Source of the DNA: an uncultured Candidatus Saccharibacteria bacterium
GTDB taxonomy: Bacteria; Patescibacteriota; Saccharimonadia; Saccharimonadales; JAUPVS01
Assembly (NCBI GenBank): GCA_964410185.1
Contig: CAYPFM010000003.1
Location: 85,534 to 149,533 of the forward strand
DNA length: 64,000 bases
Direction of reading: 5' to 3'
A program made the translations under genes and the position numbers. Below are positions 1-64,000 of the stretch, in pieces. The notes under the pieces were generated by a model, which saw nothing but the letters and a program-made list of their open reading frames with translations, was not told the DNA's origin and did not search any database. Numbering within the stretch: the first letter of the stretch is position 1; every line of letters begins with the position of its first letter.

Positions 1-337
1 CACCTTCGGCTTCGAGCTTTTCTATCGCTGTGGCTTGGTAGGGAGCCGTAAAACCCTTGAGAATATTGCTCGCGGCCGTAGTTTCGGAACCAAACGTCAA
101 AAAGTTGTCTTTGGCAATGAATGGTACGCCCGCCAAGCGGCCAACCTTTTCACCTTTGGCAATGCGAGCGTCAATGTCTTTGGCACGTTCACGGGCTCGA
201 TCGGCTGTTGTGGCAATAATGGCGGCAAAATCTTTTTTGGTTTCAATCGCTTCTAGGGACTGCTCCACCAGGTCCGCCGCTTTGGTTTTGCCGGCCTGAA
301 CGTCTTTGGCAATGTCCAAGATTGCTGGCCAACTCAT
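1..337 (-). CDS. gatA: Glutamyl-tRNA(Gln) amidotransferase subunit A, N-terminal part (gene continues past window edge)
   Basis: Minus-strand translation from the ATG overlapping the gatC stop (TAATG) reads MSWPAILDIAKDVQAGKTKAADLVEQSLEAIE...GVPFIAKDNF, an amidase-signature N-terminus. The gatC-gatA order is conserved. Confidence 0.75.
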   Translation of the reverse strand, partial: MSWPAILDIAKDVQAGKTKAADLVEQSLEAIETKKDFAAIIATTADRARERAKDIDARIAKGEKVGRLAGVPFIAKDNFLTFGSETTAASNILKGFTAPYQATAIEKLEAEG

Positions 338-630
338 TATTTGACCATCCGTTTAACTTTAAATTGCTTAGCTTCGGTGGCTGGCGCATTCTTTAATAAA
401 TCATCTGGGTTGGCCTGGTAGTCAACAATCTCATCCGGTCGGGTAACGTCTTTTAAGCCGGTCACCTGGTAGGTTGGTTCGAGTTTATCGAGGTCGACCT
501 TTTGTAGCATTTCAACATATTCCAGAATTGAGCCAATTTCGGCCTCGAATTGGGTGACTTCATCATCAGTCAGTTCCAGCCGTGATAATTTTGCCAATTT
601 TAAGATGTCGTCTCGTGAGAGTTTACTCAT
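337..630 (-). CDS. gatC: Asp/Glu-tRNA amidotransferase subunit C
   Basis: A 97-aa product MSKLSRDDILKLAKLSRLELTDDEV... typical of GatC. The track ORF 337..642 begins at an upstream TTG, so I used the ATG at 630. Confidence 0.8.
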   Translation of the reverse strand: MSKLSRDDILKLAKLSRLELTDDEVTQFEAEIGSILEYVEMLQKVDLDKLEPTYQVTGLKDVTRPDEIVDYQANPDDLLKNAPATEAKQFKVKRMVK

Positions 631-750
631 AATATTCCCCAAGTATACCGGAATTTTTTGAATTGGAACAGAGACGAATGGACGATTTCTACAAAATGTT
701 GTTTACAAACCATAAGCAGAGGCATAGCATAAGCTTAAGGAATTACTATC

Positions 751-1800
751 ATGGCACTTGCAGAAAGTCCTTTCTCCGGATCCCCCTCCCCCGACGGTCA
801 AATGACCGCTACACCCGAAAACGTGCAAAAACTACGTCCTCACCAAAACGAGGACGTTTTTTTATTAGAGCAAACGCCGCTTCCCACCTTTCCTGATATT
901 GGCATCAACAAGGTTACAACTAGGCGTCGGGCCGACCTAGATAACGACTCCGCCCATTACTACGAGCGACGACTAACCTACAGCGACGGCACAAAGATCC
1001 CCAGTTTGGTGGGAGTCGCTATTAACCCAACCTCCGATGTTGTGATTGGCTCAGTGCCTGCCTGGTGGACCAGCCTCTACAAAGGCTTTAACAAAAAGAC
1101 GGCCGATAAGTTTAACGCAGGCGGCAACCATGTCTACATACATGGGATTCCCCAAAATCTGGCACACAGTCTGTACGAAAACTCTTGGAACTTTAATCTG
1201 GCTGCCGACAATCTAGAAGCAGAGTTTGGCGACACCTTCTCGACCAAAGTAATGCGGTTGGTCGGGGACTCCAATGGCGCCATGACCAGCACCGGCGCTA
1301 TCGCCTATAGCCCCGACTTTGGGCGGGTTGTCGAAGACGCCTTCCTGGTCGACCCCTGCATGGTTCACAAGATTGGCAAAGCCGAGGTCGTCAAACTCAT
1401 GCGCCATCCAGACTATCTGGCCAAGGAAATTATCTCGCTCGGTCGACAGGCCGTGCGGCTGGTTAAGGAAGAAGAGGAAGATGCGCTCGAATATCTTGGC
1501 ACGGTTGATCTTTCTATTAAGTTCTTGATCGGTAACATCCTCCTTGCACGCGGGCTTTTCTGGGGTGAATTAGGCCACCTGGCAGCCCACATGCCCCAGG
1601 ATCAAAAAGCGCATTACTATCTGTTTGATCACAGCATCTTTAACCAGAAGAAGGCCTTGTTGGAGATTGTCCACGGCTCCATGGGCAACGCCCGGCCCGA
1701 CGTCACCAACGAAAATCACACCGGCACGCATCTTTCGATCGCCAACATCCGAACTATCAATGCCAAGCTGGCTCACTTTAACGCGCCGCCGGCCGCCTAA
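751..1800 (+). CDS. Hypothetical protein (349 aa), divergent from gatCA
   Basis: Long intact ORF with coding-like composition. I recognise no domain. The exact start is uncertain. Confidence 0.45.
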   Translation: MALAESPFSGSPSPDGQMTATPENVQKLRPHQNEDVFLLEQTPLPTFPDIGINKVTTRRRADLDNDSAHYYERRLTYSDGTKIPSLVGVAINPTSDVVIGSVPAWWTSLYKGFNKKTADKFNAGGNHVYIHGIPQNLAHSLYENSWNFNLAADNLEAEFGDTFSTKVMRLVGDSNGAMTSTGAIAYSPDFGRVVEDAFLVDPCMVHKIGKAEVVKLMRHPDYLAKEIISLGRQAVRLVKEEEEDALEYLGTVDLSIKFLIGNILLARGLFWGELGHLAAHMPQDQKAHYYLFDHSIFNQKKALLEIVHGSMGNARPDVTNENHTGTHLSIANIRTINAKLAHFNAPPAA

Positions 1801-3759
1801 TTACATTTTTGATTTTATATCAGCGATGATATCGCGCAGCTCAGCGGCTTTTTCGAACTGCAGGTTGGCAGCAGCCAGTTCCATCTGGGCGGTCATCTCA
1901 CGCAGGATATGACCGTACTCATCCTTAGGGATCTTCTTGAGATTGAGTTTCTTGGGTTCTTCGGGCAAGTCAGGCCGCATACCTTTTTCGATAGCCTTGG
2001 CAATACCCTCGGGTGTGATGCCATTATCCTTGTTGTACTTGGCTTGAATCTTACGGCGGCGCTTGGTTTCGTCCAGAGCGCGCTGCATGCTGCCGGTGAT
2101 GTTGTCGGCGTACATAATCACCCGGCCTTCCAGGTGACGGGCGGCGCGACCAATGGTTTGAATCAGGGCTTGCTCGCTACGCAAGAAGCCTTCTTTGTCG
2201 GCATCCAAGATGGCCACCAAAGATACTTCTGGTAGGTCCAGCCCTTCACGCAGCAGGTTAATACCGACAACCACATCGTAGACACCTAAGCGGAGGTCGC
2301 GCAGAATGTCGGTTCGATCGAGCGTATCGACATCGCTATGCAGGTAGGCCACTTTAATACCTAGTTCCTTGAGGTATTCGGTAAGATCCTCGGACATCCG
2401 CTTGGTCAACGTCGTTACTAGAACGCGTTGCTGCTTGGCAACGGTATCACGGATCTCGGCAATCAGGTCGTCGACCTGACCCTCGACGGGACGGATAGTA
2501 ATCGGTGGATCCAACAAGAAAGTTGGGCGAATTACCTGCTGGGCTGGCTCGGGACTACGACTCAGCTCGTACTCGGCTGGCGTGGCGCTGACATAAATAG
2601 CTTTGTTGACGTGGTGCTCGAACTCACTAAATGTTAGCGGTCGGTTGTCGAGCGCGCTGGGCAGGCGAAAGCCATGTTCCACCAACACCTCTTTACGAGC
2701 ACGATCACCGTTATACATGCCGCGGATCTGGGGCATGGTCATGTGCGATTCATCCACAAACATCAAAAAGTCATCGGGGAAATAATCGAGCAAGGTGGCT
2801 GGCTGCTCGCCTGGCTCGCGGTTCGTTAGGTAGCGACTGTAGTTCTCGATACCCTTTACAAAGCCAGTTTCTTCCAACATCTCTAGGTCAAACTTGGTGC
2901 GCTGGTTCAGACGCTGGGCTTCGACCAACATCCCTTGCTTCTTAAAGTACTTGGTTCGTTCATCAAGCTCATCTTGAATACTGCCCAAGGCTACTTTCAG
3001 CTTGTCATAAGGAGTTACGTAGTGACTGGACGGGAAGATTTTTAGCTGTTTTAGGGTTGCCAGAATTTCGCCGGTGAGTGGATCGATCTTAGTAATGCGC
3101 TCGATTTCATCGCCGTCAAAATCGATGCGGTAGGCCAATTCCTCGCCTGCCGGGAAGACATCAACCACATCCCCACGCACCCGGAAGGTACCGCGGTGGA
3201 AGTCAATGTCATTACGCTGGTACTGGATATCGGTCAGCTGGCGCAGCAGCTTATCGCGTACGCGCCGTTCACCTGTTTCCAAAACAACCGATAGGCCGTC
3301 ATAGTCATCCACCGAACCGATACCGTAGATACAACTAACGCTGGCCACAATAATAACGTCTTTACGGCTTAGCAGCGCATCAGTGGCGGCGTGCCTCAGC
3401 CGGTCGATTTCTTCGTTAATCTGGCTGTCTTTTTCGATGTAGGTGTCGCTGCGCGGAATATAGGCTTCCGGCTGATAATAATCGAAGTAGCTCACAAAGT
3501 AATGGACGGCGTTGTCGGGAAAGAAGTTACGGAACTCGCTGTACAGCTGAGCGGCCAGGGTTTTGTTATGGCTCAAAATCAGGGTTGGTTTTTGGACATT
3601 CTGGATCACATTAGCCATGGTGTAGGTCTTCCCCGAACCAGTCACGCCCAGCAACGTCTGCTCTTTGGTACCGGCTTGAATACCCTTGGTCAACTGAGCA
3701 ATCGCCGCTGGCTGATCTCCAGTGGGACGATATTTCGCAGTGAGTTTGAAGCGGGACAT
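1801..3759 (-). CDS. uvrB: Excinuclease ABC subunit B
   Basis: 652 aa with the Walker A motif [12 protein letters not shown], helicase motifs and a C-terminal UvrB/UvrC interaction helix. Upstream is TGGTACAAT-N6-ATG, which suggests a leaderless start. Confidence 0.95.
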
Positions 3760-3790
3760 CTAGCTATTGTACCACCGCTTGAGCTATCTG

Positions 3791-4396
3791 TTAGCCGTAA
3801 TGTGGCGCATCATTATCCAGATACCAGCGGGATAGTTCATCTTTGGTGTCGATGTCGGCGTATTCTTTGTCGAGCACTTTAACGATTTTGGCGACCAGGC
3901 GTTCGGGATCGCTGTCAAAAAATACCAAATCCTTGTTGGGTGCTTCGAGTTTTTCGATGAGCTCCTCCAAGGCGTCGGCGGTTCCCCCGCTACCCGTGAG
4001 AACGCCACACGGCATCCGTGACTCGATGGCGGTCGTAAACTCATGCAGACTACCAAAACGGCCACCGATGGTGATGACGGCATCACTGGACTGGACGAGA
4101 TGAATATCGCGGCCAACGTAGTGCATGCCGGTAAAGTTCACAAAATCGAAAACACCAATCGGCAAACGATATTTGTGCAAATGTTCACGTAAACTGGCGG
4201 CTGGCGAAAAACCAATGCTCATACCACCCTCGGCTTTGGCGGCCTTGGCAGCAAAATACGGCAAACCAACGGTAGCGCCCGTTGTCAGTGTGTGGCCTTG
4301 TTGGGCAATCGCGCGTCCAACCCGTTCAGCCAGAGGCTGGGCTAGTTTTACCGTTTTGCCGCCGGCCGCGCCGGAGACGCAGATGTTATACTTCAT
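3791..4396 (-). CDS. TIGR00725/LOG-like Rossmann-fold nucleotide-binding protein
   Basis: N-terminus MKYNICVSGAAGG...LTTGATVGLP resembles the LOG/TIGR00725 family. Confidence 0.5.
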   Translation of the reverse strand: MKYNICVSGAAGGKTVKLAQPLAERVGRAIAQQGHTLTTGATVGLPYFAAKAAKAEGGMSIGFSPAASLREHLHKYRLPIGVFDFVNFTGMHYVGRDIHLVQSSDAVITIGGRFGSLHEFTTAIESRMPCGVLTGSGGTADALEELIEKLEAPNKDLVFFDSDPERLVAKIVKVLDKEYADIDTKDELSRWYLDNDAPHYG

Positions 4397-5634
4397 ACCT
4401 TTAGCTTCTCGGGGGCAATCATGCTGTTATCGAGTTGCTGCAAGACTTGTTGCTCAAGATTCTTCTGACCCATGTAGCGCACAAAGACTTCGTTCCACAA
4501 GCTTTCGCGGAAGTGATAAATCGCTCGATCAGCGTAATGCATGTCGTTCACATAGCTCGCGGCCACATCAAGTAGGTTCATGGTAACCGGACGGCCAGCG
4601 TGCATCACGCCAACAAAATCCAGATCTCGCCAAAAGCCAAGTTCGGGGTCGACTTCGTAAAGCAAATCCTCGGCCCGGCGCCAGTGGAGATCCTCTGGCT
4701 GAACGTGTGGTTCAAAGATTTCGGGGTGATACTCTTTTTCGAGCTTACCAAAGTAACGCTGAATGACCCGCCAGTGAATTGTCTGCCCAGCCATTACCGC
4801 TGCTTCGGGCACATCGGCAATTAGGGTGTTAGCCACAATCTCGCCAAACTTGGGCTGCATCTGCTTGAGTTTAAAGAACGAGGAATACAGCCGAATTTCG
4901 TTGAGATAATGGAATAGCAGTGGCAAGGTAAAGATAGTGATGCCCTTCAGCTTGGCGTCGGGCCCAACCGGCAACATCAGAATGACACCAAGTTCCTTCA
5001 GGTGCGTAATATTGTGCTTCTTTTTATGGATGAAATTGGCCGAGATATCACCCCACCGCTCCAGCGGCATCTCGATAATCTCGATGTCGCGGGTTTCGAA
5101 GTCACTTGGCTTGAGTTTTTTGTAGCCCTCGTCAAACAGATTGAGCCACTTAGGATCTTCTGCAAAGCGCAGCGCTCCGTAGATTTCACCCAAGTTCTCC
5201 CGCTTGAGCATCGAATCGATCGAGCGATAGCCGAGGTGCTTCATAATCGCCTTGGGCGGGTTCTTTTTGAGCATAGCCCGGGCGGTAGCCGGCTTAAGCA
5301 CCCAGCAGCTCTTTGGTGTGTCAACGGCCTCCCAAGCCTTTTTCATCAATGGCATGAGTGCGGCCGCATCATTAGGATCACTACCACCAATTTGCTTTAC
5401 CAAGTGCTCGTCTTGTTTCTCGACCAAATTAAGTAGAGCGTAGTACAGTTCCTTACCGGTCGTATCATCCGGATCAAGGCCTAGTTCCATTGTCTTGAGG
5501 CGAATTTTGCCCATGATTTCGGTGGTGAGGCGGATGTCAGCACTGGGGTTACCGCTGTCGGCTTCAAGCTGCTTCAGCGCCAACGAAAACATTGGCTCAG
5601 TAGCACCCAGTAATTCAGACAGCATCTTGCTCAT
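4393..5634 (-). CDS. Hypothetical protein (about 413 aa)
   Basis: Long ORF. I chose the start at the internal ATG (MSKMLSELLG) rather than the track start. No recognisable domain. Confidence 0.45.
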   Translation of the reverse strand: MSKMLSELLGATEPMFSLALKQLEADSGNPSADIRLTTEIMGKIRLKTMELGLDPDDTTGKELYYALLNLVEKQDEHLVKQIGGSDPNDAAALMPLMKKAWEAVDTPKSCWVLKPATARAMLKKNPPKAIMKHLGYRSIDSMLKRENLGEIYGALRFAEDPKWLNLFDEGYKKLKPSDFETRDIEIIEMPLERWGDISANFIHKKKHNITHLKELGVILMLPVGPDAKLKGITIFTLPLLFHYLNEIRLYSSFFKLKQMQPKFGEIVANTLIADVPEAAVMAGQTIHWRVIQRYFGKLEKEYHPEIFEPHVQPEDLHWRRAEDLLYEVDPELGFWRDLDFVGVMHAGRPVTMNLLDVAASYVNDMHYADRAIYHFRESLWNEVFVRYMGQKNLEQQVLQQLDNSMIAPEKLKV

Positions 5635-5735
5635 AGTTACCTTAAGATTACCATAAGCGTGAACCTGAGTCACTATGTTATGACGCGGCTTCGACCTCAA
5701 GGGTCTGCAGATGCAGTGCATACTACTATTGAACG

Positions 5736-6707
5736 TTAAGGTTTGACGATGGGGTGGATGACGATGGGCATCGAATGGAGGGGCGCGCCGATCGAGAGGA
5801 TGCCGGCTTTGGCACCGATTTTACTGACCACGCTGGTTGAGTTGGCACTAGCGAAGGTAATTGCCTCTTCCATCGACTTGCCGGCGGCCAGGGCGGCCAC
5901 AAACCCGCTGCTGAAGGCATCACCGGCACCGGTGCGGTCGACAACGGGTACATCATCATACATGCCAGCTTTATAGATTTTTTCGCCGTCACTCGCCACC
6001 GAGCCCCTTGGTCCATCAGTGATAATGACGTATGGGATGTGATTAGCGGCGTGCATCGCCAGCTCTTCGCTGGTTTCGCCCCGGAAGAGCATCTGGGCTT
6101 CTTCTTTATTGACACTAAGGATGGTGATGTCAGGAATAAGCTTTTTGAAGTCGTGGCCGTGCATCAGTTCGCCCTTACCGGGGTTCACTGCCACCTTGAT
6201 TTTGTGTTTGCGAGCATAGGCAATAATTACTTTGAGGGACTCGTAGTCACCAGATAACGAGCTGACATAGAACCAGTCGGCGGTGGCTTGCTGGAAATCG
6301 TGTGGCTGGAAGTCAAAATCGACCGAAGCACCGCGATACGTTAGGATTGTTCGTTCGCCGTTGGGCGCAAGCAGCAACACCGAATAGCCGGTTTGGGCTT
6401 TTTTGGTGTAGTTAACCAGCTCAGTGTTGACGCCTTCTTTGTGCAGGTCGGCTAAAACTGAATCACCAGCCGGGTCGTGACCAATTTGGCCCATGTAGGC
6501 ACTATGCAGTTCCTGGCGAGCGAAGGTCACGGCCGCATTGGTGGCACCGCCACCGGTGCTAAAGTAGACGCCTTCAATTTCGTTCTTGCTGCCAAAAGCG
6601 AATTCCTCTACTTTTTCACCATCATCATTGTGGGCACGAAAAATTTTGCCGTGCAGAAAGACATCTTGAACGGCTGCCCCAATCGCGATCATGCGTGGCT
6701 TGCTCAT
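5736..6707 (-). CDS. PfkB-family carbohydrate kinase (ribokinase-like; possibly a phosphofructokinase given the adjacent fba)
   Basis: C-terminal PfkB signature DRTGAGDAFSSGFVAALAAG. Lies directly downstream of class II aldolase. Confidence 0.75.
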   Translation of the reverse strand: MSKPRMIAIGAAVQDVFLHGKIFRAHNDDGEKVEEFAFGSKNEIEGVYFSTGGGATNAAVTFARQELHSAYMGQIGHDPAGDSVLADLHKEGVNTELVNYTKKAQTGYSVLLLAPNGERTILTYRGASVDFDFQPHDFQQATADWFYVSSLSGDYESLKVIIAYARKHKIKVAVNPGKGELMHGHDFKKLIPDITILSVNKEEAQMLFRGETSEELAMHAANHIPYVIITDGPRGSVASDGEKIYKAGMYDDVPVVDRTGAGDAFSSGFVAALAAGKSMEEAITFASANSTSVVSKIGAKAGILSIGAPLHSMPIVIHPIVKP

Positions 6708-6710
6708 CAG

Positions 6711-7622
6711 CTAGGGCCTGGCTTTGCCTGCCGAGTTAAACATATCGATCTTGGCTTCAACCACTTTTTGGACAGCGTCTTCGACGTGCCCCATTAGTTT
6801 GACCACGGCGTATTCACTTGGGTTAGCAGCCAGTTCCTTTTCGAGCGCCTTACGGTAGGCAATACGCATATCAGTATTAATGTTAATCTTGGTGACGCCG
6901 ATTTTAACGGCATCAACAAAATAGTGGCCAGGCGTGTCACTGCCGCCATGCAGGCTGATATTGCAATCAATCGCGTAACGAATTGACTTTAGGAGAGGGA
7001 TATCAAGTTTTTTGGGCACTGGGTAGTGGCCGTGCAAGTTACCAACGGCGGCCGCAAAGGTATCGATGCCGGTGGCATCCACGAAGTGCTTGGCACCAGC
7101 TGGTGTGCTAAAGGTCTTTTTAATCTCTTCGTAATCATAGGCTTTTTTGAAGACGTTCGAGCCACCGCCGAAGTAGTGTGGCTCACTCTCGACCAAGGCA
7201 CCGGTAAGGCGGGCGCAGGCCACGACGGTCTTGGTGGCAGCGATAATTTCTTCATCAGTAGCATCGTGATTGGCTTGACTGACATCGATGTGAATAAACT
7301 CAAACCCGGCTTCGATGCCTTTGATGGCAGCTTCGACCGACGGTGAATGATCGAGGTTAATGTACATCTCGAGGTTGTACTGAGCCTTGTAGTTGTCGAC
7401 CATGTCGCGGATGTTATCCAGCCCCATGGCATTGACTTCACCCTGGCTCACTTCTACTAGAATGGGCGCCTTTTTTGCGGCCGCCGCCTTACAGACGGCG
7501 ATTAGGGTTTCTTGATTGTCGAGGTTAAAGGCACCAAGCGCAAAGTGGTTTTTACGAGCGCGGGCCATGGTGGCACGGGCTTTTTGACAGTTTTCACGAA
7601 TTTGATTGAGGGTTAGTGGCAT
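6711..7622 (-). CDS. fba: Class II fructose-bisphosphate aldolase
   Basis: 303 aa with class II FBA motifs (HLDHG-like HIDVSQ, GGSDTPG region). Confidence 0.85.
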   Translation of the reverse strand: MPLTLNQIRENCQKARATMARARKNHFALGAFNLDNQETLIAVCKAAAAKKAPILVEVSQGEVNAMGLDNIRDMVDNYKAQYNLEMYINLDHSPSVEAAIKGIEAGFEFIHIDVSQANHDATDEEIIAATKTVVACARLTGALVESEPHYFGGGSNVFKKAYDYEEIKKTFSTPAGAKHFVDATGIDTFAAAVGNLHGHYPVPKKLDIPLLKSIRYAIDCNISLHGGSDTPGHYFVDAVKIGVTKININTDMRIAYRKALEKELAANPSEYAVVKLMGHVEDAVQKVVEAKIDMFNSAGKARP

Positions 7623-7654
7623 AGTTTTTGTTTATCCTTATGCTTATCTTACCA

Positions 7655-8629
7655 CTACTTGCTGATTTCGTGCACCGCCATGGCAATATGCTTGGCGGTC
7701 AGCCCAAAGTGCTCGAGAAGTTCTTCGGGTTTACCAGATTCACCAAAGTGATCACGCATACCAAGACGTTTGAGCGGTCGTGGGCAATGTTCGCCGAGCA
7801 GCTCAGCCACAGCACCACCCAGACCACCAATAATCTGGGCTTCCTCGACCGTTACCACGGCCCGGGTTTTTTGAGCACTGGCCAGCAACGTGGCATTATC
7901 GAGCGGCTTAATGGTTGGGCAGTGAATGACTTCGGCATCAATACCATCCTTATAGAGCATTTCGGCAGCCTGAAGCGCCTGGAAGGTCATCGTACCAGTG
8001 GCCACAATTGTCACATCCTTGCCTTCACTCAAGACGTAGGCTTTGCCAATCTCGAACGGAGTGTCTTTGGTGGTAAAAACTGGGGTGGCTTCGCGAGCCA
8101 GGCGCATATAGTTCGGTCGCTTGTCGACAGCCATAGCCAGTGTGGCCTTTTCGGCCTCAACAGCGTCACCAGGCACAATAACGACCATGTTTGGCAGCAC
8201 CCGCATTAGGGCAATGTCTTCGAGCATCTGGTGGGTGGCACCGTCGGCACCCGTGTAGAGCCCAGCGTGGGAGCCAACAATCTTAACTGGTTGGTCGTTC
8301 AAACAGATGGTAGTGCGGATTTGCTCCCAGTTACGACCAGGGCTAAAAGCAGCGTAGCTGGATACAAACGGAATCTTGCCCATGGCGGCCATACCAGAGC
8401 CAACGGTTACCAAATTCTGTTCGCCAATCCCAATTTCGACAAATCGATCTGGAAAGGCTTCGGCGAAAAAGTTCATCATCGTGGAGCCGGTCAGGTCGGC
8501 ACAGGCGCCGACGACATTCTCGTCGCGCTTGCCGGCTTCGAGCAAGCCGTTACCAAAGCCCTTGCGGGTTGGCACCATTTCGAACTCACCTTTTAGGAAG
8601 TCTTCGTGAACCAGATGCAGATTACTCAT
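7655..8629 (-). CDS. tkt: Transketolase, C-terminal (pyrimidine-binding) subunit
   Basis: Pyrimidine-binding and C-terminal domain motifs (GEDGATHQ, MRVLPN). The start ATG (MSNLHLVHED) overlaps the stop of the N-terminal subunit gene by 8 nt. Confidence 0.85.
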   Translation of the reverse strand: MSNLHLVHEDFLKGEFEMVPTRKGFGNGLLEAGKRDENVVGACADLTGSTMMNFFAEAFPDRFVEIGIGEQNLVTVGSGMAAMGKIPFVSSYAAFSPGRNWEQIRTTICLNDQPVKIVGSHAGLYTGADGATHQMLEDIALMRVLPNMVVIVPGDAVEAEKATLAMAVDKRPNYMRLAREATPVFTTKDTPFEIGKAYVLSEGKDVTIVATGTMTFQALQAAEMLYKDGIDAEVIHCPTIKPLDNATLLASAQKTRAVVTVEEAQIIGGLGGAVAELLGEHCPRPLKRLGMRDHFGESGKPEELLEHFGLTAKHIAMAVHEISK

Positions 8630-9476
8630 GTTCGCCTCGAATCTTGCCACCGAGGGTACGCAGTTCGTGGAGAGCCTTTTTGGCTTGTTCGTGGTTTGGC
8701 GGTGCGCCGTGCCAGTGGAAGTCGTATTCCATAAAGTCGACGCCCTTGCCTGGGATGGTGTGGGCAATAATCATGACTGGCTTTTCAACAATCGCGCGGG
8801 CCATGGCAGTGGCGTCAATAAAGGCTTCGATGTTATTGCCATCAACCTCTATGACGTGCCAGCCAAAGGCTTCCCACTTCTTTTTAAGGTCTTCGAGCGG
8901 CATGACAACTTCGGTTGGGCCGTCAATCTGGATATTGTTGCGGTCGATAATACCAATAACGTTGTTGAGCTTGTATTTACCTGCCAGCATGGCGGCTTCC
9001 CAGATATTGCCTTCGTTCAGCTCGCCGTCGCCCATAACCACATAGACCCAACGGTAGAAATCCTTGTTCATACGCATGGCCAGGGCCATACCGGCCGCCT
9101 GACTCAGACCACAACCGAGCGGGCCACTGGTGTTCTCAAGACCGGGCATGCGGGTACGTTCCGGGTGACCCTGTAATCTGGAGCCAAATTGGCGTAAGGT
9201 CATTAGTTCTTTCTTATCAAAATAACCGGCTTCGGCCATGGTGGCGTAGCGAACTGGTACGCAGTGACCATTACTGAGCAGTAATATGTCTCGTTGGCTC
9301 CAGTTAGGCTTGGCGGGGTCGTGCTTGAGAATATCAAAGTACAGGGCCGTAAAGATGTCGGCCAGGCCCAGGGGGCCGGCACTGTGGCCACTGCCAGCGT
9401 GCTCGAGCATCTTAATGATGTCCTCGCGGATGGCGTTAGCTTTGATTTCTAGCTCGGGGAGCGATAACTTTTGCAT
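8622..9476 (-). CDS. tkt: Transketolase, N-terminal (TPP-binding) subunit
   Basis: 284 aa with the TPP-binding motifs GSGHSAGPLG and GDGELNEGNIWEA. Split transketolase architecture. Confidence 0.85.
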   Translation of the reverse strand: MQKLSLPELEIKANAIREDIIKMLEHAGSGHSAGPLGLADIFTALYFDILKHDPAKPNWSQRDILLLSNGHCVPVRYATMAEAGYFDKKELMTLRQFGSRLQGHPERTRMPGLENTSGPLGCGLSQAAGMALAMRMNKDFYRWVYVVMGDGELNEGNIWEAAMLAGKYKLNNVIGIIDRNNIQIDGPTEVVMPLEDLKKKWEAFGWHVIEVDGNNIEAFIDATAMARAIVEKPVMIIAHTIPGKGVDFMEYDFHWHGAPPNHEQAKKALHELRTLGGKIRGEHE

Positions 9477-9488
9477 ACTCGTTTTTAT

Positions 9489-10118
9489 TTACCTCAATTT
9501 ACTCTTTAGTTTAGCATAAGCAGCGCTAGGATTCGAGGCTTTTTGAATAAATCCGCCGACGTTCAAGACATCAATGCCGCCGGCCGCCAATAAGTGCACA
9601 TTGGTGTCATTAATACCCCCATCCCAACCAATCTCCAGATTGTGTTTGAGGTGCTTGATGGCTTGGGCCTTAATCAGTAAATCAAGGTCGGCCGTACCAC
9701 CAAAATGACCCAAGTCACCGCTAAATATCATGACGTGGTCAATAAAATCGAGGGCTGGCTTGATAGCGCTGGCTGGTGTCTCTGGCAGCAACGCAACACC
9801 CACCTTCATGCCCATCTTGTGCACGATTTTGGAAAAGGTCACAAAATCACCGTCAGCCTCGGCGTGTACAATCACAAGGTGCGGTTTGAGCGCGACGATT
9901 TCGCGCATGTGACGGCTGGGGTTCTGATACATCAGATGCAAGTCAACCTTAATGCCCTTGGGGAAAGTAATTTCATCAAGCCCAGGGGACTGGGTGGGCG
10001 CGAGCTGTCCGTCCATAAAATCTAGATGAATCCGTTTGGCAAACGGTTCAACGCGTTCCAGCTGCTGCTGATACTGATTGCTATCGACAGGGGTGACACA
10101 GGGGCATATGGTCGCCAT
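9489..10118 (-). CDS. rpe: Ribulose-phosphate 3-epimerase
   Basis: 209 aa with HLDFMDG and a TIM-barrel epimerase pattern. Confidence 0.75.
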   Translation of the reverse strand: MATICPCVTPVDSNQYQQQLERVEPFAKRIHLDFMDGQLAPTQSPGLDEITFPKGIKVDLHLMYQNPSRHMREIVALKPHLVIVHAEADGDFVTFSKIVHKMGMKVGVALLPETPASAIKPALDFIDHVMIFSGDLGHFGGTADLDLLIKAQAIKHLKHNLEIGWDGGINDTNVHLLAAGGIDVLNVGGFIQKASNPSAAYAKLKSKLR

Positions 10119-10121
10119 GGT

Positions 10122-10616
10122 CTACTCCAGATTATCCAGTTTTTGGATGCGCCTGGCGTGGCGCTCTTGATCGCTAAATGGCGTTTCTAGCCAGATGTTG
10201 GTAGCCTGTTCGATCTGTGGCTGACTCAAGAAACGTGCCGCCAAGCTAAGGACGTTGGCGTTGTTGTGTTGACGGCTGAGGCGGAGAATTTCATATTCGT
10301 CCGAGGCCGTGCCCCCGGTGGCATCAATCGCTCCTTGCGGAGTGGCCGGACCATAATACACGGCTGCCCGCACGCCTTTGACTCTGTTCGCTGACATGGC
10401 TTCGCCCTGGCCGCTACCACCCATAATGATGGCTCGCTCGCAGTCACCGCTGGCAACTGCCTGAGCGGCTGGGAAGATGAAATCAGGATAGTCATCCTCG
10501 GCATCAAAGCTGGTTGGGCCGTAATTAGTACACTCATGACCCTGGGCTTCCAGATAGACCTGCAAGATCTTGAGTTGTTCAAATCCGGCGTGGTCAGTCG
10601 CCAAAGCAAGCTTCAT
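10122..10616 (-). CDS. rpiB: Ribose-5-phosphate isomerase B
   Basis: 164 aa RpiB/LacAB family (MKLALATDHAGFEQLK...). Confidence 0.8.
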   Translation of the reverse strand: MKLALATDHAGFEQLKILQVYLEAQGHECTNYGPTSFDAEDDYPDFIFPAAQAVASGDCERAIIMGGSGQGEAMSANRVKGVRAAVYYGPATPQGAIDATGGTASDEYEILRLSRQHNNANVLSLAARFLSQPQIEQATNIWLETPFSDQERHARRIQKLDNLE

Positions 10617-10617
10617 G

Positions 10618-11658
10618 TCAGTCGTGCTTCTCGCTATGATCGTGTTTTTCGTGCAGGATGCGTCCGGTGTCGGCGACTACTTCGACTAAACGGTTGCTGT
10701 AGCCCCACTCGTTGTCGTACCAAGCCACAACTTTGAGCATATTACCGCCAATTACTGCGGTCAGCTTGGTATCAACGGTTGCAGAGTGCGGATTGCCAAT
10801 AAAGTCGCTACTGACCAGCTCTTCTTCGGTAACACCCAAAATACCCTGGTAATACGGTTCTTTGGCAGCCTTTTTGAAGGCTTCATTAACTTCCTCTGGC
10901 GTGACTGGCTTTTTGGTAATAATAACGAAGTCGCTCAGGCTGACGACAGGGGTCGGTACGCGAATCGAGAGACCTCCAAAGACGCCTTCTAGGGCTGGTA
11001 ATGCCTTAGCGGCAGCGATTGAAGCACCGGTCGTGGTTGGCACAATGTTTTCAGCCGCATTGCGGGCTTCGCGCAAGTCTTTGGCTGGAGCATCTTGCAG
11101 CTTTTGGCTGGCGGTGTAGCTGTGAACCGTCGTCATCATGGCTTTTTCGATGCCAAAATTGCTTTCGATAACGGCCGCAACTGGCGTAATGCAGTTGGTG
11201 GTACAGGAAGCGTTGCTAATAATATCTTCGGAAGTTTCGAGGGCATCGTCATTCACACCCAAAACAACCGTAGTAGCACCTTCACCCTTGGCTGGCGCGG
11301 AAATAACGACTTTTTTGGCGCCAGCGGTGATGTGCGCCTTGGCCTTGGCGGGATCAACAAAAAAGCCGGTTGATTCAATGACCACGTCAACCTTGTGGTC
11401 AGCCCACGGCAGTTGGGCGGGATCAGTTTGGGCTAAGACGGGGATCTTTTTGTCATCAACAATAATGTTCTTTTCATCATACGAGACTTTGTGGTCATAG
11501 GTGCCGTAGTTGCTGTCGTGCTTGAGCAGATGTGCCAGTGTCTTGGTGTCTGTTAGGTCGTTAACAGCGACAATTTCTATATCCGAGCGGTCAAAGGCTA
11601 CTTTAAAAGCATTTCGCCCAATTCTGCCGAAGCCGTTAATTGCGATTCGAGTTTTCAT
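10618..11658 (-). CDS. gap: Glyceraldehyde-3-phosphate dehydrogenase, type I
   Basis: INGFGRIGR NAD-binding motif and the ASCTTNC catalytic Cys motif. An SD-like AAAGGGG lies upstream. Confidence 0.95.
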   Translation of the reverse strand: MKTRIAINGFGRIGRNAFKVAFDRSDIEIVAVNDLTDTKTLAHLLKHDSNYGTYDHKVSYDEKNIIVDDKKIPVLAQTDPAQLPWADHKVDVVIESTGFFVDPAKAKAHITAGAKKVVISAPAKGEGATTVVLGVNDDALETSEDIISNASCTTNCITPVAAVIESNFGIEKAMMTTVHSYTASQKLQDAPAKDLREARNAAENIVPTTTGASIAAAKALPALEGVFGGLSIRVPTPVVSLSDFVIITKKPVTPEEVNEAFKKAAKEPYYQGILGVTEEELVSSDFIGNPHSATVDTKLTAVIGGNMLKVVAWYDNEWGYSNRLVEVVADTGRILHEKHDHSEKHD

Positions 11659-11698
11659 AACTATTTTTGCCCCTTTTTGAATGTATTTGTTCAGGGGT

Positions 11699-11728
11699 AT
11701 TGTAGCCTATCGCTTATGCTTGTGGCAA
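11699..11728 (-). promoter_or_regulatory. Sigma70-like promoter of the gap-rpiB-rpe-tkt-fba-pfkB operon
   Basis: On the minus strand, TTGCCA-N18-TACAAT sits about 35 nt upstream of the gap SD/ATG. Confidence 0.45.
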
Positions 11729-12094
11729 GGTGTCAGGCGGAAGTTGGGGTGCACGAGATGGGTCGATTGCCACAGCCACCTGCTCAAGGTCGGCAGCAAG
11801 GGCCCGCAACTCGTCTGGCTGGACGTTGGCGTGAATCTTTTTACAGTAGTTATCGAGGTCTGGGTCGTCCTGCTCCAAGACTATGGCGAACGAATCGGCA
11901 AAGCGTAAAACCAAGTCTTCGTCATCCGGCAAATCACGGATGATACGACCGCGTTCAGTCGATGAAACTCGTTCGGTGTGGTCTTGTACAAATACGGCCA
12001 CCAGCACCGGCGCACTTCGGCGCTTGCGTTCCTGTTTCTTCAGTTCCCGCTCAGTCCATTCGTCTTGGACGTGAGGACGTAGTGTCTCACTCAT
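11714..12094 (-). CDS. Hypothetical small acidic protein (126 aa)
   Basis: Intact ORF with a possible leaderless start (TACATT-N8-ATG). No recognised domain. Confidence 0.35.
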   Translation of the reverse strand: MSETLRPHVQDEWTERELKKQERKRRSAPVLVAVFVQDHTERVSSTERGRIIRDLPDDEDLVLRFADSFAIVLEQDDPDLDNYCKKIHANVQPDELRALAADLEQVAVAIDPSRAPQLPPDTLPQA

Positions 12095-12160
12095 TGCACG
12101 CCTAATGTACTGCTATCAGCAACAGATTACTAGATGTAGTTTTTACATCACAATCTGATC

Positions 12161-12796
12161 TTATTTTTGAACAATGATTTGGACAAGATTTTGAATGCCC
12201 TTAGCGCGATCTTTGTAGGTATTTCCCTTGTTATTTATGACCAGCGGCGTAAAGCTTTTGGTGAGCTGCTGCGCCGTGGCTACATCAAAAAATCGCTTGT
12301 CGATGCCGTTGATATGATAAAAGTTTTCTTCGAGCTGCTCGCCTTCGGTCGTTTCCGGGTCATCGGTGCTGTTAAAGAGCCCCGCAAAGACGCCACCGGG
12401 CTTTAGAATCCGGTGAATTTCAGCAAAGATGGCTTTGGTGGTGGCCATATCAAAATAGTGGAGACTCAGATTGGCAAAGACCACATCGTAAGTTTTGCTA
12501 GCTAGCGCAGAAAGCTGGCGACTATCCAGCTTTTGTAAATCGACTTTAACTCCTGCGTCCTGTGCGCGGAGCGTGATATCTGGGAACAAATCGTCAATGA
12601 AGTCGGTCTGCGTAACATCATAGCCCTGCTCGGCCAACCACAGCCCATCATCGCCGGTGCCGCAGCCCAGCTCTAAGACACGGCCAGTACCTGGGAAGCA
12701 CGGCCGGGCTTCTTGCACAAATAACGAAGGTTTCCCTGCCCAGTCAGCGGCGGTGTATTTTTTTAGTTTTTTGGCCCAGTAGACGCCGTTGTCCAT
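12161..12796 (-). CDS. Class I SAM-dependent methyltransferase
   Basis: Motif I VLELGCGTGDDG with post-I acidic and motif II patterns. The start is the internal ATG (MDNGVYW), just after the ppa stop. Confidence 0.7.
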   Translation of the reverse strand: MDNGVYWAKKLKKYTAADWAGKPSLFVQEARPCFPGTGRVLELGCGTGDDGLWLAEQGYDVTQTDFIDDLFPDITLRAQDAGVKVDLQKLDSRQLSALASKTYDVVFANLSLHYFDMATTKAIFAEIHRILKPGGVFAGLFNSTDDPETTEGEQLEENFYHINGIDKRFFDVATAQQLTKSFTPLVINNKGNTYKDRAKGIQNLVQIIVQK

Positions 12797-12800
12797 GGAG

Positions 12801-13328
12801 CTATTTTTTGTAGCGCTCGATGCACTCTTTAATGATCTTCTTGGCGTCTTCGACGTTGCCCCAGCCTTCAACCTTAGTTGAGCCTGGCTTCTTAAGATCT
12901 TTGTAGTGCATAAAGTGGTGTTCGAGCTGTTGCTTCCAGCGTTCGCCAAGATCATCCAGACTGTTGATGCTATCACCGGTTTGGCGGTCATCAGCTGGTA
13001 CAACCACAACCTTGTGGTCGGCTTCGCCATCGTCGATAAAGTTCAAAATACCGATTACCTTGGCCTCAAAGTAAATGCCGGTTGGCAATGGCTCGTCGGT
13101 CACGATTAAGGTGTCGAGTTCGTCACCGTCTTCGTCGAGGGTTTGCGGAATAAAGCCATAGTTACATGGTTTTGCAAAGATGGCCGGCTCAACGCGGTCC
13201 AACATAAATACGGCGCGCTTGCGGTCCCACTCAATTTTGAGGCTTGAGCCTTTCGAAATCTCCACGACCGTGTTGACGAGGCCGTTATCGACGTCTCCGG
13301 TTTCAAGCACTTGATTAAAATCTGCCAT
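12801..13328 (-). CDS. ppa: Inorganic pyrophosphatase (family I)
   Basis: 175 aa with family I PPase motifs (DGDELDTLI, VVEISKG). Confidence 0.85.
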   Translation of the reverse strand: MADFNQVLETGDVDNGLVNTVVEISKGSSLKIEWDRKRAVFMLDRVEPAIFAKPCNYGFIPQTLDEDGDELDTLIVTDEPLPTGIYFEAKVIGILNFIDDGEADHKVVVVPADDRQTGDSINSLDDLGERWKQQLEHHFMHYKDLKKPGSTKVEGWGNVEDAKKIIKECIERYKK

Positions 13329-13379
13329 CTGTACAATTCCTTTCTTTCTGGGTGATATTGTACACTAGAGGTAGAAGTT

Positions 13380-14048
13380 ATGGAAAATATCATCGGGCAC
13401 CGTGGTGCCGCCGGCCTTGGCCTAGAAAACTCGGCCGATGCCATCAAACAAGCTCTGGCGCATGGCGTCTCTGCCGTTGAAATTGATGTCCGCCAGTCGC
13501 GCGATCAACGGTTGGTGCTGTGCCACGACGCCGACCTCATGCGCATGACCGGTGACCCCCGCCTGGTTGGGGAACTCAGCTGGGAAGCCCTCCAGGGCCT
13601 CCAATTGCTTGACGGCAGTAAGTTACTATTGCTCGAAGACGCCCTTAAACTGATTGGCAAAACCCCGGTTATTATCGAGGTAAAGGACGATGAAAGTGAA
13701 GAAACATTATTAGCAGTCTTGGATAACTTCCCAAAGTCCGACCTAACCGTTGCTTCGTTTAAGCGCAGCTTCTTAACTCGTTTGCGAGAACTACGGCCCG
13801 ACTTAAAGTTGTATGTGCTGGAGCATACCGATGCCTTGGATTCGATTTTGTTTGCCAAACGCCATAAACTACAAGGTATTGGCCTCAACTTTTGGCTGCT
13901 CAGCCCCATCGCTTACAATCGCGCCAAAAAGGCCGGCCTCGATATCTATGTCTATACGGTCAATCACCGCTTTTTGGCTTGGTTTTTACACCTGCTCTAC
14001 CCAAAGGCAACGATTTGCACCGACCACCCCGAACGTTTTAATCAATAA
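13380..14048 (+). CDS. Glycerophosphodiester phosphodiesterase family protein
   Basis: HRGAAGLGLENS...EIDVRQSRDQRLVLCHD is a GDPD signature. Confidence 0.75.
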   Translation: MENIIGHRGAAGLGLENSADAIKQALAHGVSAVEIDVRQSRDQRLVLCHDADLMRMTGDPRLVGELSWEALQGLQLLDGSKLLLLEDALKLIGKTPVIIEVKDDESEETLLAVLDNFPKSDLTVASFKRSFLTRLRELRPDLKLYVLEHTDALDSILFAKRHKLQGIGLNFWLLSPIAYNRAKKAGLDIYVYTVNHRFLAWFLHLLYPKATICTDHPERFNQ

Positions 14049-14057
14049 GGAGTTCCT

Positions 14058-14741
14058 ATGCACGTCACCTTCCTCGGCAACGAACCAGTCGCTCAAAACA
14101 TCAAAACATTTAATTTTCAGACCGCGCAGCCCGTTCAATACCAAGCCGGTCAGTTTATTCAGATGGTTCTCCCGCACGACAACCCCGATGACCGGGGCAT
14201 CAAGCGCTGGTTTACGCTTTCGTCGTCACCAACCGAAAAACAGCTCAGCATCACCACCAAGTTTGCCAGCGACAAAAGCAGCAGCTTTAAAAGTGCCCTG
14301 TTGGCTTTAAAACCGGGTGAAACGGTTGAGCTGGTTGAACCAGAAGGCGATTTTATCTTGCCAGAAGACAAAAGCCTGCGTCTGGTGTTTATTGCCGGCG
14401 GCATGGGTATTACGCCGTATCACAGCATGGTGAAGTATCTGTCGGACAGCGGCCAAAAGCGTGACATAACCCTGCTGTACGGTGTGCAGAGCGAGGCCGA
14501 AGCTTGTTTTCTGGATGTATTTGCAACCTATGGCGTTGATGTGCAGTTGTCGGTCAATAAGCGTTTTACGACCGATGACCTGATGGCCGCCATCGGTGAT
14601 CCAGTTGGAACATTGGTGTATCTGTCTGGCCCGGAACCAATGGTCGAAGCCCTCGATGCCAGCCTCAAACAGGCCGGTCTACCGGCTAAGCAGCTCAAGA
14701 GCGACTACTTCCCTGGCTACGAAAACCTCTACAGTAACTAG
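14058..14741 (+). CDS. FAD/NAD(P)-binding ferredoxin-reductase-type oxidoreductase
   Basis: RxYS-like KRWFTLSSSP FAD-binding motif and GGMGITP NAD-binding motif. Its stop overlaps the trxB stop (CTAG). Confidence 0.6.
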   Translation: MHVTFLGNEPVAQNIKTFNFQTAQPVQYQAGQFIQMVLPHDNPDDRGIKRWFTLSSSPTEKQLSITTKFASDKSSSFKSALLALKPGETVELVEPEGDFILPEDKSLRLVFIAGGMGITPYHSMVKYLSDSGQKRDITLLYGVQSEAEACFLDVFATYGVDVQLSVNKRFTTDDLMAAIGDPVGTLVYLSGPEPMVEALDASLKQAGLPAKQLKSDYFPGYENLYSN

Positions 14742-15712
14742 ACGTTGGCGGTGGCTGGAACGGCTGGCATCTCGTGAGTCTGATGCTTTTCTTCAAGATA
14801 TTTGCGAATCATTAACGCAGCTGTGGCTCCTTCGCCAACTGCACTGGCGATTTGCAAGGTAGCACCACTGCGGACATCACCGGCCGCAAAGATTCCCGGT
14901 ACATTGGTTTGTAGTTCAATATCGGTTTTAATCAGGCCCACTTCATCCAGCTCAACACCACTGTCTTTAAGGAACTGGGTATTTGGCAGGAGACCAACGA
15001 ACACAAAGACGCCGTCGGTGGCAAACTCAACTTTTTTGCCATCATGCGTACCGACAACTTTGACGACTTTGCCATCTTCACCAACAATCTCATCGGTCGT
15101 GGTGCCAATATGGACGGTAATCTTGTCTTTGTGCTTTTCGAGCTCTTTTATCAAAACGTCGGAAGCACGCAGCTTGCTGCGCACCAGCAGGTCAATATGA
15201 GTCGCAAAACGGGTTAAGAAGATGGCTTCTTGGACGGCCGAGTTGCCGCCACCGACCACCACCAAACGCTTGTCACGGTAGAAAGCCCCATCGCAGGTGG
15301 CGCAGTAGTGGACACCACGGGCGTAGTATTCTTGTTCGCCAGGAACACCAATCTTTTTGTAGTCACTGCCGGTTGCAATCAAAACGGTCTCCGCCAATAT
15401 GTCGCCACTGGTGGTATCCAGCTTGAGGTGGTCGCCATCTTTTTTAAGACTCATCACTTCGCCTAGTTCGATCTTGGCACCGAAGCGTTCGGCTTGCTGG
15501 CGCAGACTTTCTGCTAGCTCCAAACCGGCAATACCCTTGGCAAAGCCCGGATAGTTATCTACCCAGTCGGTGATGGCGGCCAAACCGCCAATGACACCCT
15601 TTTCGAACAGCAGCGTTTCAAGATCTTCGCGCGTGGTATAAACAGCGGCGGCCAAGGCTGCTGGGCCGGCGCCGATCATAACAACTTTGTGAACTTCTGG
15701 TGTGTCAGTCAT
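14738..15712 (-). CDS. trxB: Thioredoxin-disulfide reductase
   Basis: GAGPAALAAAVY FAD motif and the CATCDG redox-active disulfide. SD GAGGAAAT lies upstream. Confidence 0.9.
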   Translation of the reverse strand: MTDTPEVHKVVMIGAGPAALAAAVYTTREDLETLLFEKGVIGGLAAITDWVDNYPGFAKGIAGLELAESLRQQAERFGAKIELGEVMSLKKDGDHLKLDTTSGDILAETVLIATGSDYKKIGVPGEQEYYARGVHYCATCDGAFYRDKRLVVVGGGNSAVQEAIFLTRFATHIDLLVRSKLRASDVLIKELEKHKDKITVHIGTTTDEIVGEDGKVVKVVGTHDGKKVEFATDGVFVFVGLLPNTQFLKDSGVELDEVGLIKTDIELQTNVPGIFAAGDVRSGATLQIASAVGEGATAALMIRKYLEEKHQTHEMPAVPATANV

Positions 15713-15782
15713 ATTTCCTCAATTCCCTCAATCTAGTCTTTAAATACTAACGGTTTTTGCTGTTTTTTTCTAGTCGTGCAAA

Positions 15783-16334
15783 CTACTGCAGCGGCGACGC
15801 CGGTTGCTTCAACATAATAACCTTATCAGGAAAGGTCTTCTGGAAATACTCGTGCCAAGCATGAATCAATGATCTGTGTGTTGCTTCCCCCGCCGGATCA
15901 TCAACCTTTTTTAAGCCTTTATTCCAAAAGAAGTTGGTAAAACTAATGACCAACCCACCGAATAGAAGTATGAGGGATACCGTGAATATTGGGCTTTGAC
16001 TAAAGCTACTCCCCGAACGAAAACCCTGCAGTCTAATCATAATGGCTAATATTGCGAACACAATCACAACCAGGCTTGCAGCTATCCAACGAACAGTATT
16101 ACCTGCATCATTTTTAATATCTGTAAAGGTGTACCGCTGGTTCTCGTTCGTAATGACGGCAAAATTCTTGGCGCCTGCTGTATTGAGTATTTCGATAGCC
16201 TTGGTTTCCGCAAAACTGGTTGAGAACACCACTTCGTTATCTCTCTTCAGCACGATTTGGGTTCCATCGCAGCTCAAAAAACCGTTATGGGGAATACCGA
16301 CTCTACCCTCGATAAATGAGATATTTGATTCCAT
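15783..16334 (-). CDS. Hypothetical membrane protein (2 TM), in a lower-GC patch
   Basis: Intact 183-aa ORF with hydrophobic segments. Confidence 0.4.
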   Translation of the reverse strand: MESNISFIEGRVGIPHNGFLSCDGTQIVLKRDNEVVFSTSFAETKAIEILNTAGAKNFAVITNENQRYTFTDIKNDAGNTVRWIAASLVVIVFAILAIMIRLQGFRSGSSFSQSPIFTVSLILLFGGLVISFTNFFWNKGLKKVDDPAGEATHRSLIHAWHEYFQKTFPDKVIMLKQPASPLQ

Positions 16335-16349
16335 AATGACAGCCTACTA

Positions 16350-16598
16350 CTATGCGACTGCTGGTGCGAGTTGGGCCAAATTAAAACCAACCACAACTTC
16401 GCGGCTGTCATCTTCTTTGGTGACAACGGTAACAGGAACGGTTAGAGCACCACTGAGTTCCATAGCTTCTTTTTGGCGTTCGGGGTTGGTGTCTAGATTC
16501 ACTTCTTGGTAGTTCATGCCCTTGGAGGTTAACCACTTTTTGACCATGCCGCAGTATGCGCAGGTGTTCGTCGTGAAAATAGTAATATCTTTAGCCAT
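16350..16598 (-). CDS. Glutaredoxin/NrdH-like redoxin
   Basis: 82 aa with the CAYC active site and a thioredoxin-fold pattern. A TTGCAT-N17-TATACT promoter and an SD lie upstream. Confidence 0.75.
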   Translation of the reverse strand: MAKDITIFTTNTCAYCGMVKKWLTSKGMNYQEVNLDTNPERQKEAMELSGALTVPVTVVTKEDDSREVVVGFNLAQLAPAVA

Positions 16599-16746
16599 TG
16601 TGTTCCCCTTTTTACCCTCTTTTAGTAGATTTTTTAGTGTTTTTGAACCGTTTTGGTCAAACTGCTTATAGTATATATAGCGGTTTAAAAGAATGCAATA
16701 GCGCTATATGTTGTGTTTTTGTCACTTTTCGCGACTCTAGATGGAG

Positions 16747-17268
16747 TTACTGGACGTTAACGAGCGTAATGTCGAAGACGAGATCGGAATTAGCGGGAAT
16801 TTTAGCGTTCGCCTGGGCGCCGTAGGCCTGTGCTGCTGGGATGATTAACCGACGGGTGCCGCCAACTTTCATGCCGGGTACGCCGTCCTGCCAGCCCTTG
16901 ATAACCTGGTTAACCGGGAAAGTGACTGGGGTTTGGCCGCTCGATTCAAAGATCTTGCCATCTTTAGCAAGCGCCCCAGTGTAGAGCACGGTCACTGTCG
17001 AGGTAGCCTTGGCTTCGGCGCCATTGCCGGTCTTGGTGTCGATAATCTTGAGTTCTGGAACGCTGTCAGTTGGGGTGAAGTTTGCTAGTTGTGTTCCCAC
17101 GAGTGAGTCCTCCTTTTTAGTTGCTTGAGCAGTGGCAGCCTGGCTGGCCTTCTTATTGTTGCTTTCGTGAACCATCGTGTAGATGACGGCCACACTTGTG
17201 GCTAAGGAGGCGACTAAGAAGAATAGCGCGGCAGCTCCGGCAGCAATTCGTTGACGTTTTTGAGCCAT
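16747..17268 (-). CDS. FKBP-type peptidyl-prolyl cis-trans isomerase with N-terminal membrane anchor
   Basis: FKBP_C motifs (VTVLYTGAL..DGKIFESS...VIKGWQDGVPGMKVGGTRRLIIP). Confidence 0.8.
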   Translation of the reverse strand: MAQKRQRIAAGAAALFFLVASLATSVAVIYTMVHESNNKKASQAATAQATKKEDSLVGTQLANFTPTDSVPELKIIDTKTGNGAEAKATSTVTVLYTGALAKDGKIFESSGQTPVTFPVNQVIKGWQDGVPGMKVGGTRRLIIPAAQAYGAQANAKIPANSDLVFDITLVNVQ

Positions 17269-17285
17269 GAAACATTTCCCTCCAG

Positions 17286-17771
17286 TTATTTGGTCTCTGT
17301 TGTTGGCTTATTATAGCTGATTTCGGCTTGAGACTGAATCGATTTTGGTTCTTGCGGGTAACCATCACGAAAAGCAGCCAGTAATTCCTTCTGCAGGCCT
17401 TCGGAACGGAATGGCAATGTGGCGAATTTACTGATTGGCACCCACATCGGTTCAAACAGATTCTTGCCAGCCTTATTCAACTCGGCCTCGATACTGGTGG
17501 GCTGCAATTTGACTTCGCCATCCTGATAGTCACAGACAAAGATGTACTGCGTGCCATACAGATCGCCAGCCTCTTCAATGTAAACCAGCTTTGGATTAAC
17601 AACGGTCAGGCTGGTTTCTTCTTTGATTTCGCGGAGTGCTGCGCCATCGGCCGTCTCGCCCATGTCGATGCCGCCACCGGGCAAACAATAGTAAATCATA
17701 CCGAACTTGTTGCGCTTCATTAAAAGAATGCTTTGGTTGTGAACTACAATGGCACGTGCGGCTTTTCTCAT
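17286..17771 (-). CDS. NUDIX hydrolase
   Basis: Nudix box GGGIDMGETADGAALREIKEETSL. Confidence 0.8.
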   Translation of the reverse strand: MRKAARAIVVHNQSILLMKRNKFGMIYYCLPGGGIDMGETADGAALREIKEETSLTVVNPKLVYIEEAGDLYGTQYIFVCDYQDGEVKLQPTSIEAELNKAGKNLFEPMWVPISKFATLPFRSEGLQKELLAAFRDGYPQEPKSIQSQAEISYNKPTTETK

Positions 17772-17779
17772 AACACTCC

Positions 17780-19552
17780 TTACCCTGCGATATCGTAGGC
17801 TTTAAGTTTCTTCTTGGTTGTTTCGGTGTGACCCTGCTGCAGCTTGAGTAGTTGATCATAGATACCGCCACTGGTAGCGAGCTCTTCTGGCGAACCGACT
17901 TCGCTGACCTTGCCGCCCTGCAGGGTGATGATGGTGTCGACGTTCTGAATCGTACTCAGGCGGTGGGCGATGATTATGGTGGTACGGCCCTTCATCAGGC
18001 GCTCTAAGGCTTCTTGGACCATCTGTTCGCTCTTGCTGTCTAAGGAGCTGGTGGCTTCGTCCAGCACCAGGATAGGCGCGTCTTTAAGCAAGGCTCGGGC
18101 AATGGCGATGCGCTGCTTTTGGCCACCGCTCAACTTGAGGCCACGTTCGCCAATTTCGGTGTCGTAGCCTTTTTCGAGCTTCTTAATAAATTCGTCGGCA
18201 TTGGCCGCTTTGGCGGCGGCGGTCACCTCGGCGCTGCTGGCCTTGGGGTTAGCGTAGGCAATGTTTTCGCGAATCGTGCCGCTAAACAGCGCTGGATCCT
18301 GAAAGACGACGCCAATCTGGCTGCGCAGGCTGTTCTGGCTGACTTCATTGATGTTCTGACTGTCGATAAAGATCGCGCCTTGTTGGGGTTCGTACAAGCG
18401 CAGTAACAAGTTGGTCAGCGTCGTCTTGCCTTCGCCGCTTTCGCCCACCAAAGCGACTTTGGTGTCTGGCTTAATCTTGAGCGAGACGTCTTTGAGTACC
18501 GGCTTGCTGTCGTAGGCAAACGAAACGTGATCAAACTCAACTTCACCAGTTGGGACGGTCAGTTTTTTGGCGTTGGCCACGTCGTCGATCTGGGGCTCGA
18601 TGCTCATAATCTCAAAGTAGTCTTTACTGTCAGCCACAGCCCGTTGGGTATTCTCGACCAAAAAGCTAATGGTGAAAATTGGGATGCGGATTTGCATAGA
18701 GTACAGAATCAGGGCGACGGCCTGACCGGGCGTAAAGTGGCCGTTTAGGGCCTGCACAAAAATCAGCACATAGACACCAAAAAAGATGACGTTTAAAACC
18801 AGGCGTCGTTGGACATCGCGGGTGTGCCAGAGCTGTGACTGTGGCTTGGTGATGCCGACAACTTTGGTGTAGTAACTCCTAAAAAAGCTCAGTTCGTGCT
18901 TTTCCTGAATGAAGCTCTTGACCACCTTAATCTGGCCAATCGACTCGGCAAAGCGACCATTGGCAATGTCGAGGTTGTGGTTGATCTTGGCCTGGTACTT
19001 CTGCCACTTGCCACTGGTTTTGACGGTCATGAAAACGTAGATTGGGTACAAGCTAAACAACAGTAGCGCGATAGGCCAGCTAAAGTAGGCAATAATCGCC
19101 AGCGCGAAGATCGTGCTGAAAATAAACTGCAGGAAGTTGTTGCTCCACATCTGCATGAAGTTGCCGATCTGGCCGATGGAGCGGTTGAGACGGTTGATGA
19201 TTTTACCCGACAGTTCGGTATCAAAATAGCCCTGCGGCAGGCTGAGCAAGTGTTGGTAGTAGTTGTAGCTGAGCAGGTTCATCAGGCGGGCTGACATCTG
19301 GTCACCAAAGTAGCCGCCGATGTTACTGAGGAGTGTTGAGGCCACATCTAAAATAAAGATACCAACGGCCAGCCAAACAACCTTAGAAATCTGACCTGGT
19401 CCTGCGCCGTGGTTAATGGCATCGATCGCTCGTCCGCTCAAAAGCGGCACCAGCAAGCCAACCACCGCCACCAAGATCGAAATAACACTGACGGCTACGT
19501 AATAGCGCCAGAGCGACTTGGTATAGGTAATGATTCTCCAGATCGACTTCAT
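17780..19552 (-). CDS. ABC transporter, fused permease/ATP-binding exporter (MsbA/LmrA type)
   Basis: 590 aa with a 6-TM N-terminal domain followed by Walker A GESGEGKTT, the LSGGQKQR signature and Walker B ILVLDEATS. Confidence 0.9.
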   Translation of the reverse strand: MKSIWRIITYTKSLWRYYVAVSVISILVAVVGLLVPLLSGRAIDAINHGAGPGQISKVVWLAVGIFILDVASTLLSNIGGYFGDQMSARLMNLLSYNYYQHLLSLPQGYFDTELSGKIINRLNRSIGQIGNFMQMWSNNFLQFIFSTIFALAIIAYFSWPIALLLFSLYPIYVFMTVKTSGKWQKYQAKINHNLDIANGRFAESIGQIKVVKSFIQEKHELSFFRSYYTKVVGITKPQSQLWHTRDVQRRLVLNVIFFGVYVLIFVQALNGHFTPGQAVALILYSMQIRIPIFTISFLVENTQRAVADSKDYFEIMSIEPQIDDVANAKKLTVPTGEVEFDHVSFAYDSKPVLKDVSLKIKPDTKVALVGESGEGKTTLTNLLLRLYEPQQGAIFIDSQNINEVSQNSLRSQIGVVFQDPALFSGTIRENIAYANPKASSAEVTAAAKAANADEFIKKLEKGYDTEIGERGLKLSGGQKQRIAIARALLKDAPILVLDEATSSLDSKSEQMVQEALERLMKGRTTIIIAHRLSTIQNVDTIITLQGGKVSEVGSPEELATSGGIYDQLLKLQQGHTETTKKKLKAYDIAG

Positions 19553-19592
19553 TACCTACTAGTATAAAGGTTTTTGAGTGGTTGTGGCAGCC

Positions 19593-20264
19593 CTATTCGG
19601 GTGCGTAGCCAAACGCCAGCGGTTCAGCCTGTTTGATGCAATTAACAACCGCTTGGGCGAAATTGATAGCGTAGCTGCGGTCGGTTAACGATTCCTGCCT
19701 CCCAAAGGGGTAAGCGATCGGCTGTTTTTGTTCTCGCGAAAACGGTACGTTGAGCATTGGCGTGGAGTCATAATTAGAACAGAAAGCCAGGGCACCATTA
19801 TCGTCCACTTCAAAGAGTGGCGCCAAAGTGGTTTGGACTTTATCTGGGGCGACGAAGCTAATCGCATCTTGCAGATATACTGCGAACCCGTTACGAAAAA
19901 TGGTGGCTTCCGATACTAGCAGGGTTGGCAGCGTGTTGCTGCGTTCATACTCTTTGGTAACGATTCTAATCTGCCCGGGGTCGGTACTATACTGGCGGCC
20001 ATCGGCGGTGGCTAGGATTAAGGCTTCTTGCCGCCTGTCGATATCATGGAGCGGGTCTCCGCTAACCGCACGCCCATCATCAAATTCATAGATTGCCCAG
20101 CTTGTACCGGTAGCTGGTACCGGCAACGGCAAGACACTGCCAAAGATGTCCGCCCGCAGCTCGGCCGTCCGACCAGCTAGATTGGCGCGGGCATGAGGAG
20201 TGTCTTCGACCGCGCGGTCGGCGGTGAAATCTTGGCCATCGGCTGATTGGACAAACTCGCTCAT
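19593..20264 (-). CDS. Hypothetical protein (223 aa)
   Basis: Intact ORF. No recognised domain. Confidence 0.4.
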   Translation of the reverse strand: MSEFVQSADGQDFTADRAVEDTPHARANLAGRTAELRADIFGSVLPLPVPATGTSWAIYEFDDGRAVSGDPLHDIDRRQEALILATADGRQYSTDPGQIRIVTKEYERSNTLPTLLVSEATIFRNGFAVYLQDAISFVAPDKVQTTLAPLFEVDDNGALAFCSNYDSTPMLNVPFSREQKQPIAYPFGRQESLTDRSYAINFAQAVVNCIKQAEPLAFGYAPE

Positions 20265-20324
20265 CAGTACTACCTGTCTATAGCAGACATGGTGTCACCT
20301 CCTCAACCGATTTGCAAGCGATAG

Positions 20325-20879
20325 CTATTTGTTGGAGCGTCGCACGGTTACAGCTAGTAAGGCTGCCAAGATAAAGAACGAGGCTGAGTACAAGAAAAGT
20401 GTTGAGTAAAGCTCAATCTTGTAGCCCTCGTTGAAGTAGACGTAAAAGTATCGAGTCGCCGCCATGACATACAGAGCCGTTGATAAAGCTGCGATACTAA
20501 AGATGACCCGGCGACTCATAAAGAGAACTGAGGCGACGATTGGAATAGCATAGAGAGCGACGCCACGGCTGGACATACCGCGTTCGGTGTAAATCATAAA
20601 GGTGGCAAAGGCTAGATCGACAGCGATAATCATGAACATCAGCACCCGATAATAGTTGGCTGAAGCCGTTTGGTTACGGCTCATAGCCCAGACCAAGGCT
20701 GAGACAATCAGCATGGCGCCAAACATCAACCAACGTTGCGAGGTCAGTTCACGGGTAACGAGGTTCCAGGCATCACTGCCCAGAATGAAGATGGCGAAGG
20801 CGCCACATAAGGCCATGTTAACCCGAGCCAGGCGAGTCGTGCCGGCTTGGAGTTGCCCCACCACTGAATTTTTACTCAT
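20325..20879 (-). CDS. Hypothetical polytopic membrane protein
   Basis: About 5 TM helices. The start is the internal ATG (MSKNSVVG), which overlaps the upstream gene's stop by 8 nt. Confidence 0.45.
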   Translation of the reverse strand: MSKNSVVGQLQAGTTRLARVNMALCGAFAIFILGSDAWNLVTRELTSQRWLMFGAMLIVSALVWAMSRNQTASANYYRVLMFMIIAVDLAFATFMIYTERGMSSRGVALYAIPIVASVLFMSRRVIFSIAALSTALYVMAATRYFYVYFNEGYKIELYSTLFLYSASFFILAALLAVTVRRSNK

Positions 20880-22167
20880 AGCGAAGCGCCTCGATTGGAT
20901 CCTTTCGGCTAGCGCGGCGGGCTGGCAGCGAGCCAGCCAAGAAAGCAATCACGACGATGATAATCACCACCGAAACCATCGATGTCCACGGGAAGGCCAG
21001 TAACTTGAAGCCCTCGAAGGACTTGAGGAAGGTTTTGGCCGCAATCTTGTTCAGTACATTACCGGCGATGTTAGCCAACCCAATCCCAATCAGGCTTCCC
21101 CAGAAGCCAATAAAGATTGCTTCAAGGCTAAACAGCATAAAGATCTTGCCGCGGCCCATGCCGAGGGCTTTCATCAAACCAATCTCGCGGGTTCGCTCCT
21201 GCACCGACATAAACAAGGTGTTGATAATACCAAAGCTGGCCGCCAATAAGGCGATACCACCAAAGATGTTCAAGGCCATGGTGACAGCGTTGAGGATCTG
21301 GTTGACGACACCGATCTGATCCTGAATAGTCTTGGCTTCAAAGCCAGCATCGGTAAAGCGTTGTTTGAGGGCGTCCTGTTCGGCTTGGCTGGCATTCGGG
21401 TTAAAGCGGGCGATCAGATAAACATAGGCCGGAGCCTTGGCAGCGATTACGCCCGTTTGCTGGTCGTAAACATCCTTGACCCAAATTGTCGAAGCGTTAA
21501 TACCACTACTGCCAATGAGTGTGCCACGCTGAACCCCAACGATGGTTGCAGTTTTAGTGAATTGTTGGCCAGTGGCGTCAGTAAAGCCAAAAGTAACCTT
21601 TTTACCAATCGCGGCTGCTGAGTTATCGCCCAAGCCAAGCGGCTTGAGATAGGTTTGCGGAATCGTAATCTCATCCTGTGAGTTGTTGTTAACCAGGCGG
21701 CCGGCATCGAGGTCGATGTTAAACCCATCGGTGTATTGGCTCACTTGGGTTTGGAACTTCTTATTCCCCACGGTCATGAAGTCCGGCTTAATGGTATAGG
21801 TCTTAACCACGGCTTTAACGCCGTCAATGCTAGCAATCTTGGTGACATCTTTGTCGGTCATGTACACCGAGCCCGGCGGCCCATTGACTTGCTCGGTCAC
21901 CTTTTGACGGTCGGGGTTGTATTCGGTCAAGCCATTATTGGCCTCTTTGGTGGCCTTGTCCTGGTCGCGCGCCACGACAAACAGGCTGTCCTTGGCGCCA
22001 ACGTTACCCAGCTGAACATTCACATAGCTTTTAATGCCATCACCGACACCGTTGGTCATGGTCAGAGTAAAGGCGCCGATTACCACGGCGGTAATCGTCA
22101 GAAAGGTGCGCAGCTTGCTTTTACGCAAGTTGGCGTTAGCCGTAAAGATAATGTCGCGGTATTTCAT
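20872..22167 (-). CDS. ABC transporter permease, FtsX/MacB type
   Basis: 431 aa with an N-terminal TM, a large extracytoplasmic domain and a C-terminal 3-TM FtsX domain. Confidence 0.8.
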   Translation of the reverse strand: MKYRDIIFTANANLRKSKLRTFLTITAVVIGAFTLTMTNGVGDGIKSYVNVQLGNVGAKDSLFVVARDQDKATKEANNGLTEYNPDRQKVTEQVNGPPGSVYMTDKDVTKIASIDGVKAVVKTYTIKPDFMTVGNKKFQTQVSQYTDGFNIDLDAGRLVNNNSQDEITIPQTYLKPLGLGDNSAAAIGKKVTFGFTDATGQQFTKTATIVGVQRGTLIGSSGINASTIWVKDVYDQQTGVIAAKAPAYVYLIARFNPNASQAEQDALKQRFTDAGFEAKTIQDQIGVVNQILNAVTMALNIFGGIALLAASFGIINTLFMSVQERTREIGLMKALGMGRGKIFMLFSLEAIFIGFWGSLIGIGLANIAGNVLNKIAAKTFLKSFEGFKLLAFPWTSMVSVVIIIVVIAFLAGSLPARRASRKDPIEALRYE

Positions 22168-22868
22168 TACTTGCGACCTTTCTTGGCATCATCAATAATC
22201 AAGCCATCTTTAATGTAAACCTGTCGCTGACAGCGCTTGGCTAAGTCTTCGTCGTGAGTTACAAAAATGAGCGTGATGCCCTTGGTTTTGTTGAGATCAA
22301 ATAATAGGTCTTCGATCTTTTTACCAGTGGCGGTGTCCAGGTTGCCAGTTGGCTCATCAGCAAAAATAATCTTAGGGTTGTTGATTAAGGCACGAGCAAT
22401 ACAAACGCGTTGCTTCTGGCCACCACTCAAGTTCGTTGCCTTGTTGTTGGCCTTATCCTCAAGCTCGACAGCCTTGAGCACTTCCATGCCGCGCTTTTTG
22501 CGGGCCCGCGACGAAATGCCAGCAATCTTGAGCGGCAAAATCACGTTGTTAAGAACTGACTCGTCGCCGTTCAAAAAGAATTGCTGAAAGACAAAACCAA
22601 ACTCCTGGTTGCGAAGCTTGTCGACTTTTTTGCGCTTGAGTTGAGAAGCATTGGTACCATTTAGGGTCACGGAACCGCTGGATGGCGTGTCCAATAAGGC
22701 CAGCAAGTGCATCAGGGTGGATTTACCGGAACCTGACTTACCGATGACGGCGACGACTTCGCCTTCTTTAATTGATAAGCTAACACCTTTAAGAGCCGAG
22801 AAAGCGCTTTCGCCCTTTCCGTAGGTTTTGACAATATTTTTGGCAGCAATGACTTCAGACATAAGCAT
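22167..22868 (-). CDS. ABC transporter ATP-binding protein (MacB/LolD-like), partner of the FtsX permease
   Basis: [11 protein letters not shown] Walker [10 protein letters not shown] signature and IIFADEPT Walker B. Confidence 0.9.
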
Positions 22869-22895
22869 TAGTATACAGGAGTCGCGGGCCGGCGC

Positions 22896-24701
22896 CTACC
22901 AGCCGCCACCACCTCCACCACCACCGCCGCCGCCCGAGAAGCCGCCCGAAAAACCACTGGAGCTGGAGCTTGCTGGTGGCGCGAAGCTGGCCATGGTAGC
23001 CGTGCCAAAAGAGTTCATCGAATCAATCAAATACAAGGTGTTAAAGGTATTCCAGTTGCCTTGGTACCAGTCGGGTGGCTGCTGATAAATGTCTTTGAAC
23101 TCGCTAGCCCAGCCTTTTTCGAGACCAAAGATCATGGCGTAGGGCAGTAATTTTTCGAACAACTTAACCTTGGTTTCCGGCTTGGATGGGTCACCCCACT
23201 GCTTGACTCCTTCGGGGCTCTGCAGGTACTTGAGGCGGTCAGCCTCGGCAATCTGAATGAAGTCCCTCAGACCAAGTAGATAATCTCGAGCCTCGACCCC
23301 CTTCGGACCACGGGCCGGCATCTTGGAGGCAGCAATCATAAGGATGATGCCGCTCAATACCAAACCAATGATGAGGCCAAGGAAGACGATGGAGACCTTA
23401 AAGAACAAGAAGCTTGAGATCATGGCAACGACAAAACAGCCCGCACCCCAGGCTCGGTAGCGGCTGGTCACTTTGGCTGGGTCATTCAAGAAATAACCCT
23501 TGGTAAATAATTCTTTGGGGACAGAGCTAGCCAAGGCCTGCATGCTGACGTAGGCCTTTTTACTGATGTCTTTGAGGTTGACAGTGCGAGCCTCAGTGCC
23601 TGTTACTGTGCCAAAGAGCATGGAGTGAATCGTCTGTTCTTCGGCAGTAAGGCCGTCGGCTGGCTTGAGCATTTCAACTTGGTAGTCGGTTTTGGTGCCA
23701 CCGAACGCCTTCTTTGTTTCGGTACCATGGATGGCAATCACACCCTTAATCGCCAGCTCGATAATCAGCGCGGTAATAGCTTGGTTACGAACTTTTTCGT
23801 GCAGCATGGTGTCACTGGTTAGGGCGTTAAAGCCCGAGGGCGGCGTATATTGCGGAACAATTGTCCCCCTCCCCTTGCTGTCACGGCCGTATTTGCGCCA
23901 TTTGTAGACTACTAAAATTAATACCGCCAGTGGCAAGCCCAATACAAGGCCAAACATGACCAGCCCAGCGATCGCCTGGGCGCGGTAGGCTGCCTTATCA
24001 ATCGAAAATGTTCCCTTATTAAAGGCCAAAACGTAAGACAGGTTGCCCCCGGCAGGCAAATTGGTAGCCTGGGTAGTTACCACGGTTTCGTCGGGGCTAG
24101 AAGTACGGGTGATCGTACAGTCCTGGCTGGTCGAACCAGCAACGCCACTAAAACACTTCTGTTGCTCTTGCAGGCTGCTGGCGAGATAAGCTGGGATATG
24201 CACCCGGGCGGTAACCTCATTAATGGGCTGCAGCCACTCGGTACCGTTGACGTCCCAATACAGCTCATCATGTCCATCAGGGAATGAAATCGGGTTCTTG
24301 AGGGTGTAGCTAATGTGATAGGTGGTTGGCCCGTGCACATAGGTGCTGGCATCACCTATCTTCAATACCAGGTTGTCGTTGCTGCTACTGGTGCTGTACT
24401 TATATGGACGGCCGCTGTCGTTGGTGATACTTTGGATGCGTATATCCAAGGGTTGGTTTTTATAGGCTTTTGGGATGGCTCGCAACAAGCCATGGTTCTG
24501 GTCGTAGCTTGGGAAAACGGCCACGATGGTTTCGTCTATCTTGAGCGTAGGTAAGTTCTGGTCGGTACGCCCCAGGTGCTGTTCTGATGTAAACGAGGTG
24601 ATGTCAAAATCCTGGGTCGAGGCGTGGACAGGGTGGGTCAGTCCCAGCAAAATAGTCAGTAGTAAGAGGCTTGTCGCCAGGCCGGTTAGTAATCGTTTCA
24701 T
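22896..24701 (-). CDS. DUF2207-type membrane protein with C-terminal poly-Gly/Ser tail
   Basis: Signal peptide MKRLLTGLATSLLLL, a large extracytoplasmic domain, TM helices and a tail of 13 consecutive Gly (SGFSGGFSGGGGGGGGGGGW). The start is the internal ATG. Confidence 0.6.
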   Translation of the reverse strand: MKRLLTGLATSLLLLTILLGLTHPVHASTQDFDITSFTSEQHLGRTDQNLPTLKIDETIVAVFPSYDQNHGLLRAIPKAYKNQPLDIRIQSITNDSGRPYKYSTSSSNDNLVLKIGDASTYVHGPTTYHISYTLKNPISFPDGHDELYWDVNGTEWLQPINEVTARVHIPAYLASSLQEQQKCFSGVAGSTSQDCTITRTSSPDETVVTTQATNLPAGGNLSYVLAFNKGTFSIDKAAYRAQAIAGLVMFGLVLGLPLAVLILVVYKWRKYGRDSKGRGTIVPQYTPPSGFNALTSDTMLHEKVRNQAITALIIELAIKGVIAIHGTETKKAFGGTKTDYQVEMLKPADGLTAEEQTIHSMLFGTVTGTEARTVNLKDISKKAYVSMQALASSVPKELFTKGYFLNDPAKVTSRYRAWGAGCFVVAMISSFLFFKVSIVFLGLIIGLVLSGIILMIAASKMPARGPKGVEARDYLLGLRDFIQIAEADRLKYLQSPEGVKQWGDPSKPETKVKLFEKLLPYAMIFGLEKGWASEFKDIYQQPPDWYQGNWNTFNTLYLIDSMNSFGTATMASFAPPASSSSSGFSGGFSGGGGGGGGGGGW

Positions 24702-24757
24702 GACTCTATTGTACAGCTCATGCTTGCTATATTCTGTAAGTTTTGTAGATTTAGGAT

Positions 24758-25180
24758 ATGGGCTTCTTTGACGACTTACAGGCCGAGCGTGCCTTGCGGC
24801 AGCAACAAGCGCCAACTATCAACGCCTTGAAACCTTCGGGCGAAATTCTTGAGGGCTTACAGACCCTCGGCTTTACCGCGCCATTTGTTGGGAACGTCGC
24901 CTTGCGGACCGAGGCGCAGGCCACAGCCTTCTGGCAGGCAGAGCCGACGACACGTAATGAGGTACCCCTCCTGGTAGCAACCTATCGGATGCGTACCGGA
25001 CCGGAGCTTGGTGCCGGTTGGTCGTACGGCATTATTGGCTTGGATGAGCTAACCGCTGCTTCCAACCCCACCGAGTTAATCCTTGATGTAGCACAGTTCA
25101 CGCAGACACCAGACGGAACGAGCCAACAACTAAAACATATCCTCCCGGCACTCCTCGACGTAGCCGGAGCCAGCAATTGA
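24758..25180 (+). CDS. Hypothetical protein (140 aa)
   Basis: Intact ORF, divergent from the DUF2207 gene. Confidence 0.4.
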   Translation: MGFFDDLQAERALRQQQAPTINALKPSGEILEGLQTLGFTAPFVGNVALRTEAQATAFWQAEPTTRNEVPLLVATYRMRTGPELGAGWSYGIIGLDELTAASNPTELILDVAQFTQTPDGTSQQLKHILPALLDVAGASN

Positions 25181-25215
25181 CATATTAGCACTTTTCTTGT
25201 AAAATAATACTCATT

Positions 25216-25632
25216 ATGACAGATTCTGGTGAAGGTAGTTTCTCGCGTGCCTCAATTGACGGCAAGCTGGAAGATTATGACAGTGAGATAGCGCAACGGG
25301 GCCATGTAATCCTCGGCTTTAGCTATCAACGAGCCAAGGATCACAGCCCGATCACGATGCTTGATTTGGCCGCTGACTGTGGCTTAGACGAAACCGTGCC
25401 AATCGGTGTCGAAGAAGTTGTCGATGGCGAGTGGATCACCGAAACCTGGGCACTCTCAGACGCCAGCGACGAAGCTTCGTTGGCTGCCGCGCAGGACGTC
25501 TACGCCGAATTCTTAACGCAAGTTAAGATTCTTGCTGATCGCGGCTTTGCCAAAATCCATTTTGAGCTGCCCGAGGGCGAGGCCGGCGACAACTACTTTT
25601 ATTTCCCCCCACCGCCACCAAGCGTACAATAG
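25216..25632 (+). CDS. Hypothetical acidic protein (138 aa) ending in a poly-Pro tail
   Basis: Intact ORF with coding-like composition. Confidence 0.4.
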   Translation: MTDSGEGSFSRASIDGKLEDYDSEIAQRGHVILGFSYQRAKDHSPITMLDLAADCGLDETVPIGVEEVVDGEWITETWALSDASDEASLAAAQDVYAEFLTQVKILADRGFAKIHFELPEGEAGDNYFYFPPPPPSVQ

Positions 25633-25636
25633 GTTT

Positions 25637-26179
25637 ATGCCGCATCTTCATACCAAGCCCGGACAGCACGACCAGACGGCCAGCGCCTTTATTGTTCGAA
25701 CCGATGGACCGGAGTGGCGCTTAATGTTGCACTGGCACAAAAAGCTCAACTACTGGCTGCAATTTGGTGGCCATGTCGAACTGCACGAGAACCCTTGGCA
25801 GGCGATTACCCATGAACTTTTGGAAGAATCTGGTTACCAACTCAGTCAGCTAAAACTACTGCAACCCAAGCAGCGCCTACGGGTTACTACCGACTCCGAT
25901 ATGCATCCAGTCCCCTTTTATGACCAAACACATCATCTTCCCGACCCCATTCTTAAAGAACATCACCACACCGACCGTGGCTATGTCTTCTTTACCGACC
26001 AAGAACCGCTTGGTACGGTTGCCGAAGGCGAATCATTACGCTTTAAACTGTTTACACTCGCTGAATTGCGTCAACTAAGCGTCAAAGAAACGCCTGCCGA
26101 CATACTAGAAATTGGTGAATACGTCCTTGGCATCAACCTCGACGATTGGACCCTCGAAAACGCCACCGACCAGTGTTAA
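25637..26179 (+). CDS. NUDIX hydrolase
   Basis: Nudix box GGHVELHENPWQAITHELLEESGY. The start is ATG MPHLH, immediately after the previous stop. Confidence 0.75.
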   Translation: MPHLHTKPGQHDQTASAFIVRTDGPEWRLMLHWHKKLNYWLQFGGHVELHENPWQAITHELLEESGYQLSQLKLLQPKQRLRVTTDSDMHPVPFYDQTHHLPDPILKEHHHTDRGYVFFTDQEPLGTVAEGESLRFKLFTLAELRQLSVKETPADILEIGEYVLGINLDDWTLENATDQC

Positions 26180-26218
26180 GACCTTGTTATTTTTCTCGTT
26201 TTGTGACATAATTACAAC

Positions 26219-26698
26219 ATGTCAAAAGAAAATTTTCCTATTCTCGCTAGTATGGAGTTTGCCGATGCGCTCAGTGAGCCCTTTCGGCCAGCTACTGACC
26301 TCGCCGAAGGCACACATACGATGGCGCGACTGGCGCGTGCAACCCGCGAAAAGGGTCTTCAGGATAGCGGCCGCGCAGATGTCTTGGGCGCCTGGAAGTA
26401 CCAACCGTCTTGGGGTGGCGGCGCAATTGCTACGGCCTACTTCTTCCGCCCCACTACGCAGGAAATTGAAGTCCTTGCCGGTGTGTCTGTGGAAGCCGAC
26501 CAAACCAGCCTCCGTATCGGTAATGGTTCCGTGTATCACATTCCTGGCGTTGCCAACACGGCTGATTTAAATCTACGGGCCGAGACAGAGACGCTTGTGC
26601 TTGAACACAAGTACGACCTCGCGCTCGGCGAAAAACTGTCGGCAGCCCGGCTGGTAATCGCCCAGTACGCGCAAGACTTTTTTGACCAGCTAGCCTAG
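26219..26698 (+). CDS. Hypothetical protein (159 aa)
   Basis: Intact ORF. No recognised domain. Confidence 0.4.
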   Translation: MSKENFPILASMEFADALSEPFRPATDLAEGTHTMARLARATREKGLQDSGRADVLGAWKYQPSWGGGAIATAYFFRPTTQEIEVLAGVSVEADQTSLRIGNGSVYHIPGVANTADLNLRAETETLVLEHKYDLALGEKLSAARLVIAQYAQDFFDQLA

Positions 26699-27000
26699 TC
26701 CTTTTTGGGTGACTCTGGGGCTGGCGGTTCGATGGCTGCTGGCGTTGTTGCAACAGGCGGCGCTGGCGCTGCGATGGCCTTACCGCGTTCACGATAAATC
26801 GCAAAGTAGTAGGCAATGGCGCCAATTTGGCCAACCACTAATAACAAGACAATCCAAAGGATTTTTTCGTTTTCGTCGTGCCAGTTGGTGCGCTTCAGTA
26901 CGTCAATCAGCATAAAGACCCACAAGGCGATACCGCCGACAATTAACACCATCAAGGCTGTCCAGAAGAAAAATACAAATAAGATTAGTAGTATGGCCAT
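26695..27000 (-). CDS. PLD-nuclease N-terminal (PLDc_N) small membrane protein
   Basis: 101 aa with two TM helices and a conserved W/Y-rich pattern (ILWIVLLLVVGQIGAIAYYF). Lies adjacent to the cardiolipin synthase gene. Confidence 0.6.
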   Translation of the reverse strand: MAILLILFVFFFWTALMVLIVGGIALWVFMLIDVLKRTNWHDENEKILWIVLLLVVGQIGAIAYYFAIYRERGKAIAAPAPPVATTPAAIEPPAPESPKKD

Positions 27001-27025
27001 GTTAGCTCGATTGTATCACAGATGT

Positions 27026-28501
27026 TTACTGAAGAGCTGATGTTAAGCGGGCGATGTTATCCATCAAGTTCTGAAGTTTTGGTCGCTTCAACCATTGTTT
27101 AAGCTGAATCTCGGTGGACTTGGCCAAGTACTGGGCTTCAATCTTTTGCAATTCTTTGACGACCTTATGGTCGTAGGCAATCAGGGTGACTTCCAAATCT
27201 AAGAAGAAAGAGCGCAGGTCGAGGTTACTGGAGCCAATCGTAGCCACTTCGTCATCGACGGTCATAAACTTAGAGTGCAGCAGGATTGGCGCTTTATAGA
27301 GGTAAATCTTAACACCAGCGCGCAAAAATGGCTCGTAGAAGGAGCGCTGAGCATGTCCGACCATCCACTGATCCATGGCTTCGGAGTTGATCATAATCAC
27401 CTCGACGCCGCGGTGGGTGGCGCTCGTAATGGCGTTCGTTAAGGCATCGTCGGGAACAAAATACGGGTTCACAATCACGATGCGCTTTTGGGCTAAATGA
27501 ATTAAAGCGGTGAAGAGTTTGAGGTTGTTCTCGTCATCATAACCAGGTCCGCTCGGCAAAACTTGGGCCAACGAGTCACCGTGCCTTTCGATTTTAGCAG
27601 GGACTTTACTGCTGTCGTCGTAGTCCAGCAAGACGCCCGTTTCCGAAAACCAGTCAGACACAAAAACGGCCGCTAGCTGCATGGCGATTGGGCCCTTGAG
27701 GCGCACCACCATTTCGTCATAATAAATGTCGTCCTTGCGGTGGTAGTCGCGCTGCACTAGGTTCTGTGAACCGGTGTAGCCAATTTCGCCATCAATCACC
27801 ACCAACTTGCGGTGGTTGCGCAGATCGGGGCGCACATAGCCCTTGCCGGGAAACTTGAGGGCCAACATTGGCTGCACCAGTACGCCATCATCAATTAAGC
27901 GCTGTTTCATCTCCTTGTGCTTAGGATAACGATTGGTCGACAGCGAGTCATACATAACCCGGACGACCAGCCCCCGCTGAACGGCCCGAGCCAGGGCATC
28001 AAAAATCGGCATCGTAATGTCATCGAGGGCAATGATGAAGTACTCCAGGTGAACGAAATTTTTGGCGGCATCAATGTCTTTGACGATACTGGCAATAACG
28101 TCGTTGTACTCTGGCAGCACATCAATTTTGTTACCCGAGAAGACCGGCAGCCCACCCAATGATTCGCTCAATCGGGCCAACGGCACGTATTTGGCGGGAG
28201 CCTGGGCATTTAATAGTACGTCGTGTTTTTTCTGGAAGCTTTTCAGGGCTTTTTTAATGATCTTATCGAGCGTTTTCTGAGCATTACGCCGTGACTTTGG
28301 CAACTTGGGACTGCCCAGAATAATAAAGATCAGCATACCAAAGGTTGGTACCAAAAAGATTAGCAGCAACCAAGCCATGCCGACACTAGGCTTGCGATTG
28401 CGCGGCACGATAAACAGCGCCACGATCCGTATTGACCAGTCCAAAATGAACCACAACGTACCACCAAAACTTATTAACCCAAAGCCATCAAAGCCAAACA
28501 T
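27026..28501 (-). CDS. cls: Cardiolipin synthase
   Basis: N-terminal TM helices and two HKD motifs (HRKLVVIDGEIGYTGSQN and HSKFMTVDDEVATIGSSN). Confidence 0.9.
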   Translation of the reverse strand: MFGFDGFGLISFGGTLWFILDWSIRIVALFIVPRNRKPSVGMAWLLLIFLVPTFGMLIFIILGSPKLPKSRRNAQKTLDKIIKKALKSFQKKHDVLLNAQAPAKYVPLARLSESLGGLPVFSGNKIDVLPEYNDVIASIVKDIDAAKNFVHLEYFIIALDDITMPIFDALARAVQRGLVVRVMYDSLSTNRYPKHKEMKQRLIDDGVLVQPMLALKFPGKGYVRPDLRNHRKLVVIDGEIGYTGSQNLVQRDYHRKDDIYYDEMVVRLKGPIAMQLAAVFVSDWFSETGVLLDYDDSSKVPAKIERHGDSLAQVLPSGPGYDDENNLKLFTALIHLAQKRIVIVNPYFVPDDALTNAITSATHRGVEVIMINSEAMDQWMVGHAQRSFYEPFLRAGVKIYLYKAPILLHSKFMTVDDEVATIGSSNLDLRSFFLDLEVTLIAYDHKVVKELQKIEAQYLAKSTEIQLKQWLKRPKLQNLMDNIARLTSALQ

Positions 28502-28585
28502 GTCTGTATCTCCTAAAATATTAGTTACATGATAGCAGAGTTGCATGCGGCAACGGGCCATGTTACTATCCAAGCGTTAACAATT

Positions 28586-28736
28586 TAAACATATAAAGAG
28601 TGCAGCGAGAGTCCTAGCTCGTCGACCTGCCAGCAACCTACCCTCCGGGCAAGGTGCTCCATCTAGACCCGACATTGTCGGGAAAGATATGATACATCTC
28701 TTATCCTTTCCGGCATATTGTCAGAAAGGTTTTTTA
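28586..28736 (+). ncRNA. SAM-I (S-box) riboswitch with intrinsic terminator ahead of metK
   Basis: The 5' UTR aligns closely to the B. subtilis metK S-box: AUAAAGAG..GCAGCGAGAG...CCAGCAACC...CAAGGUGCU..AUCUAGA...GGGAAAGAUAUGA. The P1 halves CAUAU/AUAUG pair. It is followed by a CCUUUCC...GAAAGG stem plus UUUUUU that abuts the metK ATG. Confidence 0.7.
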
Positions 28737-29864
28737 ATGCCCCAAAACAATAAGCCCTTAACAACCCTATTTACCAGCGAGTCGGTTTGCGCCGGCCACC
28801 CAGACAAAATCGCCGACCGTATTAGCGATGCTATCTTGGATGCTATCTTGGAACAAGATCGTCATGCCCGCACTGGCATCGAGACGATTGCGGGCGCTAA
28901 CCGCGTCTGCCTGTTCGGCGAAATTAACACCACCGCTGAGATTGACTTTGTGGCTATCGCCCGTCAAGCCATCCGTGACCTTGGCTACACCAATCCCGAC
29001 TGGGGTTTTTCGGACCAGTCGCCAATCGAAAACTTCATTCACCACCAGTCGCTCGAAATCGCTCAAGGTACCAATGACGACACTGGCGCTGGCGACCAAG
29101 GCATGATGTTTGGTTTTGCCATCGATGAGACGCCGGAATTGATGCCGCTGCCGATTGCCCTCGCCCACGCGCTCACCCGCCGCTTAGACGAAGTTCGCGA
29201 GAAAGGTATCGTCTCGTTCGTCCGACCGGACGGCAAAAGCCAAGTAACCGTGGAATACCAGGATGCCAAACCGGTTGGCGTGAAAACAGTGGTGGTAGCC
29301 ACGGCACACGACGAAGCCACCTCAGAAAAAAACGTCAAAGCCGCCATCTATAAAGAAGTGGTGACGCCGGTTTTGAAAGACTACGGCTTTGCAATACCGG
29401 CCAAGGATTTAATCGTCAACGGCACCGGCCTCTGGCACATCCCTGGCCCAGACAGTGATGCCGGCCTGACCGGCCGCAAGATCGTGGTCGACACCTACGG
29501 CGGCTATGCCCGTGTTGGTGGCGGTGCTTTTAGCGGCAAAGACCCCAGCAAGGTTGACCGCAGCGGTGCCTATGCGGCACGATACATCGCCAAGAACATC
29601 GTGGCCGCCGGACTGGCTAGCAAGTGTGAGGTCGGTTTGGCCTACGTTATCGGTCAGGCTAAGCCACTCATGAAGACTATCGACGTCTTTGGCACCGGCA
29701 ATGTGCCGCAAGCGGAAATTGAATCGTTTGCCGACGGCCTACTCGATACGTCGGTTAAGGGAATTGTTACCAAGCTGGACTTGCGCCGACCGATCTACCA
29801 GCAAACCAGCGCCTATGGACACTTTGGAAAAGCTGGCCTGCCGTGGGAAGTTGTGCGGGCTTAA
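28737..29864 (+). CDS. metK: S-adenosylmethionine synthetase
   Basis: [20 protein letters not shown] and [19 protein letters not shown] motifs. The start is ATG MPQNN. Confidence 0.95.
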
Positions 29865-29865
29865 T

Positions 29866-30618
29866 TTATAAGAAATACTTTTCGCTAATCTGGGCTAGGC
29901 CGTCTTCATGCACCGAAGGACCAATCTCGTCAGCTTGTTCTTTCAAGACGGTTTGGGCATTACCGATAGCAATCCGATGACCGGTCGCTTTAAAAATCGG
30001 CAGGTCATTGGCACTATCGCCAACACCAATCACTTCGGACTTATTAAGACCTAGGGAATCAATCAATACTTCAATGCTGTGCTGCTTGGTAGCCTCGGCA
30101 TGCGTAATGTGAACATCAACCATGTTAGCAGTCCATGAGGGTGTGGTGTGGGCAATTGTGTCGGGAATTTTGGCGATATCGTCAACCAGTTTAGCGGCCT
30201 GCCCTGCTGGCACCGAGAGGGCGTAAACGACCGAGGCGGTATGTTTGTGCTTACGATATTCTGTAAGCGGAATGGCTGCTGAAATAGGGTTAACGTCCAG
30301 CAGGGTTTCTGATTGATACTTGGCAACTTGTTCGAGGATGGCCTCAATCTGAGTAATCGACATCGACTTACTCCAAATAATTTCATCCGTTTTGGGGTTG
30401 ATAATTGCCGTGCCAGCCGAAAGCACACTTGGTGCGACGAGGCCGAGACTGGTGAAGATAGGACGGGCGACCTCATACGAACGACCGGTTGCCGCCGACA
30501 CATTAACCGTCTTCTGGGCCGCTGCAATCGCCGCCTGCAAGCGAGAACTGGCGGTCATACTGCCAAGTGGCACCGCCGTACCATCAATGTCAAAAACAAT
30601 TGCCCTGTACTTCATCAC
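29866..30618 (-). CDS. Cof-type HAD-IIB family hydrolase
   Basis: FDIDGT motif I, with C-terminal GDSANDLPIF motifs III/IV. Confidence 0.8.
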   Translation of the reverse strand: MMKYRAIVFDIDGTAVPLGSMTASSRLQAAIAAAQKTVNVSAATGRSYEVARPIFTSLGLVAPSVLSAGTAIINPKTDEIIWSKSMSITQIEAILEQVAKYQSETLLDVNPISAAIPLTEYRKHKHTASVVYALSVPAGQAAKLVDDIAKIPDTIAHTTPSWTANMVDVHITHAEATKQHSIEVLIDSLGLNKSEVIGVGDSANDLPIFKATGHRIAIGNAQTVLKEQADEIGPSVHEDGLAQISEKYFL

Positions 30619-31073
30619 ACTATCATAACAGATGTGGGGGTGCTAAAAATGACCTTGGCTAGCTCCGCTTTGTCATAGGTCGGGTTGGTGTCGGCTGCCA
30701 GGAACTCCTCCTTGGTGAACCAGGCCCACTTTTCGACGTGCTCGGTTTTGGTGATTTGATCGGCTGGAACCGTTACCTTAAAGTAGATGTTCATGCGTGG
30801 GATGCCATCAACAATCTTGCCGATGTTGTAATGAGCAATTTCAAAGTCACACGAGATAGATGCTGCTGGGACACCAAGCTCTTCTTGGAGCTCCCGTACC
30901 AGGCTGGTTTGGATTGTTTCGCCATAATCGACACCACCACCGGGTACTGCCCACCACCTGTCAACATCGTATTCTTTGACCAGCAAAACTTTTTGGTCCT
31001 GCACAACCAAAGCGCGGGCGGCCACGCGGTAGAGGCAATCATCAATATCACTAAGGCGGGGATCAGGTTGCAT
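30615..31073 (-). CDS. NUDIX hydrolase
   Basis: Nudix box PGGGVDYGETIQTSLVRELQEELGV. The conserved leaderless promoter motif lies immediately upstream. Confidence 0.8.
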   Translation of the reverse strand: MQPDPRLSDIDDCLYRVAARALVVQDQKVLLVKEYDVDRWWAVPGGGVDYGETIQTSLVRELQEELGVPAASISCDFEIAHYNIGKIVDGIPRMNIYFKVTVPADQITKTEHVEKWAWFTKEEFLAADTNPTYDKAELAKVIFSTPTSVMIV

Positions 31074-31093
31074 GCGTTAACTATAGCAAATTG
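31074..31093 (-). promoter_or_regulatory. Conserved leaderless extended -10 promoter motif, copy 1 (TTTGCTATAGTTAACGC-ATG)
   Basis: The plus strand reads cat-gcgTTAACTATAGCAAA. This is TGcTATAGT followed by a 6-nt spacer that abuts the ATG. Confidence 0.55.
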
Positions 31094-31128
31094 GGCACGC
31101 TTGTTTGAATCGGCGTACACTTAATACC

Positions 31129-31586
31129 ATGAACGACCACCTAAAGTCCTGGCTGTTTGTACTCACCCAAGCTGTGCTACTTGTTTTGCTGATATTTTTT
31201 GCCAAGGGCACTCCCCCCCACCACCTGCGGTAAATCTGCTTGGTAAGGTCATCCAAGTAATTGGTTGGGCAATATTACTGGTCTCGTTTTATGACCTACG
31301 GAAGTCGCTCACAGCGCTGCCGATGCCAACAAAACGTGGTGTGCTGCAAGTTCATGGTTTGTACAAATTCGTGCGGCACCCCATGTACGTGGGCGTGCTG
31401 ACTTTGTCGCTAGGAATCGCCATGTCCGGTGGTGGCTTTTTCAAATACGCGCTGGTGCTGGCACTGTATATCTTGTTTCGTTTTAAGGCTCGGTATGAAG
31501 AAACTTTATTGATCGCTAAATATCCGGACTACAAAGCCTACATGCACAAAACCGGCCGCTTTATACCGCGGCCGCCCAAGCACTAA
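31129..31586 (+). pseudogene. Isoprenylcysteine carboxyl methyltransferase (ICMT/PEMT)-family membrane methyltransferase, frameshifted in a C7 tract
   Basis: Frame 1 gives MNDHLKSWLFVLTQAVLLVLLIFFAKGTPPHHLR-stop. In the -1 frame, ...PPPPAVNLLGKVIQVIGWAILLVSFYDLRKS...VRHPMYVGVLTL...EETLL continues through the track ORF 31323..31586. A single extra C in the CCCCCCC run (about 31212-31218) would restore one roughly 152-aa ORF. Confidence 0.5.
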
Positions 31587-31843
31587 ACATCGTAAGTGAC
31601 CTGGACGTGATTTTTGTTGATACCGTTGACGAGGTTGGTGTAGCCCATACTTCTTAATATGTTGATTGAAGCGTTGGAACGGCTGCCCGATAGGCAGTAG
31701 ACCACCAGTTCGGTGTCCTTGGGAGCGCCTTCTAGCGCTTTAGCACCAGCCATTAGCTCTGATGGCGGAATGTTGATGGCTCCCTGTACGTGGCCAGTGG
31801 CGAACTCGTCCGGTTCGCGGACGTCGATGAATAGTCTTTGCAT
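31583..31843 (-). CDS. Rhodanese-domain sulfurtransferase (single domain)
   Basis: 86 aa with the active-site loop VYCLSGSRS and the DVREPDEF motif. Promoter motif copy 2 lies directly upstream. Confidence 0.75.
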   Translation of the reverse strand: MQRLFIDVREPDEFATGHVQGAINIPPSELMAGAKALEGAPKDTELVVYCLSGSRSNASINILRSMGYTNLVNGINKNHVQVTYDV

Positions 31844-31863
31844 AGCTTAACTATAGCAAACCT
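31844..31863 (-). promoter_or_regulatory. Conserved leaderless promoter motif, copy 2 (TTTGCTATAGTTAAGCT-ATG)
   Basis: Plus strand: cat-agcTTAACTATAGCAAA. Confidence 0.55.
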
Positions 31864-31895
31864 TGATCAACGCGACATGCTATGATGTTGGTAAT

Positions 31896-32231
31896 ATGGC
31901 TTTGATTATTGCACTCCCGCTGCTTGCCTTCACTATTGCTGGCCTGTTTGTAGGGCGCATGCTGCCACCAAAAACACAGCGAATTATTATCATTACGCTC
32001 TCCTTACTGCTGGCCATCGCTCACTTTTATCTGGCTGGCCAGCAGCTGAGCACCACTGGCTTTATCGCCCGCCAAAGGAACCCCGACTACTTTGCCTACT
32101 ACACTGGCTACGGTTTGGCCGCGGCTGGACTACTGAACGTAGCGGTCTGCTTTAAAAGCCGGCTAGTCAGTGGCGTTTTGCTAGCCGCAATGATTGTGTT
32201 GCTGCCGGTATTCTATTTAGCTACTTGGTAA
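31896..32231 (+). CDS. Hypothetical small membrane protein (3-4 TM)
   Basis: Hydrophobic ORF. The start is uncertain (the track ORF begins at 31863). Confidence 0.4.
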   Translation: MALIIALPLLAFTIAGLFVGRMLPPKTQRIIIITLSLLLAIAHFYLAGQQLSTTGFIARQRNPDYFAYYTGYGLAAAGLLNVAVCFKSRLVSGVLLAAMIVLLPVFYLATW

Positions 32232-32289
32232 CTTGGCTTCCAAATAACTTCGATGGACTTTTTGGTGTCATCAAACTACGGCACTAATC

Positions 32290-32317
32290 AAAAAAGCAGC
32301 CTTTGCTGCTTTTTTGT
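32290..32317. terminator. Bidirectional rho-independent terminator
   Basis: AAAAAAGCAGC-cttt-GCTGCTTTTTT: a perfect 6-bp GC-rich hairpin flanked by an A-run and a T-run. Confidence 0.6.
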
Positions 32318-32341
32318 GGTATCTCAGTTTTGCAACTAAGT

Positions 32342-32371
32342 TTGCGAACCAGATCGTACCAATAATATAAT
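32342..32371 (+). promoter_or_regulatory. Sigma70-like promoter upstream of the tRNA-like gene
   Basis: TTGCGA-N18-TATAAT. The predicted TSS is about 90 nt upstream of the tRNA-like element. Confidence 0.45.
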
Positions 32372-32468
32372 CTGTTCAGCGTTTGATTTCAAGTATTCTC
32401 GCGCGAGTTAAGAAGCATTTAATAATCATTCGATACGATACATATGCCTGGTGCTTGGTTTACCCGCC

Positions 32469-32541
32469 GGGGGTACAGACTGGTGTCGCGATTGGGTTTG
32501 CGAGCCAGATCGGCCGGGTTCGATTCCCGGTGCCTCCACCA
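32469..32541 (+). tRNA. tRNA-Ala(UGC)-like gene with an atypical, shortened D-arm (possibly degenerate)
   Basis: The acceptor strands GGGGGUA and UGCCUCC pair over 7 bp and include a G3.U70 wobble. The anticodon loop is UUUGCGA (UGC). The T-arm is canonical, CCGGG-UUCGAUU-CCCGG. The discriminator is A and CCA is encoded. The D-region is only about 13 nt and the 31-39 pair is G-G. An 8-bp leader/trailer complementarity GCCUGGUG...CACCAGGC flanks the element. Confidence 0.5.
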
Positions 32542-32559
32542 GGCGAAATCGTTAACTTT

Positions 32560-32579
32560 CGCAGCCCAACTATAGCAAA
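32560..32579 (-). promoter_or_regulatory. Orphan copy of the conserved promoter motif (TTTGCTATAGTTGGG, no ATG downstream), overlapping the stop codon of the 32570..33775 gene and abutting the tRNA-like 3' end
   Basis: Plus strand: gcagcCCAACTATAGCAAActgcg. The CTATAG core carries the TAG stop of the metallopeptidase-like gene. On the minus strand it points antisense into the tRNA-like element. Confidence 0.3.
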
Positions 32580-33775
32580 CTGCGCACAAAGCCTGGTATT
32601 GCCTCAGTCGCTTCGTCATATTCGGCGTCGGCCATGAGGTTGCCGAGCTCTGTGAGCACATTACGTCCCGGGAATGCGCGAGCTAATTGGCGCTTGAGCT
32701 TGCGCTGGGCCGTCTGTCGCCGGCTGGTTGAATCTTCAAAGTAGGCGTTTATAAACAGTTTTATGTCGACGGGCTTCTTACCGCCGTTACAGAGGACATT
32801 CAGCAATTCCCGTTCTGGACGATAGGAACTCAACAGGTGGCGCTGTGATTCAGGATCGACAGTTTGTATGTCCGAACCGTAATAGCCCATGTTTAAGGCG
32901 ACGTGCTCGGTGACGGCTTCGTTGAGGGCCTGGCCAGCATTCTTGTGATCCTTATCAAATAAGCGATACAGTCCATGGTGTATGACGTCATCACCAAATC
33001 GACCTTGGTCGTTCTTGCCCGGCAGTTCAACCCCCACCATCACGTGCGTCAACTCATGCGCAATCGTTTTGGGAAATGAATATTGTGGCAGAAAGACCTC
33101 TTTTGACGAACCGTTTCGGTGCGTACTGGTGAATGCTGATGCGCCGTTTTCGTGCAGAAGCAAGCCGTCATCCATCGTGATATTAATATGTTCTAGTGTT
33201 TCAATTCGTTCTGGTTTGAGCACGGCTTCGGGCATCCAACCCTCTCTTGTCGCCTGTTTTAGATTACGGACATACTCACGTTTATGCCAAGGCCACTCCT
33301 GGTCCATAAAGCGCTGGCGGTTTGCTGCTACCTGCCAACTATGCCATTGCAAAAAGTTTAACAGGGCATCGTCTGCAACTGCTGGCGTTCCATCCGGATT
33401 GGCTTGGGCTAAGCGCTCAATAGCCAAGTGGCTATATTCAACCCCTAGTATATTCATTAAAAACTCTGGTACTTTGGTCTGCACCAAATCGAAACTGACT
33501 CGGGATAGTTGTTTTGGCTCAACTTCAGCCAGACGGTTGCGCACTTCCTGCAGATAATGTGTCATGCTCGTTTCAGCTGGCGGCAACTCATAATCCAGCC
33601 AGGGTTCAGCATCAACGAGAATGACCGCTCTGGCCAAATCACCTTGGACAGCAAACTGACCAATGGTATTACAAGAGTCCGGTGCGAACTCAGCTTCTAG
33701 CGCCTCGCACCGGGCGTCAAACTGCGCGTGTAACTCTATAGGGATTCCGTCTTCGACCGAAGTAGACATCCACAT
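32570..33775 (-). CDS. Putative zinc-dependent metallopeptidase (HExxH)
   Basis: 401 aa with the motif AHELTHVMVG. TAAAAT lies directly adjacent to the ATG, so the true start may be the second ATG (MSTSVED). Confidence 0.5.
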   Translation of the reverse strand: MWMSTSVEDGIPIELHAQFDARCEALEAEFAPDSCNTIGQFAVQGDLARAVILVDAEPWLDYELPPAETSMTHYLQEVRNRLAEVEPKQLSRVSFDLVQTKVPEFLMNILGVEYSHLAIERLAQANPDGTPAVADDALLNFLQWHSWQVAANRQRFMDQEWPWHKREYVRNLKQATREGWMPEAVLKPERIETLEHINITMDDGLLLHENGASAFTSTHRNGSSKEVFLPQYSFPKTIAHELTHVMVGVELPGKNDQGRFGDDVIHHGLYRLFDKDHKNAGQALNEAVTEHVALNMGYYGSDIQTVDPESQRHLLSSYRPERELLNVLCNGGKKPVDIKLFINAYFEDSTSRRQTAQRKLKRQLARAFPGRNVLTELGNLMADAEYDEATEAIPGFVRSLL

Positions 33776-33908
33776 ATTTTAGCATGTTTTGGGGTTTTTG
33801 TCGAGGGTTACTGCAGTAAAATCTTTACTGACCGGGCAGGACGTCTAGCCACAAACTTTGTATTTTTACGAGTTTTGTTGTATTATATACCGAAGTATAG
33901 ATTTATTT

Positions 33909-35060
33909 ATGATTAAAGTTGACACCCTCCAAACCCTGGCGCAACATCTTGATTTTGAGTTTAATCCAGATGTGTGTGCTGTTTCTAAGCCAAATTGGGC
34001 AAGTCGCTACCCAAGAGCTGCAATTGCTGAAGTTGGCGAGACGCGCTATGCCGATTTTGTTGTCGAGCCCCACAAACGGCCAAGCTACAGCCCCGACCGC
34101 GTCAGTGGTGTGGTTGAGGAAAACCTCGATTGGCAAGAGGAACAGGAATGGGCTAACGAAGCGGAGCCAGATGACGCGCATGATAAAACGCTCCATGGTT
34201 TGATTGAAGATCGCAAGGGCTACATTGCGCTGTACTCGGAATACAACGCGCTCGATAATCTTTACAGTTTTGAGTTAGTAAACGGTGCGAACGGTGCCAA
34301 TGCCGTACACCAGCTGCTTGGGCGAACCCCCAGCGTTGACATACCAGAATACGTGACAAGCAAGGCCAACCTGAATCCAAGCGGAATTTTTACTGCCGGC
34401 CAAATTACAGAAAATATTGCCGAAATGAAGATGCTGGTTCCGAATGTTAATGACTTCTACTTTACTAGACATGACCTTGGCACGGGAGGCTTTTATCATG
34501 GGCCGTCTTGGCCTAACACGACCCCTGTCATTTACCGCCACCTGTCGAAGGTGGCGCAAGACGTCGTTAAAGAAAACGGTGGACGCATCCATTGCACGGA
34601 AGCCGTGGCTGGTGGCGATGCTCGTCCGCAAGAGGTCGTTGTCATCGCCAAAGCTCTCGACGACTTAATTGCCCGCGTCAAACCAAGCATTGATGCGTTG
34701 GCAGTTGCAGAACTTCGTATCCGCGACGGTCGCTATGACACAGTCAGTGATGCCGAAATTGCCCACAAACTCCTTTGGAGTGCCTTCGGCCGGGCCCGTA
34801 CCAGCCAATCACGCATCGGCAAAAACTTGCTTGCGGTCACGCCAGAGACTCCCGACAGTGAGCGGGACCGTCGTGGCTACTGGATTGGCATGCAACTCGA
34901 GGCCGGCGTGATTGACACCAGACTGGCCCTGCACGAAGTCCGCCCCCACCCCGAAGCCACCGACGCCCAAACCCTCCGAGCACTCAACATCTTGCACATA
35001 CTCAAGACCGAATACGACCGCCGCTTTGCCGACAACAAAGACCAGTTATTAGTGGCGTAA
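33909..35060 (+). CDS. Hypothetical protein (about 383 aa); the only plus-strand gene in the cassette region
   Basis: Intact ORF. TATAGA-N7-ATG at MIKVDTL suggests a leaderless start. No recognised domain. Confidence 0.45.
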   Translation: MIKVDTLQTLAQHLDFEFNPDVCAVSKPNWASRYPRAAIAEVGETRYADFVVEPHKRPSYSPDRVSGVVEENLDWQEEQEWANEAEPDDAHDKTLHGLIEDRKGYIALYSEYNALDNLYSFELVNGANGANAVHQLLGRTPSVDIPEYVTSKANLNPSGIFTAGQITENIAEMKMLVPNVNDFYFTRHDLGTGGFYHGPSWPNTTPVIYRHLSKVAQDVVKENGGRIHCTEAVAGGDARPQEVVVIAKALDDLIARVKPSIDALAVAELRIRDGRYDTVSDAEIAHKLLWSAFGRARTSQSRIGKNLLAVTPETPDSERDRRGYWIGMQLEAGVIDTRLALHEVRPHPEATDAQTLRALNILHILKTEYDRRFADNKDQLLVA

Positions 35061-35126
35061 GGCTCATGGGTTACCTACCATATTACTACCAGGGCATTCT
35101 AGGATTATTAAATCGTCCTGTAGCCG

Positions 35127-35513
35127 TTACTGCCGTTCAATCAATAACTTCAACTTGTTCAACGCTTCCATGGTCAGCGGATTCGTGAGCTCGCCAACTT
35201 CGACCCACTCGGTATATTGCAGTTCGGTGGCGCTATCACCCTTGGGTGTATAGATGTACTCAACGCGGTAGTCACCTGTCGACTGGGTTAGTTCAAACAA
35301 CTCGTTGAGCTTGAACCGAGTAACCTCGTAGTCAGTCCAGCCGCCGCTGTGGCCACGGTTCTTGTATTTGGTGCCAAGCCGTACCGGCCACTCGCTAGTT
35401 TGCTCCTCTGCCATGGTGCTAATCCAAGCCGGCGTGTTCGCCGGATTGATTGAAGCCTCAAAAACCTCGGCAATCGGCTTGTTGATAATGACGGTGAGAG
35501 TTTTCTTGTTCAT
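35127..35513 (-). CDS. SRPBCC (Bet v1/polyketide-cyclase-like) domain protein
   Basis: 128-aa pattern with N-terminal beta strands and a C-terminal helix. The call is weak. Promoter motif copy 3 is directly upstream. Confidence 0.45.
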   Translation of the reverse strand: MNKKTLTVIINKPIAEVFEASINPANTPAWISTMAEEQTSEWPVRLGTKYKNRGHSGGWTDYEVTRFKLNELFELTQSTGDYRVEYIYTPKGDSATELQYTEWVEVGELTNPLTMEALNKLKLLIERQ

Positions 35514-35533
35514 AGCTTAACTATAGCACCCCT
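35514..35533 (-). promoter_or_regulatory. Conserved leaderless promoter motif, copy 3 (GGTGCTATAGTTAAGCT-ATG)
   Basis: Plus strand: cat-agcTTAACTATAGCAcc. Confidence 0.5.
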
Positions 35534-36419
35534 AGTTGCCCATAGCCTCAACGCCGAGTTTGATGTAGTGATCTCGGTAGCGCCGGCCGCGGACGGCGTG
35601 CCAGGTGGCGCAGGCACCACAGACCCAGGCGATGGCTCGGTACATATTCTGCAGCTCTTCGGCGCTAAGTGGATGTGTTGCTTTAGAATCGTAGCCCTTG
35701 GCAAGACCAGCAACTACCTCCTCGGCAGCAAAGTCCGAGTTAAACCGGATTGACGTGTAGGTGCGGCCCAAGTCGATGATGCGCGCTGTTCGTTCGGCGG
35801 TTTCTAGGTCGAATACGGCCGTCACGGTGCCGTCTTCGGCAAAAATATTGCTGAGCCATAGATCACCATGAATAATTGCCTCCGGTAGCCCCAGCTCAAA
35901 AATTTTGGAGCCGTAGTCGACCATTTTGGTAAGCACGTCTTTGGTTTCACCGTCGTATGGGTCAAGGTCGGCATGCACTTTTTTGGGGCTCAGCCACTGC
36001 ATGTCGTTTTCGGGCACAGTCATGCCATCCAAACAGTCGTGCAGCATCGCAAGCATTGCGCCTAAACTTTGTATCAGGGTTGGCGTCACCTTCCGTGGTG
36101 TGCTCCCGGGGATGTATTTACTAAGCAAGAACTTCTCGTCATGGTGTTGGCCAACATGGTTGCCAGGGGTAATCTCCAGGTATTCCGGCGTACGGAGGCC
36201 AGCCGCCAGCATGCGTTGCTGCATCTGAACTTCGCCGGCGATGGCCTCGGGGTGCTGCTCATTAAGTATCTTTAGAAAGTAGTGTTCCCCATCTGACGTC
36301 GTAATATCAAACACCTCATTCAAAAACGCCTCGGTACTTTTCGTGGCAGTCACCACATCAGCATCCGAGTATTCATGAAACAAGTTGTTGAGTCGCGAGA
36401 GGTCTGTCATTTGAGTCAA
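35532..36419 (-). CDS. Aminoglycoside/choline-kinase-family phosphotransferase (APH-like)
   Basis: Brenner motif IIHGDLWLSNIF and a DFG-like VFDLETA..IIDLG. The substrate cannot be called. Confidence 0.65.
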   Translation of the reverse strand: MTQMTDLSRLNNLFHEYSDADVVTATKSTEAFLNEVFDITTSDGEHYFLKILNEQHPEAIAGEVQMQQRMLAAGLRTPEYLEITPGNHVGQHHDEKFLLSKYIPGSTPRKVTPTLIQSLGAMLAMLHDCLDGMTVPENDMQWLSPKKVHADLDPYDGETKDVLTKMVDYGSKIFELGLPEAIIHGDLWLSNIFAEDGTVTAVFDLETAERTARIIDLGRTYTSIRFNSDFAAEEVVAGLAKGYDSKATHPLSAEELQNMYRAIAWVCGACATWHAVRGRRYRDHYIKLGVEAMGN

Positions 36420-36439
36420 TTATAGCAGGGCGTGCCCAT
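36420..36439 (-). promoter_or_regulatory. Degenerate copy of the leaderless promoter motif, copy 4 (CCTGCTATAATTGACTCAA-ATG)
   Basis: Plus strand: cat-ttgagtcaATTATAGCAgg. The -10 box is TATAAT. Confidence 0.4.
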
Positions 36440-36478
36440 CAGCCACCGCCGGAGGTTAGCAGTAACTCCTTAGCGTAC

Positions 36479-37036
36479 CTACAACCCCAGTCGTTCCTTA
36501 ATAACCTGCACCACTTCCGGGAACTCGGTTTTTTCGTAGTCGCCACCAAAGTGGCCTTTGTCGGTATACTCGCGGTAATCGGTCTTTAGTTGTTCGTGAA
36601 TGTGACGGGCTTCGGCAATTGGTATCCACGGATCGTCGGTCGAGGCAAACTGCACAATCCAGTTTTGGTTGGCCTTAATTTTTTGCCATTGCCAGGGGCG
36701 GTTGTAGTAGCCGCTGGCTTTTTCGTCTTTATCGCCAAGGTCGGTATGGCAGGCGCCAATCAGAATTGATCCATACAGGTGATGGTTTTCGGCATAACGC
36801 ATAGCCGCCACCGCACCCGAGGAGTGTCCAATAATAATGGTGTTTTCGTCGGCATGCAGTACGTCGTCTAAATACGGCAGCCACTCGCTTTCGCGAGCCA
36901 GCATATTATCGGGCATAGTTGGCGTGGCAACTTTAAGGCCCAGCTTTTCGAGCTCCCGCTTGACGCGCGGGAACCACAGTCCATCGCCTGTGCCGCCGCC
37001 GTTGCCATGAATGAGGATTACTTTGGGTAGTTTCAT
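36479..37036 (-). CDS. Alpha/beta hydrolase, YdeN/RBBP9-like serine hydrolase
   Basis: GHSSG nucleophile elbow, DPW and GHF motifs. A paralog sits at 45277..45819. Confidence 0.7.
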   Translation of the reverse strand: MKLPKVILIHGNGGGTGDGLWFPRVKRELEKLGLKVATPTMPDNMLARESEWLPYLDDVLHADENTIIIGHSSGAVAAMRYAENHHLYGSILIGACHTDLGDKDEKASGYYNRPWQWQKIKANQNWIVQFASTDDPWIPIAEARHIHEQLKTDYREYTDKGHFGGDYEKTEFPEVVQVIKERLGL

Positions 37037-37056
37037 AGGTTAACTATAACAAAAAA
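37037..37056 (-). promoter_or_regulatory. Conserved leaderless promoter motif, copy 5 (TTTGTTATAGTTAACCT-ATG)
   Basis: Plus strand: cat-aggTTAACTATAACAAA. Confidence 0.5.
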
Positions 37057-37064
37057 CCGTAACT

Positions 37065-37448
37065 TCAACTTTCATTCTTGAATGGCTGCACGGCTTGCTG
37101 CAGTTCCTCTAAAGAATTATAGCGAGCGTGGTCGAGCAGCACCGGCGCAAATTCTTTAAAAATGGCCGTTTCTTCGTCCTCGGTCACAAACAGATAAAAC
37201 TTGTGCTCCTTGCCACCAGTAACGTCAGGGCGAGCCACTTGAAAGTAGCCAAAGATGTCGCCATCTTCGCCAACAAAGACATCCAGAGGATGGCCGTCTT
37301 CGCCGGTGAAGCCGTCGATGTCGCCATAGCTTACCGGATATGTCACGCCCTTCAGTGGATACGGATCACCTTCGGCGACCTGAAAGTCCTTATATTCGCC
37401 GGGCTGTTTTTCGAGTCGAAATGTATTGAAAGGTTCGGGGAGTTTCAT
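37065..37448 (-). CDS. Hypothetical protein with inorganic-pyrophosphatase-like acidic motif
   Basis: 127 aa. DGHPLDVFVGEDGD resembles the PPase DGDPLDVLV motif, but the protein is too short for a full PPase. Confidence 0.4.
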   Translation of the reverse strand: MKLPEPFNTFRLEKQPGEYKDFQVAEGDPYPLKGVTYPVSYGDIDGFTGEDGHPLDVFVGEDGDIFGYFQVARPDVTGGKEHKFYLFVTEDEETAIFKEFAPVLLDHARYNSLEELQQAVQPFKNES

Positions 37449-37468
37449 GGGTTAACTATAGCAAACAG
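37449..37468 (-). promoter_or_regulatory. Conserved leaderless promoter motif, copy 6 (TTTGCTATAGTTAACCC-ATG)
   Basis: Plus strand: cat-gggTTAACTATAGCAAA. Confidence 0.55.
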
Positions 37469-37478
37469 GTGTTCCGAC

Positions 37479-38147
37479 CTACCTGTTAACTAACTTTCCA
37501 CCCTCAATAATAATCGGCTCGCTACCGATCGTATAAACCTCGTCGCCATCCACAACTACCGCGTTATCATCACGCAAGCCATAAACTTTACCCTCAAACG
37601 TACCAACAGCCTCAATGAGGCTTTCCTTGCGATTAGGAAAATATGGTGAATCGAGATGCGGCATGACCGAGAGGTTAACGAGGCCGGTGTAGTCGGAGAT
37701 ATCGTATTTACTGTCTTCGTCGTAGATCAGCCGATAGGCTGCTTCGGATATACGTTTGCCGGCGACCATCGAGCCAGCGCTGCTGCCGACGTAAACCTTC
37801 GTCTCCAGAAGCTTAGGTAGCAGCTTATCAAAACCGGTTTTTTGGTAGATAGTCATTAGATAGTCGGTGTCGCCACCAATCACAAAGATAACGTCTTTGT
37901 CGGCCAATCGCTCTTCAACTTCTGTAATAGAAAGTGCCAGCAAGTCGACGATATCTAGCTCGGCTGGAAAGTTCTTGGCAACTGAGTTGAGGTTATCTAG
38001 CACCCAACGTTTATCGCCCCGTTCAACGGCAAAAGCTTCGTTGATAATGCCCACGCTAATTTGGTCTTGCGGTTTACCAACCAGCTTAACGCAGGCCTCA
38101 ACGGTATTTGAAGTATGAAAGCCTTCGGAGCAGAGTACGAACTTCAT
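37479..38147 (-). CDS. Peptidase S51 family (dipeptidase E / cyanophycinase-like)
   Basis: GGDTDYLM and the GSSAGSMV nucleophile motif. Confidence 0.7.
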   Translation of the reverse strand: MKFVLCSEGFHTSNTVEACVKLVGKPQDQISVGIINEAFAVERGDKRWVLDNLNSVAKNFPAELDIVDLLALSITEVEERLADKDVIFVIGGDTDYLMTIYQKTGFDKLLPKLLETKVYVGSSAGSMVAGKRISEAAYRLIYDEDSKYDISDYTGLVNLSVMPHLDSPYFPNRKESLIEAVGTFEGKVYGLRDDNAVVVDGDEVYTIGSEPIIIEGGKLVNR

Positions 38148-38167
38148 AGGTTAACTATAGCAAATAA
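38148..38167 (-). promoter_or_regulatory. Conserved leaderless promoter motif, copy 7 (TTTGCTATAGTTAACCT-ATG)
   Basis: Plus strand: cat-aggTTAACTATAGCAAA. Confidence 0.55.
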
Positions 38168-38195
38168 TCACCGGGCCTGCCCTGCTACCCGCCAC

Positions 38196-38948
38196 CTAAG
38201 ACTTATGCAAACTTGCGTACTCAGTGGTCAACTCGCCATTCGAGAGGTTGGCTTTGGTTTTTTCAGAAACCTGGTTCTCTTTACCCTTAACTCGTTTGTG
38301 AACCTCTAGGATTGGCGTTCCAGTTAACTTAATACCTCTGAACGTAAAGTTACCCTTACTGTCAGTTTTTGCTCGTTTTATCTTTTTGCCATTAACTGCC
38401 AGAACTACTTCCGCGTTTGGTGAATACTGACCCCAGACATCGTATTTATCTTTTTTCTTAGTTTTGCCGATACCTGTTAGCTTGGCTTGAGGACGAATTC
38501 GGATACCTTTTACGATTATCTTATCTGTTGCAACTGAAGCAATCTCGGTTTTTAGAAAAAGACGTGAAACTTCTTTGCCGTCGTTGTACGTTACTTTGGC
38601 ATGGTTACGCTTTACGCCATTTTGGCCTTCGGTTTTTACTTTGGAGTAGTCGTCGTATTCGTGGCTATCATATTCTGTTCGTGTATTGAATGCGAGTGGT
38701 TGGTCTTCCGTAACCTCAGCCTCGGTGACCACGGGTTTCGCTGGAGCAACTGGTGTACTTTGCTCGGAAACATCTGGGCATTCAGAGGTATAGCCCAAAT
38801 CTCCACAAACATAGCTGCCAGTATCACTGGGGCAGGAATGCCATCGATGACACCCGCTCCGGTGAGCGCTTGCCGACGCAACATTTATCGTCAATAAACC
38901 AAATAGGATTGAAAGGGTCCCGAGCCCAACCAGCATCACGCGCTTCAT
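38196..38948 (-). CDS. Secreted protein with Cys/His-rich N-terminal motif and C-terminal Ig-like domain
   Basis: Signal peptide MKRVMLVGLGTLSILFGLLTINVASA, then HRSGCHRWHSCPSDTGSYVCGDLGYTSECPD, and a C-terminal TDSKGNFTF Big-like strand pattern. TATACT-N6-ATG suggests a leaderless start. Confidence 0.5.
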   Translation of the reverse strand: MKRVMLVGLGTLSILFGLLTINVASASAHRSGCHRWHSCPSDTGSYVCGDLGYTSECPDVSEQSTPVAPAKPVVTEAEVTEDQPLAFNTRTEYDSHEYDDYSKVKTEGQNGVKRNHAKVTYNDGKEVSRLFLKTEIASVATDKIIVKGIRIRPQAKLTGIGKTKKKDKYDVWGQYSPNAEVVLAVNGKKIKRAKTDSKGNFTFRGIKLTGTPILEVHKRVKGKENQVSEKTKANLSNGELTTEYASLHKS

Positions 38949-39218
38949 ATTTGTAGTATAGGACTATTACGATAAATAGCTAGTCTTCGCCACCCAGATT
39001 CTCGGTGTGCCGCTGCAGCAACAGCACCTCGCCCTCGCCATTAAACACAAAGGCGGTCGATAGCCTTGGCAATCTCGATCGCCTTATTATCACCCCAGGC
39101 TTGCAGTCGCTGCTTCATGGGGTTGAGTATAGCATGTGCTCTTTTTTTTCTCTCTCGTTGGAGGATATACTTCACAGCTCTTTTGAACACACAGCAAAAG
39201 AGCCGTTAGAAGAAAAAC

Positions 39219-41519
39219 TTAGTTTGTGCTTTCGTCAATAATTCTAAAGTGTTCTGGGGAGATTGTTTTTATCATATCAAGCATTTCAGCCACAGCACGC
39301 TTAGTACCTGTTACCAATGCAGGATCAAAGCCAGAACCGGTTATGTGAGACTGGTCATTTATGAACTTATATATTGCGTCTAATTTATCTTTATCGTAGC
39401 CACTTGCTTTTAGGGCGATGATTTTCTTATAAGCATTCTCTCCGCTCGGGACGCTAAACATTGTGAAGGTGTCCCAGACTTTTCTGGCGATGTTGGGTAT
39501 AGGATATGCCTTTGCGATCGTATCATCCTGGGAATCGCGAAGCTGCTTTAAAGTTTTGAAAAGATAGTGGTACTCGCTTTCATGTTCTCGCAACTCCTTG
39601 TCCATAAGCTCTAAGTGGGCATTCCGATCATCTCCATCAAAAGTATTCTTGATCATGAAAAAGCCACAATCACTACCGTGGTTGTTATTTTGCTGCCAAT
39701 TGAGTAGTAGTTTCAAAAAATCAAAATTGTGCGTGAGTATGAAGCATTGACCAGCGTCAGCTACAGCATTCTTCAAGAAGCTAAATGCTTGGTATAGAGA
39801 ATTTGAGTCGAGACTGGAAATCGGATCATCAATAACAACGATGCCATCTTGAACATCAAAATCATCACCACCTAGATGAACTACAAAATATACAAATGCT
39901 ATCGCAGTTTTTTCGCCCTCACTAAGATTTGTCGCTAAGTCTTTCCCGCGAAGTATGTCGTAGCCCCTACTAACTTTGACTTTTTGCCCATATTCATCCT
40001 CTTCAATTTCTATATGCGGCTGGAACTGAAGCTCTTTGTGCCCTAAGAACATTATGAGTTTTTCATTGATATGATCGCATGCTTTATGGTCAGAAGATAT
40101 TTGTGCACGTGCTTGTGTAATCATCTCGTTAAGGGCGGTAATCTCGATATCCAGCTGATCGGCTTCCTGGATAGCCACATCTTTACTTTGCTTAAGAGCC
40201 TTAACCTCATCAAATATACCGCTTAGGAAGTGTTGCTTGAGTTTTGTGGTTGCTGATTCTTTAACTGCATCAAAATCAGCGGTTGTATCGTTGTGGACCT
40301 TTATAACCTTATTAGCTCTTTCAATCACTAAAGTAAGCTCGTCAAGCCTAAGACCGGGTTCAAGATTAATCCTCTCTGTTGTTTTAGCTTTTTTATTGCG
40401 AACGTCTGTTTCAAGTTGTTTAATGTCAGCCAATAGGTTTGTTTTTGCAGCAGCAAAGCCCTTGGTGTCTTTAGAAAATCCGTTTTGTAAATTACCATAG
40501 AGCCTGGTCTTATCAGGCAGCTCGATCTCATTAATAATTGTCCTCACACCAGCTAGTTTTCTCAACAGCTCGTCAAGACTGTCCTTAAGTTTTCTGTCTG
40601 CTTCATTGAAGTGTTTTGCTAAATCGGAAATCCTGGACAGCGGGATTGGCTGCCGACAGTATTCGCATTTGGCAGAATGGTGTGCGGCATGAATGGCGAT
40701 ACCCGTTTCAACCCAAGTAGATATGTCAGAATTATCACTTAACCTCTTGATGGTATTTGCCTCAACAGTCTGCGCTAATAAACGTACAGCCTCATCTGAC
40801 AACTCTTGAAGGAGTGTTGTGGGGTCTTTTTCCTCTCCTGCTACAACTAATTTTCGGAGCGCAAGTTTTTTAACAACCGGTTGCGACTCTTGCTTTACAG
40901 CAACAAGGTACTTATCGAGATCGTCCTGACTAAGCTCGGCTTTGCCTTTGAGTTCTTTAAAATCTGCATCTGCTTGCTGACGTCGATAGGTTCGGAGCGC
41001 GTTACCACCCATAGCCGTGCCGATAGTCTTAGCAATGTCAGTGAACTTAGTTTCATATAATGTTTTATCCTGTTTTGCCTTTGCCCGCTTAGACTTTAAA
41101 AGGGAGACTTTGCCGGGCACATCAGGCGTTTCTGGATCGCCTTGTAGCTCTTTTTGATATTTCTCAATCTGTTCAATCAATTCCTTATTTTCTTCTCCGA
41201 GCAGAATGGAGATTGAGTTTGCTCTACTATCAAGAATCTTCACATTCTTTTCAATATAATCTTGATTAAAAATGCGGATTTTTTCAGGGTAGGCGTCAGC
41301 TTGCGTATACTTATTGCCAGCTTCGTCTTCGACTTCATATTCAAGTCCTGGCAACGGATTGCCGCCAATACCATCATATAATCGTGTTAACGTTGTTTTA
41401 CCACAACCGTTCCAGCCATATATGAGGTTTGCTTTCTTGAAGTAAGAAAGCCGTGCAGGTCGATTGTAATCCTTGAATACAAGCCCCAAATTCCTAATTT
41501 TGTTCACTTTCTTGATCAT
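39219..41519 (-). CDS. RloC-like ABC/Rad50-type ATPase with CxxC zinc hook and C-terminal putative anticodon-nuclease domain (defence / abortive-infection candidate)
   Basis: Walker A GWNGCGKTTL sits near the N-terminus. A roughly 450-aa coiled-coil insertion contains CEYC. The ABC signature LSEGEK, Walker B VVIDDPISSLD and H-loop LTHN follow, then an extra C-terminal domain of about 150 aa. The gene is markedly AT-rich compared with its neighbours. The start is the ATG at MIKKVNK (the track ORF begins at an upstream TTG). Confidence 0.55.
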   Translation of the reverse strand: MIKKVNKIRNLGLVFKDYNRPARLSYFKKANLIYGWNGCGKTTLTRLYDGIGGNPLPGLEYEVEDEAGNKYTQADAYPEKIRIFNQDYIEKNVKILDSRANSISILLGEENKELIEQIEKYQKELQGDPETPDVPGKVSLLKSKRAKAKQDKTLYETKFTDIAKTIGTAMGGNALRTYRRQQADADFKELKGKAELSQDDLDKYLVAVKQESQPVVKKLALRKLVVAGEEKDPTTLLQELSDEAVRLLAQTVEANTIKRLSDNSDISTWVETGIAIHAAHHSAKCEYCRQPIPLSRISDLAKHFNEADRKLKDSLDELLRKLAGVRTIINEIELPDKTRLYGNLQNGFSKDTKGFAAAKTNLLADIKQLETDVRNKKAKTTERINLEPGLRLDELTLVIERANKVIKVHNDTTADFDAVKESATTKLKQHFLSGIFDEVKALKQSKDVAIQEADQLDIEITALNEMITQARAQISSDHKACDHINEKLIMFLGHKELQFQPHIEIEEDEYGQKVKVSRGYDILRGKDLATNLSEGEKTAIAFVYFVVHLGGDDFDVQDGIVVIDDPISSLDSNSLYQAFSFLKNAVADAGQCFILTHNFDFLKLLLNWQQNNNHGSDCGFFMIKNTFDGDDRNAHLELMDKELREHESEYHYLFKTLKQLRDSQDDTIAKAYPIPNIARKVWDTFTMFSVPSGENAYKKIIALKASGYDKDKLDAIYKFINDQSHITGSGFDPALVTGTKRAVAEMLDMIKTISPEHFRIIDESTN

Positions 41520-41667
41520 TCTCAACTCAACTTGCAAACTTACATATTAGATGTTGCTTCTAGTATACTCTGGTGACCCTTGAAAGTCAGGCTACACCAG
41601 CAGGAGTTGTACCAGCCAAAATATGCTCTACTGTTGTTCGAGATACTACCAGATCTAATCTTGGAGC

Positions 41668-44196
41668 CTAAAGCCGCTCGGCTTTAAGTGTCTTCTTCGC
41701 CGCCTCAGCCACCGCATCCAAAACCCCAGAAACTTCGCTTGTCTTCAACGTCCGCTCAAAATGCCACAAAGTCACTCGCAACGAAACGTGTTTCGCACCC
41801 GTATCAGAACGGTAAATATCCAGCGGTTCTAGCGACCATTCATAGCCATGTTCTGCACTGGCCGTAACAAGGACTTGTTCCGTCAAAGCCGCGACGGCGG
41901 CGTAACTCGTATCAGAAGGGACTTTAAAGCTGATGTCCTGGGAGGTTCGGGGGTATTTGGCCAGTGGCAGGTAGCCGGCGGCCGAGTTGGCAGCGGCTTG
42001 CATTAGTTCCCCAAGACCTAGTGCGAAGCCAGATGTAAATGCTGGCAATTTTAGCGCTGCGCGGACTTCGGCCCGGAATTCGCCAATTGCGCCCAGCACC
42101 ACATCCGTACCAGCGACCGAGACCATCGCGCTGCGGCTTTGGTCATAGGGTTTCATGGAGGCGTAATCAACCGGTTCCGTAATTGCGGTGTAGGTGAGCG
42201 ACAAGCCCAGTTGTTCGCCAAGGTAGTCTAAGTATTTGCGGGCTTGGTAGTAGGGCGCGCCGGCGTATTGCTTGGCCGCTTTGTCGTTGGCCGCAAACAC
42301 CAGCGCCAGCATGTCGTATTCGGCCGGCAGGCCATCCGCATCTTTGGGGTAAACTTTGCTGTGCACTTTGTTCAGCTCAAATAAGGCAAATTGGTCGTAA
42401 CCCGCCTTAATGTTGCCGTGCACTTTTTCTAACAACGATGGCATTAGCGACATGCGGTAATACTGCAGGTCCGGGCTCAGCGCATTGCTAATTTCAAAGG
42501 CCTGCGCGGCGTCCTGGCCAACCTGCTCAAACAACCGGCCATGCACAAAACTGTAACCGAGCACTTCGTTGGCGCCGGCTTTACTCAAAACATCCCGTAG
42601 CTGTTTTTTAAAATCAAATTGCGGATTGGTTTGGGCTGGTGTCAGATCGCGCACCGGCAGCTTAAGCGGCAAATGGTCGTAGCCGTACAGCCGGCCAACT
42701 TCTTCGACAATATCTTCTGGAATCGCAATATCCGTCCGCCAGAATGGTGCCGTCACTTCCAGCTGGTCCAGGTGATGCTTCACCTCAAACTCAACATTTT
42801 CCAGCCGGCGGACAATTTCTACCGGCTTGAGCGTCACGCCCAGGCGATCGTTAATAAATGTGGCCGAGACTTTAACGGTTGGGTTCTTGGGTAGTGTGGC
42901 TTTGGCATCAACCGGCTTGCCGACGACCTGCGCCGTTGGTACCAGTTCTTTAGTCATTTCGGCGGCCTTGGCCAAGACGGCTTCGGTCTGCCATGGGCTT
43001 TGACCTTTGTTAAAGCGGGTCACCGCATCGGTAAACAAACCATGCGTCATGCTGGTCTTGCGAATGTTGTACATGTCAAAGTTGGCCGATTCAATAATGA
43101 TGCGAGTAGTGTTGGCGTCAATCTCGGAGTTGTTGCCGCCCATGACGCCACCAAGAGCAATGGGTTTGTCTTGGTCACAAATCAGGATGGCTTCGGCACG
43201 AGGTTCGATGGTTTTGCCATCCAGCAGGCCGAGCTTTTCACCCTTCTTGGGGTGGCGCACCACGATGTTAACGTGTCCGTCCTTGGCGACCTTGTCAAAA
43301 TCAAAGGCGTGCAGCGGCTGGCCGGTGGTCAGCATTAGGTAGTTGGTCATATCGACGATGTTGTTGATGCTCTTGGCACCCAAGCGTGTCAGGAAGGTTT
43401 GTAGCCAAACCGGGCTTGGCCCAACTTTGATGCCGGTCATCACAACGGCTTGGTAGCGCGGCACCAGCCTGGGGATATCAACTTTGACGACCAAGCTTTT
43501 AACCGCTTCGTCATCGCCACTGGTCAACTTGGGCGGATTGATATACCAATCGGGCGAGGTGAACTTTTTGTCCTGGATACCCGCCAACTCGCGAGCCACG
43601 CCCAACATGCCAAAGCAATCTGGCCGGTGCGTAAACATCTTGTTCTCAACATCGATAATGGTGTCGTCCAAACCGTAAAGGTTCTTGAACGGCGTGCCGG
43701 GCTTAGTGTTTTCTTCCCCAACGTCCCCAGCCTCAATTTCCAAAATCCCATCGTGGTTGTCGCTAATCCCCAGCTCCGCCGGGCTGGCCAACATCCCATT
43801 GCTGGTTTCGCCGCGTAACTCGCGCGCTTCCAACGTGAACTTTTCTTTCTCCCAAGTGCTCGGCACAATGCTGCCGGGCGGCAACCAAGCCACCGTCAAT
43901 CCTGCGCGGCAATTGGGCGCACCGCAAACCACCTGCACCAGGCCTTGCTCGTCTCGCTTAACGTTTTTGGCTACGCCGCCATCGTCAATTTTGCAGACGT
44001 TCAATTTGTCGGCATTAGGGTGCTTGACGCAGCTGACGACCTTGGCCACCAAGATGTTGTCGTACCGCTCGCCAATGTTGATGACTTCTTCGATTTCGCC
44101 GAGTTGGGCGCCAATTTTTTTGGTCAGCTCATCAACCGGTATCGCGACTGCGTCTCGGTAGCCATACCAACGAATGTGATTTAGTGAAAATTTCAT
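41668..44196 (-). CDS. pheT: Phenylalanine-tRNA ligase beta subunit
   Basis: 842 aa with an N-terminal tRNA-binding domain (HPNADKL), B3/4, B5 and FDX-ACB domains. Confidence 0.9.
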   Translation of the reverse strand: MKFSLNHIRWYGYRDAVAIPVDELTKKIGAQLGEIEEVINIGERYDNILVAKVVSCVKHPNADKLNVCKIDDGGVAKNVKRDEQGLVQVVCGAPNCRAGLTVAWLPPGSIVPSTWEKEKFTLEARELRGETSNGMLASPAELGISDNHDGILEIEAGDVGEENTKPGTPFKNLYGLDDTIIDVENKMFTHRPDCFGMLGVARELAGIQDKKFTSPDWYINPPKLTSGDDEAVKSLVVKVDIPRLVPRYQAVVMTGIKVGPSPVWLQTFLTRLGAKSINNIVDMTNYLMLTTGQPLHAFDFDKVAKDGHVNIVVRHPKKGEKLGLLDGKTIEPRAEAILICDQDKPIALGGVMGGNNSEIDANTTRIIIESANFDMYNIRKTSMTHGLFTDAVTRFNKGQSPWQTEAVLAKAAEMTKELVPTAQVVGKPVDAKATLPKNPTVKVSATFINDRLGVTLKPVEIVRRLENVEFEVKHHLDQLEVTAPFWRTDIAIPEDIVEEVGRLYGYDHLPLKLPVRDLTPAQTNPQFDFKKQLRDVLSKAGANEVLGYSFVHGRLFEQVGQDAAQAFEISNALSPDLQYYRMSLMPSLLEKVHGNIKAGYDQFALFELNKVHSKVYPKDADGLPAEYDMLALVFAANDKAAKQYAGAPYYQARKYLDYLGEQLGLSLTYTAITEPVDYASMKPYDQSRSAMVSVAGTDVVLGAIGEFRAEVRAALKLPAFTSGFALGLGELMQAAANSAAGYLPLAKYPRTSQDISFKVPSDTSYAAVAALTEQVLVTASAEHGYEWSLEPLDIYRSDTGAKHVSLRVTLWHFERTLKTSEVSGVLDAVAEAAKKTLKAERL

Positions 44197-44537
44197 ATTT
44201 TTGTCCTTACAAATAGCATTTCGTGTTCGTGCTCCGATGGATTGTGAATTTTGTGCTGCGTGTCGGCGGGGAAAATAAATACATCGCCGGGCGCGTAGCC
44301 ATACTCACCATCGTCGTCGAACACCAAACCTTCGCCCTTTAATACTACCATCACCTCTTCAATCCCCGGATGGTCGTGCCAATCAAACGTCTGGCCGCCT
44401 GGCAAATAGCCGTGCGTTACCGCCTCTAGATTCTTCCCGCTCATATGGTCGGCCGAGGCATACACTTTATGCGCGCCGCTGCCACCGTGGGCTTCTTCTT
44501 TTACGATTTCGTTGCTCGGACGTTTGATTATTTTCAT
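44193..44537 (-). CDS. Cupin-domain protein
   Basis: 114 aa with the cupin motifs G(x)5HxH...PxG...H (DWHDHPGIEEVMVVLKGEG ... IFPADTQHKIHN). Confidence 0.65.
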   Translation of the reverse strand: MKIIKRPSNEIVKEEAHGGSGAHKVYASADHMSGKNLEAVTHGYLPGGQTFDWHDHPGIEEVMVVLKGEGLVFDDDGEYGYAPGDVFIFPADTQHKIHNPSEHEHEMLFVRTKI

Positions 44538-45280
44538 TATTTGCCCTTTATCGAATAGCCGCCGTCGACTAACAAATCCGATCCTGTCATATAACTTGCG
44601 TCGTCTGAAGCCACGAACATCACTGCCTTGGCAATCTCGGCTGGTTGCGCCATCCGCTCCATGATTGTACCCTTATTGATACGGTTAAAGGTCTCCTCGT
44701 TCCAGCCCTTCACTTGGTCGGTTTCCACATAGCCTGGACTGACGGTATTAAAGCGAATCTCGGGATAAGCCTTGGCGAGCGCCGCATTAAGCGAGCGAAC
44801 CCCGGCTTTGCTTGGTGCGTAGGTTAAGGTACTCATCGTCGCCAAGTTGGTGTGCCCCTTGATAGAACTGATACTGACGACACTTCCCTGCTTTTTCGCC
44901 TGCATTCCTGGCAGGACCGCTTCTACACAGTGCAACATGCCTAACACGTTCACTCGATATTCTTCGATAGCTTTTTCGTCATCAACATCGGCGACGTCAC
45001 TTGTGCCGGTGTGTGCAATACCAGCATTATTTACCAAAATGTCGATGGTGCCAACTTCTTTTAATAATTCCTCAATGGCCGTATGTGTGGCGGCCTTGTC
45101 GGCGACATCAAAGACGGTCAGCAACGAACCTTCCAACGCCTGATGCGTTGCCTTCAGCTCATCACTTTCGGTTCGCCCATGCACAATAACTTTGTAACCC
45201 TGTTTATGAGCAAGTTCGGCGGTAGCTTTGCCGATGCCACGGCTGGAGCCGGTGATTAGGATAGTCTTTGGGTTGCTCAT
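44537..45280 (-). CDS. SDR-family NAD(P)-dependent oxidoreductase
   Basis: TGSSRGIGKA cofactor motif, NNAG, and the S..Y...K catalytic triad region. Confidence 0.85.
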   Translation of the reverse strand: MSNPKTILITGSSRGIGKATAELAHKQGYKVIVHGRTESDELKATHQALEGSLLTVFDVADKAATHTAIEELLKEVGTIDILVNNAGIAHTGTSDVADVDDEKAIEEYRVNVLGMLHCVEAVLPGMQAKKQGSVVSISSIKGHTNLATMSTLTYAPSKAGVRSLNAALAKAYPEIRFNTVSPGYVETDQVKGWNEETFNRINKGTIMERMAQPAEIAKAVMFVASDDASYMTGSDLLVDGGYSIKGK

Positions 45281-45819
45281 ATTTCTACTCCTATCAATCG
45301 TTCAAGTAACGGAAATTCTCTAAATTTGGGGTCGCCGCTAGTGCTAAAGTGGCCCTCGTTTTGGATGACCAGCGTACCCCCCAAGTTGTCGAAGAGTTTG
45401 TTTCCTTGCTTGTCGTCACAGCCCCACGGATCATTCTTGGAATTAAGAAAAACAAAGTCTTGGGCGTGTGCTTTAATTCTTTCCCAGTCATAGCTGTCTT
45501 TAATAATTGGCTGATGAATTGGCAACTGTTCGCAGTAGCCAGCTACTAGCACTGCCTGCCTAATGGTTGGTTCAATCTGCTCCAAAAGACTAAGAACAAG
45601 TACCGAGCCAGAAGAGTGACCAATCAAGACGGTTTCTTCATCAAACGTATGGTTCTTTAACACCTCAGGCAAGAACTCTTCAATCGGCCCCTTGTTGATG
45701 TTTGGATAATGCGGAACTTCTACGCTATACCCGCGCGCTTCCAGTTTAGTCTGTAACCAGGCGTACCATGACTGACTCGGGTCAGAATCGGTGCCGTGAA
45801 AAATTATGGCGTTTTTCAT
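45277..45819 (-). CDS. Alpha/beta hydrolase, YdeN/RBBP9-like serine hydrolase (paralog of 36479..37036)
   Basis: IGHSSG, DPW and GHF motifs. Confidence 0.7.
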   Translation of the reverse strand: MKNAIIFHGTDSDPSQSWYAWLQTKLEARGYSVEVPHYPNINKGPIEEFLPEVLKNHTFDEETVLIGHSSGSVLVLSLLEQIEPTIRQAVLVAGYCEQLPIHQPIIKDSYDWERIKAHAQDFVFLNSKNDPWGCDDKQGNKLFDNLGGTLVIQNEGHFSTSGDPKFREFPLLERLIGVEI

Positions 45820-46430
45820 CCGATAAGCTCCCATAACTTTGGTTTTACAATCTCTGCAAGCAGGGCGTGGCCGGCGTCGTTGGGATGTAGCTTGTCGTAG
45901 CTAAAGACGTTTTCTTCGGCCGACTCAAAGGCTTCGCGGACATCGATGAACGGCAGACCGGCGGCTTCGACGATGGCCTTTTGGGCGGCTTCGTACTCCA
46001 CAATTCGCTCGTCGGAGTAAACAGCATCCTTAAATGGAACTTCTGGCTCGCCCATTGGCGTGGTGCCGACAAACAAAATTTTGTCACTGTGCTTTTTAGC
46101 GATATCGATAATGGCTTGGGTGTTTTGCTTGAATTGCTCCAGCGTGGTTTCGGGCACGTCATTACGAGTACGTTCGTCGTTGGCGTTAAAGTTAAACACA
46201 AAAACCAGCGGCCAATTAGCCGAATAGCGTGCCGCAGTTTCGGCCCCTAGGCGCTCTAAAATTTTCGTACTACTATTCCCGCCAATGCCAAGGTTAACTA
46301 TCTGTAGCTTGAACTTGCCCTCTGAAGCTACTGTTTGCTGGTGCGCCTCGCGCTTGAGCCGATCAACCCAGCCGCCCTGGCTATCCCAGGCACCGTAGGC
46401 AATGCTGTCGCCAAAGACGAGGATTCTCAT
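45816..46430 (-). CDS. SGNH/GDSL-family hydrolase
   Basis: N-terminal block I VFGDSIAYG, with a C-terminal D..H. Confidence 0.75.
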   Translation of the reverse strand: MRILVFGDSIAYGAWDSQGGWVDRLKREAHQQTVASEGKFKLQIVNLGIGGNSSTKILERLGAETAARYSANWPLVFVFNFNANDERTRNDVPETTLEQFKQNTQAIIDIAKKHSDKILFVGTTPMGEPEVPFKDAVYSDERIVEYEAAQKAIVEAAGLPFIDVREAFESAEENVFSYDKLHPNDAGHALLAEIVKPKLWELIG

Positions 46431-47461
46431 TTAAACTGCCTCAAAAATTCCAGTTTGCCGGATTCGCTGTGGCGGACGTCTTCGATGTTTTGCTTCATCA
46501 TCACCAGGCGGTCGATGCCAACGCCCCAGGCAAAGCCGGTGTATTTGGCGGGGTCGATGCCAGCCATCTTGAGGACATTGGGATGAATCATGCCGCAGCC
46601 CAACAGTTCAATCCAGCCAGCGTAGCTACAAACTTGGCAGCCCTTCTTTTGGCAGAATGGGCAGCTGATGGCGAACTCAAAGCTCGGTTCGGTAAACGGA
46701 AAGTAGAATGGCTGGGTTTTGACGTCGAGCTCTTGCTGGTAATACTCTTCTAGAAAGGTCTTGAGGGTGGCAATCAAGTTGCCGGCGTTAACGCCCTCGC
46801 CCACATAGACACCTTCCAGTTGGTAGAAGGTATGTTCGTGGCGCGCGTCGAGGTCTTCGTTACGAAAAACGCGACCGGGGATAACTGTGGCAATTGGGCG
46901 TCCGGCCTTCAGCTCCTTCTTGCCAGCTTTGAGCACCCGGTTTTGCATGGTGCTGGTGTGAGCCGGTGCAATCAGGCCATCTTTGGTCATAAAGGTGTCG
47001 TAGTCGTCGCGGGCTGGGTGGCCTTCGGGAAAGTTCAAGGTTTCGAACATGTGATAGTCGTCGTCCAGCTGGCGTGACTCGACCGCTGTAAAGCCCATCC
47101 GATAAAAGATGTCCAAGACCTTGTCGAGTTCGGTCATCAACGGGTGGCGCGAGCCTTGCTCGGCACTTAACAGACGTGGTTTGTTGGCGCCGACATTGAC
47201 GTCAAATGGTGCGGTCACATCGATGGGCTCCAGCTTTTCTTGGGCGATGCCAGCTTTTTTAACAGCCTCGGCTAGGTCGGCCTTGAGCTGGTTAATTTCT
47301 TTACCAAACGCGGCTTTTTGGTCGTTTGGTAACTGGGGTAGTTCGGCGTAGAGCGCTTTAAGCTCGGTGGCCCGTAAGATGCTGGCTTTGTCATCCAGCT
47401 TGGCGAGCCGCTTTTGTAGCAGCTCGGCCGTGTCGGCGATTTTCTTATTTTGGTAGCTCAT
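46427..47461 (-). CDS. pheS: Phenylalanine-tRNA ligase alpha subunit
   Basis: Class II aaRS motifs including FPFTEPSFE and GWIELLGCGM. TGGTATAAT-N8-ATG is upstream. Confidence 0.9.
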   Translation of the reverse strand: MSYQNKKIADTAELLQKRLAKLDDKASILRATELKALYAELPQLPNDQKAAFGKEINQLKADLAEAVKKAGIAQEKLEPIDVTAPFDVNVGANKPRLLSAEQGSRHPLMTELDKVLDIFYRMGFTAVESRQLDDDYHMFETLNFPEGHPARDDYDTFMTKDGLIAPAHTSTMQNRVLKAGKKELKAGRPIATVIPGRVFRNEDLDARHEHTFYQLEGVYVGEGVNAGNLIATLKTFLEEYYQQELDVKTQPFYFPFTEPSFEFAISCPFCQKKGCQVCSYAGWIELLGCGMIHPNVLKMAGIDPAKYTGFAWGVGIDRLVMMKQNIEDVRHSESGKLEFLRQFK

Positions 47462-47497
47462 TTGAGGCCATTATACCATCTGTGCTACTCTGTTGGT

Positions 47498-47995
47498 ATG
47501 GCACAATTCTCATTCGACATCGTTAGTGAATACGACAAGGCCGAGGTCAACAACGTCTTCGACCAAGCCCAGCGCGAAATCGGCAGTCGCTACGACTTTA
47601 AAGGCACGCCTGCCGAACTGGACTGGCTCAACAGCGACAAAACCGGCATAAAAGTAACCGGCAACAGCGACTACCAGATCGAGGCCATCTTAGACATTGT
47701 CCGCAAAAAGCTGGCCACCCGTGGACAGTCACAGCGCTTACTCGACACTTCCAAAACCCCGGTTGTGGCTAACCTCAAAACCACCCAAGAAGTACCTTTC
47801 AAACAAGGTTTAGATGCCGACAAAGCCAAAAAGATTACCAAATTGGTTCGCGACGAGCTCCCCAAAGTCAAAACTATGATTCAGGGCGAAACCGTCCGTG
47901 TTACATCTGGCAGCAAAGACGACCTACAGGCCGTTATGCAACTTGTCCAAGCCGCCGACTTTGATTTTCCCGTCAGCTTTACCAACTACCGCTAG
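47498..47995 (+). CDS. yajQ: YajQ-family nucleotide-binding protein (UPF0234)
   Basis: MAQFSFDIVSEYDKAEVNNVFDQAQREIGSRYDFKG is typical of YajQ. The length is about 165 aa. Confidence 0.8.
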   Translation: MAQFSFDIVSEYDKAEVNNVFDQAQREIGSRYDFKGTPAELDWLNSDKTGIKVTGNSDYQIEAILDIVRKKLATRGQSQRLLDTSKTPVVANLKTTQEVPFKQGLDADKAKKITKLVRDELPKVKTMIQGETVRVTSGSKDDLQAVMQLVQAADFDFPVSFTNYR

Positions 47996-48375
47996 TCACC
48001 CAGCTGCGTCTGGTGCATAACCGCACGTTCGCTGGCCGATGTGTGTGCACGGAAGGTGCGCGCCCTCTGTATCGTTACTAATTTGCGCATCACTGCTGTC
48101 GACAATGGATTGCGAGCTTTAGCTTGCAGCGCCTCGAGACGAATAAGCTGGTTTTCGCGGATTTCTAGCACCGTTAAGTCTGGGGCTGGCACTTCTACCG
48201 GGCGATGGACTGGCTGCCCTGGCGCCATGTTGCCGGCTGCGGCGCTGCATTCATCAATAAAATGACCGATCGCTCTAATTGGGTGCGGAAAATGCAAAGC
48301 CAGGTTCCTGGCGGCTAACTCGTTGCTGTGCGCAACATCTTCTGGTCTTGGCGGCATTGGCTGTTCCGGCAACAT
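47992..48375 (-). CDS. Hypothetical protein (127 aa), weak
   Basis: ORF with no recognised features. It fills the gap between yajQ and the glycosidase gene. Confidence 0.3.
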   Translation of the reverse strand: MLPEQPMPPRPEDVAHSNELAARNLALHFPHPIRAIGHFIDECSAAAGNMAPGQPVHRPVEVPAPDLTVLEIRENQLIRLEALQAKARNPLSTAVMRKLVTIQRARTFRAHTSASERAVMHQTQLGD

Positions 48376-48512
48376 AGGTGACTCCTGTTATTCTGCAATG
48401 TAATGTACTCCCCGGCAACTTGAATTGCAACGATTAGCATTATTGGTGCCTGTTTTTTGCTCCGCGGCCCCTACACACAAAAAATAAACATGCCAAAACC
48501 AAAAGCGGTATA

Positions 48513-49868
48513 ATGCAAGCAATGGATGCACCCGACGCAGAAACCGACAACCCGCCTAGCTTGCTCGAGGCCGCCAAAGTAGTACTTAAAAATAACGACC
48601 ACGAAGGTCAGTACACCATTCCGGCGCACGGCCTTTATCCGCATCAGTGGCTATGGGATAGCTGCTTTATTGCCATCGGCATGGCTCGGTACGATACCAA
48701 GCGCGCCAAGCAAGAAATCACCAGCTTATTTAGGGGCCAGTGGTCCAACGGCATGATGCCGCACATTATTTTGAATCAGAGTTTTGCCAATCAGCCCGAC
48801 CGCGAGTTTTGGCGGAGTTACGTTTCGCCATTTGCGCCCGACAAGGTTGCTACCAGTGGCATTACACAACCGCCTTTGCTGGCCGAGGCGGTCGTGCGGA
48901 TTGGCCAAAAGATGACTAAAATTGAGCGGCGCAGCTGGTACGCTAGCGTGTACCCGAAGCTGTTGAAGTATCATCAGTGGTTCTATAGCGAACGTGATCC
49001 GCATCACCAAGGCCTGGTGTTGCAAGTTCACCCCTGGGAAACTGGTCTCGACAACACACCACCGTGGATTGATGAGCTCCACCAAAATCGGGCGCCGTTT
49101 TGGATTCGCGCCCTGCATGCCCTACGGTTTGATCGACTCCTCACTTTATTCCGCCGTGATGTCCACTTTTTAGCGTCGGCTGTCGAGCAACGCATGAGCA
49201 CCATGGATGTCTTCATCCTCTACAGCATGCAGCGCCGGTTGCGCCGTAAACAGTACGACATTAGCCGCGTGCTCGAACACGCCCTTTTGACCGTCGAGGA
49301 CCTGGCCTTCAATAGTATTCTTATCCGTAATAATAACCTGTTGCGCGAGATTGCCCGGTTTAGTGGTCATGAGCTGCCCGACGAGCTCGACAAACAGATG
49401 CGTTTGACCGAGCAGGCTCTGGAAGGGCTTTGGGATGAGCGCAGTAAGCAATACTACTCTCGCAATTACGCCAGCCAGCAACCGATGCAGATACCGACCA
49501 TTGCGACGTTCTTGCCGCTGTACGCCGGCAGCATCAGCAAGGAGCGCGCCGCCGAATTGGTTAAGCTACTCAATTCCCGCCCCTACAAAACGGCTTTTCC
49601 GGTGCCCACCGTGCCAACCAATTCCGACTGGTTCCACGCGCACATGTACTGGCAGGGACCGACCTGGCTCAACACCAACTGGCTCATCGCCGACGGCCTG
49701 GAGCGCTACGGATATAAAGAAGAGGCCGCCCATATTCGTCAGCAATCAATTAAGATGGTCTCCAAAAGTGGCTTTTACGAATACTTCTCGCCGTTCGACG
49801 CTTCGCCGGCAGGTACCAACAACTTTAGCTGGACGGCGGCGCTGATTATCGACTTTTTGAACAGCTAG
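48513..49868 (+). CDS. Six-hairpin glycosidase, GH63-like (mannosylglycerate/glucosylglycerate hydrolase-like)
   Basis: YPHQWLWDSCFIAIG and QGPTWLNTNWL motifs are characteristic of the GH63/MGH (alpha/alpha)6 barrel. Confidence 0.55.
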   Translation: MQAMDAPDAETDNPPSLLEAAKVVLKNNDHEGQYTIPAHGLYPHQWLWDSCFIAIGMARYDTKRAKQEITSLFRGQWSNGMMPHIILNQSFANQPDREFWRSYVSPFAPDKVATSGITQPPLLAEAVVRIGQKMTKIERRSWYASVYPKLLKYHQWFYSERDPHHQGLVLQVHPWETGLDNTPPWIDELHQNRAPFWIRALHALRFDRLLTLFRRDVHFLASAVEQRMSTMDVFILYSMQRRLRRKQYDISRVLEHALLTVEDLAFNSILIRNNNLLREIARFSGHELPDELDKQMRLTEQALEGLWDERSKQYYSRNYASQQPMQIPTIATFLPLYAGSISKERAAELVKLLNSRPYKTAFPVPTVPTNSDWFHAHMYWQGPTWLNTNWLIADGLERYGYKEEAAHIRQQSIKMVSKSGFYEYFSPFDASPAGTNNFSWTAALIIDFLNS

Positions 49869-50947
49869 TCGTCGGCTAGCGGTTTGTCGAGCAGCTCAGC
49901 TTCGATGACTGGCTCACCAATGCCGCTAATCTTCACAATATCTTTATCAATCCGACCCAGTTCTTTGCTGGCGTTGTTATAGTGCCCAACCGTGGCGCCC
50001 AGCGAGCTGCCGACGCGCTTGAAGTAGCCATCGTAGGCGATCAGATGCTTTTGCAAGGCTTCGATATTTTTACGAATCACTTCAGTGTCTTTTTGGATTT
50101 CCATGCTCTTAAGCCCCTGGACGATCACCTGCAACATGGCCGATAGCGTTGATGGGCCAACGATCGAAACGTGCTTGTCGACGACGGCGTATTGCATCAG
50201 ATCACGGCCACTGACGCCAGTGGAGCCGACCTTGTTGGCCAGCAAATCATAGTAAATCGCCTCGGACGGAATAAACATCATCGCCTGATCCAACGTGCCC
50301 TTCTTTGGCTGAATGTACTTAGCAGTTTCGTCGATGCGCTTCTTTAGGTCCTCTTTAAAGGCTTTTTCTAGCGCCGGTCGTTCATCTGGCTTGCAGTCGA
50401 TTAAGCGGTTGTAGTTTTCGAGGCTAAATTTGCTATCGATCGGTAATACTTTGCCATCAAGGTGCACCACGGCGTCAACAATGTTGCCTTCGGAGATTTT
50501 GTGCTGCAGGCTGTACGATCCGGGCGGCAGGACGTTTTGCAGAATCTGCTCCAGGTAAAACTCGCCCAAAACACCCCGCTGCTTGGGGTTTTGCAGGACG
50601 TTTTGCAGCGACTTGAGTTCTGTGGCGATGTCCCCAACCCGGCTGTTGGTTTTGTCGAGTTCGGTCAGCTTGGTGGTAACTTCGCGGATAATCGAGGCGC
50701 TGGCCTTGAACTGCTGATTCATCTGTTCTTGGTTTTTGTCCAAGCGAGTCGTCAGGTGATCTTTGAGGCCGTCGTTGAGCTTTTGCAAGCCTTCGTTAAT
50801 GACGTTCATGTCTTGCTTGAGGAGATTGGCGACATCATTCGATGGGGCGGCTGGTTTGCGCTGCGCCACCACAATATAGGCCCCGAGACCCAGCACCAAC
50901 ATTCCCAACACGATTACAGCGATTAGCATAGCCTTATTGTACCCCAT
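49865..50947 (-). CDS. rmuC: DNA recombination protein RmuC
   Basis: N-terminal TM, a coiled-coil and a C-terminal RmuC domain (MFIPSEAIYYDL...). The start is the internal ATG MGYNKAML. Confidence 0.75.
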   Translation of the reverse strand: MGYNKAMLIAVIVLGMLVLGLGAYIVVAQRKPAAPSNDVANLLKQDMNVINEGLQKLNDGLKDHLTTRLDKNQEQMNQQFKASASIIREVTTKLTELDKTNSRVGDIATELKSLQNVLQNPKQRGVLGEFYLEQILQNVLPPGSYSLQHKISEGNIVDAVVHLDGKVLPIDSKFSLENYNRLIDCKPDERPALEKAFKEDLKKRIDETAKYIQPKKGTLDQAMMFIPSEAIYYDLLANKVGSTGVSGRDLMQYAVVDKHVSIVGPSTLSAMLQVIVQGLKSMEIQKDTEVIRKNIEALQKHLIAYDGYFKRVGSSLGATVGHYNNASKELGRIDKDIVKISGIGEPVIEAELLDKPLADD

Positions 50948-51067
50948 TAGAGTCTTAAAAGACCCTGGCACTTGCCAAGGTCTTACGTGGAAGTCTCTCA
51001 CTTCCATATTTAGCATAAGCGCAAATGGTCGGGTTGGCAACAACTTTTTGCTGCGTATACTGATGAT

Positions 51068-51976
51068 ATGCCCCAGGCAATCAAGTATTCTGAAGTTTTA
51101 ATTATCTTTAACCCTAATAGCACCAGCGGACAGGCCAAAGCCAAGGCCACACGACTGGCCGACCGGCTGCGCAAGCGTAAGTTAAAGGTCATTACTAAAG
51201 CCACTGAACACGCCGGACACGCCGAGACAATCGCCTACCAAGGCGCTCTTGCTTACAAGCAGCCCCTGATTATTTCGGTCAGTGGTGATGGTGGCTACAA
51301 CGAGGTCGTTAATGGCGTCATGCGCGCCAAAGCCGAGAAGCCAAAGCTCAAGGCAGTTTGCTGCATTCTGCCCAGCGGCAACGCCAACGACCACCGCCGC
51401 AGCGTCCGCAAACGACCACTCAACTGGGCCATCTTCCACTCTGAACCAGAGAACATGGATCTGCTGCAGCTGACTATTCGCAAGGAGCGTCACACTACTA
51501 TTCGTTATGCCCACTCCTACATCGGCGCCGGTATCACCAGTCATGCTGCCACCCTACTCAACAAAGAGAAATTGGGCCCTCTAAAAGAAGTCCGCATCGT
51601 GGCACGTTCGATTTTTACCTATCATCCCGTGGCCATCACCGAAGCCAATGGCAAAACGAAACGCTACGATAGTCTGGTTTTTGCCAATGTCCCCTACATG
51701 TCTAAAGTCTTACGAACCGGCGTAAAGTCGGACATCAATAACGGCTCATTCCGGGTTTCGGCCCTGCCCCACCGCAGTCAGTTCTGGCTCTTCCGAATCC
51801 TACTGAACTTGCTCCTGTTCGTATTTGGTCTGCAGTCGTTGCCCCAGCAATCGAGCTACAGCTTTAGCGTGCCCCAAAACGAGCTCATCCAGCTAGATGG
51901 TGAGGTGATGAAGTTACACGGTGGCGCCAAGGCGACCGTTACAATCGTGCCAGCCGCTTTGGCGGTTATACGATAG
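51068..51976 (+). CDS. Diacylglycerol-kinase catalytic-domain lipid kinase (YegS/BmrU family)
   Basis: IIFNPNSTSG ... SVSGDGGYNEVVNG (GGDG-like motif). Confidence 0.65.
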   Translation: MPQAIKYSEVLIIFNPNSTSGQAKAKATRLADRLRKRKLKVITKATEHAGHAETIAYQGALAYKQPLIISVSGDGGYNEVVNGVMRAKAEKPKLKAVCCILPSGNANDHRRSVRKRPLNWAIFHSEPENMDLLQLTIRKERHTTIRYAHSYIGAGITSHAATLLNKEKLGPLKEVRIVARSIFTYHPVAITEANGKTKRYDSLVFANVPYMSKVLRTGVKSDINNGSFRVSALPHRSQFWLFRILLNLLLFVFGLQSLPQQSSYSFSVPQNELIQLDGEVMKLHGGAKATVTIVPAALAVIR

Positions 51977-52478
51977 CGCCGATAACTAAAATCGCTGCCA
52001 GCACGGCCACAATGGCGTCTTCAAACAATATTGCCGTCGACATTGGCAGCTTAAAGGTTTTTCCGAGCCAGGTGTTGTGGGTGCTCGGGCCTTGGATGTT
52101 TAGGTTCACTACCATGCCTACCAGGCCAAAACTTACAATGATAAACGTAATAATATAGCGGAGACCAGGCAGTATATCTAAGATGTAGAACGTGCCGAGC
52201 ATGACCTCAACCAGTGGGTAGACATAGGAATACCAGCCAAACTTGGCAGCCAACGGATCGTAACGGGGGAAGACTTGCAGGAATGACTCCATACTAATCA
52301 GCTTGCAACCGCCAAAGACCAGCAGCATGCTACCGACATACCAACGAATCCAGTCCATCACATGGAAGGAAATCAGTGTGCTCATCAAAGTGGCGGCCAG
52401 AGCGATAAACACCAGCACGCCAATAAACTTGCGGTACTCTTTTTTGTCGCTGCGAGCCTTAATAACGTTACGGGTCAT
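51966..52478 (-). CDS. DoxX-like polytopic membrane protein
   Basis: 4 predicted TM helices. Weak family call. Confidence 0.4.
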   Translation of the reverse strand: MTRNVIKARSDKKEYRKFIGVLVFIALAATLMSTLISFHVMDWIRWYVGSMLLVFGGCKLISMESFLQVFPRYDPLAAKFGWYSYVYPLVEVMLGTFYILDILPGLRYIITFIIVSFGLVGMVVNLNIQGPSTHNTWLGKTFKLPMSTAILFEDAIVAVLAAILVIGAIV

Positions 52479-52487
52479 GGTTGTATT

Positions 52488-52799
52488 TTACTCCTGTACG
52501 CCACTCCAAAACAGATGCCAAACTGTTTTGGGGATTTTTTTGCGAGGGATTTTTTTAAGCAGGCCAACCACCTCTTTGCCGGCAATCAGGGCACCAAGCA
52601 GACCGATGGCACACTGAATACACATAATAAAGATAGTGATTTGAGCCACCTGGCTTTCCTTGCCAAGAAAGGCGCCAATAGCCGGCGCTAACAGATAGGC
52701 CGGCAGCCAAAATAAAGCAAACAAAACAATTCCTACCCGCAGGCGAAGAATCGAAATATGGTTAGGCGTGTCGCTCGAGGTTTCGGTCATTGGCATCAT
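52488..52799 (-). CDS. Hypothetical small membrane protein
   Basis: 103 aa with 2-3 TM helices. Confidence 0.35.
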   Translation of the reverse strand: MMPMTETSSDTPNHISILRLRVGIVLFALFWLPAYLLAPAIGAFLGKESQVAQITIFIMCIQCAIGLLGALIAGKEVVGLLKKIPRKKIPKTVWHLFWSGVQE

Positions 52800-52854
52800 T
52801 GTAGCAAATTTACGAAAGCATTATCACTTTATCCTGCCTATTATTGGGTGTACC

Positions 52855-53970
52855 ATGCTGGCAATGCATATGACAGTCGTGGCCTCTCCCGAACATGCTC
52901 CCCTTCCCGTGCCGACGGTGGAGGATGCCATGCTGGCTTCAATCGCCCGCACGGCGTTTTTTGGCGAAACCAGTCTGTTGCCTCAGTTCGCAAAGGGTTC
53001 GCTGGAAGACAATAACCGCGCCGTCCAGGCAAATTTTGGCGATCAAGCCCGCCGCTTATTAATTGTCGGCCCCGATGCGGTTTGCTTTGAAGACCAGCCG
53101 GCGTTGGTTTTAACCCAGCGTCACGCCGCCGAGGTACTCGGCGCCCTCATTGATGTGCGCGGCCTTGCCCTGCGCCGGGAGTATGCAAACCACGGCATTC
53201 TTCGTGATATGCCAGCACATACTCGCCCCTCACGCGTTGATGGTGCCCGCAACTGGCTCCGTTCAAACCTCGTCGACCGCGACGGCGAATCAGTTGTACG
53301 CTTTAAGGGTATTCGGGGTGGTGGTACCTACGGGCTACCTGATGTGCTGGTGAAAGACGTTCGCCAGACCAATCACTATCAGAGTATGCGCGGCCAGAAA
53401 ACTCTCGAGGTCTGCCAGGCCTATCTCGACGAAGGCGGACCAATGCCTGCCATCTACGAAATTGGCAGCTTCCGCGCCGCTCAGCAGGCCCTGCGCACCA
53501 ACGCCTCAATCGATTTAACCCGCGATCAGCGCATCCGCTTTGCCCGCATCAATCAGCAAATCACCCGACACCTCTCCAACCGTACCGATGAATATAACCA
53601 AGCACATCCCCTGCAAACGCAGCTCAGCGACACGGCTTGGATGGCGGCTCGTCGGGCCGTGGCCGATACCTTTGGTCAGAGCTGGAAGACCCGGGGCGCT
53701 TGCGCCAATCTTGACGAGAAGCGCAAAGCCTTCTTTGCGCCCGATGCTGCCTATCGGAAAGAAGCTGAAGAGCTACGCGTAGCCTATGCTAAGGCAATCT
53801 GCGCTACTTGCCCCATACGAGCACAATGCCTCGATTACGCCCGTCAGAACGGCGAAACCGAAGGTATTTGGGGTGGTGTAGATTTTGACGAAGAACGAAA
53901 AGAGGCGCAGCGCGAAGATTCACGGCAACGCCGGGCGCGCCAAGCCGAAGCCAGTCAAGCTGCCAACTAA
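52855..53970 (+). CDS. Protein with C-terminal WhiB-like (Wbl) 4Fe-4S transcription-factor domain fused to an about 300-aa N-terminal region
   Basis: The C-terminus reads C-ANLDEKRKAFF...ICATCPIRAQC...GIWGG, i.e. Cys, FF, C-x2-C-x5-C, then the G[IV]WGG turn and a basic tail. The start is uncertain; I chose the ATG after TATTAT-N10. Confidence 0.6.
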   Translation: MLAMHMTVVASPEHAPLPVPTVEDAMLASIARTAFFGETSLLPQFAKGSLEDNNRAVQANFGDQARRLLIVGPDAVCFEDQPALVLTQRHAAEVLGALIDVRGLALRREYANHGILRDMPAHTRPSRVDGARNWLRSNLVDRDGESVVRFKGIRGGGTYGLPDVLVKDVRQTNHYQSMRGQKTLEVCQAYLDEGGPMPAIYEIGSFRAAQQALRTNASIDLTRDQRIRFARINQQITRHLSNRTDEYNQAHPLQTQLSDTAWMAARRAVADTFGQSWKTRGACANLDEKRKAFFAPDAAYRKEAEELRVAYAKAICATCPIRAQCLDYARQNGETEGIWGGVDFDEERKEAQREDSRQRRARQAEASQAAN

Positions 53971-53992
53971 GGGCTTATGCTATACTTCGGGC

Positions 53993-54937
53993 ATGCCCGA
54001 TAAAAATAACAACACCCCACCAACAGACACAACAACCAGTACTCATCATCCCGCCCGGACCTTTTTTGCCTCGCTATTCGGCTTTTTTGCCGTCCTGCTC
54101 ATTATGTCCAGCATTATCTCCATTTGGATGAACCGAACCCTAACCGACACTAATACTTTCGTGGCGGTCATCGCCCCCTTAGCCACCAAGCCGGAAGTGC
54201 AGAACTTTGTGGCCCAAAAAGCCAGCGAACAATTGGTCAAGAATGCACCGACCCAGGAGCTATCCAACGTACTGCTTCCCGAAGGCACTCGTGCTTCGGC
54301 CGAAACCGACGCGCAACTCAAAGCCCTGCTGCAGCCAATTATCTACAACAATGTTCTAAAAATCGTTGCTTCCCCAACGTTTGCGGCCGTCTGGAAAGAC
54401 ACCAATCAAACTGCTCATGCCGCGCTGGTATCTCAGCTTAGCAATGATTCGGGCAACTTGTCGCTTGACCTTAATCCTTTAATTACTGACGTCGTTAGCC
54501 AGCTCAAAACCACTGATTTAGCCCAAGTTAGCGATCAGATTACGGTCAGCCCGGACGCTGGCAAGGTTAATCTGCAAAACAGCGGCATCGATAAGGCGCA
54601 CAGCTACTACACCGCTTTTAAACGCAGTACGATTGTTGTTGTCATTGCCGCCTTGATTTGCACCGGTGCGGCGATTGCGCTTTCGGTTCATCACCTCAAA
54701 ACCGTTCGACGTATCCTGCTGGGAACTGGGGTTGCCGCCTTGTTGCTAGCCGGCTCGATTCAAGTTCCTTCCCTGGTAGCCATCAAGCTGACTGATGCCA
54801 GCTCCCAAAAGGTTGTGGTCGTAATTATTCAGTCACTCTTCCATAACCTACAGATTGCCAGTCTGATTACGGGCGTGGTTTGTATCACCGTGGCGATTGG
54901 CATCAAGGTGTACGAAAAACTAACTACCAAAAAGTAG
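53993..54937 (+). CDS. Hypothetical membrane protein (N- and C-terminal TM segments, large central domain)
   Basis: TATACT-N6-ATG suggests a leaderless start at MPDKNNN. Confidence 0.45.
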   Translation: MPDKNNNTPPTDTTTSTHHPARTFFASLFGFFAVLLIMSSIISIWMNRTLTDTNTFVAVIAPLATKPEVQNFVAQKASEQLVKNAPTQELSNVLLPEGTRASAETDAQLKALLQPIIYNNVLKIVASPTFAAVWKDTNQTAHAALVSQLSNDSGNLSLDLNPLITDVVSQLKTTDLAQVSDQITVSPDAGKVNLQNSGIDKAHSYYTAFKRSTIVVVIAALICTGAAIALSVHHLKTVRRILLGTGVAALLLAGSIQVPSLVAIKLTDASSQKVVVVIIQSLFHNLQIASLITGVVCITVAIGIKVYEKLTTKK

Positions 54938-54938
54938 C

Positions 54939-54995
54939 TTACTCTTTTGGTTTCTTTGGTTTTTTGACTTCTTTGCGTCCGCGATCTTTAGACAT
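54939..54995 (-). CDS. Tiny Lys-rich ORF (18 aa, MSKDRGRKEVKKPKKPKE) behind a strong SD
   Basis: AAAGGTGGGAAT-ATG is a near-consensus SD with 4-5 nt spacing. It lies between two annotated genes. Coding status is unproven. Confidence 0.25.
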   Translation of the reverse strand: MSKDRGRKEVKKPKKPKE

Positions 54996-55012
54996 ATTCC
55001 CACCTTTCTCTG

Positions 55013-55510
55013 TTAATAGGGGCTGGTTTTGGTAATTGTTTTGGGCTGAATCACCTGCGTGTCGACAACCAGGGCGTGCGTTTCCCAGTAGGTTTTGCTT
55101 TCGCTATTCTCGTCCTTGTCACCAGGGAACGGTGGAATGCTGGGCCCGACCCAAGTATCAACAACTTCATAATTATGGTCTTCGTCTTGTTCCAGGATTA
55201 TGGTCAGTTTACTACTCGGCAAGACCGAGCGGTTTTTAACGTAACGCGAGAAGACGTCCTTTTTGTGCGGCTGGGCGTAAAAGATGGTGTCTTTTTCGTT
55301 CGTTACCACCACATCACTGTTACCAATCACGCGACCCATTTCTTGCTCGACTAAAACCTTTGGCCCGACCAGCTTCTTTTTGGCGACCACCTCTTTGACC
55401 AACTGCAATAAGTGCGGTTGGCGCTTGATGGTTAACCCGGCAGAAGACGAGATGAGATTAATATAGACCTCTCGGCCATTGACGGAATCTGTGACTACAT
55501 ACCTGTACAT
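55013..55510 (-). CDS. Hypothetical protein (165 aa), lower-GC patch
   Basis: Intact ORF. Confidence 0.4.
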   Translation of the reverse strand: MYRYVVTDSVNGREVYINLISSSAGLTIKRQPHLLQLVKEVVAKKKLVGPKVLVEQEMGRVIGNSDVVVTNEKDTIFYAQPHKKDVFSRYVKNRSVLPSSKLTIILEQDEDHNYEVVDTWVGPSIPPFPGDKDENSESKTYWETHALVVDTQVIQPKTITKTSPY

Positions 55511-55544
55511 AAACCAACCTTCTTATCTGTTAGTATACGCCCAA

Positions 55545-56315
55545 TCAGGCTGGGAGCCTAATTGGCAGGGGTGGGCGAACAAAGGTTGGCAGCTGGACAG
55601 TGCTCTTAGCTGGGTCGTACACATAGTCGAAGGCATTGAATTCTTTGAGTCGATCGAGGTCCTGAATTCGCTGCTTAATCATCCACTGCGCAAACGACCC
55701 ACGCGCCACTTTGGCGTGAATTGCCACAAAGGTTTGATGCCCTGGTGTGCCGCTGGCCGTCAGGAACTGCGGCGCAATGATGCGCTGCGGATCGACGAAT
55801 GGCTCGACCACCTTCATATACTCGTTGGACGCCAAATTAATGATTGGCCCGTCCTTGGGCAAGCAGCCGGCCACCTTGTCCTGCCAAAATTCATACAGAT
55901 TCTTAAAACCCTTGCCCTGGAGTTTGTACATAAGTTCTAAACGATAGGGATGAATGGTATCGAGTGGTCGCACGGCGCCATATAAACCCGATAGTATCAC
56001 CAGGACTTGGTCGGCATACTCGCGGTCGGCCGCTGTGAAGGTTTTTGCCTCCAGGCCACGGTATATGTCGCCGGCAAAGCTGTCAATGGCTGGCGTTTGC
56101 TGAGCGGGGTCAGTCGTCCAGGCGGCAATCCGAGCCACGGTAGCTGCGGCCAAGGTTGGCGAAATATGCATCAGTTTTTGTAGCTGCGGTGCCGAGTATG
56201 CCTTTAGGACGGCGTCCAGTTGGCTCGCCTCAGCCAGTAGCTGTGGTGGGCGGACCATCACTGGTGGCGTCTGCGCCGACACCATGGTCTTGGATGAGTT
56301 AATAAGAATAATCAC
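55545..56315 (-). CDS. yaaA: YaaA-family peroxide stress protein (UPF0246/DUF328)
   Basis: ILSGLYGAVRPLDTIHPYRLEL motif. Confidence 0.75.
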   Translation of the reverse strand: MIILINSSKTMVSAQTPPVMVRPPQLLAEASQLDAVLKAYSAPQLQKLMHISPTLAAATVARIAAWTTDPAQQTPAIDSFAGDIYRGLEAKTFTAADREYADQVLVILSGLYGAVRPLDTIHPYRLELMYKLQGKGFKNLYEFWQDKVAGCLPKDGPIINLASNEYMKVVEPFVDPQRIIAPQFLTASGTPGHQTFVAIHAKVARGSFAQWMIKQRIQDLDRLKEFNAFDYVYDPAKSTVQLPTFVRPPLPIRLPA

Positions 56316-56333
56316 TACTTGTCAGTATATGAC

Positions 56334-56993
56334 TTATGCAGCTGTGGGCACAACCAATGCATCGGCAATCCGGCGGGCAAAATGAAGGTCAGATATCGGA
56401 TCCTCGACAACCGAGGCGATCACATTCGGAACGATCACCTGGCTGCCATCGGGGTAGGCGTAGTTGGCTGTACGCACAGCATCAACTTTTAGAATACTAC
56501 CGATGGGAGTGTCATTCATAGTCCCCGTCCAACTTGGCGCGTCATCGACTCGTAGCGAATATGCCTTGATGAGGTTGGTCTGGATTGGTTCACCCTTAAA
56601 AGAGGTTTGAGGGTGGTTGTTTTCGTGTGCCAGAATGATATTACCGTCCTGGCTAAGCAGTGTACTATTACCAACTTGCTTGCGATACAGCGTCACGCCG
56701 TCCAGCTCATCGAGTCGTTCGTCTCCCATAGCTTGTTGGATAGTCTGAACAATCCCGAATAGTTCCAAACCGCCGTGGCCGAGGATGCGAACATAATTCC
56801 TGCGGGTGCTTTCGATTTTTTGCGAAGATATGGCTTCGGCGATACCGTCTGCGCCAACCACATGACCAATCATGTGGATAGCAGCCTTGGCCAAACGAGT
56901 CATCTTATGACCGGTAATCTCGTATGTCTCCAAAAGACCTGGAGTGGCCTGAACAACGCTCTTTTCTGGTTGAGGAATAGGAATCTGCGACAT
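56334..56993 (-). CDS. Hypothetical protein (219 aa)
   Basis: Intact ORF. No recognised domain. Confidence 0.4.
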   Translation of the reverse strand: MSQIPIPQPEKSVVQATPGLLETYEITGHKMTRLAKAAIHMIGHVVGADGIAEAISSQKIESTRRNYVRILGHGGLELFGIVQTIQQAMGDERLDELDGVTLYRKQVGNSTLLSQDGNIILAHENNHPQTSFKGEPIQTNLIKAYSLRVDDAPSWTGTMNDTPIGSILKVDAVRTANYAYPDGSQVIVPNVIASVVEDPISDLHFARRIADALVVPTAA

Positions 56994-57065
56994 AATACTT
57001 ATTATGACATAGCTTTTTATAAATTACAACTGTTACAGAGGAGTTGGCTTGTATATACTGACAGT

Positions 57066-58652
57066 ATGAAAAAATGGCTTGTTGTAATTGTCCTGGCTTG
57101 TGCTCAGTTTGTCATGGTCCTCGACAGTACCGTTATGAACGTCTCTATCTCCACCGTGGTGAAGGATCTCAACACGACAGTGACGGCCATGCAGACAGCT
57201 ATCACCTTCTACACCCTTACCATGGCGGCCCTCATGTTGATTGGCGCCAAGCTGTGCAGTAAGTGGGGTTTGTTACGCGCTTTCACGATTGGTTCAGTCG
57301 TCTATGGTATCGGTTCACTGATTACCGCCCTCAGCCCCAACATCGCCACCCTGTTCTTGGGCTGGTCAATTATCGAAGGCCTGGGTGCGGTGCTGGTTAT
57401 TCCGGCCATTGCCGCCCTGATTGCAGTTACCTACAAGGGCAAGGACCGCGTCACTGCCTTCGCTATTATCGGTGGCGTCAGTGGTATGGCCGCGGCGGCT
57501 GGTCCGCTAATCGGTGGCTTTATGACCACCTATCTCTCCTGGCGTTATGTCTTTGTGGTCGAAACCATCGTTATGGTGATCGTCCTGATTGCAGCCCGCA
57601 GCTTTAAAGCTGGACCAAAGGCCAAGAAGCTGACCATCGACAAGCCAAGCGCCATCCTCTCAGCCCTCGGACTGACTATGGTGGTATATGGAATGTTACA
57701 GGCCAAGGTTTGGGGTCTCATCCAGCCGATTGCCAAACCAGAAATTGCTGGGCACCCCATCGCACCACTCGGTATTTCCGTAGTGGCCTACCTGATTCTG
57801 GGTGGCTTGATTGTCCTGAAGATCTTTTACGATCGCCAGGCTAAACTAGAAGAAAGTAAGCAGAACCCTTTGTTGCGCGTTTCTTTACTAAAGATATCAG
57901 CCCTCCGCTCGGGCTTAGCTGTTTTGGGCGCCCAGTACGCCATCACGGCCGGTGTCTTCTTTATCATCCCGATTTACCTACAGATGGTAATTGGCCTTGA
58001 TGCCCTGCAAACTGGTATTAAGATTTTCCCATTATCGGTGGCCCTGATTTTAGCTTCTTTGGTTGGCTCACGGTTGGTCAAAAAATTCAGCCCACAACGA
58101 ATCGTCCGCATTGGCCAACTGCTGCTTTTGTTTGGCTCGATCGCTCTGCTGGCCGCAGTTGATCCAGAACTAACCGGGTTGGCGTTTGCGGCAGCAATGT
58201 TTAGTGTTGGGGCCGGCCTCGGCTTGTTGGCCTCGCAAATTGGTAACGTCACCATGTCGGCGGTTGATTTAGAAAGTTCTAATGAAGTTGGCGGAATGTC
58301 GGGTACCTTCCAAAACCTGGGCTCGTCATTGGGTACGGCAATTATTGGTTCGGTCCTGGTGGTTTCGCTGACCAGCGGCTTTATTAGCCGCATCGACCAA
58401 AGCAATTTGCCGCCAGAAGTTAAGACTCCAATCAGCCAGAAGGCCGAGAGCGGTGTGGCCATCGTATCGGCCAGTGAGGTTACTGACATCGCTACATCTA
58501 AAGGACTCAGCCAGCAAGAAGCAAACGAAGTTGCTACCATTTACGAAGAGTCTCAGTTAGCCGGCCTAAAGGAAGCGATCTTTTTCTTGATAGCAATCGC
58601 CGCGTTATCGATCTTACTCTCCCGCAATATCCCCAATCAAAAAGTCGCCTAG
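57066..58652 (+). CDS. MFS transporter, DHA2 (14-TMS drug:H+ antiporter) family
   Basis: 528 aa with about 14 TM helices. Motif A-like GAKLCSKWGLLRA. Leaderless TATACT-N6-ATG upstream. Confidence 0.85.
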   Translation: MKKWLVVIVLACAQFVMVLDSTVMNVSISTVVKDLNTTVTAMQTAITFYTLTMAALMLIGAKLCSKWGLLRAFTIGSVVYGIGSLITALSPNIATLFLGWSIIEGLGAVLVIPAIAALIAVTYKGKDRVTAFAIIGGVSGMAAAAGPLIGGFMTTYLSWRYVFVVETIVMVIVLIAARSFKAGPKAKKLTIDKPSAILSALGLTMVVYGMLQAKVWGLIQPIAKPEIAGHPIAPLGISVVAYLILGGLIVLKIFYDRQAKLEESKQNPLLRVSLLKISALRSGLAVLGAQYAITAGVFFIIPIYLQMVIGLDALQTGIKIFPLSVALILASLVGSRLVKKFSPQRIVRIGQLLLLFGSIALLAAVDPELTGLAFAAAMFSVGAGLGLLASQIGNVTMSAVDLESSNEVGGMSGTFQNLGSSLGTAIIGSVLVVSLTSGFISRIDQSNLPPEVKTPISQKAESGVAIVSASEVTDIATSKGLSQQEANEVATIYEESQLAGLKEAIFFLIAIAALSILLSRNIPNQKVA

Positions 58653-58841
58653 CTCAGTCCCGACCCCTGTTAAGCTGAGAGTTGCCTGTGCACAACGCTG
58701 AGCATTTTACTCTGTTAAACCACGTATTCGGCTTGACGTAAATACTACAATTTAAATGGTTTACCGAGGGGTCTATAGTGAAGGGTGGCAACGCACTGTG
58801 AGGGTACGGAGCAAACTATTAATCAATTGGGGGATAAAACC

Positions 58842-59561
58842 ATGGCTCAGATGCAAAACGCAACCGACCAAAACAAACAGCTCATCACTATGGCAATCAT
58901 AATGTTCGTGTCTGTCGTCTCGGCGATCGTCGTTTCAACCGTGCTGGTTTCAAGCATTGTTCGAACTGACATGGCCAAGGCAATGGCTGCTAACAATAGT
59001 CCTGCCACTACCACGCAAAGTATTAATGCCCCTGTCGCTTCTGTAGCCGGCTCAGTCACTGGCGCAACCAGCTGCACCGCTCCAACCGACCCTGCTGTCG
59101 CTGGCGTCGTCGGCGTCGCCGGTGTCGCAGGCATGCCACATGGTGGCTTGGTCTACGGCCTCGCTCCTGCTTCCATCTCCGGTTCATTCAACAACTCACA
59201 GTCCAGCACGACTAACACAACCAACTCATACGTCCACAACTTCACCAAGAACGTCACCAAGACGATCGACAGCTACAACTCTGACTTCAACAACTCTTAC
59301 GACTCACACAACGTAGCTGACTCATACAACACCGCTACCAATAACACCAATACCAACACCAATTCCTTCAATGTCACAACCGACAACAACAATACAACCG
59401 ACTCAAACAACAGCAGTAGCGTCACAACTAATACCAACACAAACACCACCACGACCAACAACACGGCTGTTACCGAAAACTCAAACAACACCGTTGTTGA
59501 TGAATCCTACAACAACTTGCTGAGCAACAACACCATCCCAGCATTACCATTGCTTCCTTAG
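58842..59561 (+). CDS. Membrane-anchored Asn/Thr/Ser-rich low-complexity surface protein
   Basis: One N-terminal TM (LITMAIIMFVSVVSAIVVSTVLV), a GV-rich linker, then NTNTNT/NN-type repeats encoded by aacacc/aatacc tandem codons. Confidence 0.55.
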   Translation: MAQMQNATDQNKQLITMAIIMFVSVVSAIVVSTVLVSSIVRTDMAKAMAANNSPATTTQSINAPVASVAGSVTGATSCTAPTDPAVAGVVGVAGVAGMPHGGLVYGLAPASISGSFNNSQSSTTNTTNSYVHNFTKNVTKTIDSYNSDFNNSYDSHNVADSYNTATNNTNTNTNSFNVTTDNNNTTDSNNSSSVTTNTNTNTTTTNNTAVTENSNNTVVDESYNNLLSNNTIPALPLLP

Positions 59562-59575
59562 CTAACAAAAACAAA

Positions 59576-59611
59576 CTTAAAAAAACCGGGTCGAAAGGCC
59601 CGGTTTTTTTG
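59576..59611. terminator. Bidirectional rho-independent terminator
   Basis: AAAAAAACCGGGTCGAAAGGCCCGGTTTTTTT between convergent genes. Confidence 0.75.
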
Positions 59612-59615
59612 TGAC

Positions 59616-60716
59616 CTAGTGGGTGCCGGGAGGTTGGCTGGGCTGGCTGCGGAAGCAGCTGACTGAGTATGGAAAGTCCTCGGTCATAACGTAGTGATAG
59701 CTGGTCATCTGCTTACCGTCGAGAGTAATCGTCCCGTACAAGCCGTGACACTCATCTAAATCGGAGGTGGTGAGGACATTATTTTTGGCCACGTTAGGAC
59801 CGGTAATCGGAAAGCCATCCAGCGCAAAACCAATCACAGTTTGGGCGCCAACATCCTTTATACAACTACTCAAGGTGTGATAATGATACTCGCCTTCCCT
59901 CTGTGGGTGGCCGGCACAAGCATCCTGAACTTCCCATGCCCCCGCGTCACGTCCACCGGCGTCAAAGGCGTTAAAGATAGCAACTCCGCTCAACATCACA
60001 CCAACCTCACCACCAACACAGTTTGGTGAACCATAGGCCGGACTGGCGTTGAGACTGTAGGTCAAGCTCTGGGCTTTAATGCTGTTGGGATTGTGGTCAT
60101 AGGTGTAGGCGGGGTCATTTCGCGCAATTGGGAACGTACCGGTCACATGATTCGGGAGGTCGTTTGTGGTGATTGTCCGAATGCCGTTGGTAATCGTATT
60201 GGATAGACTTGGTTGCCAAACCACACTACCTAAGACCTTCGCCTTTTTGTTGATATCATACTGGGTGTTATTGTTGACGAACCACGGCCCGCGGGTGTCA
60301 CTACCACCAGCATCATTACCAAGATTGTTTGCGTAGACACTGCAGGCGTAGATATAGCCTTGCTTGGGAGCGTTGGTTACAAAGTGCTTGTCGCCAACCG
60401 GCAGAATACCATTGGCGTACTTGTTGCCATAGTCTTTGTTGGTATCCAGCTGGACGGCGGTCGACTGGGCAGAGCTCGTTGGCTGAGTCGTGCTGGTAGT
60501 GGTTTGCGTGGTAGTCTTCTTGCTACCTTGAGAAAAAATAGCAGCGATAAGTAAAATCACAAATATCCCGGCGATAACCCCAATAATTATCAACGGCTTG
60601 GTTTTGGACTTTTTTGGTGTCTCCGGTGCGACCGACTGCGGCAAGGGCTGAGTCGGTGGCAGCGGTTGGGTCGGTGGTTGCGCGTCTTGGGGTAACTGCG
60701 ACGGTTGTTCTTCCAT
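59616..60716 (-). CDS. YHYH-motif extracellular protein with N-terminal Pro-rich region and TM anchor
   Basis: PTQPLPPTQPLP repeats, a TM (LIIIGVIAGIFVILLIAAIF) and GEYHYHT. The start is the internal ATG MEEQPS. Confidence 0.55.
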   Translation of the reverse strand: MEEQPSQLPQDAQPPTQPLPPTQPLPQSVAPETPKKSKTKPLIIIGVIAGIFVILLIAAIFSQGSKKTTTQTTTSTTQPTSSAQSTAVQLDTNKDYGNKYANGILPVGDKHFVTNAPKQGYIYACSVYANNLGNDAGGSDTRGPWFVNNNTQYDINKKAKVLGSVVWQPSLSNTITNGIRTITTNDLPNHVTGTFPIARNDPAYTYDHNPNSIKAQSLTYSLNASPAYGSPNCVGGEVGVMLSGVAIFNAFDAGGRDAGAWEVQDACAGHPQREGEYHYHTLSSCIKDVGAQTVIGFALDGFPITGPNVAKNNVLTTSDLDECHGLYGTITLDGKQMTSYHYVMTEDFPYSVSCFRSQPSQPPGTH

Positions 60717-60778
60717 ATTCCAAGAATACCATAAGCACTGTGCAGTAAAGTTATTTTTCCTGTACAATAAACATAAGC

Positions 60779-63115
60779 ATGAATGAACCGTTTACCTCTA
60801 TTGAAGCCTACCTGCGTGCCGCAAATTATCTGACCGCCGCCCAGATTTTTCTCCAAGATAACTTTTTAATGGATCGTGATTTGACCTTTGATGATGTTAA
60901 GCCTCGACTGCTCGGTCACTGGGGTTCGGGACCTGGCGTTAACTTTGCCTATGCCCACCTCAGCCAAATGGCCAAAAAACATCAGCAAGAAATGATGTTT
61001 GTCCTCGGCCCCGGTCACGCCTTCCCCGCCCTGCAGGCCAATCTTTTTTTGGAAGGCACCTTGGGCAAATATTATCCCGAAGCACAACCTAACCTCGATG
61101 GTATTGCTTACATTTGCCGCCAGTTCAGCTGGCCGTATGGCTTCCCGAGTCACAGTAACCCGGGCACGCCGGGCGTCATTTTAGAGGGCGGTGAACTTGG
61201 CTACTCCTTAGCCACCAGTTACGGTGCCGCCATGGACAACCCGAATTTGGTGGTAGCCTGCCTAGTTGGCGATGGTGAAGCCGAAACGGGTCCCACCGCT
61301 GGGGCCTGGCATTTAAATAAGCTGGTCAATCCCAAGACCAGCGGCATTGTGTTGCCAATCCTGCACCTCAACGGCTATAAAATATCGGCTCCGACAATCT
61401 TTGGACGCATGACTGACTATGAGCTGATGGCATTGTTCAGTGGCTATGGCTACCACCCGCGCATCGTTGACGTAACGACCACCAAGAATCCTCATAAAGT
61501 GATGAGCGAGGCCATGGACTGGGCCTTTGAACAGATTAAAAAAGTTAAATCGCATCACACCGGCAAAGTCCCTCATATGCCAATGATTATTATGCGTACC
61601 CTCAAGGGCTGGACGGGTGTCAAAGAACTGGACGGTCAAAAGATCGAAGGCAACTGTCTGGCGCACCAGGTAGTCCTAACCGAGGCCAAGACCGACGCCA
61701 ACCAACTGAAACTGCTCAACGAATGGCTGCATTCATATAAGATTGGCGAGCTCTTTAGCGTCAAGGATGGTTTTGGTGACTTCGTTAAAGACGTACTACC
61801 TGATGATCCCGCCATGCGCATGGGCGACAGCAAGCACGCCCATGGTGGTGACGCCGTTTATAAACCACTCAAACTTCCGCCAATTGACCAGTTTGCCGAA
61901 GATGCCACCACCCCTGGAACAGTTGGTAGCAGTAGTATGCGTCGAGCCGGTCTCTATCTGGCCGAAGTGTTTAAGTTGAACGAAGCGAGCAAAAACTTCC
62001 GCTTGATGTCGCCAGACGAAACCTACTCCAACAAACTTGATGAGGTATTTAAGCAAACTTCGCGCGCCTGGCAGTGGCCCATTGAACCGTGGGACAGGGA
62101 CCTCAGCCCAGACGGCCGAGTCATGGAAATGCTCAGTGAGCACAACCTGCAAGGACTCTTCCAGGGCTACGTCCTAACCGGCCGGCACGCCGTCTTTGCC
62201 AGTTACGAAGCCTTCATCCAGGTTATTGTCAGTATGATGGACCAGTATGCCAAGTTCCTGAACCAATCGATTGAGGTGGCCTGGCGCGGTGCGATTCCAT
62301 CGCTAAACTACATCCTAACCAGCTCTGGCTGGCGCCAGGATCACAACGGCTTTAGCCACCAAAACCCGGGCTTCATTGATGATGCCCTTCGTCGCCAGGG
62401 TAACTTCGTCGATGTCTACTTCCCGCCCGATGGTAACACCACGTTGGCCGTCTTAGAGCACATGCTGAACACCACCCGACAGATTAATATTTTGGTCGCC
62501 GGTAAAACTCTTGAGCCACGTTGGCTGACACCCGACTTAGCCAAAGACCAGCTCAAAACTGGTGTCATGACCTGGGACTTTGCCAGTGACGACAATCCCG
62601 ACATCATCATGGCCGGCATTGGCGACTACACCACCAAAGAAGTTTTGGCGGCGATTAGCCTGGCAAAGCAGGCCTGGCCCGACATCCGTCTGCGTTGTGT
62701 TAACATTTGTTCATTAACAAGTCGTGGCCTAGGTCGCAACGGTGTCACCCTCAATCACGAGGCCTTTGAGCAACACTTTACCGCCGACAAACCTGTTATC
62801 TGTAACTTCCATGGCTACCCAGAAACCCTCAAGGCGATTCTGTTTAACTACACCCATCACCCGGAACGCTTTGATGTCCGCGGCTACATCGAAAGTGGCT
62901 CCACCACCACACCATTCGACATGCACGTCCGTAACCGAACCAGCCGTTATCACCTCGTAATCGCCATCTTTGAGCAACTGGCCGCCCTAGATCGCATCCA
63001 GTTCGAAGAATCACGCCATATCATCGCTACCTTCCAGGCTAAAATTGACGCCAACACCGAGTACATCAAAAAGTACGGCATCGATGTTCCAGAAATCGAT
63101 GAGTGGACCTGGTAA
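60779..63115 (+). CDS. xfp: Xylulose-5-phosphate/fructose-6-phosphate phosphoketolase
   Basis: 778 aa with XFP N-terminal motifs (GHWGSGPG, EGGELGYSL, GDGEAETGP). Confidence 0.95.
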   Translation: MNEPFTSIEAYLRAANYLTAAQIFLQDNFLMDRDLTFDDVKPRLLGHWGSGPGVNFAYAHLSQMAKKHQQEMMFVLGPGHAFPALQANLFLEGTLGKYYPEAQPNLDGIAYICRQFSWPYGFPSHSNPGTPGVILEGGELGYSLATSYGAAMDNPNLVVACLVGDGEAETGPTAGAWHLNKLVNPKTSGIVLPILHLNGYKISAPTIFGRMTDYELMALFSGYGYHPRIVDVTTTKNPHKVMSEAMDWAFEQIKKVKSHHTGKVPHMPMIIMRTLKGWTGVKELDGQKIEGNCLAHQVVLTEAKTDANQLKLLNEWLHSYKIGELFSVKDGFGDFVKDVLPDDPAMRMGDSKHAHGGDAVYKPLKLPPIDQFAEDATTPGTVGSSSMRRAGLYLAEVFKLNEASKNFRLMSPDETYSNKLDEVFKQTSRAWQWPIEPWDRDLSPDGRVMEMLSEHNLQGLFQGYVLTGRHAVFASYEAFIQVIVSMMDQYAKFLNQSIEVAWRGAIPSLNYILTSSGWRQDHNGFSHQNPGFIDDALRRQGNFVDVYFPPDGNTTLAVLEHMLNTTRQINILVAGKTLEPRWLTPDLAKDQLKTGVMTWDFASDDNPDIIMAGIGDYTTKEVLAAISLAKQAWPDIRLRCVNICSLTSRGLGRNGVTLNHEAFEQHFTADKPVICNFHGYPETLKAILFNYTHHPERFDVRGYIESGSTTTPFDMHVRNRTSRYHLVIAIFEQLAALDRIQFEESRHIIATFQAKIDANTEYIKKYGIDVPEIDEWTW

Positions 63116-64000
63116 TGAGTGACTTGACGCTGGTAGCTAACCCGGGTAGCGCCAGCCGTAAGTACGCGCTGTTTGAAGGACCTTACTGTCGCGTTCAGTT
63201 ACACTTTGAGTATAACGACAAGGTTGTTGTCTGCACCCTCCACCGAGACCTACAGCACACAGTTATTAAAACGAATTTAAAAACCGTCGCCCAGGCCAGC
63301 AAATTGTTGGTGAGTCTATTGCATAAACATGACTGTTTGGCGGCCGACGAAACAATCACCGCCGTCGGCTTGCGCGTGGTGGCACCCAGTAGTCACTTCC
63401 TCGAGGACCGGCTTATCGACAAGGCCACCGTTCGACTGCTGGGCGATCTTAAGCCCCTCGCACCACTCCATATTGGCGCAAGCCTGGAGGAGCTTCATCG
63501 CCTGCGCAGCATCTTTAAAAGCACACCTATTTACGGTATTTCCGACAGCTCGTTTCACAACACCAAGCCAGCCTATGCGCAGCACTACGGACTGCCACTG
63601 AAGGATGCCGACCGGCTGGATATTAAGCGGTTTGGCTATCATGGGCTCGCCGTTGCTTCGACCGTGCATCAACTCAAAGAACTCGGCAAACTAACACCCA
63701 AGCTCGTTGTCGTACATCTGGGTAGTGGCGCGAGTGTCACCGCCGTCAAGAACGGAAAGAGCATCGACAACACCATGGGCTACTCACCACTAGAAGGACT
63801 CATCATGGCAACCCGCAGTGGCAGTCTTGATGTCACCGCGGCCCGAGTTTTACAAACCAAACTAGCCCTCAACGACAAACGTTTTGACGAATATCTCAAC
63901 CAAAGTTCTGGGTTGCTCGGACTGGGAGGGTCGGCCGACATGCGCGACCTGCTGCGGCAGGAGCAGACCGGTGATCAACGTGCCCGCCTCGCCCTCAATA
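63115..64000 (+). CDS. ackA: Acetate kinase, 5' portion (runs off window)
   Basis: TAATG overlap with the xfp stop. Motifs LAPLHIGASL, ISDSSFH, RFGYHGLA and VVHLGSGASVTAVKNGKSIDNTMGYSPLEGL match AckA. Confidence 0.8.
   Translation, partial: MSDLTLVANPGSASRKYALFEGPYCRVQLHFEYNDKVVVCTLHRDLQHTVIKTNLKTVAQASKLLVSLLHKHDCLAADETITAVGLRVVAPSSHFLEDRLIDKATVRLLGDLKPLAPLHIGASLEELHRLRSIFKSTPIYGISDSSFHNTKPAYAQHYGLPLKDADRLDIKRFGYHGLAVASTVHQLKELGKLTPKLVVVHLGSGASVTAVKNGKSIDNTMGYSPLEGLIMATRSGSLDVTAARVLQTKLALNDKRFDEYLNQSSGLLGLGGSADMRDLLRQEQTGDQRARLALN

Follow-up and report, generated by a model that had tools for sequence, protein, structure and literature searches.

A start-codon-adjacent extended -10 promoter block, probably of the leaderless type, upstream of small enzyme genes in a Saccharibacteria genome

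Leaderless and extended -10 promoters in other bacteria

Leaderless genes were formalised as the "group C" class in GeneMarkS-2 (PMC6028130), and the "TA-led" genes (PMC3160421) represent the same leaderless class. In group C bacteria (Actinobacteria, Deinococcus-Thermus) the Pribnow box is located ~10 nt 5' of the start codon (PMC6028130; PMC3160421). The locus described here lies in a 64,000-nucleotide stretch, hereafter the window, from an uncultured Candidatus Saccharibacteria bacterium. It shares with group C a -10 hexamer TAnnnT 6–8 nt before the ATG, the lack of both a -35 and a Shine-Dalgarno (SD) sequence at leaderless genes, the coexistence of leaderless and SD-led operon genes within one genome, and a large leaderless gene share (~40% by a crude count, compared to 47–60% in dRNA-seq of D. 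deserti; PMC4007540). It differs in the host phylum, Saccharibacteria/Patescibacteria, in a much stronger TG extension (~70%) and in the exact recurrence of a single 14-bp word in different genomes and classes of the phylum, extending to positions -13, -8 and -6 to -4, which are normally free. In the literature, we found no paper describing leaderless genes in Saccharibacteria/Patescibacteria.

Extended -10 promoters ("TRTGn TATAAT", -16 region) are known from Gram-positive bacteria such as Bacillus and Streptococcus, where promoters built as TnTGnTATAnT need no -35. The block analysed here has the same layout, likewise without a -35, but its hexamer TATAGT runs into TAA, and promoter and start codon form one unit, which leaves the predicted transcript without a leader. 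The layout of the locus also recalls integron gene-cassette arrays, in which unrelated small genes of one orientation are each bounded by a short conserved sequence and the gene content differs between genomes. However, the conserved element here is located 5' and has promoter anatomy, whereas the cassettes of integrons mostly lack a promoter and have attC hairpins at the 3' end. Neither an integrase nor attI nor an attC-like inverted repeat was found in the array, and the likeness is one of layout only.

The promoter block and the genes of the array

The repeated 14-base block is real and non-random: a search of the window for TTTGCTATAGTTAA with up to two mismatches gave eight matches compared to 0.29 expected (0 of 100 shuffles reached eight), and seven of them are located on the minus strand inside 31077–38164. 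In six of the copies, the ATG of a Pfam-assigned ORF comes after a spacer of exactly 3 nt, all on the minus strand. An exact copy (38151–38164) and CCT precede a Peptidase_S51 gene (37479–38147, 222 aa; PF03575, E 5e-25), and the next exact copy (37452–37465, CCC) fills the 30-nt intergenic gap in front of the gene for a small InPase-like protein (37065–37448, 127 aa), whose weak match to PF18823 (E 1.4e-5) is just under the gathering score. The one-mismatch copy TTTGTTATAGTTAA (37040–37053, CCT) belongs to a Ser_hydrolase gene for a YdeN-like alpha/beta hydrolase (36479–37036, 185 aa; PF06821, E 1e-13). The two-mismatch copy GGTGCTATAGTTAA (35517–35530, GCT) belongs to an SRPBCC/Polyketide_cyc2 gene (35127–35513, 128 aa; PF10604, E 2e-8). 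Two further exact copies precede a single-domain rhodanese gene (block 31847–31860, GCT; gene 31583–31843, 86 aa; PF00581, E 1e-16) and a NUDIX hydrolase gene (block 31077–31090, CGC; gene 30615–31073, 152 aa; PF00293, E 2e-18).

A preliminary description had listed seven consecutive genes with this block. The block itself was confirmed, whereas the number is six, since the APH-family phosphotransferase gene (35532–36410, minus, 292 aa; PF01636, E 2e-20), whose stop lies 2 nt before the SRPBCC block, has the variant TGCTATAAT (36419–36427, minus) 8 nt 5' of its ATG, which differs from the 14-mer in sequence and spacing. The APH start is confirmed by a 100% identical database protein (P0001), and APH homologs carry the name Candidatus Saccharimonadales. 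Nor is the run strictly consecutive: it is broken by plus-strand genes (31323–31586, 31863–32231 and 33909–35060), a tRNA-like gene and a gene for a HExxH (HELTH) protein. The variants reported for neighbouring genes were also found, although one of them, TATAGA-N7-ATG, opens a plus-strand gene, namely the conserved unknown gene at 33909–35060 (383 aa), which is convergent with the SRPBCC gene, has no Pfam match and has a homolog in L094 with 53–55% identity. The HExxH protein (32570–33769, minus), a putative metallopeptidase with no Pfam match, has the extended -10 TGCTAAAAT (33776–33784, minus) 6 nt 5' of its second ATG (33769), in the arrangement TGCTAAAAT-ATGTGG-ATG. On the upstream flank, TCCTATACT (38955–38963, minus), a -10 without TG, lies 6 nt 5' of the ATG of a gene for a G5-domain secreted protein (38196–38948, minus, 250 aa; PF07501, E 5e-18). 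On the other flank, the extended -10 TGTTATGAT (30622–30630, minus) is located within the NUDIX 3' end, 6 nt 5' of the ATG of a HAD (Hydrolase_3) phosphatase gene (29866–30615, minus, 249 aa; PF08282, E 3e-33), and this ATG shares 1 nt with the NUDIX TGA.

The seventh minus-strand match, TTTGCTATAGTTGG (32566–32579, two mismatches), is an orphan without ATG and, as had been described, overlaps the stop codon of the HExxH gene: the block contains the TAG and encodes the C-terminus ...VRSLL*. Its predicted transcription start (~32562) coincides with the first base of a hairpin (32543–32562), and a transcript from it would be antisense to the tRNA-like gene. ARAGORN calls no tRNA at this 73-nt gene (32469–32541, plus), which has no anticodon arm and resembles instead the tRNA-like domain (TLD) of tmRNA. 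The element comprises a 7-bp acceptor stem with G3:U70, one long hairpin, a T arm and an encoded CCA, and it folds with -34.5 kcal/mol (z -2.3). Its local match to the Rfam tmRNA model (26.9 bits, E 5e-9) is below the gathering threshold of 47. A reduced tmRNA consisting of the tRNA-like domain only is known from jakobid mitochondria (PMC3590771). The element shares with it the alanine-type acceptor stem, the T arm, the lack of an mRNA-like domain and a short closing hairpin, but it is bacterial and GC-rich.

Promoter anatomy and predicted mode of expression

With numbering that begins at the A of the start codon (+1), the block contains T-17, T-15 and G-14, TATAGT at -12 to -7 and TAA at -6 to -4 as an A/T-rich discriminator, whereby -1 is a pyrimidine in all six gene-linked copies. 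The block promoters have neither a -35 nor an SD sequence, and no -35 enrichment was found in the window (10 promoter-like sites compared to 10.0 in shuffles). We therefore consider the block, with good confidence, to be a near-consensus, start-codon-adjacent (leaderless) extended -10 promoter of the housekeeping sigma-70/sigma-A type. The preliminary description had suggested an extended -10 with transcription starting on the ATG, which agrees well with the geometry, with the missing SD and -35 sequences and with strong comparative evidence. Judged from this geometry, sigma-A would read the block without a -35, T-17, T-15 and G-14 would serve as a "TnTG" -16 region, and transcription would begin on the A of the ATG or 1–2 bases off. 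The mRNA would thus start with 5'-AUG, and ribosome and initiator tRNA would bind this 5' AUG directly; the leaderless route is suggested because there is no SD sequence. An upstream extension of the six ORFs is precluded by the in-frame TAA at -6 to -4. The intergenic gaps of the array amount to only 18–45 nt and contain no clear terminators, so that an internal ORF on a read-through transcript would have no ribosome-binding signal, and each gene would then need its own start-codon-adjacent promoter. The array would then consist of nested units, each expressed independently.

The block geometry is not specific to this region. TANNNT-N6-ATG occurs at 32 sites in the window, 25 of which open an ORF of ≥80 aa, and a crude classification of 68 window ORFs yielded 29–32 leaderless-type and 12 SD-led ones. 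The former include uvrB, rmuC, DAGK, MFS, HAD, a second NUDIX, DUF2207, ABC ATPase and pheS, and the same geometry with other -10 variants is found at uvrB, rmuC, the DAG kinase, the MFS transporter, the ABC ATPase and pheS. The exact form TATAGTTAA occurs within the window only in the array and in none of the other leaderless-type promoters. Beyond the array region, the window contains one additional two-mismatch match to the 14-mer at 6402–6415 (plus), TTTGGTGTAGTTAA, in which the A at -11 is missing and which is probably due to chance.

A GTDB scan for the exact 14-mer+N3+ATG gave at least 118 loci, and the block stands at the start of real ORFs in no fewer than 45 further Saccharibacteria/Patescibacteria genomes. 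Among the matches listed, 34 of 118 loci are from Saccharibacteria and 17 of 118 from other Patescibacteria. In these groups, 49 of the 54 listed occurrences lead into an ORF of ≥79 aa, and in two of the remaining five the ORF is truncated because the fetched locus ends there. Among those listed from other phyla, 38 of 55 precede ORFs of ≤36 aa, and the string there is mostly due to chance. The genes behind the exact block in other genomes cover at least 77 Pfam families in 65 proteins, including G6PD (two), GAPDH, T2SSE (pilus-type secretion ATPase, two), SpoU and NUDIX (four); a guanylate-kinase-like N-terminus was spotted by eye. The preliminary description had named occurrence of the motif before many housekeeping genes as an outcome that would refute it, and this is largely what was found. 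When the exact block was left out, leaderless-type starts of the Saccharibacteria loci still showed T-17 (51%), T-15 (69%), G-14 (72%) and TAtaaT, with TATAGT as the commonest hexamer. Upstream of tRNA genes of relatives, TGCTATAAT or TGCTATGAT occurs, with the core TGCTATnAT.

Possible origins of the shared word

In our preferred reading, the leaderless promoter, near-identity of the copies would result from convergence by selection: with all promoter information in ~14 bp, strong promoters would converge on nearly one word, and the block would lie close to a phylum-wide optimum for Saccharibacteria/Patescibacteria. However, the block behaves as a discrete word whose positions are not independent: TATAGT goes along with TTTGC in 7 of 18 cases compared to 4 of 218, and with TA[AG] at -6 to -4 in 9 of 18 compared to 16 of 218. 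Furthermore, in the window data TATAGTTAA is not a generic promoter form of the host genome. Convergence on an optimum is thus insufficient alone to explain why six neighbours share the block. A discrete word rather than the tail of an independent-position matrix would also fit a regulon, in which the 14-mer combines a promoter with the site of a dedicated factor (an alternative sigma, or a repressor or activator binding TTnnCTATAGnnAA). Self-complementarity at 10 of 14 positions and the palindromic core CTATAG would fit as well, and in the window the word is limited to the array, with housekeeping genes taking TACAAT, TATACT or TATAAT. Its left side, however, is conserved as TTTGC and not as TTAAC, an asymmetry that fits the TG of an extended -10 and not a dyad. 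The hexamer is a normal sigma-70-type -10, and neither a regulator gene nor a sigma gene was seen within the array or next to it. We consider such a factor quite unlikely; the dedicated sigma factor suggested preliminarily is not supported, given the same geometry before uvrB, pheS, rmuC and the ABC ATPase and the core shared with relatives' tRNA genes. It is similarly doubtful that the array genes and the word-bearing genes of other CPR genomes are co-regulated house-cleaning enzymes: small stand-alone hydrolases do recur behind the word (NUDIX four times, HIT, HD, GNAT) and the RYN_403 array described below resembles that of the window, but the genes behind the word also include G6PD, GAPDH, pilus-type ATPases, SpoU methylases and a Mur-type ligase. 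At the RNA level, the block could have a role within polycistronic mRNA: it could bind ribosomes independently of an SD sequence or allow re-initiation (in-frame TAA-N3-AUG), or it could be an RNase processing site whose cleavage yields leaderless mRNAs. With such tiny gaps and no convincing terminators between the array genes, transcripts are likely to read through and include the block, and stop codons lie in two of its frames just 5' of the ATG. This is nevertheless very improbable, as the conserved positions are those of a DNA promoter (T-15 G-14, T-12 A-11, T-7) at a canonical -10-to-start distance, the block is also found before first genes that come right after terminator hairpins (L083, L044, L077, L038), and tRNA genes share the core 40–50 nt upstream, where no translation is involved.

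The preliminary description had regarded the region as a lineage-specific island of genes mobilised together with their promoters. In a related form, 14-bp leaderless promoter and ORF would constitute self-sufficient, portable units, and the array, a variable accessory region, would have grown as such units were acquired or shuffled again and again, possibly coming from lineages in which the word is standard. The neighbourhoods of APH orthologs (62–64% identity) are almost completely different, with serine recombinases or a tyrosine integrase near two of three (L301, L302). Word frequency varies greatly from genome to genome: the exact word is nearly missing from 62 kb of these three relatives, whereas RYN_403, a second Saccharibacteria genome, has 11 copies in 24 kb and a comparable array whose gene set differs in part (SRPBCC, NUDIX and Ser_hydrolase as in the window, but also cupin, 2-hydroxyacid dehydrogenase and sortase). 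InPase-like homologs in L042 and L019 bear the exact block at only 40% identity, although these loci were found through the block itself. On the other hand, L301 has an S51 ortholog with 82% identity that is devoid of the block and overlaps an upstream gene, which means that promoter and gene are separable and have not travelled together, and the APH ortholog in L300 (62% identical) has kept the same TATAAT-N8 form, pointing to vertical descent. In addition, similarity within the window array ends at the 14 bp, flanking repeats are missing, no recombinase gene is located in the array, and the GC content of 30–38 kb (0.49–0.535) equals that of the rest of the window. Portable cassettes are thus an unlikely origin, and the 77 families found elsewhere together with the S51 ortholog speak against the lineage-specific island. 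The notion of an accessory region keeps some support from the variable APH neighbourhoods, the RYN_403 array and the restriction of TATAGTTAA to the array within the window. In the best reading, the block does not mark out a special mobile island; in a phylum for which we found no published description of them, the array promoters are an ordinary kind of feature, namely leaderless promoters of the "group C" class.

The repeated block and its predicted promoter anatomy

The window was searched with the 14-mer TTTGCTATAGTTAA (minus-strand reading, hereafter the word) at up to two mismatches, which yielded eight matches compared to 0.29 in dinucleotide-preserving shuffles, and none of the 100 shuffles attained eight. 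The repeated block reported in the preliminary description is thus real and highly non-random. Seven of the eight matches fall within 31077-38164, all on the minus strand, in the run of small-enzyme genes referred to here as the array. The copies at 31077-31090, 31847-31860, 37452-37465, and 38151-38164 are exact, the copy at 37040-37053 carries one mismatch, and those at 35517-35530 and 32566-32579 carry two, whereby the latter (TTTGCTATAGTTGG) is an orphan. When the minus strand was read against the ORF list, six of the block copies were found to have the ATG of an ORF exactly three bases downstream. These genes encode a NUDIX protein (Pfam E 2e-18), a rhodanese (1e-16), a Polyketide_cyc2/SRPBCC protein (2e-8), a YdeN-like Ser_hydrolase (1e-13), an InPase-like protein (1.4e-5, slightly under the gathering score), and a Peptidase_S51 (5e-25). 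Since the TAA within the block is in frame with each of them, longer N-termini of the six ORFs are ruled out. Seven block-led genes had been counted originally; six do carry the block, and the remaining one, APH, has TGCTATAAT followed by 8 nt instead. The start call of APH was confirmed by a database protein that is 100% identical to it. Nor is the gene run unbroken as described, since plus-strand genes and the gene of a putative metallopeptidase (HExxH protein, 32570-33769, minus strand) break it up, and the conserved gene at 33909-35060, which had been listed among the neighbouring variants, lies on the plus strand. The intergenic gaps from S51 via the InPase-like gene, Ser_hydrolase, and APH to SRPBCC measure 18-45 nt, and a search for terminators between the array genes gave no convincing candidate and no enrichment over shuffles.

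In the six block-led genes TATAGT occupies positions -12 to -7 (with the A of ATG as +1), TG is found at -15/-14, T at -17, and TAA at -6 to -4, and a pyrimidine is present at -1 in 6/6 copies. These positions match exactly those of a canonical extended -10 promoter from which transcription is predicted to begin at the first base of the ATG. All seven blocks and also the APH, HExxH, and HAD variants have TG at -15/-14; the G5 promoter is without it. Beyond -17 the upstream sequences of the block copies are unrelated, and pairs of -35 and -10 hexamers were not enriched in the region (10 versus 10.0 in shuffles). No Shine-Dalgarno sequence is present between the hexamer and the ATG, where there are only 6 nt (TAA plus N3) and no GGAG-like core; clear GGAG-type sites occur at other genes of the window, e.g., at 14058, 16747, 17286, and 44537. 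We infer that a sigma-A-type holoenzyme would bind the extended -10 and start transcription at the A of the ATG, and that the mRNA beginning with 5'-AUG would be translated without a leader. In this mechanism each of the packed array genes would need a promoter of its own, since an ORF inside a read-through transcript would lack a ribosome-binding signal. The NUDIX gene of the array and the HAD phosphatase gene immediately downstream of it share one base between the stop TGA and the start ATG (GTGATG, 30613-30617), and a -10 of the form TGTTATGAT lies inside the NUDIX 3' end ahead of the HAD gene. The HAD gene may be expressed by two routes, through coupling to NUDIX and from a leaderless promoter of its own inside the NUDIX gene.

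Start-codon geometry in the window and across Patescibacteria

Both strands of the window contain only 32 TANNNT-N6-ATG sites, and at 25 of them an ORF of 80 aa or longer begins. Outside the array, this geometry is present at uvrB (TGGTACAAT-N6), rmuC, a diacylglycerol-kinase family gene, an MFS transporter gene, a DUF2207 membrane protein gene, a second NUDIX gene, and the HAD phosphatase gene, and pheS, two ABC transporter genes, and one glycoside hydrolase gene join the list at a spacing of N7-N8. A crude classification of 68 non-overlapping window ORFs assigned 29-32 to a leaderless-type -10, 12 to a Shine-Dalgarno site, and 24 to neither, whereby the last group consists mostly of operon-internal genes. 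The TATAGTTAA form is restricted to the array within the window. For nine genes (33769, 22862, 24701, 25637, 48522, 50929, 53993, 57066, and 60716) a TG-extended -10 was found at its canonical distance of 6-7 nt from a downstream ATG. The longest-ORF starts of these genes are probably wrong and the true proteins shorter than the naive ORF calls; in several cases (33769, 22862, 24701, and 48522) the geometry fits only at the downstream ATG, which suggests start-codon corrections.

A scan with TTTGCTATAGTTAANNNATG over one genome per GTDB species resulted in at least 118 loci. Among the matches listed, 34 loci belong to Saccharibacteria/Saccharimonadia and 17 to other Patescibacteria (Microgenomates and Parcubacteria lineages; together referred to as CPR). 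In these two groups pooled, an ORF of at least 79 aa was opened in 49 of 54 occurrences among the matches listed, and of the five exceptions, two run into the end of the fetched locus. In other phyla, 38 of 55 occurrences among the matches listed are followed by ORFs of at most 36 aa, as for chance matches. The start-codon-adjacent signal marks true gene starts throughout the lineage, beyond one locus. A Pfam census of 65 proteins downstream of the word (up to two mismatches) in CPR loci returned 77 families, including NUDIX (4), glucose-6-phosphate dehydrogenase, type II/IV secretion ATPase, SpoU methylase, HIT, HD, GNAT, and MFS (2 each), and further GAPDH, aldo-keto reductase, an aminotransferase, a histidine phosphatase, and others. 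The tRNA genes of related loci have TGCTATAAT or TGCTATGAT upstream. The signal had been proposed to be specific to the array; instead, the word stands in front of diverse genes in many CPR genomes, a pattern that the preliminary description had itself named as refuting its proposal, and by this distribution it is best read as a general promoter of the lineage.

Word matches with long ORFs were also detected on five contigs binned to non-CPR taxa (L067, "Pseudomonadales"; L049, "Chlamydiae"; L007; L016; L074). The T2SSE ATPase of L067 has an N-terminus nearly identical to a Collierbacteria one, and the HAD protein of L049 resembles that of another fetched locus, L108. All five are probably mis-binned CPR contigs. 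An identical word-led ORF of 164 aa (MKKKKNNFAFIDGQNLNLG...) was observed in L025, L065, and L082, which derive from MAGs named Perlabentimonas, Bacillota, and Kosmotogaceae, and L010 and L101 (Lachnospiraceae and Firmicutes MAGs) have a word-led gene in common. Shared genes of this kind in MAGs of unrelated phyla point to a phage or mobile element as the carrier of this promoter form. In L083, L044:7340-7385, L077, L018:940-965, L038, L046, and L006 the T-run of a terminator hairpin passes straight into the TTTG of the word (...gtctttttgTTTGCTATAGTTAA), so that a single T-tract would serve as terminator tail and as promoter positions -17 to -15.

The leaderless-type starts of Saccharibacteria loci, with the exact word excluded (n = 75), have T at -17 in 51%, T at -15 in 69%, G at -14 in 72%, and the hexamer TAtaaT, with TATAGT as the commonest single hexamer, which places the word close to the lineage consensus. 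Among 236 non-seed starts, TTTGC was present in 7 of the 18 with TATAGT compared to 4 of the 218 without it, and TA[AG] at -6 to -4 in 9 of 18 compared to 16 of 218. The word is more stereotyped than a model of independent positions predicts.

The orphan block and a tRNA-like RNA

The orphan block had been described as a copy without an ATG on a stop codon, and this is correct: its TAG is the stop of the HExxH protein. The predicted start of the orphan (~32562) is the first base of a hairpin at 32543-32562 (GCGAAAGTTAACGATTTCGC), which consists of a perfect 6-bp stem (GCGAAA/TTTCGC) and an 8-nt loop, has a U-tract on neither strand, and separates the HExxH gene, at its end, from the 3' end of a convergent 73-nt RNA gene (32469-32541, plus strand). 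Transcription from the orphan would run antisense to this RNA gene; equally, the block may be the relic of a lost downstream gene. The sequence ...GGGCTGnAAAG follows both the orphan and the copy at L044:7372, but the latter is flanked by a terminator on one side and by the end of a convergent Fur-like gene on the other, and the similarity was judged to be chance.

The 73-nt RNA, which has no anticodon, had been noted as a tRNA-like gene, but as a tRNA it does not hold, since ARAGORN calls none at this position. Its sequence offers a 7-bp acceptor stem with G3:U70, a canonical T arm, and an encoded CCA, the features that define the tRNA-like domain of tmRNA, and one long irregular hairpin takes the place of the D and anticodon arms (fold energy -34.5 kcal/mol, z = -2.3). 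The Rfam tmRNA model aligns with both ends, skipping 306 model positions, at a score of 26.9 bits (E 5e-9), which is below the gathering threshold of 47. An mRNA-like domain with resume codon, tag ORF, and pseudoknots is absent from the RNA; only ~34 nt with a single hairpin separate the 5' strand of the acceptor from the T arm. A promoter-like site (TTGCGA-18-TATAAT, 32342-32371) was seen ~100 nt upstream. At the gathering threshold, the only Rfam hit in the whole window is a SAM (S-box) riboswitch (28588-28693, plus strand, 48.7 bits), with metK (28689-29864) directly downstream, which is an ordinary arrangement.

A structured pattern scan of metagenomes and IMG/VR viral contigs, with a pattern that itself prescribed G3:U70 and the T arm, returned many anticodon-less alanine-type elements of 54-84 nt that ARAGORN does not call as tRNAs. 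The set is heterogeneous. Abundant families of 80-83 nt, which recur in marine and soil sequences, keep the tmRNA 5' signature CTGGnTTCGAC and a GGAC before the T arm; their layout is a 5' end of GGGG...CTGGnTTCGAC, a short closing hairpin, GGAC, the T arm, and CCTCCACCA. Examples among loci L119-L299 are L143, L147, L171, L189, L121, L133, and L172, as well as the viral L239, L262, L264, and L272. By a simple tblastn with E. coli SmpB (an approximate query), which matched L058 only, no smpB gene was found adjacent to these elements. A match of L107 to a tmRNA-like 3' end is no tmRNA according to Rfam and probably a tRNA fragment. To our knowledge, 80-83-nt elements consisting only of the tRNA-like domain of tmRNA have not been described. 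The known parallel for the 73-nt RNA is the tmRNA of jakobid mitochondria, which likewise consists of the tRNA-like domain only (PMC3590771).

Separability of gene and promoter, and biological meaning

The preliminary description interpreted the array as an accessory island of cassettes, each mobilised together with its own promoter, or as the target of a dedicated sigma factor. The region is evolutionarily fluid, as the neighbourhoods of APH orthologs (62-64% identical to that of the window) in three relatives, L300, L301, and L302, are almost wholly different from the window and from one another; S51 adjoins APH in two of the three loci, and serine recombinases or a tyrosine integrase are nearby in two of the three. 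Gene-by-gene reshuffling at short intergenic gaps clearly occurs. Among the array genes themselves, a Pfam survey identified no recombinase or integrase, and neither conserved inverted repeats nor any similarity outside the 14-mer was found between the array units. The S51 ortholog of L301 is 82% identical to that of the window and has no promoter, since the stop codon of the preceding NAD-binding gene overlaps with its ATG. The TATAAT-N8 promoter form of APH is kept in both the window and L300, and InPase-like homologs at 40% identity in L042 and L019 both have the exact word, which is not independent evidence since these two loci were found via the word. The S51 and APH comparisons, a flat GC content (0.49-0.535 across 30-38 kb, equal to the window mean), and the lack of a recombinase or of repeats beyond 14 bp indicate that promoter and gene are separable, so that mobilisation with the promoter is not the best reading. 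An integron or mobile gene-cassette array was rejected, as there is no IntI-type recombinase and no attC-type site. A genomic island was rejected because GC is typical, no integrase is present, and the tRNA-like gene lies inside the region, away from a border; insertion at a tRNA gene was dismissed because the arrays of relatives lie near differing tRNAs (Asp, Glu, and Asn) in no consistent relation. The same geometry at other window genes and the generality of the word in the lineage argue against both the accessory island and the dedicated sigma factor.

A residual puzzle, incompletely explained, is the near-identity and uneven spread of the exact word. In RYN_403, another Saccharibacteria MAG, 11 copies (up to three mismatches) occur in 24 kb, and one of its contigs has a seven-gene array of SRPBCC/AHSA1, cupin, NUDIX, Ser_hydrolase, 2-hydroxyacid dehydrogenase, an unknown, and sortase. 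The three relatives with APH orthologs have essentially zero TATAGTTAA copies in 62 kb and many TTTGCTATACT, TATAAT, or TACACT promoters at N6-N8, which front an ABC ATPase, trmD, a Mur ligase, and an HxlR regulator, among others. This heterogeneity could result from a mixture of strong near-consensus and weaker promoters, from a dedicated factor, or from transfer out of word-rich lineages. We regard it as unlikely that TTTGCTATAGTTAA-N3-ATG is, beyond a good -10, a discrete expression word of the whole phylum Patescibacteria, in which the invariant additional positions C-13, G-8, and TAA (-6 to -4) would be read by a CPR-specific RNA polymerase or sigma feature or by a dedicated factor, and in which word plus ORF would be the minimal portable unit shuffled into variable small-enzyme arrays.

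A metagenome scan by alignment of the 33909-35060 protein gave no confirmed relative for synteny. The core genes of the window match Saccharibacteria MAG loci best (PheS 55%, PheT 45%, and RmuC 48% to UBA6039), and "Candidatus Saccharimonadales bacterium" is the name given to the APH homologs, so that the window is assigned to a Saccharibacterium (TM7, Patescibacteria/CPR). In look-ups by exact protein, S51 gave no record, and the edge proteins of the window and the database protein identical to APH matched only short Logan contigs of run SRR12404947. A low-GC segment (38000-42000; 0.44 compared to ~0.51) contains the gene of a 772-aa AAA_13 ATPase (PF13166, E 6e-121; 39219-41537, minus strand), which lies between pheT and the array. 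Anticodon-nuclease and abortive-infection-type proteins belong to this family, and the gene may be a horizontally acquired defence gene.

The feature is best read as a leaderless extended -10 promoter, an already known class, and gives no sign of a new kind of mobile element or regulatory system; anatomy and comparison lend good support to both the promoter and the leaderless reading. The nearest parallel with an experimental basis is Deinococcus deserti, where dRNA-seq mapped 47% of mRNA starts to the start codon itself, with a -10 box immediately before it and no -35 (PMC4007540). Such promoters have been recognised as "group C" of GeneMarkS-2 (PMC6028130) and also named "TA-led" genes (PMC3160421). 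A literature search found no description of leaderless genes or promoters in Saccharibacteria or CPR. We know of only one Saccharibacteria set of transcription start sites, that of N. lyticus, which was derived from RNA-seq coverage. In a promoter survey that includes N. lyticus, the starts are indirectly inferred and the distances from -10 to start are variable (PMC12641261). If the reading is true, Saccharibacteria, and CPR more widely, would join Actinobacteria and Deinococcus-Thermus as groups with many leaderless genes. The practical value would lie in CPR genetics and annotation, where the 14-mer would provide a compact strong-promoter part for new Saccharibacteria genetic systems, a precise marker for fixing start-codon calls, and an inexpensive taxonomic signal by which mis-binned CPR contigs could be recognised.

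What the first reader, a model, noticed from the sequence alone, without database searches (positions are those of the whole stretch)
32342..32579. tRNA-Ala-like element with truncated D-arm, own promoter, leader/trailer complementarity and an adjacent orphan promoter motif: possible island boundary or degenerate tRNA
**Seen in sequence.**
- A 73-nt segment has a 7-bp acceptor stem (GGGGGUA/UGCCUCC) with the G3.U70 alanine identity pair, anticodon loop UUUGCGA (UGC), a textbook T-arm (CCGGG UUCGAUU CCCGG), discriminator A and encoded CCA.
- The D-region is only about 13 nt (3-bp stem, 4-nt loop), and the closing anticodon-stem pair is G-G.
- A TTGCGA-N18-TATAAT promoter lies about 100 nt upstream.
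- An 8-bp perfect complementarity (GCCUGGUG ... CACCAGGC) brackets the element.
- Immediately 3' is an orphan copy of the cassette promoter motif with no gene behind it.

**Established knowledge.** tRNA 3' ends are preferred integration sites for genomic islands. Integration can leave partial tRNA copies behind.

**Inference.** Either this is a functional but non-canonical tRNA-Ala, or it is a tRNA remnant marking the edge of the accessory cassette region (32.5-41.6 kb). In the second case the intact tRNA-Ala would lie elsewhere.
Basis: partly seen in the sequence, partly recalled or inferred. Interest (0 to 1): 0.55.

Follow-up and report, generated by a model that had tools for sequence, protein, structure and literature searches.

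The report
tRNA-Ala mimic with dedicated antisense RNA
This is neither an ordinary alanine tRNA nor an island scar: it is one half of an undescribed two-RNA unit of tiny host-dependent bacteria, an alanine-type tRNA look-alike paired with a neighbouring small RNA gene predicted to bind its anticodon arm.

Summary
Window 32446-32544 (+) encodes a structured tRNA-like RNA. It has a 5'/3' closing helix, the alanine identity features checked (G3:U70, A73, encoded CCA), a canonical T arm, a 3-bp D stem and a fast-evolving 'anticodon' arm.

ARAGORN and Rfam do not accept it as a tRNA. The genome already has canonical tRNA-Ala(UGC), tRNA-Ala(GGC) and a tmRNA.

I found 18 distinct relatives in Saccharimonadales and about 29 in a second Patescibacteria order. 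Base pairing is kept by compensatory changes. The Ala identity features are near-invariant, but the UGC 'anticodon' is not conserved.

The 'promoter' TTGCGA-N18-TATAAT overlaps a copy of the anticodon arm (32332-32356). That copy tracks the arm in each genome. It carries a conserved promoter on the opposite strand and is followed by a terminator. It therefore looks like a ~70-nt small RNA with 25 nt complementary to the arm (-43.9 kcal/mol). Differences between copy and arm are 30 wobble-compatible versus 3 incompatible transitions.

A same-genus genome lacks both genes together. No att repeat or integrase is present. Expression is unproven, and what the free mimic does is unknown; an antisense-controlled, possibly toxin-like tRNA mimic is my best guess.

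The parts
32290..32315 (.). Bidirectional intrinsic terminator (A6-GCAGC-CTTT-GCTGC-T6). It ends the upstream + ORF and, on the - strand, the proposed small RNA.
   Evidence: Read directly. Rfam sub-threshold matches to terminator-type sRNAs on both strands. The RNA fold of the - strand shows a 12-bp hairpin followed by a U run. The tool's own terminator scan did not list it.
32288..32357 (-). Proposed ~70-nt antisense small RNA gene ('anti-arm sRNA'): a 5' seed, a short hairpin and the terminator.
   Evidence: Promoter position, fold, homologous arrangement in relatives. Expression is not shown.
32332..32356 (-). Seed: 25 nt complementary, including 5 G.U pairs, to the anticodon arm of the tRNA-like RNA (32488-32512). 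On the + strand it reads as a direct copy of the arm.
   Evidence: RNAduplex gives -43.9 kcal/mol and 25 contiguous pairs. The best real tRNA of the genome reaches -24.8. The copy tracks the arm in each genome.
32364..32392 (-). Promoter of the small RNA: TTGAAA-17-TATATT. The predicted start near 32357 is the first base of the complementarity.
   Evidence: 10 of 12 matches. In 12 of 17 related loci an extended -10 (TGnTAnnnT) lies on this strand at a fixed 74-85 nt from the leader, against 1 of 17 on the other strand.
32342..32371 (+). TTGCGA is the loop part of the arm copy, and the TATAAT box overlaps the AT-rich - strand -10.
   Evidence: The spacing is not conserved in the G001, G004 and G110 homologues (own reading).
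32407..32426 (.). Conserved AT-rich block GTTAAGAAGCATTTAATAAT between the two divergent promoters (consensus TTAA-N6-TTTAAT).
   Evidence: Invariant columns. Present in the loci printed.
32434..32439 (+). -10 box TACGAT of the tRNA-like gene, 6 nt upstream of the first base of the closing helix.
   Evidence: All 18 distinct Saccharimonadales members carry a -10 box 6-7 nt before the leader: TAnnAT in 17, TACAGT in G001. About half carry TGn before it (own reading).
32446..32452 (+). P1, 5' strand (GCCUGGU). It pairs with A73-CCA-GGC.
   Evidence: 2 pairs with compensatory change, 94% of cells paired. Only 1 of 41 ordinary tRNAs of this genome has a comparable leader/trailer helix.
32453..32468 (+). 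Leader linker with a conserved GG...RCCC motif. It can form a small hairpin or pair with the acceptor 5' G run.
   Evidence: Which pairing is used is unresolved.
32469..32541 (+). 73-nt tRNA-like core. Acceptor 32469-75 with 32531-37 (G3:U70); D stem 32478-80 with 32485-87; loop UGGU; arm 32490-96 with 32505-11 containing an internal G.A mismatch; 8-nt loop 32497-32504; T arm 32514-18 with 32526-30; A73; CCA.
   Evidence: RF00023 (tmRNA) scores 26.9 bits, below its cut-off, in the same sub-threshold range as the genome's ordinary tRNAs.
32538..32544 (+). P1, 3' strand (ACCAGGC). It sequesters the discriminator and CCA in the primary transcript.
32568..32579 (-). Orphan copy of the local cassette promoter (- strand TTTGCTATAGTT). 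It overlaps the stop of the 401-aa ORF, points into the tRNA-like gene in antisense, and has no start codon behind it. It is specific to this genome.
   Evidence: 6 copies in the window against 0.27 expected. Own reading. Absent from the homologous loci.

Best explanation
Window 32288-32544 holds a two-gene RNA module.

**Gene 1 (+ strand, 32446-32544)** makes a roughly 99-nt transcript.
- Its first 7 nt pair with A73-CCA-GGC at its end (helix P1).
- Inside is a tRNA-shaped core whose upper half is that of tRNA-Ala: G3:U70, A73, CCA, a standard T arm and a D loop carrying GG.
- Its lower half is a fast-evolving stem-loop that is not used as an alanine anticodon.

**Gene 2 (- strand, about 32357 to 32288)** is divergently transcribed. 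It makes a roughly 70-nt small RNA whose 5' 25 nt are complementary to that stem-loop.

**Shown**
- The tRNA-like fold, the near-invariant alanine identity features, and helix P1.
- The arm copy evolves in lock-step with the arm.
- Promoter and terminator signals lie on the strand that makes the copy antisense.
- The module is gained and lost as a unit.

**Inferred**
- Both RNAs are made.
- The small RNA docks on the U-turn loop (YUUG...) and invades the stem, which is weakened by an internal mismatch that stays unpaired in nearly all members.
- This gives a 15-25-bp duplex that inactivates the mimic, probably through RNase III. Dedicated antisense RNAs of plasmid copy control and type I toxin-antitoxin loci work this way.
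- Once the leader is removed, the mimic is charged with alanine by AlaRS, which reads only the acceptor stem.

**Guess**
- The free mimic is harmful or strongly dose-sensitive. It could compete with tRNA-Ala or tmRNA for AlaRS, EF-Tu, RNase P or the ribosome. That would explain why each copy keeps its own repressor.
For: **Structure**
- 18 distinct Saccharimonadales sequences are 97% paired, with 9 pairs showing compensatory change. None of 500 shuffles reached the observed pairing, compensatory-change counts or covariation score, and shifted registers give at most 51% pairing.
- The precursor MFE has a z-score of -3.15.

**Identity**
- G3:U70 in 45 of 47 sequences, A73 in 47 of 47, CCA in 41 of 47, across two orders.

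**Not a decoder**
- No ARAGORN or Rfam call.
- Loops of 7 to about 11 nt carry GCG, GUC, GCA, ACG or UGC in the anticodon position.
- Canonical tRNA-Ala genes are present.

**Partner RNA**
- The self-match of arm and copy is specific. Mean alignment score is 10.3 on the diagonal against 6.4 off it. Duplex energy ranks first of 17 in 7 loci.
- In G000 the duplex is 25 bp at -43.9 kcal/mol.
- G000 has a - strand promoter. An extended -10 lies on that strand at a fixed distance in 12 of 17 loci, against 1 of 17 on the + strand.
- In a second order, 33 of 151 genomes carry hits. There the copy lies downstream and convergent, with a -10 box 5-7 nt from it in about 24 of 29 elements.
- Copy-versus-arm differences are 11:1 plus 19:2 wobble-compatible to incompatible transitions. 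The pooled one-sided binomial gives p of about 7e-7 (own arithmetic). In the second order the 19 compatible changes split 9 A/G and 10 C/T, so AT drift does not explain the bias.
- The L069 and G001 terminators can only serve a - strand transcript (own reading).

**Unit behaviour**
- G002 lacks both genes in one clean gap of about 270 bp.
- In G000 the module has moved from the ancestral tRNA-Pro site.
- RNase III is encoded.
Against: - There is no expression evidence. The one metatranscriptome that holds part of the stretch does not cover 32288-32544, and standard libraries lose RNAs of this size.
- Promoters and terminators are consensus matches only.
- In about ten Saccharimonadales loci the complementarity is only 8-10 nt, and its duplex energy does not stand out from cross-locus controls.
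- Nearest-neighbour folding prefers non-cloverleaf structures by 9-16 kcal/mol in most members. RNAalifold replaces the acceptor stem with a leader:acceptor hairpin.
- P1 hides the CCA end, so charging needs a processing step that has not been shown.
- Nothing measures toxicity, and no protein partner co-occurs.
Confidence: 0.6

Rival explanations
1. It is a working, decoding tRNA that carries alanine to non-alanine codons (CGC/CGU here; GAC, UGC and others elsewhere). That would make it a deliberate mistranslating or recoding tRNA, with the antisense RNA masking its anticodon.
For: - Nine Saccharimonadales members have textbook 7-nt loops of the form Y-U/C-NNN-A-N. At a relaxed threshold ARAGORN reads eight of them as Arg and L069 as Asp(gtc); it also reads L058 as Cys(gca).
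- A 6-bp anticodon stem, a 3-nt variable region and a small D loop resemble mitochondrial tRNA-Ser(UCN), which decodes (own knowledge).
- AlaRS ignores the anticodon (established knowledge).
Against: - In G000 and about half of the family the loop has 8-9 nt, or the triplet is shifted by one.
- In the second order the common 7-nt loop CUUGNCA would put C at position 37.
- The stem holds a mismatch that stays unpaired in nearly all members.
- Loop sequence drifts between close relatives, which a codon-reading function would not allow.
Confidence: 0.15
2. The copy of the arm is only a decaying partial duplication of the gene, kept similar by gene conversion. No small RNA is made, and the tRNA-like RNA works alone.
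For: In L068, L070 and G001 the copy extends into D-arm and acceptor-like sequence. It therefore began as a partial duplicate.
Against: - Transition differences are 30:3 in the wobble-compatible direction, split evenly between A/G and C/T.
- Promoter boxes sit at a fixed distance on the antisense strand in two different gene arrangements.
- Some terminators are oriented for that strand only.
- The copy persists across two orders while its flanks are unalignable.
Confidence: 0.1
3. It is a non-ribosomal alanine donor, for peptidoglycan cross-bridges (Fem/MurM type) or lipid aminoacylation, kept out of translation by its odd lower half.
For: - The alanine identity set is near-invariant while the anticodon arm is free to vary.
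- G000 encodes one FemAB-family protein and two aminoacyl-PG-synthase C domains.
Against: - G001 and G004 carry the RNA but have neither family, and G110 lacks FemAB.
- A donor tRNA would not need a dedicated antisense RNA or a helix that hides CCA.
Confidence: 0.07
4. It is a tRNA-Ala remnant or att site left by integration, marking the edge of the accessory cassette region.
For: - In G000 the module lies beside genome-specific genes and an orphan cassette promoter.
- It has left its ancestral site.
Against: - Both acceptor strands are intact and conserved.
- The window has no repeat of the 3' half.
- No integrase is present.
- The same gene lies in housekeeping contexts elsewhere.
Confidence: 0.02

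Closest known systems
tRNA-like domain of tmRNA (SsrA)
   Same: - It is an alanine-accepting upper half of a tRNA: G3:U70, A73, CCA, a T arm and a reduced D region.
- The lower half does not decode.
- The T stem CCGGG/CCCGG is identical to that of this genome's own tmRNA.
   Different: - There is no mRNA-like reading frame and no pseudoknots.
- The lower half is a closed hairpin.
- RF00023 scores only 26.9 bits against a cut-off of 47.
- A full tmRNA exists at C4:13696-14098.
- It has a partner antisense RNA.
Canonical tRNA-Ala
   Same: Acceptor stem identity set, T arm and encoded CCA, as in all 42 tRNAs of this genome.
   Different: - The D stem has 3 bp with a 4-nt loop.
- The anticodon stem has 6 bp with an internal mismatch.
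- The loop has 8 nt and no conserved Ala anticodon.
- A leader/trailer helix is present.
- ARAGORN (default threshold) and Rfam reject it.
Divergently encoded antisense RNAs of type I toxin-antitoxin loci (IstR-1/tisB, OhsC/shoB, Orz/zorO) and plasmid copy control (CopA/CopT, RNA I/RNA II)
   Same: - A short dedicated RNA is encoded beside its target, on the other strand of a partial repeat.
- It has 15-25 nt of complementarity.
- The target site is a stem-loop with a YUNR-type loop and a destabilised upper stem.
- The target is held by 5'/3' pairing.
- Distribution is patchy, multi-copy and mobile.

The comparison rests on my own knowledge of these systems.
   Different: - The target is not an mRNA or a replication primer. 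It is a tRNA-shaped RNA with no conserved ORF (the 43-codon frame at 32444 is not conserved).
- No toxicity has been shown.
RNA-RNA (type VIII) toxin-antitoxin pairs such as SdsR/RyeA and CreT/CreA
   Same: Both partners would be RNAs. CreT acts on the tRNA pool (own knowledge; reviews found).
   Different: - There is no Cas dependence.
- The pair is not a cis-antisense overlap.
- The 'toxin' would be a tRNA mimic rather than a tRNA-sequestering mRNA-like RNA.
Bacterial Y RNA YrlA (tRNA-like module bound by Ro60/Rsr)
   Same: It is a stable small RNA with paired 5' and 3' ends and a tRNA-like T/D elbow (PMC4201824, listed).
   Different: - In YrlA the open end replaces the anticodon arm and the acceptor-like stem is closed. 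Here it is the reverse.
- There is no Rfam match.
- No TROVE/Ro60 gene is in G000.
Pseudo-tRNAs and mistranslating tRNAs (B. cereus tRNA-Other; the tRNA-ProX family)
   Same: These are extra tRNA-like genes whose acceptor identity and anticodon disagree, or which are not used in decoding (own knowledge).
   Different: None of those has a cognate antisense RNA, a CCA-sequestering leader helix or a hypervariable anticodon arm.

Membership tests
tRNA (RF00005; canonical tRNA-Ala) | Cloverleaf accepted by tRNA finders and by the Rfam model at its gathering score | tested here: not met
   - ARAGORN finds 0 genes in the window.
- There is no RF00005 match at gathering score or at E<=10.
- ARAGORN calls it only at a relaxed threshold, and then with an implausible Leu(gag) reading.
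tRNA (RF00005; canonical tRNA-Ala) | Alanine identity set G3:U70, A73, CCA | tested here: met
   G3:U70 in 45 of 47 relatives, A73 in 47 of 47, CCA in 41 of 47.
tRNA (RF00005; canonical tRNA-Ala) | 7-nt anticodon loop with a conserved alanine anticodon | tested here: not met
   The loop here has 8 nt. The shared triplet is GCG, others have GUC, GCA or ACG, and UGC is not conserved.
tmRNA (RF00023 / RF04321) | Tag-peptide reading frame and pseudoknots between the two halves of the tRNA-like domain | tested here: not met
   The element has 73 nt with a closed hairpin. It scores 26.9 bits against a cut-off of 47. The genome's real tmRNA scores 67.5 bits.
Integration scar / att site in a tRNA gene | Direct repeat of the tRNA 3' part at the far end of an island, and an adjacent integrase | tested here: not met
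   - There is no second copy of the 3' 23 nt with up to 3 mismatches in the window.
- The genome holds only one blastn match.
- The flanking ORFs match no Pfam, NCBIfam or PADLOC family.
Type I toxin-antitoxin locus | Small antisense RNA gene with its own promoter and terminator next to the target | tested here: inconclusive
   Sequence signals are present and conserved. No transcript data exist.
Type I toxin-antitoxin locus | Target encodes a small toxic (usually hydrophobic) peptide | tested here: not met
   The only frame, 43 codons from 32444, loses its start in G001 and G004. The conserved features are RNA helices.
YrlA / Y RNA | Ro60 (TROVE) partner and the Y RNA architecture | tested here: not met
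   No PF05731 match in G000, which is 97% complete. No Rfam match.
Antisense-controlled RNA (general kind) | Complementarity maintained by co-evolution of the two genes | tested here: met
   Lock-step change of arm and copy. Wobble-compatible to incompatible transitions are 30:3.

The most novel reading that the evidence does not exclude
This is an RNA-only addiction or defence module. The 'toxin' is an alanine-accepting tRNA mimic, released by leader processing. It then poisons translation by titrating AlaRS, EF-Tu, SmpB or RNase P, or by delivering alanine at the wrong place. The 'antitoxin' is a short-lived antisense RNA that masks and destroys its anticodon arm. Each paralogue has a private address code, which explains the multiple orthogonal copies per genome in Patescibacteria.
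Probability: 0.3. Interest if true: 0.9.

Novelty: categorically new. Interest (0 to 1): 0.8.

Why it matters
Patescibacteria (CPR) have tiny genomes and very few described regulatory RNAs. Here a roughly 270-bp unit made only of RNA genes is kept, duplicated, moved and lost as a block.

- It occurs in 22% of the sampled genomes of one order and in a few percent of another.
- It would be a natural case of a tRNA-Ala scaffold reused with a programmable lower half. tmRNA and synthetic biology exploit the same property.
- It would also be a tRNA-shaped RNA under dedicated antisense control, which I did not find described.
- If the mimic is harmful when free, this opens a new class of RNA-RNA toxin-antitoxin or defence systems.
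- If it is benign, it is still a new regulated player around AlaRS, RNase P or the ribosome.
- It also matters for annotation. Several members are called tRNA-Arg, tRNA-Asp, tRNA-Cys or tRNA-Thr by standard tools although they carry alanine identity.

Tried and rejected
- **Expression data.** One DNA run holds the locus. The RNA run with 10% of the words covers only 30907-31191 and 34125-34338, so it says nothing about expression.
- **Flanking ORFs.** The 401-aa and 400-aa ORFs next to the element match no Pfam, NCBIfam or PADLOC family. They are unrelated to each other and are not conserved next to the element elsewhere.
- **Protein synteny.** There is none between this window and the homologous loci. 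Neighbours elsewhere are housekeeping genes.
- **Leader/trailer pairing as a general pre-tRNA trait.** Rejected: 31 of 41 tRNAs have none and only tRNA-Phe has 8 bp. The 'leader' of ordinary tRNA-Ala hits in the order scan is their TGGTATAAT promoter.
- **Alternative long hairpin merging the D and anticodon regions** (the thermodynamic MFE). Rejected: it is only 75% paired across the family.
- **UM stem as a genome-wide repeat.** Rejected.
- **Other targets of the small RNA.** No real tRNA or other site in the genome comes close.
- **Correlation with FemAB or aaPG synthase.** None.
- **Viral contigs.** No member found.
- **L059 and L071 pattern hits.** No tRNA and no match to the family model. 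L059 looks like high-GC coding sequence, a chance match.
- **Literature.** Seven full-text searches gave no description of such an RNA.
It is not linked, because the module lies in other contexts in relatives.
Full report
**1. What is at the coordinates**

The sequence shows the following.
- A 73-nt tRNA-shaped core at 32469-32541. The acceptor stem is GGGGGUA/UGCCUCC with G3:U70, followed by A73 and an encoded CCA.
- A T arm CCGGG-UUCGAUU-CCCGG.
- A D region reduced to GAC-UGGU-GUC.
- An 8-bp complementarity between GCCUGGUG (32446-53) and CACCAGGC (32537-44).

ARAGORN finds no tRNA or tmRNA in the whole window. Rfam gives only a SAM riboswitch at 28588, and a permissive scan of the region gives nothing relevant.

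The genome is 1.09 Mb and 97% complete. Earlier notes and record titles identify it as a Saccharibacteria/Saccharimonadales genome. It has 42 ordinary tRNAs, all with encoded CCA. They include tRNA-Ala(UGC) at C4:70506 and tRNA-Ala(GGC) at C3:222355. A tmRNA lies at C4:13696-14098. The element is therefore an extra RNA, not the cell's alanine tRNA.

**2. It is a conserved, structured RNA**

How relatives were found:
- Two same-genus genomes (G001, G004) and one genome of another family (G110) hold homologues.
- A pattern scan of species-representative genomes and of metagenomes, followed by a covariance-model search, raised this to 18 distinct sequences. All are from Saccharimonadales.

Support for the structure:
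- With the structure P1 + acceptor + D + arm + T, 97% of cells pair.
- 9 pairs show compensatory change, covering 29 cells.
- None of 500 shuffles reached the observed pairing, compensatory-change counts or covariation score.
- Shifted registers pair at most 51%.

The compensatory changes cover the D stem (A-U to G-C), P1 (C-G to U-A) and five of six arm pairs.

The arm register supported by covariation is 4 bp, a mismatch that stays unpaired in nearly all members, then 2 bp, with a 7-9-nt loop. In G000 the loop is UUUGCGAG.

The UGC triplet is not conserved. Most members share GCG. L069 has GUC, L058 and L062 have GCA, and L074b has ACG.

The thermodynamically best fold merges the D and arm regions into one long hairpin. 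That fold is only 75% paired across the family and is rejected.

**3. The promoter question and the hidden second gene**

Each of the 18 members has a -10 box 6-7 nt before the first base of P1. It reads TAnnAT in 17 and TACAGT in G001. Here it is TACGAT at 32434-39. The primary transcript therefore starts with the P1 strand (reading).

However, TTGCGA belongs to a direct copy of the element's own arm, at 32332-56.

That copy is found near the element in at least 6-8 of the 13 Saccharimonadales loci first tested, and in about 24 of 29 in the second order. It follows each genome's own arm sequence, although the arms differ greatly between genomes. This holds even for the odd arms: ACGA in L074b, GUC in L069 and GCGG in L075.

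Four lines of evidence say the copy is read on the minus strand.
- **Promoter in G000.** A promoter TTGAAA-17-TATATT at 32392 to 32364 places the start at about 32357, the first base of the complementarity.
- **Promoter in relatives.** An extended -10 (TGnTAnnnT) lies on the minus strand at a fixed 74-85 nt from the leader in 12 of 17 loci. Only 1 of 17 has one on the plus strand.
- **Terminator.** The copy is followed on the minus strand by an intrinsic terminator. In L069 and G001 there is no plus-strand gene upstream for that terminator to serve, and in L069 the U tract is on the minus strand only (reading).
- **Wobble bias.** Differences between copy and arm are overwhelmingly A (copy) against G (arm), or C (copy) against U (arm). 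These leave G.U pairs in a duplex between the minus-strand RNA and the arm. The count is 11:1 in Saccharimonadales.

The predicted G000 small RNA is about 70 nt: a 5' seed, a short hairpin and a terminator. It pairs with 32488-32512 over 25 bp, including 5 G.U pairs, at -43.9 kcal/mol. The best real tRNA reaches -24.8 kcal/mol.

**4. Independent confirmation in a second order**

The refined model found three copies in a distant genome of the same phylum, G185. It then found hits in 33 of 151 genomes of that genome's order, with up to four per genome.

The 29 distinct elements have these properties.
- They again carry G3:U70, A73 and mostly CCA. Across both orders the counts are 45 of 47, 47 of 47 and 41 of 47.
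- They have the small D arm and P1, but quite different arms.
- The copy covers the 5' strand plus the loop. It lies 40-100 nt downstream, convergent with the element and behind a shared terminator.
- A -10 or extended -10 box sits on the minus strand 5-7 nt from the copy in about 24 of 29.

Copy-versus-arm differences here are 19 wobble-compatible (9 A/G, 10 C/T) against 2 incompatible. Pooled with the first order this is 30:3. My own one-sided binomial arithmetic gives p of about 7e-7. The even A/G-to-C/T split rules out simple AT drift.

A different gene arrangement with the same logic is strong evidence for a functional RNA-RNA pair.

A sub-group with a full-size D arm scores as tRNA in Rfam. 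It keeps P1 and the odd loops, but has no nearby copy with a promoter.

**5. Unit behaviour and context**

- In G004 and G001 the module lies just after queA and tRNA-Pro(GGG). In G110 it lies directly upstream of rnpB, and in L068 it lies between tRNA-Pro and rnpB. In three other loci it lies between an FAD-linked oxidase gene and cyoA.
- In G000 the ancestral site now holds an unrelated 1.1-kb segment, and the module sits in this window.
- G002 is a 100%-complete same-genus genome. It lacks the small RNA gene and the tRNA-like gene together, in one clean gap of about 270 bp.
- No member was found on viral contigs.
- There is no repeat of the 3' half and no integrase, so the island-scar reading fails.

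The orphan cassette promoter at 32568-79 is real. It points into the element in antisense, but it is specific to this genome.

**6. How it most likely works**

*Shown:* the fold, the alanine identity features, P1, the lock-step partner, strand-specific signals, and modular gain and loss.

*Inferred:*
- The arm is an antisense docking site rather than an anticodon arm. Its loop starts YUUG, which is a YUNR U-turn. The upper stem is weakened by a mismatch that stays unpaired in nearly all members. Both features are known from CopT, RNA II and hok-type targets (own knowledge).
- The small RNA is a dedicated repressor. RNase III is encoded.
- The near-invariant alanine set argues that AlaRS recognition matters. 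tRNA-Ala is the scaffold whose charging does not depend on the lower half, so the lower half is free to serve as an address.
- P1 hides the CCA, so the primary transcript should be inert until it is processed.

*Unknown:* what the free mimic does. Its patchy, multi-copy, mobile distribution and its private repressors fit a toxin-antitoxin-like or dose-sensitive element.
- A role as a non-ribosomal Ala donor finds no support in co-occurrence.
- A decoding or mistranslating role is weakened by 8-9-nt or shifted loops and by rapid drift.

**7. Caveats**

- No transcript evidence could be obtained.
- In about ten Saccharimonadales loci the complementarity is only 8-10 nt inside a three-way-junction-like upstream module. 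There the strand evidence from G.U pairs is mixed (own reading).
- RNAalifold and MFE folding suggest that the leader motif RCCC can pair with the acceptor G run. This may be a further inactive state or may be chance.

**8. Comparison and novelty**

The element fails the tests for tRNA, tmRNA, YrlA and att scar. It resembles type I TA and plasmid antisense control in architecture only.

Rfam (4227 families) has no matching family for the reduced-D-arm members of either order that were scanned. Seven full-text searches found no description. I therefore rate the two-RNA module as a new kind of system, with the function still open.

Noticed in passing
window 32570-33775 (-): A 401-aa ORF with an HExxH motif (IAHELTHVMVG) matches no Pfam, NCBIfam or PADLOC family. 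The divergent 400-aa ORF at 33858-35060 is also unmatched, and the two are unrelated to each other.
   Followed up: partly
G000:C4:13696-14098 (locus L002): The genome's tmRNA has an unusual T loop (CCGGG-GGCAGUA-CCCGG). ARAGORN misses it, although Rfam scores it at 67.5 bits.
   Followed up: no
G000:C3:225403-225478: tRNA-Phe(GAA) is the only ordinary tRNA of the genome with an 8-bp leader/trailer helix (AAGUUGGU with ACCAAUUU), like the P1 of the element.
   Followed up: no
L022:2100-3216 (G000:C1:17600-18716): The ancestral site of the module, after tRNA-Pro(GGG), now holds a 1.1-kb segment. It contains a 286-aa ORF without a Pfam match and a CTGCGAC...GUCGCAG palindrome that recalls the family's loop motif.
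   Followed up: partly
L091, L093, L102, L107, L104:699-789: A sub-family has a full-size D arm and G3:U70, with P1 GCCUGGUG/CACCAGGC identical to that of G000 in L093, L107 and L104 and differing by one base in L091 and L102. Loops such as UUUGACA and AUUGUCA would put C at position 37. Standard tools name these members tRNA-Ser, tRNA-Thr or tRNA-Ala. No antisense copy with a promoter was found within 300 nt.
   Followed up: partly
L062, L066, L067, L076 (upstream of the element): The upstream module holds two hairpins. The loop of the second carries a motif that does not fit the adjacent element but may fit another paralogue (for example GCUCGCGACC in L076, similar to the arm of L072).
   Followed up: no
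alignment A5, columns 48-50 with 63-65, and columns 22-25 with 32-35: The loop triplet GCG is complementary to the invariant connector CGC (paired in 15-17 of 18). The leader RCCC is complementary to the acceptor GGGY, with 3 compensatory changes. Both are possible alternative, inactive conformations.
   Followed up: partly
L082, L083, L084, L096, L097, L103, L105: In 7 of 30 loci of the second order the module lies beside or between paralogous large hypothetical proteins (over 440 aa). They have no Pfam match, and the protein atlas returns only unnamed CPR clusters.
   Followed up: partly
window 32568-32579: One of six copies of the cassette promoter block AACTATAGCAAA in the window has no gene behind it. 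It would drive antisense transcription across the tRNA-like gene, in this genome only.
   Followed up: partly
window 28588-28693: A SAM-I riboswitch (RF00162, 48.7 bits) lies directly upstream of metK.
   Followed up: no

Follow-up and report, generated by a model that had tools for sequence, protein, structure and literature searches.

A solitary, probably horizontally acquired RloC-family gene beside pheT in a Saccharibacteria genome

The DNA analysed here, which we call the window, is a stretch of 64,000 nucleotides from the genome of a member of the Saccharibacteria. Its minus strand carries an open reading frame of 772 amino acids (39219..41537) that is real and intact, as originally predicted, although the beginning of the gene model calls for correction. 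The longest version of the frame opens with a TTG codon at 41537; an ATG at 41519 opens a version of 766 amino acids (MIKKVNK...). The database copy of the protein, P0001, has 766 residues, is 100% identical and starts at this ATG, and the consensus N-terminus of homologues is MIxKINK. Because the homologues and P0001 begin at the ATG, the true coding sequence is most likely the shorter one rather than the TTG-started one. We refer to the gene as rloC, for reasons given below, and list its features in Table 1. Residue numbers throughout are those of the 772-residue frame.

Table 1. Features of the rloC locus, with positions in the window and residues in the numbering of the 772-residue frame
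Feature	Residues	Position	Strand	Basis
RloC-family coding sequence (most likely)		39219..41519	-	Open reading frame; P0001; starts of homologues; AAA_13; PDC-S06
N-terminal ATPase lobe	7-105	41223..41519	-	Walker A; beta strands 8-90 in model; Rad50/SMC head fold matches
Walker A, GWNGCGKT	41-48	41394-41417	-	Motif
Helical insert between ATPase lobes (~380 aa)	115-498	40044..41195	-	Model; heptads; profiles; hook alignment
CxxC hook, CEYC	C291-C294	40656..40667	-	W275..G279 before; R302 and H309-F310 after
C-terminal ATPase lobe	499-640	39618..40043	-	Signature; Walker B and D-loop; H-loop
ABC signature, LSEGE	538-542	39912-39926	-	Motif
Walker B and D-loop, VVIDDPISSLD	567-577	39807-39839	-	Motif
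H-loop His603 (LTHN)	603	39729-39731	-	Motif
C-terminal HEPN-fold nuclease domain	641-772	39222..39617	-	Fold matches; triad
Triad, R685-x3-D689	685-689	39471-39485	-	Motif
Triad, S730-H731	730-731	39345-39350	-	Motif
Possible own promoter, CTGACT-17-TATACT		41562..41590	-	Weak consensus match in the 130-bp pheT-rloC spacer

rloC lies directly downstream of pheT (41668..44196) on the same strand, on the margin of a stretch that varies between relatives, where it had been expected to lie; a gap of 130 bp separates the two. The spacer holds a possible promoter. Promoter-like sites are no more frequent in this region (n = 7) than in shuffled sequence (5.3 +/- 2.1), and the assignment is therefore tentative. 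Terminator calls around the gene show no excess over the shuffle expectation either, and rloC could conceivably be co-transcribed with pheT.

Several features of the locus point to horizontal acquisition, as had been proposed. The rloC frame has a GC content of 0.412 (0.395 at third codon positions), compared with 0.541 (0.642) for pheT and 0.510 for the window as a whole. The original contrast with surroundings of 50-55% GC holds on the pheT side and fails on the other, where the genes downstream of rloC are 45-48% GC. At the equivalent locus in related Saccharibacteria the gene is missing: all 52 lack it downstream of pheT, and none has it within 10 kb of pheT. The flanks of rloC contain only short repeats at chance level, with nothing resembling att sites, and no Rfam elements. 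Neither the neighbours of rloC nor the large open reading frames of the window include a restriction–modification (R–M), integrase or partner gene, in keeping with the claim that the gene is solitary.

Relatives of rloC show signs of mobility. At homologue loci they adjoin serine recombinases; at least 80 contigs in IMG/VR encode relatives, and among 20 of these that were checked the hook was kept in 19 and the catalytic triad in 19 (both described below). PHROGs, too, contains a full-length match to the window protein. A partner gene conserved among homologue loci was not found. Genes of ~212 codons downstream of two homologues were considered for this role and rejected, as they bear no relation to one another and have no counterpart in the window. 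Some relatives carry an extra small HEPN gene downstream. Like the published RloC genes, which are solitary, laterally mobile, often AT-rich or foreign in composition, and as a rule unlinked to R–M loci, the gene in the window stands alone, was in all likelihood laterally transferred, and is unlinked to R–M genes.

Profile searches place the protein firmly in one family. The Pfam profile AAA_13 matches over the full length at 405 bits, and the PADLOC model PDC-S06 (PDLC04894) matches at 739 bits (E = 1.4e-222), with residues 7-768 aligned to positions 1-735 of 740. Homologues at 42-55% identity carry the JGI name ‘wobble nucleotide-excising tRNase’, as does a relative at only 28% identity, and NCBI's name for one homologue, 49% identical, is ‘Translation-disabling ACNase RloC’. 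PDC-S06 is listed as a single-gene phage defence candidate, a computational label rather than a characterised system; the present results equate it with RloC-like AAA_13 proteins. Other PADLOC models match weakly, namely LmuB (5.6e-14) and AriA (1.7e-07), and AriA and retron ATPases occur among the fold matches. On these grounds the protein might be part of an ABC-ATPase defence system made up of several genes (Lamassu LmuB, PARIS AriA or Septu/retron PtuA in type), its partner being missing here, or it might be an inactive remnant. We regard this as very improbable. By E-value, LmuB and AriA trail PDC-S06 by over 200 orders of magnitude, the protein carries an effector domain of its own, no gene resembling LmuA, AriB or PtuB lies nearby, and no partner is conserved at homologue loci. 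The reading frame, moreover, is intact, with every catalytic motif in place.

RloC proteins are defined (PMC2610378) by ABC ATPase motifs, a CX2C motif within a helical insert, and a C-terminal triad, Arg-X3-Glu-X36-52-His, in which the His is often preceded by Ser. The domains of the window protein occur in the same order as those of GkaRloC and AbaRloC (COG4694; AAA_13), and its 766 residues compare with 683-895 in the published orthologues. The RloC architecture named in the original prediction is supported by the two full-length profile matches, the named homologues, the hook, the triad and the folds of both the ATPase head and the nuclease domain. To gauge conservation we used two sets of sequences, 120 from the close clade and 78 more distant (198 aligned sequences), with the query included in both and identities ranging down to 26%.

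The ABC motifs are complete, with Walker A, signature, Walker B and H-loop all found as claimed. G46, K47 and T48 of Walker A are invariant in both the close and the distant set, and so are S539, E542, D570, D571, D577, Q597 and H603. In the AlphaFold model (pLDDT 87) the head matches the folds of Rad50, SMC, RecN and AriA; among solved structures, Rad50, cohesin/SMC heads and RecN match best. Residues 533-611 weakly match the Rad50 head 5da9. Together with weak SMC_N and RecF profile matches, these likenesses are what might recommend a housekeeping ATPase of the Rad50/SbcC/RecN/SMC type, engaged in DNA repair or chromosome maintenance. Rad50, SbcC and phage T4 gp46 do resemble the window protein in that a helical insert, with a CxxC hook at its centre, divides the ABC head, but here the insert is much shorter, a HEPN RNase has been added, and no Mre11/SbcD-like gene is found nearby. 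The sequence matches fall far below the family thresholds (SMC_N, for example, scores 23.5 bits against a cut-off of 40). Given also the foreign composition of the gene and its absence from the locus in all 52 relatives, we consider identity with Rad50 or SbcC, and a housekeeping role generally, effectively refuted.

The insert that splits the head is mostly helical in the confident AlphaFold model, and is divided into many helices of no more than 41 residues each. A crude heptad score rises above the 99th percentile of shuffled sequences in two stretches only, about 301-340 and about 441-480. The original description of a very long coiled-coil-like insertion is thus fair for the C-terminal arm and less apt for the N-terminal arm, in which the heptad signal is weak. 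The insert on its own matches both the AAA_13 and the PDC-S06 profiles. The CEYC motif, found mid-insert as predicted between Walker A and the signature, falls where the model shows a short hairpin linking helices 270-286 and 300-309. In RloC the hook is placed at the apex of an antiparallel coiled coil, with zinc coordinated at a dimer interface; the window protein, whose fold matches include coiled-coil-bearing Rad50, SMC and RecN, may be arranged likewise. Both of its cysteines are invariant in the close and distant sets, as are W275, G279 and F310. The CxxC motif of RloC occupies an equivalent position, and the published hook mutant of GkaRloC is C291G. Residues 221-348 can be aligned (E = 2e-11) with the hook regions of RloC proteins as shown in PMC2610378 Fig. 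S1, with the CxxC in register and identities to the RloC rows of at most 26%; the text of that figure is OCR-derived and the attribution of its rows uncertain, so the match counts only as similarity to the published alignment. A fragment rebuilt from the same hook text, unreliable as OCR, gave no sequence match at E <= 1e-10. Judging from the motif, the CEYC hook probably binds zinc.

The nuclease domain of RloC and PrrC belongs to the HEPN superfamily (PMC3710099), and the C-terminal domain of the window protein, taken alone, gives HEPN-domain fold matches. Its triad can be written R685-X3-D689-X41-S730-H731, with a spacing inside the published range and a Ser immediately before the His. R685, S730 and H731 are invariant in every sequence of both sets. 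The remaining position is always acidic, and varies: Asp occurs in 79 close sequences, the query among them, and Glu in 41, whereas in the distant set Glu occurs in 75 and Asp in only 3. D689 is the one departure of the window protein from the RloC definition. The original table of RloC orthologues tolerates ‘suboptimal’ triads; in GkaRloC the triad Glu is E696, and the mutation E696A inactivates the enzyme. Named members of the Asp-triad clade are mostly alphaproteobacteria and CPR/Patescibacteria (Parcubacteria, Nomurabacteria and the Saccharibacteria genome described here). The host is a second point of difference, as epibionts of the Saccharibacteria (CPR/Patescibacteria) were absent from the orthologues tabulated in 2008.

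The domain had been expected to resemble the nuclease of PrrC, the anticodon nuclease of E. coli. The triad and the HEPN fold bear this out; the profile evidence does not. The full-length protein does match the PADLOC PrrC model, through residues 502-756 (E = 3.7e-14). The C-terminal domain alone fails to reach a match to this model, and the full-length match must therefore have come mainly from the ATPase lobe. Once that match is discounted, the nuclease assignment rests on the triad and the fold. PrrC itself resembles the window protein in its ABC ATPase motifs and in its C-terminal nuclease, which is HEPN-type and has an Arg/acid/His triad, but it lacks a coiled-coil or hook insert, is about half the size, and always occurs within a type I R–M (hsd) locus. 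The ~380-residue CxxC insert, the failure of the C-terminal domain to match the PrrC model, and the absence of hsd genes from the window lead us to reject identity with PrrC. Two further ideas about this domain fell away. It is not especially rich in Arg, Glu and His (14%, compared with 11-15% elsewhere in the protein), and the suggestion of a novel effector joined to a hook-bearing ATPase is unsupported, because the domain is an ordinary RloC HEPN nuclease.

We conclude, with a probability of roughly three in four, that rloC is a horizontally acquired, solitary member of the RloC family, combining a hook-bearing ATPase of the Rad50/SMC type with a HEPN RNase, and that it probably serves in defence or the stress response by cleaving tRNA. 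How such an enzyme would work is suggested by the characterised RloCs (PMC3458546, PMC3874168). If it behaves like the enzymes of Geobacillus kaustophilus and Acinetobacter baylyi, the hook and ATPase module would keep the RNase silent until the head, a presumptive DNA-dependent ATPase, bound DNA ends and hydrolysed ATP, as might happen when phage attack or genotoxic stress leaves the DNA broken. The activated RNase would then cut tRNA anticodon loops (GkaRloC excises the wobble nucleotide), translation would stop, and the infection would be aborted. The gene was in all likelihood passed horizontally to this Saccharibacteria lineage from a donor of lower GC content, as a solitary unit with no need of a linked silencer.

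The same architecture might nevertheless serve another purpose. In the Asp clade, the HEPN RNase could cut tRNA at a site other than the wobble position, or mRNA or rRNA, or the enzyme could respond to some trigger other than DNA ends. In favour of this are the low identity to characterised RloC (at best 26%, over the hook region, where similarity to GkaRloC is about as low), the uneven distribution of the triad Asp between the close clade and the distant set, the diversity of targets of HEPN RNases as a class (PMC3710099), and the additional small HEPN gene downstream of some relatives, which hints at functional variation. Set against these, the exchange of Glu for Asp is conservative, and both residues alternate within a single clade; every other residue with a catalytic or regulatory role is invariant throughout the family, which argues for one conserved mechanism. 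We think another purpose unlikely. More speculative, and rather improbable in our estimation, is the thought that the Asp-triad clade forms a functionally distinct RloC subtype, one that differs in the RNA it targets or in the way it cuts. Where the cell is an obligate epibiont and its genome tiny, such an enzyme might take part in a three-way conflict among phage, epibiont and host bacterium, rather than serve as a simple abortive-infection switch.

On the preferred reading, as an RloC-family defence or stress enzyme, the gene is a correct but fairly ordinary find that leaves our understanding of RloC unchanged. In this branch at least, PDC-S06 can be equated with RloC as defined in the literature, and one clade proves to be dominated by a conservative variant of the triad, with Asp in place of Glu. 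We know of no RloC structure that has been solved, and a compact, confidently modelled orthologue of 766 residues might therefore be a useful structural target. Saccharibacteria are ultra-small epibionts, mostly without CRISPR-Cas, that are thought to depend on restriction and abortive infection (PMC4742961), and to their defence repertoire this locus adds a clean, intact gene of the RloC family.

The gene directly downstream of pheT encodes, at a probability that we put near 90%, a member of the RloC family. Davidov and Kaufmann (PMC2610378) define RloC by PrrC-like ABC motifs, by a helical insert that carries a CX2C zinc hook at its centre, and by a C-proximal Arg-X3-Glu-X36-52-His triad, with Ser frequently preceding the His; the same study established both the triad (R692, E696, H737) and, with C291G, the hook by mutagenesis. 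The 772-aa ORF is real, and all of the motifs that the original prediction described are present in it (see table; residue numbers refer to this ORF). P0001, the protein's database copy (100% identical), begins at an ATG six codons inside the ORF (MIKKVNK...), as does the homologue consensus, and for this reason the shorter, 766-aa coding sequence is the most likely one. The first hook cysteine would then be C285 rather than C291, the number that it shares in the longer ORF with the hook mutant of GkaRloC, the Geobacillus kaustophilus enzyme.

Positions of features in the window, in the protein (772-aa ORF) and in loci of RloC-like homologues
Feature	Position	Remark
RloC-like ORF	39219..41537 (-)	TTG start
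Most likely CDS	39219..41519	
Walker A	residues 41-48	GWNGCGKT
Hook motif	residues 291-294	CEYC
ABC signature	residues 538-542	LSEGE
Walker B	residues 567-577	VVIDDPISSLD
H-loop	includes H603	LTHN
Triad	residues 685-731	R685-X3-D689-X41-S730-H731
590-aa ORF	17780-19552 (-)	
Divergent ORFs	32570-33775 (-), 33858-35060 (+)	~400 aa each
Variable region	~26200-41600	
pheT	41668-44196	
Genes between pheT and pheS	44193-46430	four genes
pheS	46427-47461	
L053, HEPN_AbiV gene	8329-8970	~212 aa
L054, gene with RNKLLH (Rx4H) motif	8313-8951	~212 aa
L054, duplicated module	928-8265	serine recombinase + RloC-like gene, in tandem

Conservation was tested in a close alignment (120 sequences) and a distant one (78 sequences, 26-34% identity). 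Neither shows any variation at the two hook cysteines, at W275, G279, F310, H603, R685, S730 and H731, or at the Walker A and Walker B residues. The triad acid is Asp or Glu in every sequence, Asp in 79 of the 120 close sequences and Glu in 75 of the 78 distant ones, and its spacing to the His is 38-47 in the former and 36-48, plus one sequence at 30, in the latter. Since the hook, ABC, Arg, Ser and His residues are invariant and the spacing fits, Asp in place of Glu is the sole departure from the literal motif; judged by alignment, this is a conservative change, characteristic of the gene's clade. A hook-region fragment rebuilt from OCR text of the ‘QUERY’/GkaRloC rows of Fig. S1 in PMC2610378 aligns to residues 221-348 (26% identity, 55% positives, E = 2e-11), with the CxxC, the WV..G before it and the HF after it in register, but the OCR text is corrupt, as the fragment retrieved no database protein at E <= 1e-10, and so the match indicates only similarity to the published hook alignment, not a clean comparison with GkaRloC.

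Profile searches agree with this assignment. The Pfam search that had been proposed gives AAA_13 at 405.7 bits over residues 24-735 (cut-off 36), and PADLOC gives the single-gene candidate PDC-S06, which the literature still treats as a computational candidate, at 739 bits over residues 7-768; the PADLOC models PrrC, LmuB and AriA score much more weakly, and NCBIfam has no model specific to the protein. Among the matches listed, 120 homologues of similar length are 41-63% identical; JGI names 14 of these ‘wobble nucleotide-excising tRNase’, and one, at 49% identity, is named ‘Translation-disabling ACNase RloC’. Their named hosts are Parcubacteria, Nomurabacteria, Margulisiibacteriota, Desantisbacteria, alphaproteobacteria and one gammaproteobacterium. 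An exhaustive search of 50%-identity clusters yields 4,308 representatives at E <= 1e-3, of which 1,163 reach E <= 1e-30; most of the top 150 align over near-full length, and one representative only 28% identical also bears an RloC-type name.

No RloC structure is reported in PDB sequence and fold searches or the literature, nor is there a solved structure of any close relative; the top sequence match is a marginal one to a Rad50 head. The AlphaFold2 model built on the 120-sequence alignment (mean pLDDT 87) predicts beta-rich head lobes (residues 8-90 and 503-644) and a mostly helical insert (115-498), in which the CxxC lies within a short hairpin joining helices 270-286 and 300-309. A crude heptad score exceeds the 99th percentile of shuffles solely at ~301-340 and ~441-480. 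Foldseek matches the model to Rad50, cohesin/condensin/SMC heads, RecN, AriA and retron ATPases in the PDB, and to Rad50/SbcC/SMC-like proteins among viral models. The protein has the RloC architecture, its conserved residues, both catalytic and regulatory, and its two folds, the Rad50/SMC-type head and the C-terminal HEPN domain. Its C-terminal domain had been called rich in R/E/H, a content that proves not unusual. The alternative left open by the original prediction, that a new effector is fused to a hook ATPase, finds no support, as this domain is the usual HEPN nuclease of RloC.

The gene was acquired horizontally, as a solitary gene. PheT assigns the window to Saccharibacteria (TM7, order Saccharimonadales), the closest species representatives having 71-76% PheT identity. 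The related loci speak against a core gene: none of 52, each with <=10 kb of flank, has a relative of it downstream of pheT. Synteny with L039 and L004, the nearest relatives that are informative, restarts at ~22-26 kb, which defines a variable region with the gene at its pheT-proximal edge. The region holds assorted small enzymes (PLD/cardiolipin-synthase-like, MetK, HAD, NUDIX, APH-type kinase, serine hydrolase, peptidase S51) and a secreted G5-domain protein, and these are the gene's neighbours. Two divergent ORFs there match nothing in Pfam or PADLOC; the (+) ORF has a 51%-identical counterpart in the related locus L003. The gene is AT-rich as predicted (GC 41.2%, GC3 0.39, versus 54.1% and 0.64 in pheT, directly upstream, and 51% in the whole window), but the 50-55% claimed for its surroundings fails on the downstream side, where genes have 45-48% GC. 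Contigs around homologue genes have 33-45% GC, which fits a lower-GC donor.

No R–M system, integrase or candidate partner gene occurs among the neighbours or the scanned large ORFs elsewhere in the window, and neither flanking repeats nor Rfam elements were found around the gene. The 130-bp spacer to pheT has a weak promoter-like site, of a kind not above shuffles. ARAGORN finds zero tRNA or tmRNA genes in the full 64 kb. A 590-aa ORF matches the PADLOC ABC-ATPase models ‘mad3’ and ‘mad8’ strongly but only in part (residues 465-559, E = 1.3e-32); it is kept in 32 related loci and is therefore probably a housekeeping ABC protein, not a defence gene. Genes for a GDSL lipase, a serine hydrolase, a short-chain dehydrogenase and a cupin separate pheS from pheT, which adjoin in most of the 52 loci.

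Relatives also appear in mobile settings. In one homologue locus (L054), two RloC-like copies, 90% identical, each lie 3' of a serine recombinase; the closest homologue among the matches listed (63% identity) has a large serine recombinase and a LexA-like gene nearby. The protein matches PHROGs family phrog_2801 over its full length (E = 3e-51), and at least 80 IMG/VR contigs (the best 80 of 96 confirmed matches) carry relatives 21-30% identical; among 20 full-length ones checked, the hook and the triad are each kept in 19. Homologue loci have no conserved partner gene and their downstream genes vary (e.g. DUF2779 in L055). The ~212-aa genes directly 3' of the RloC-like genes in L053 and L054 may in some relatives act as accessory HEPN partners; BLAST shows no relationship between the two, and neither has a counterpart in the window.

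Reliance of CPR bacteria on R–M and abortive-infection systems is already known (PMC4742961); our literature search found no paper substantively tying RloC to Saccharibacteria. The original prediction of an acquired RloC gene is supported, and the gene adds a further member to the known RloC family. The full mechanism is probable, if less secure than the family assignment, by analogy with GkaRloC and its Acinetobacter baylyi counterpart, AbaRloC (PMC3458546; PMC3874168). The RNase would be silenced by the hook/ATPase module and freed by DNA ends and ATP hydrolysis; it would then cut tRNA anticodon loops and excise the wobble nucleotide, and would thereby disable translation under phage attack or genotoxic stress.
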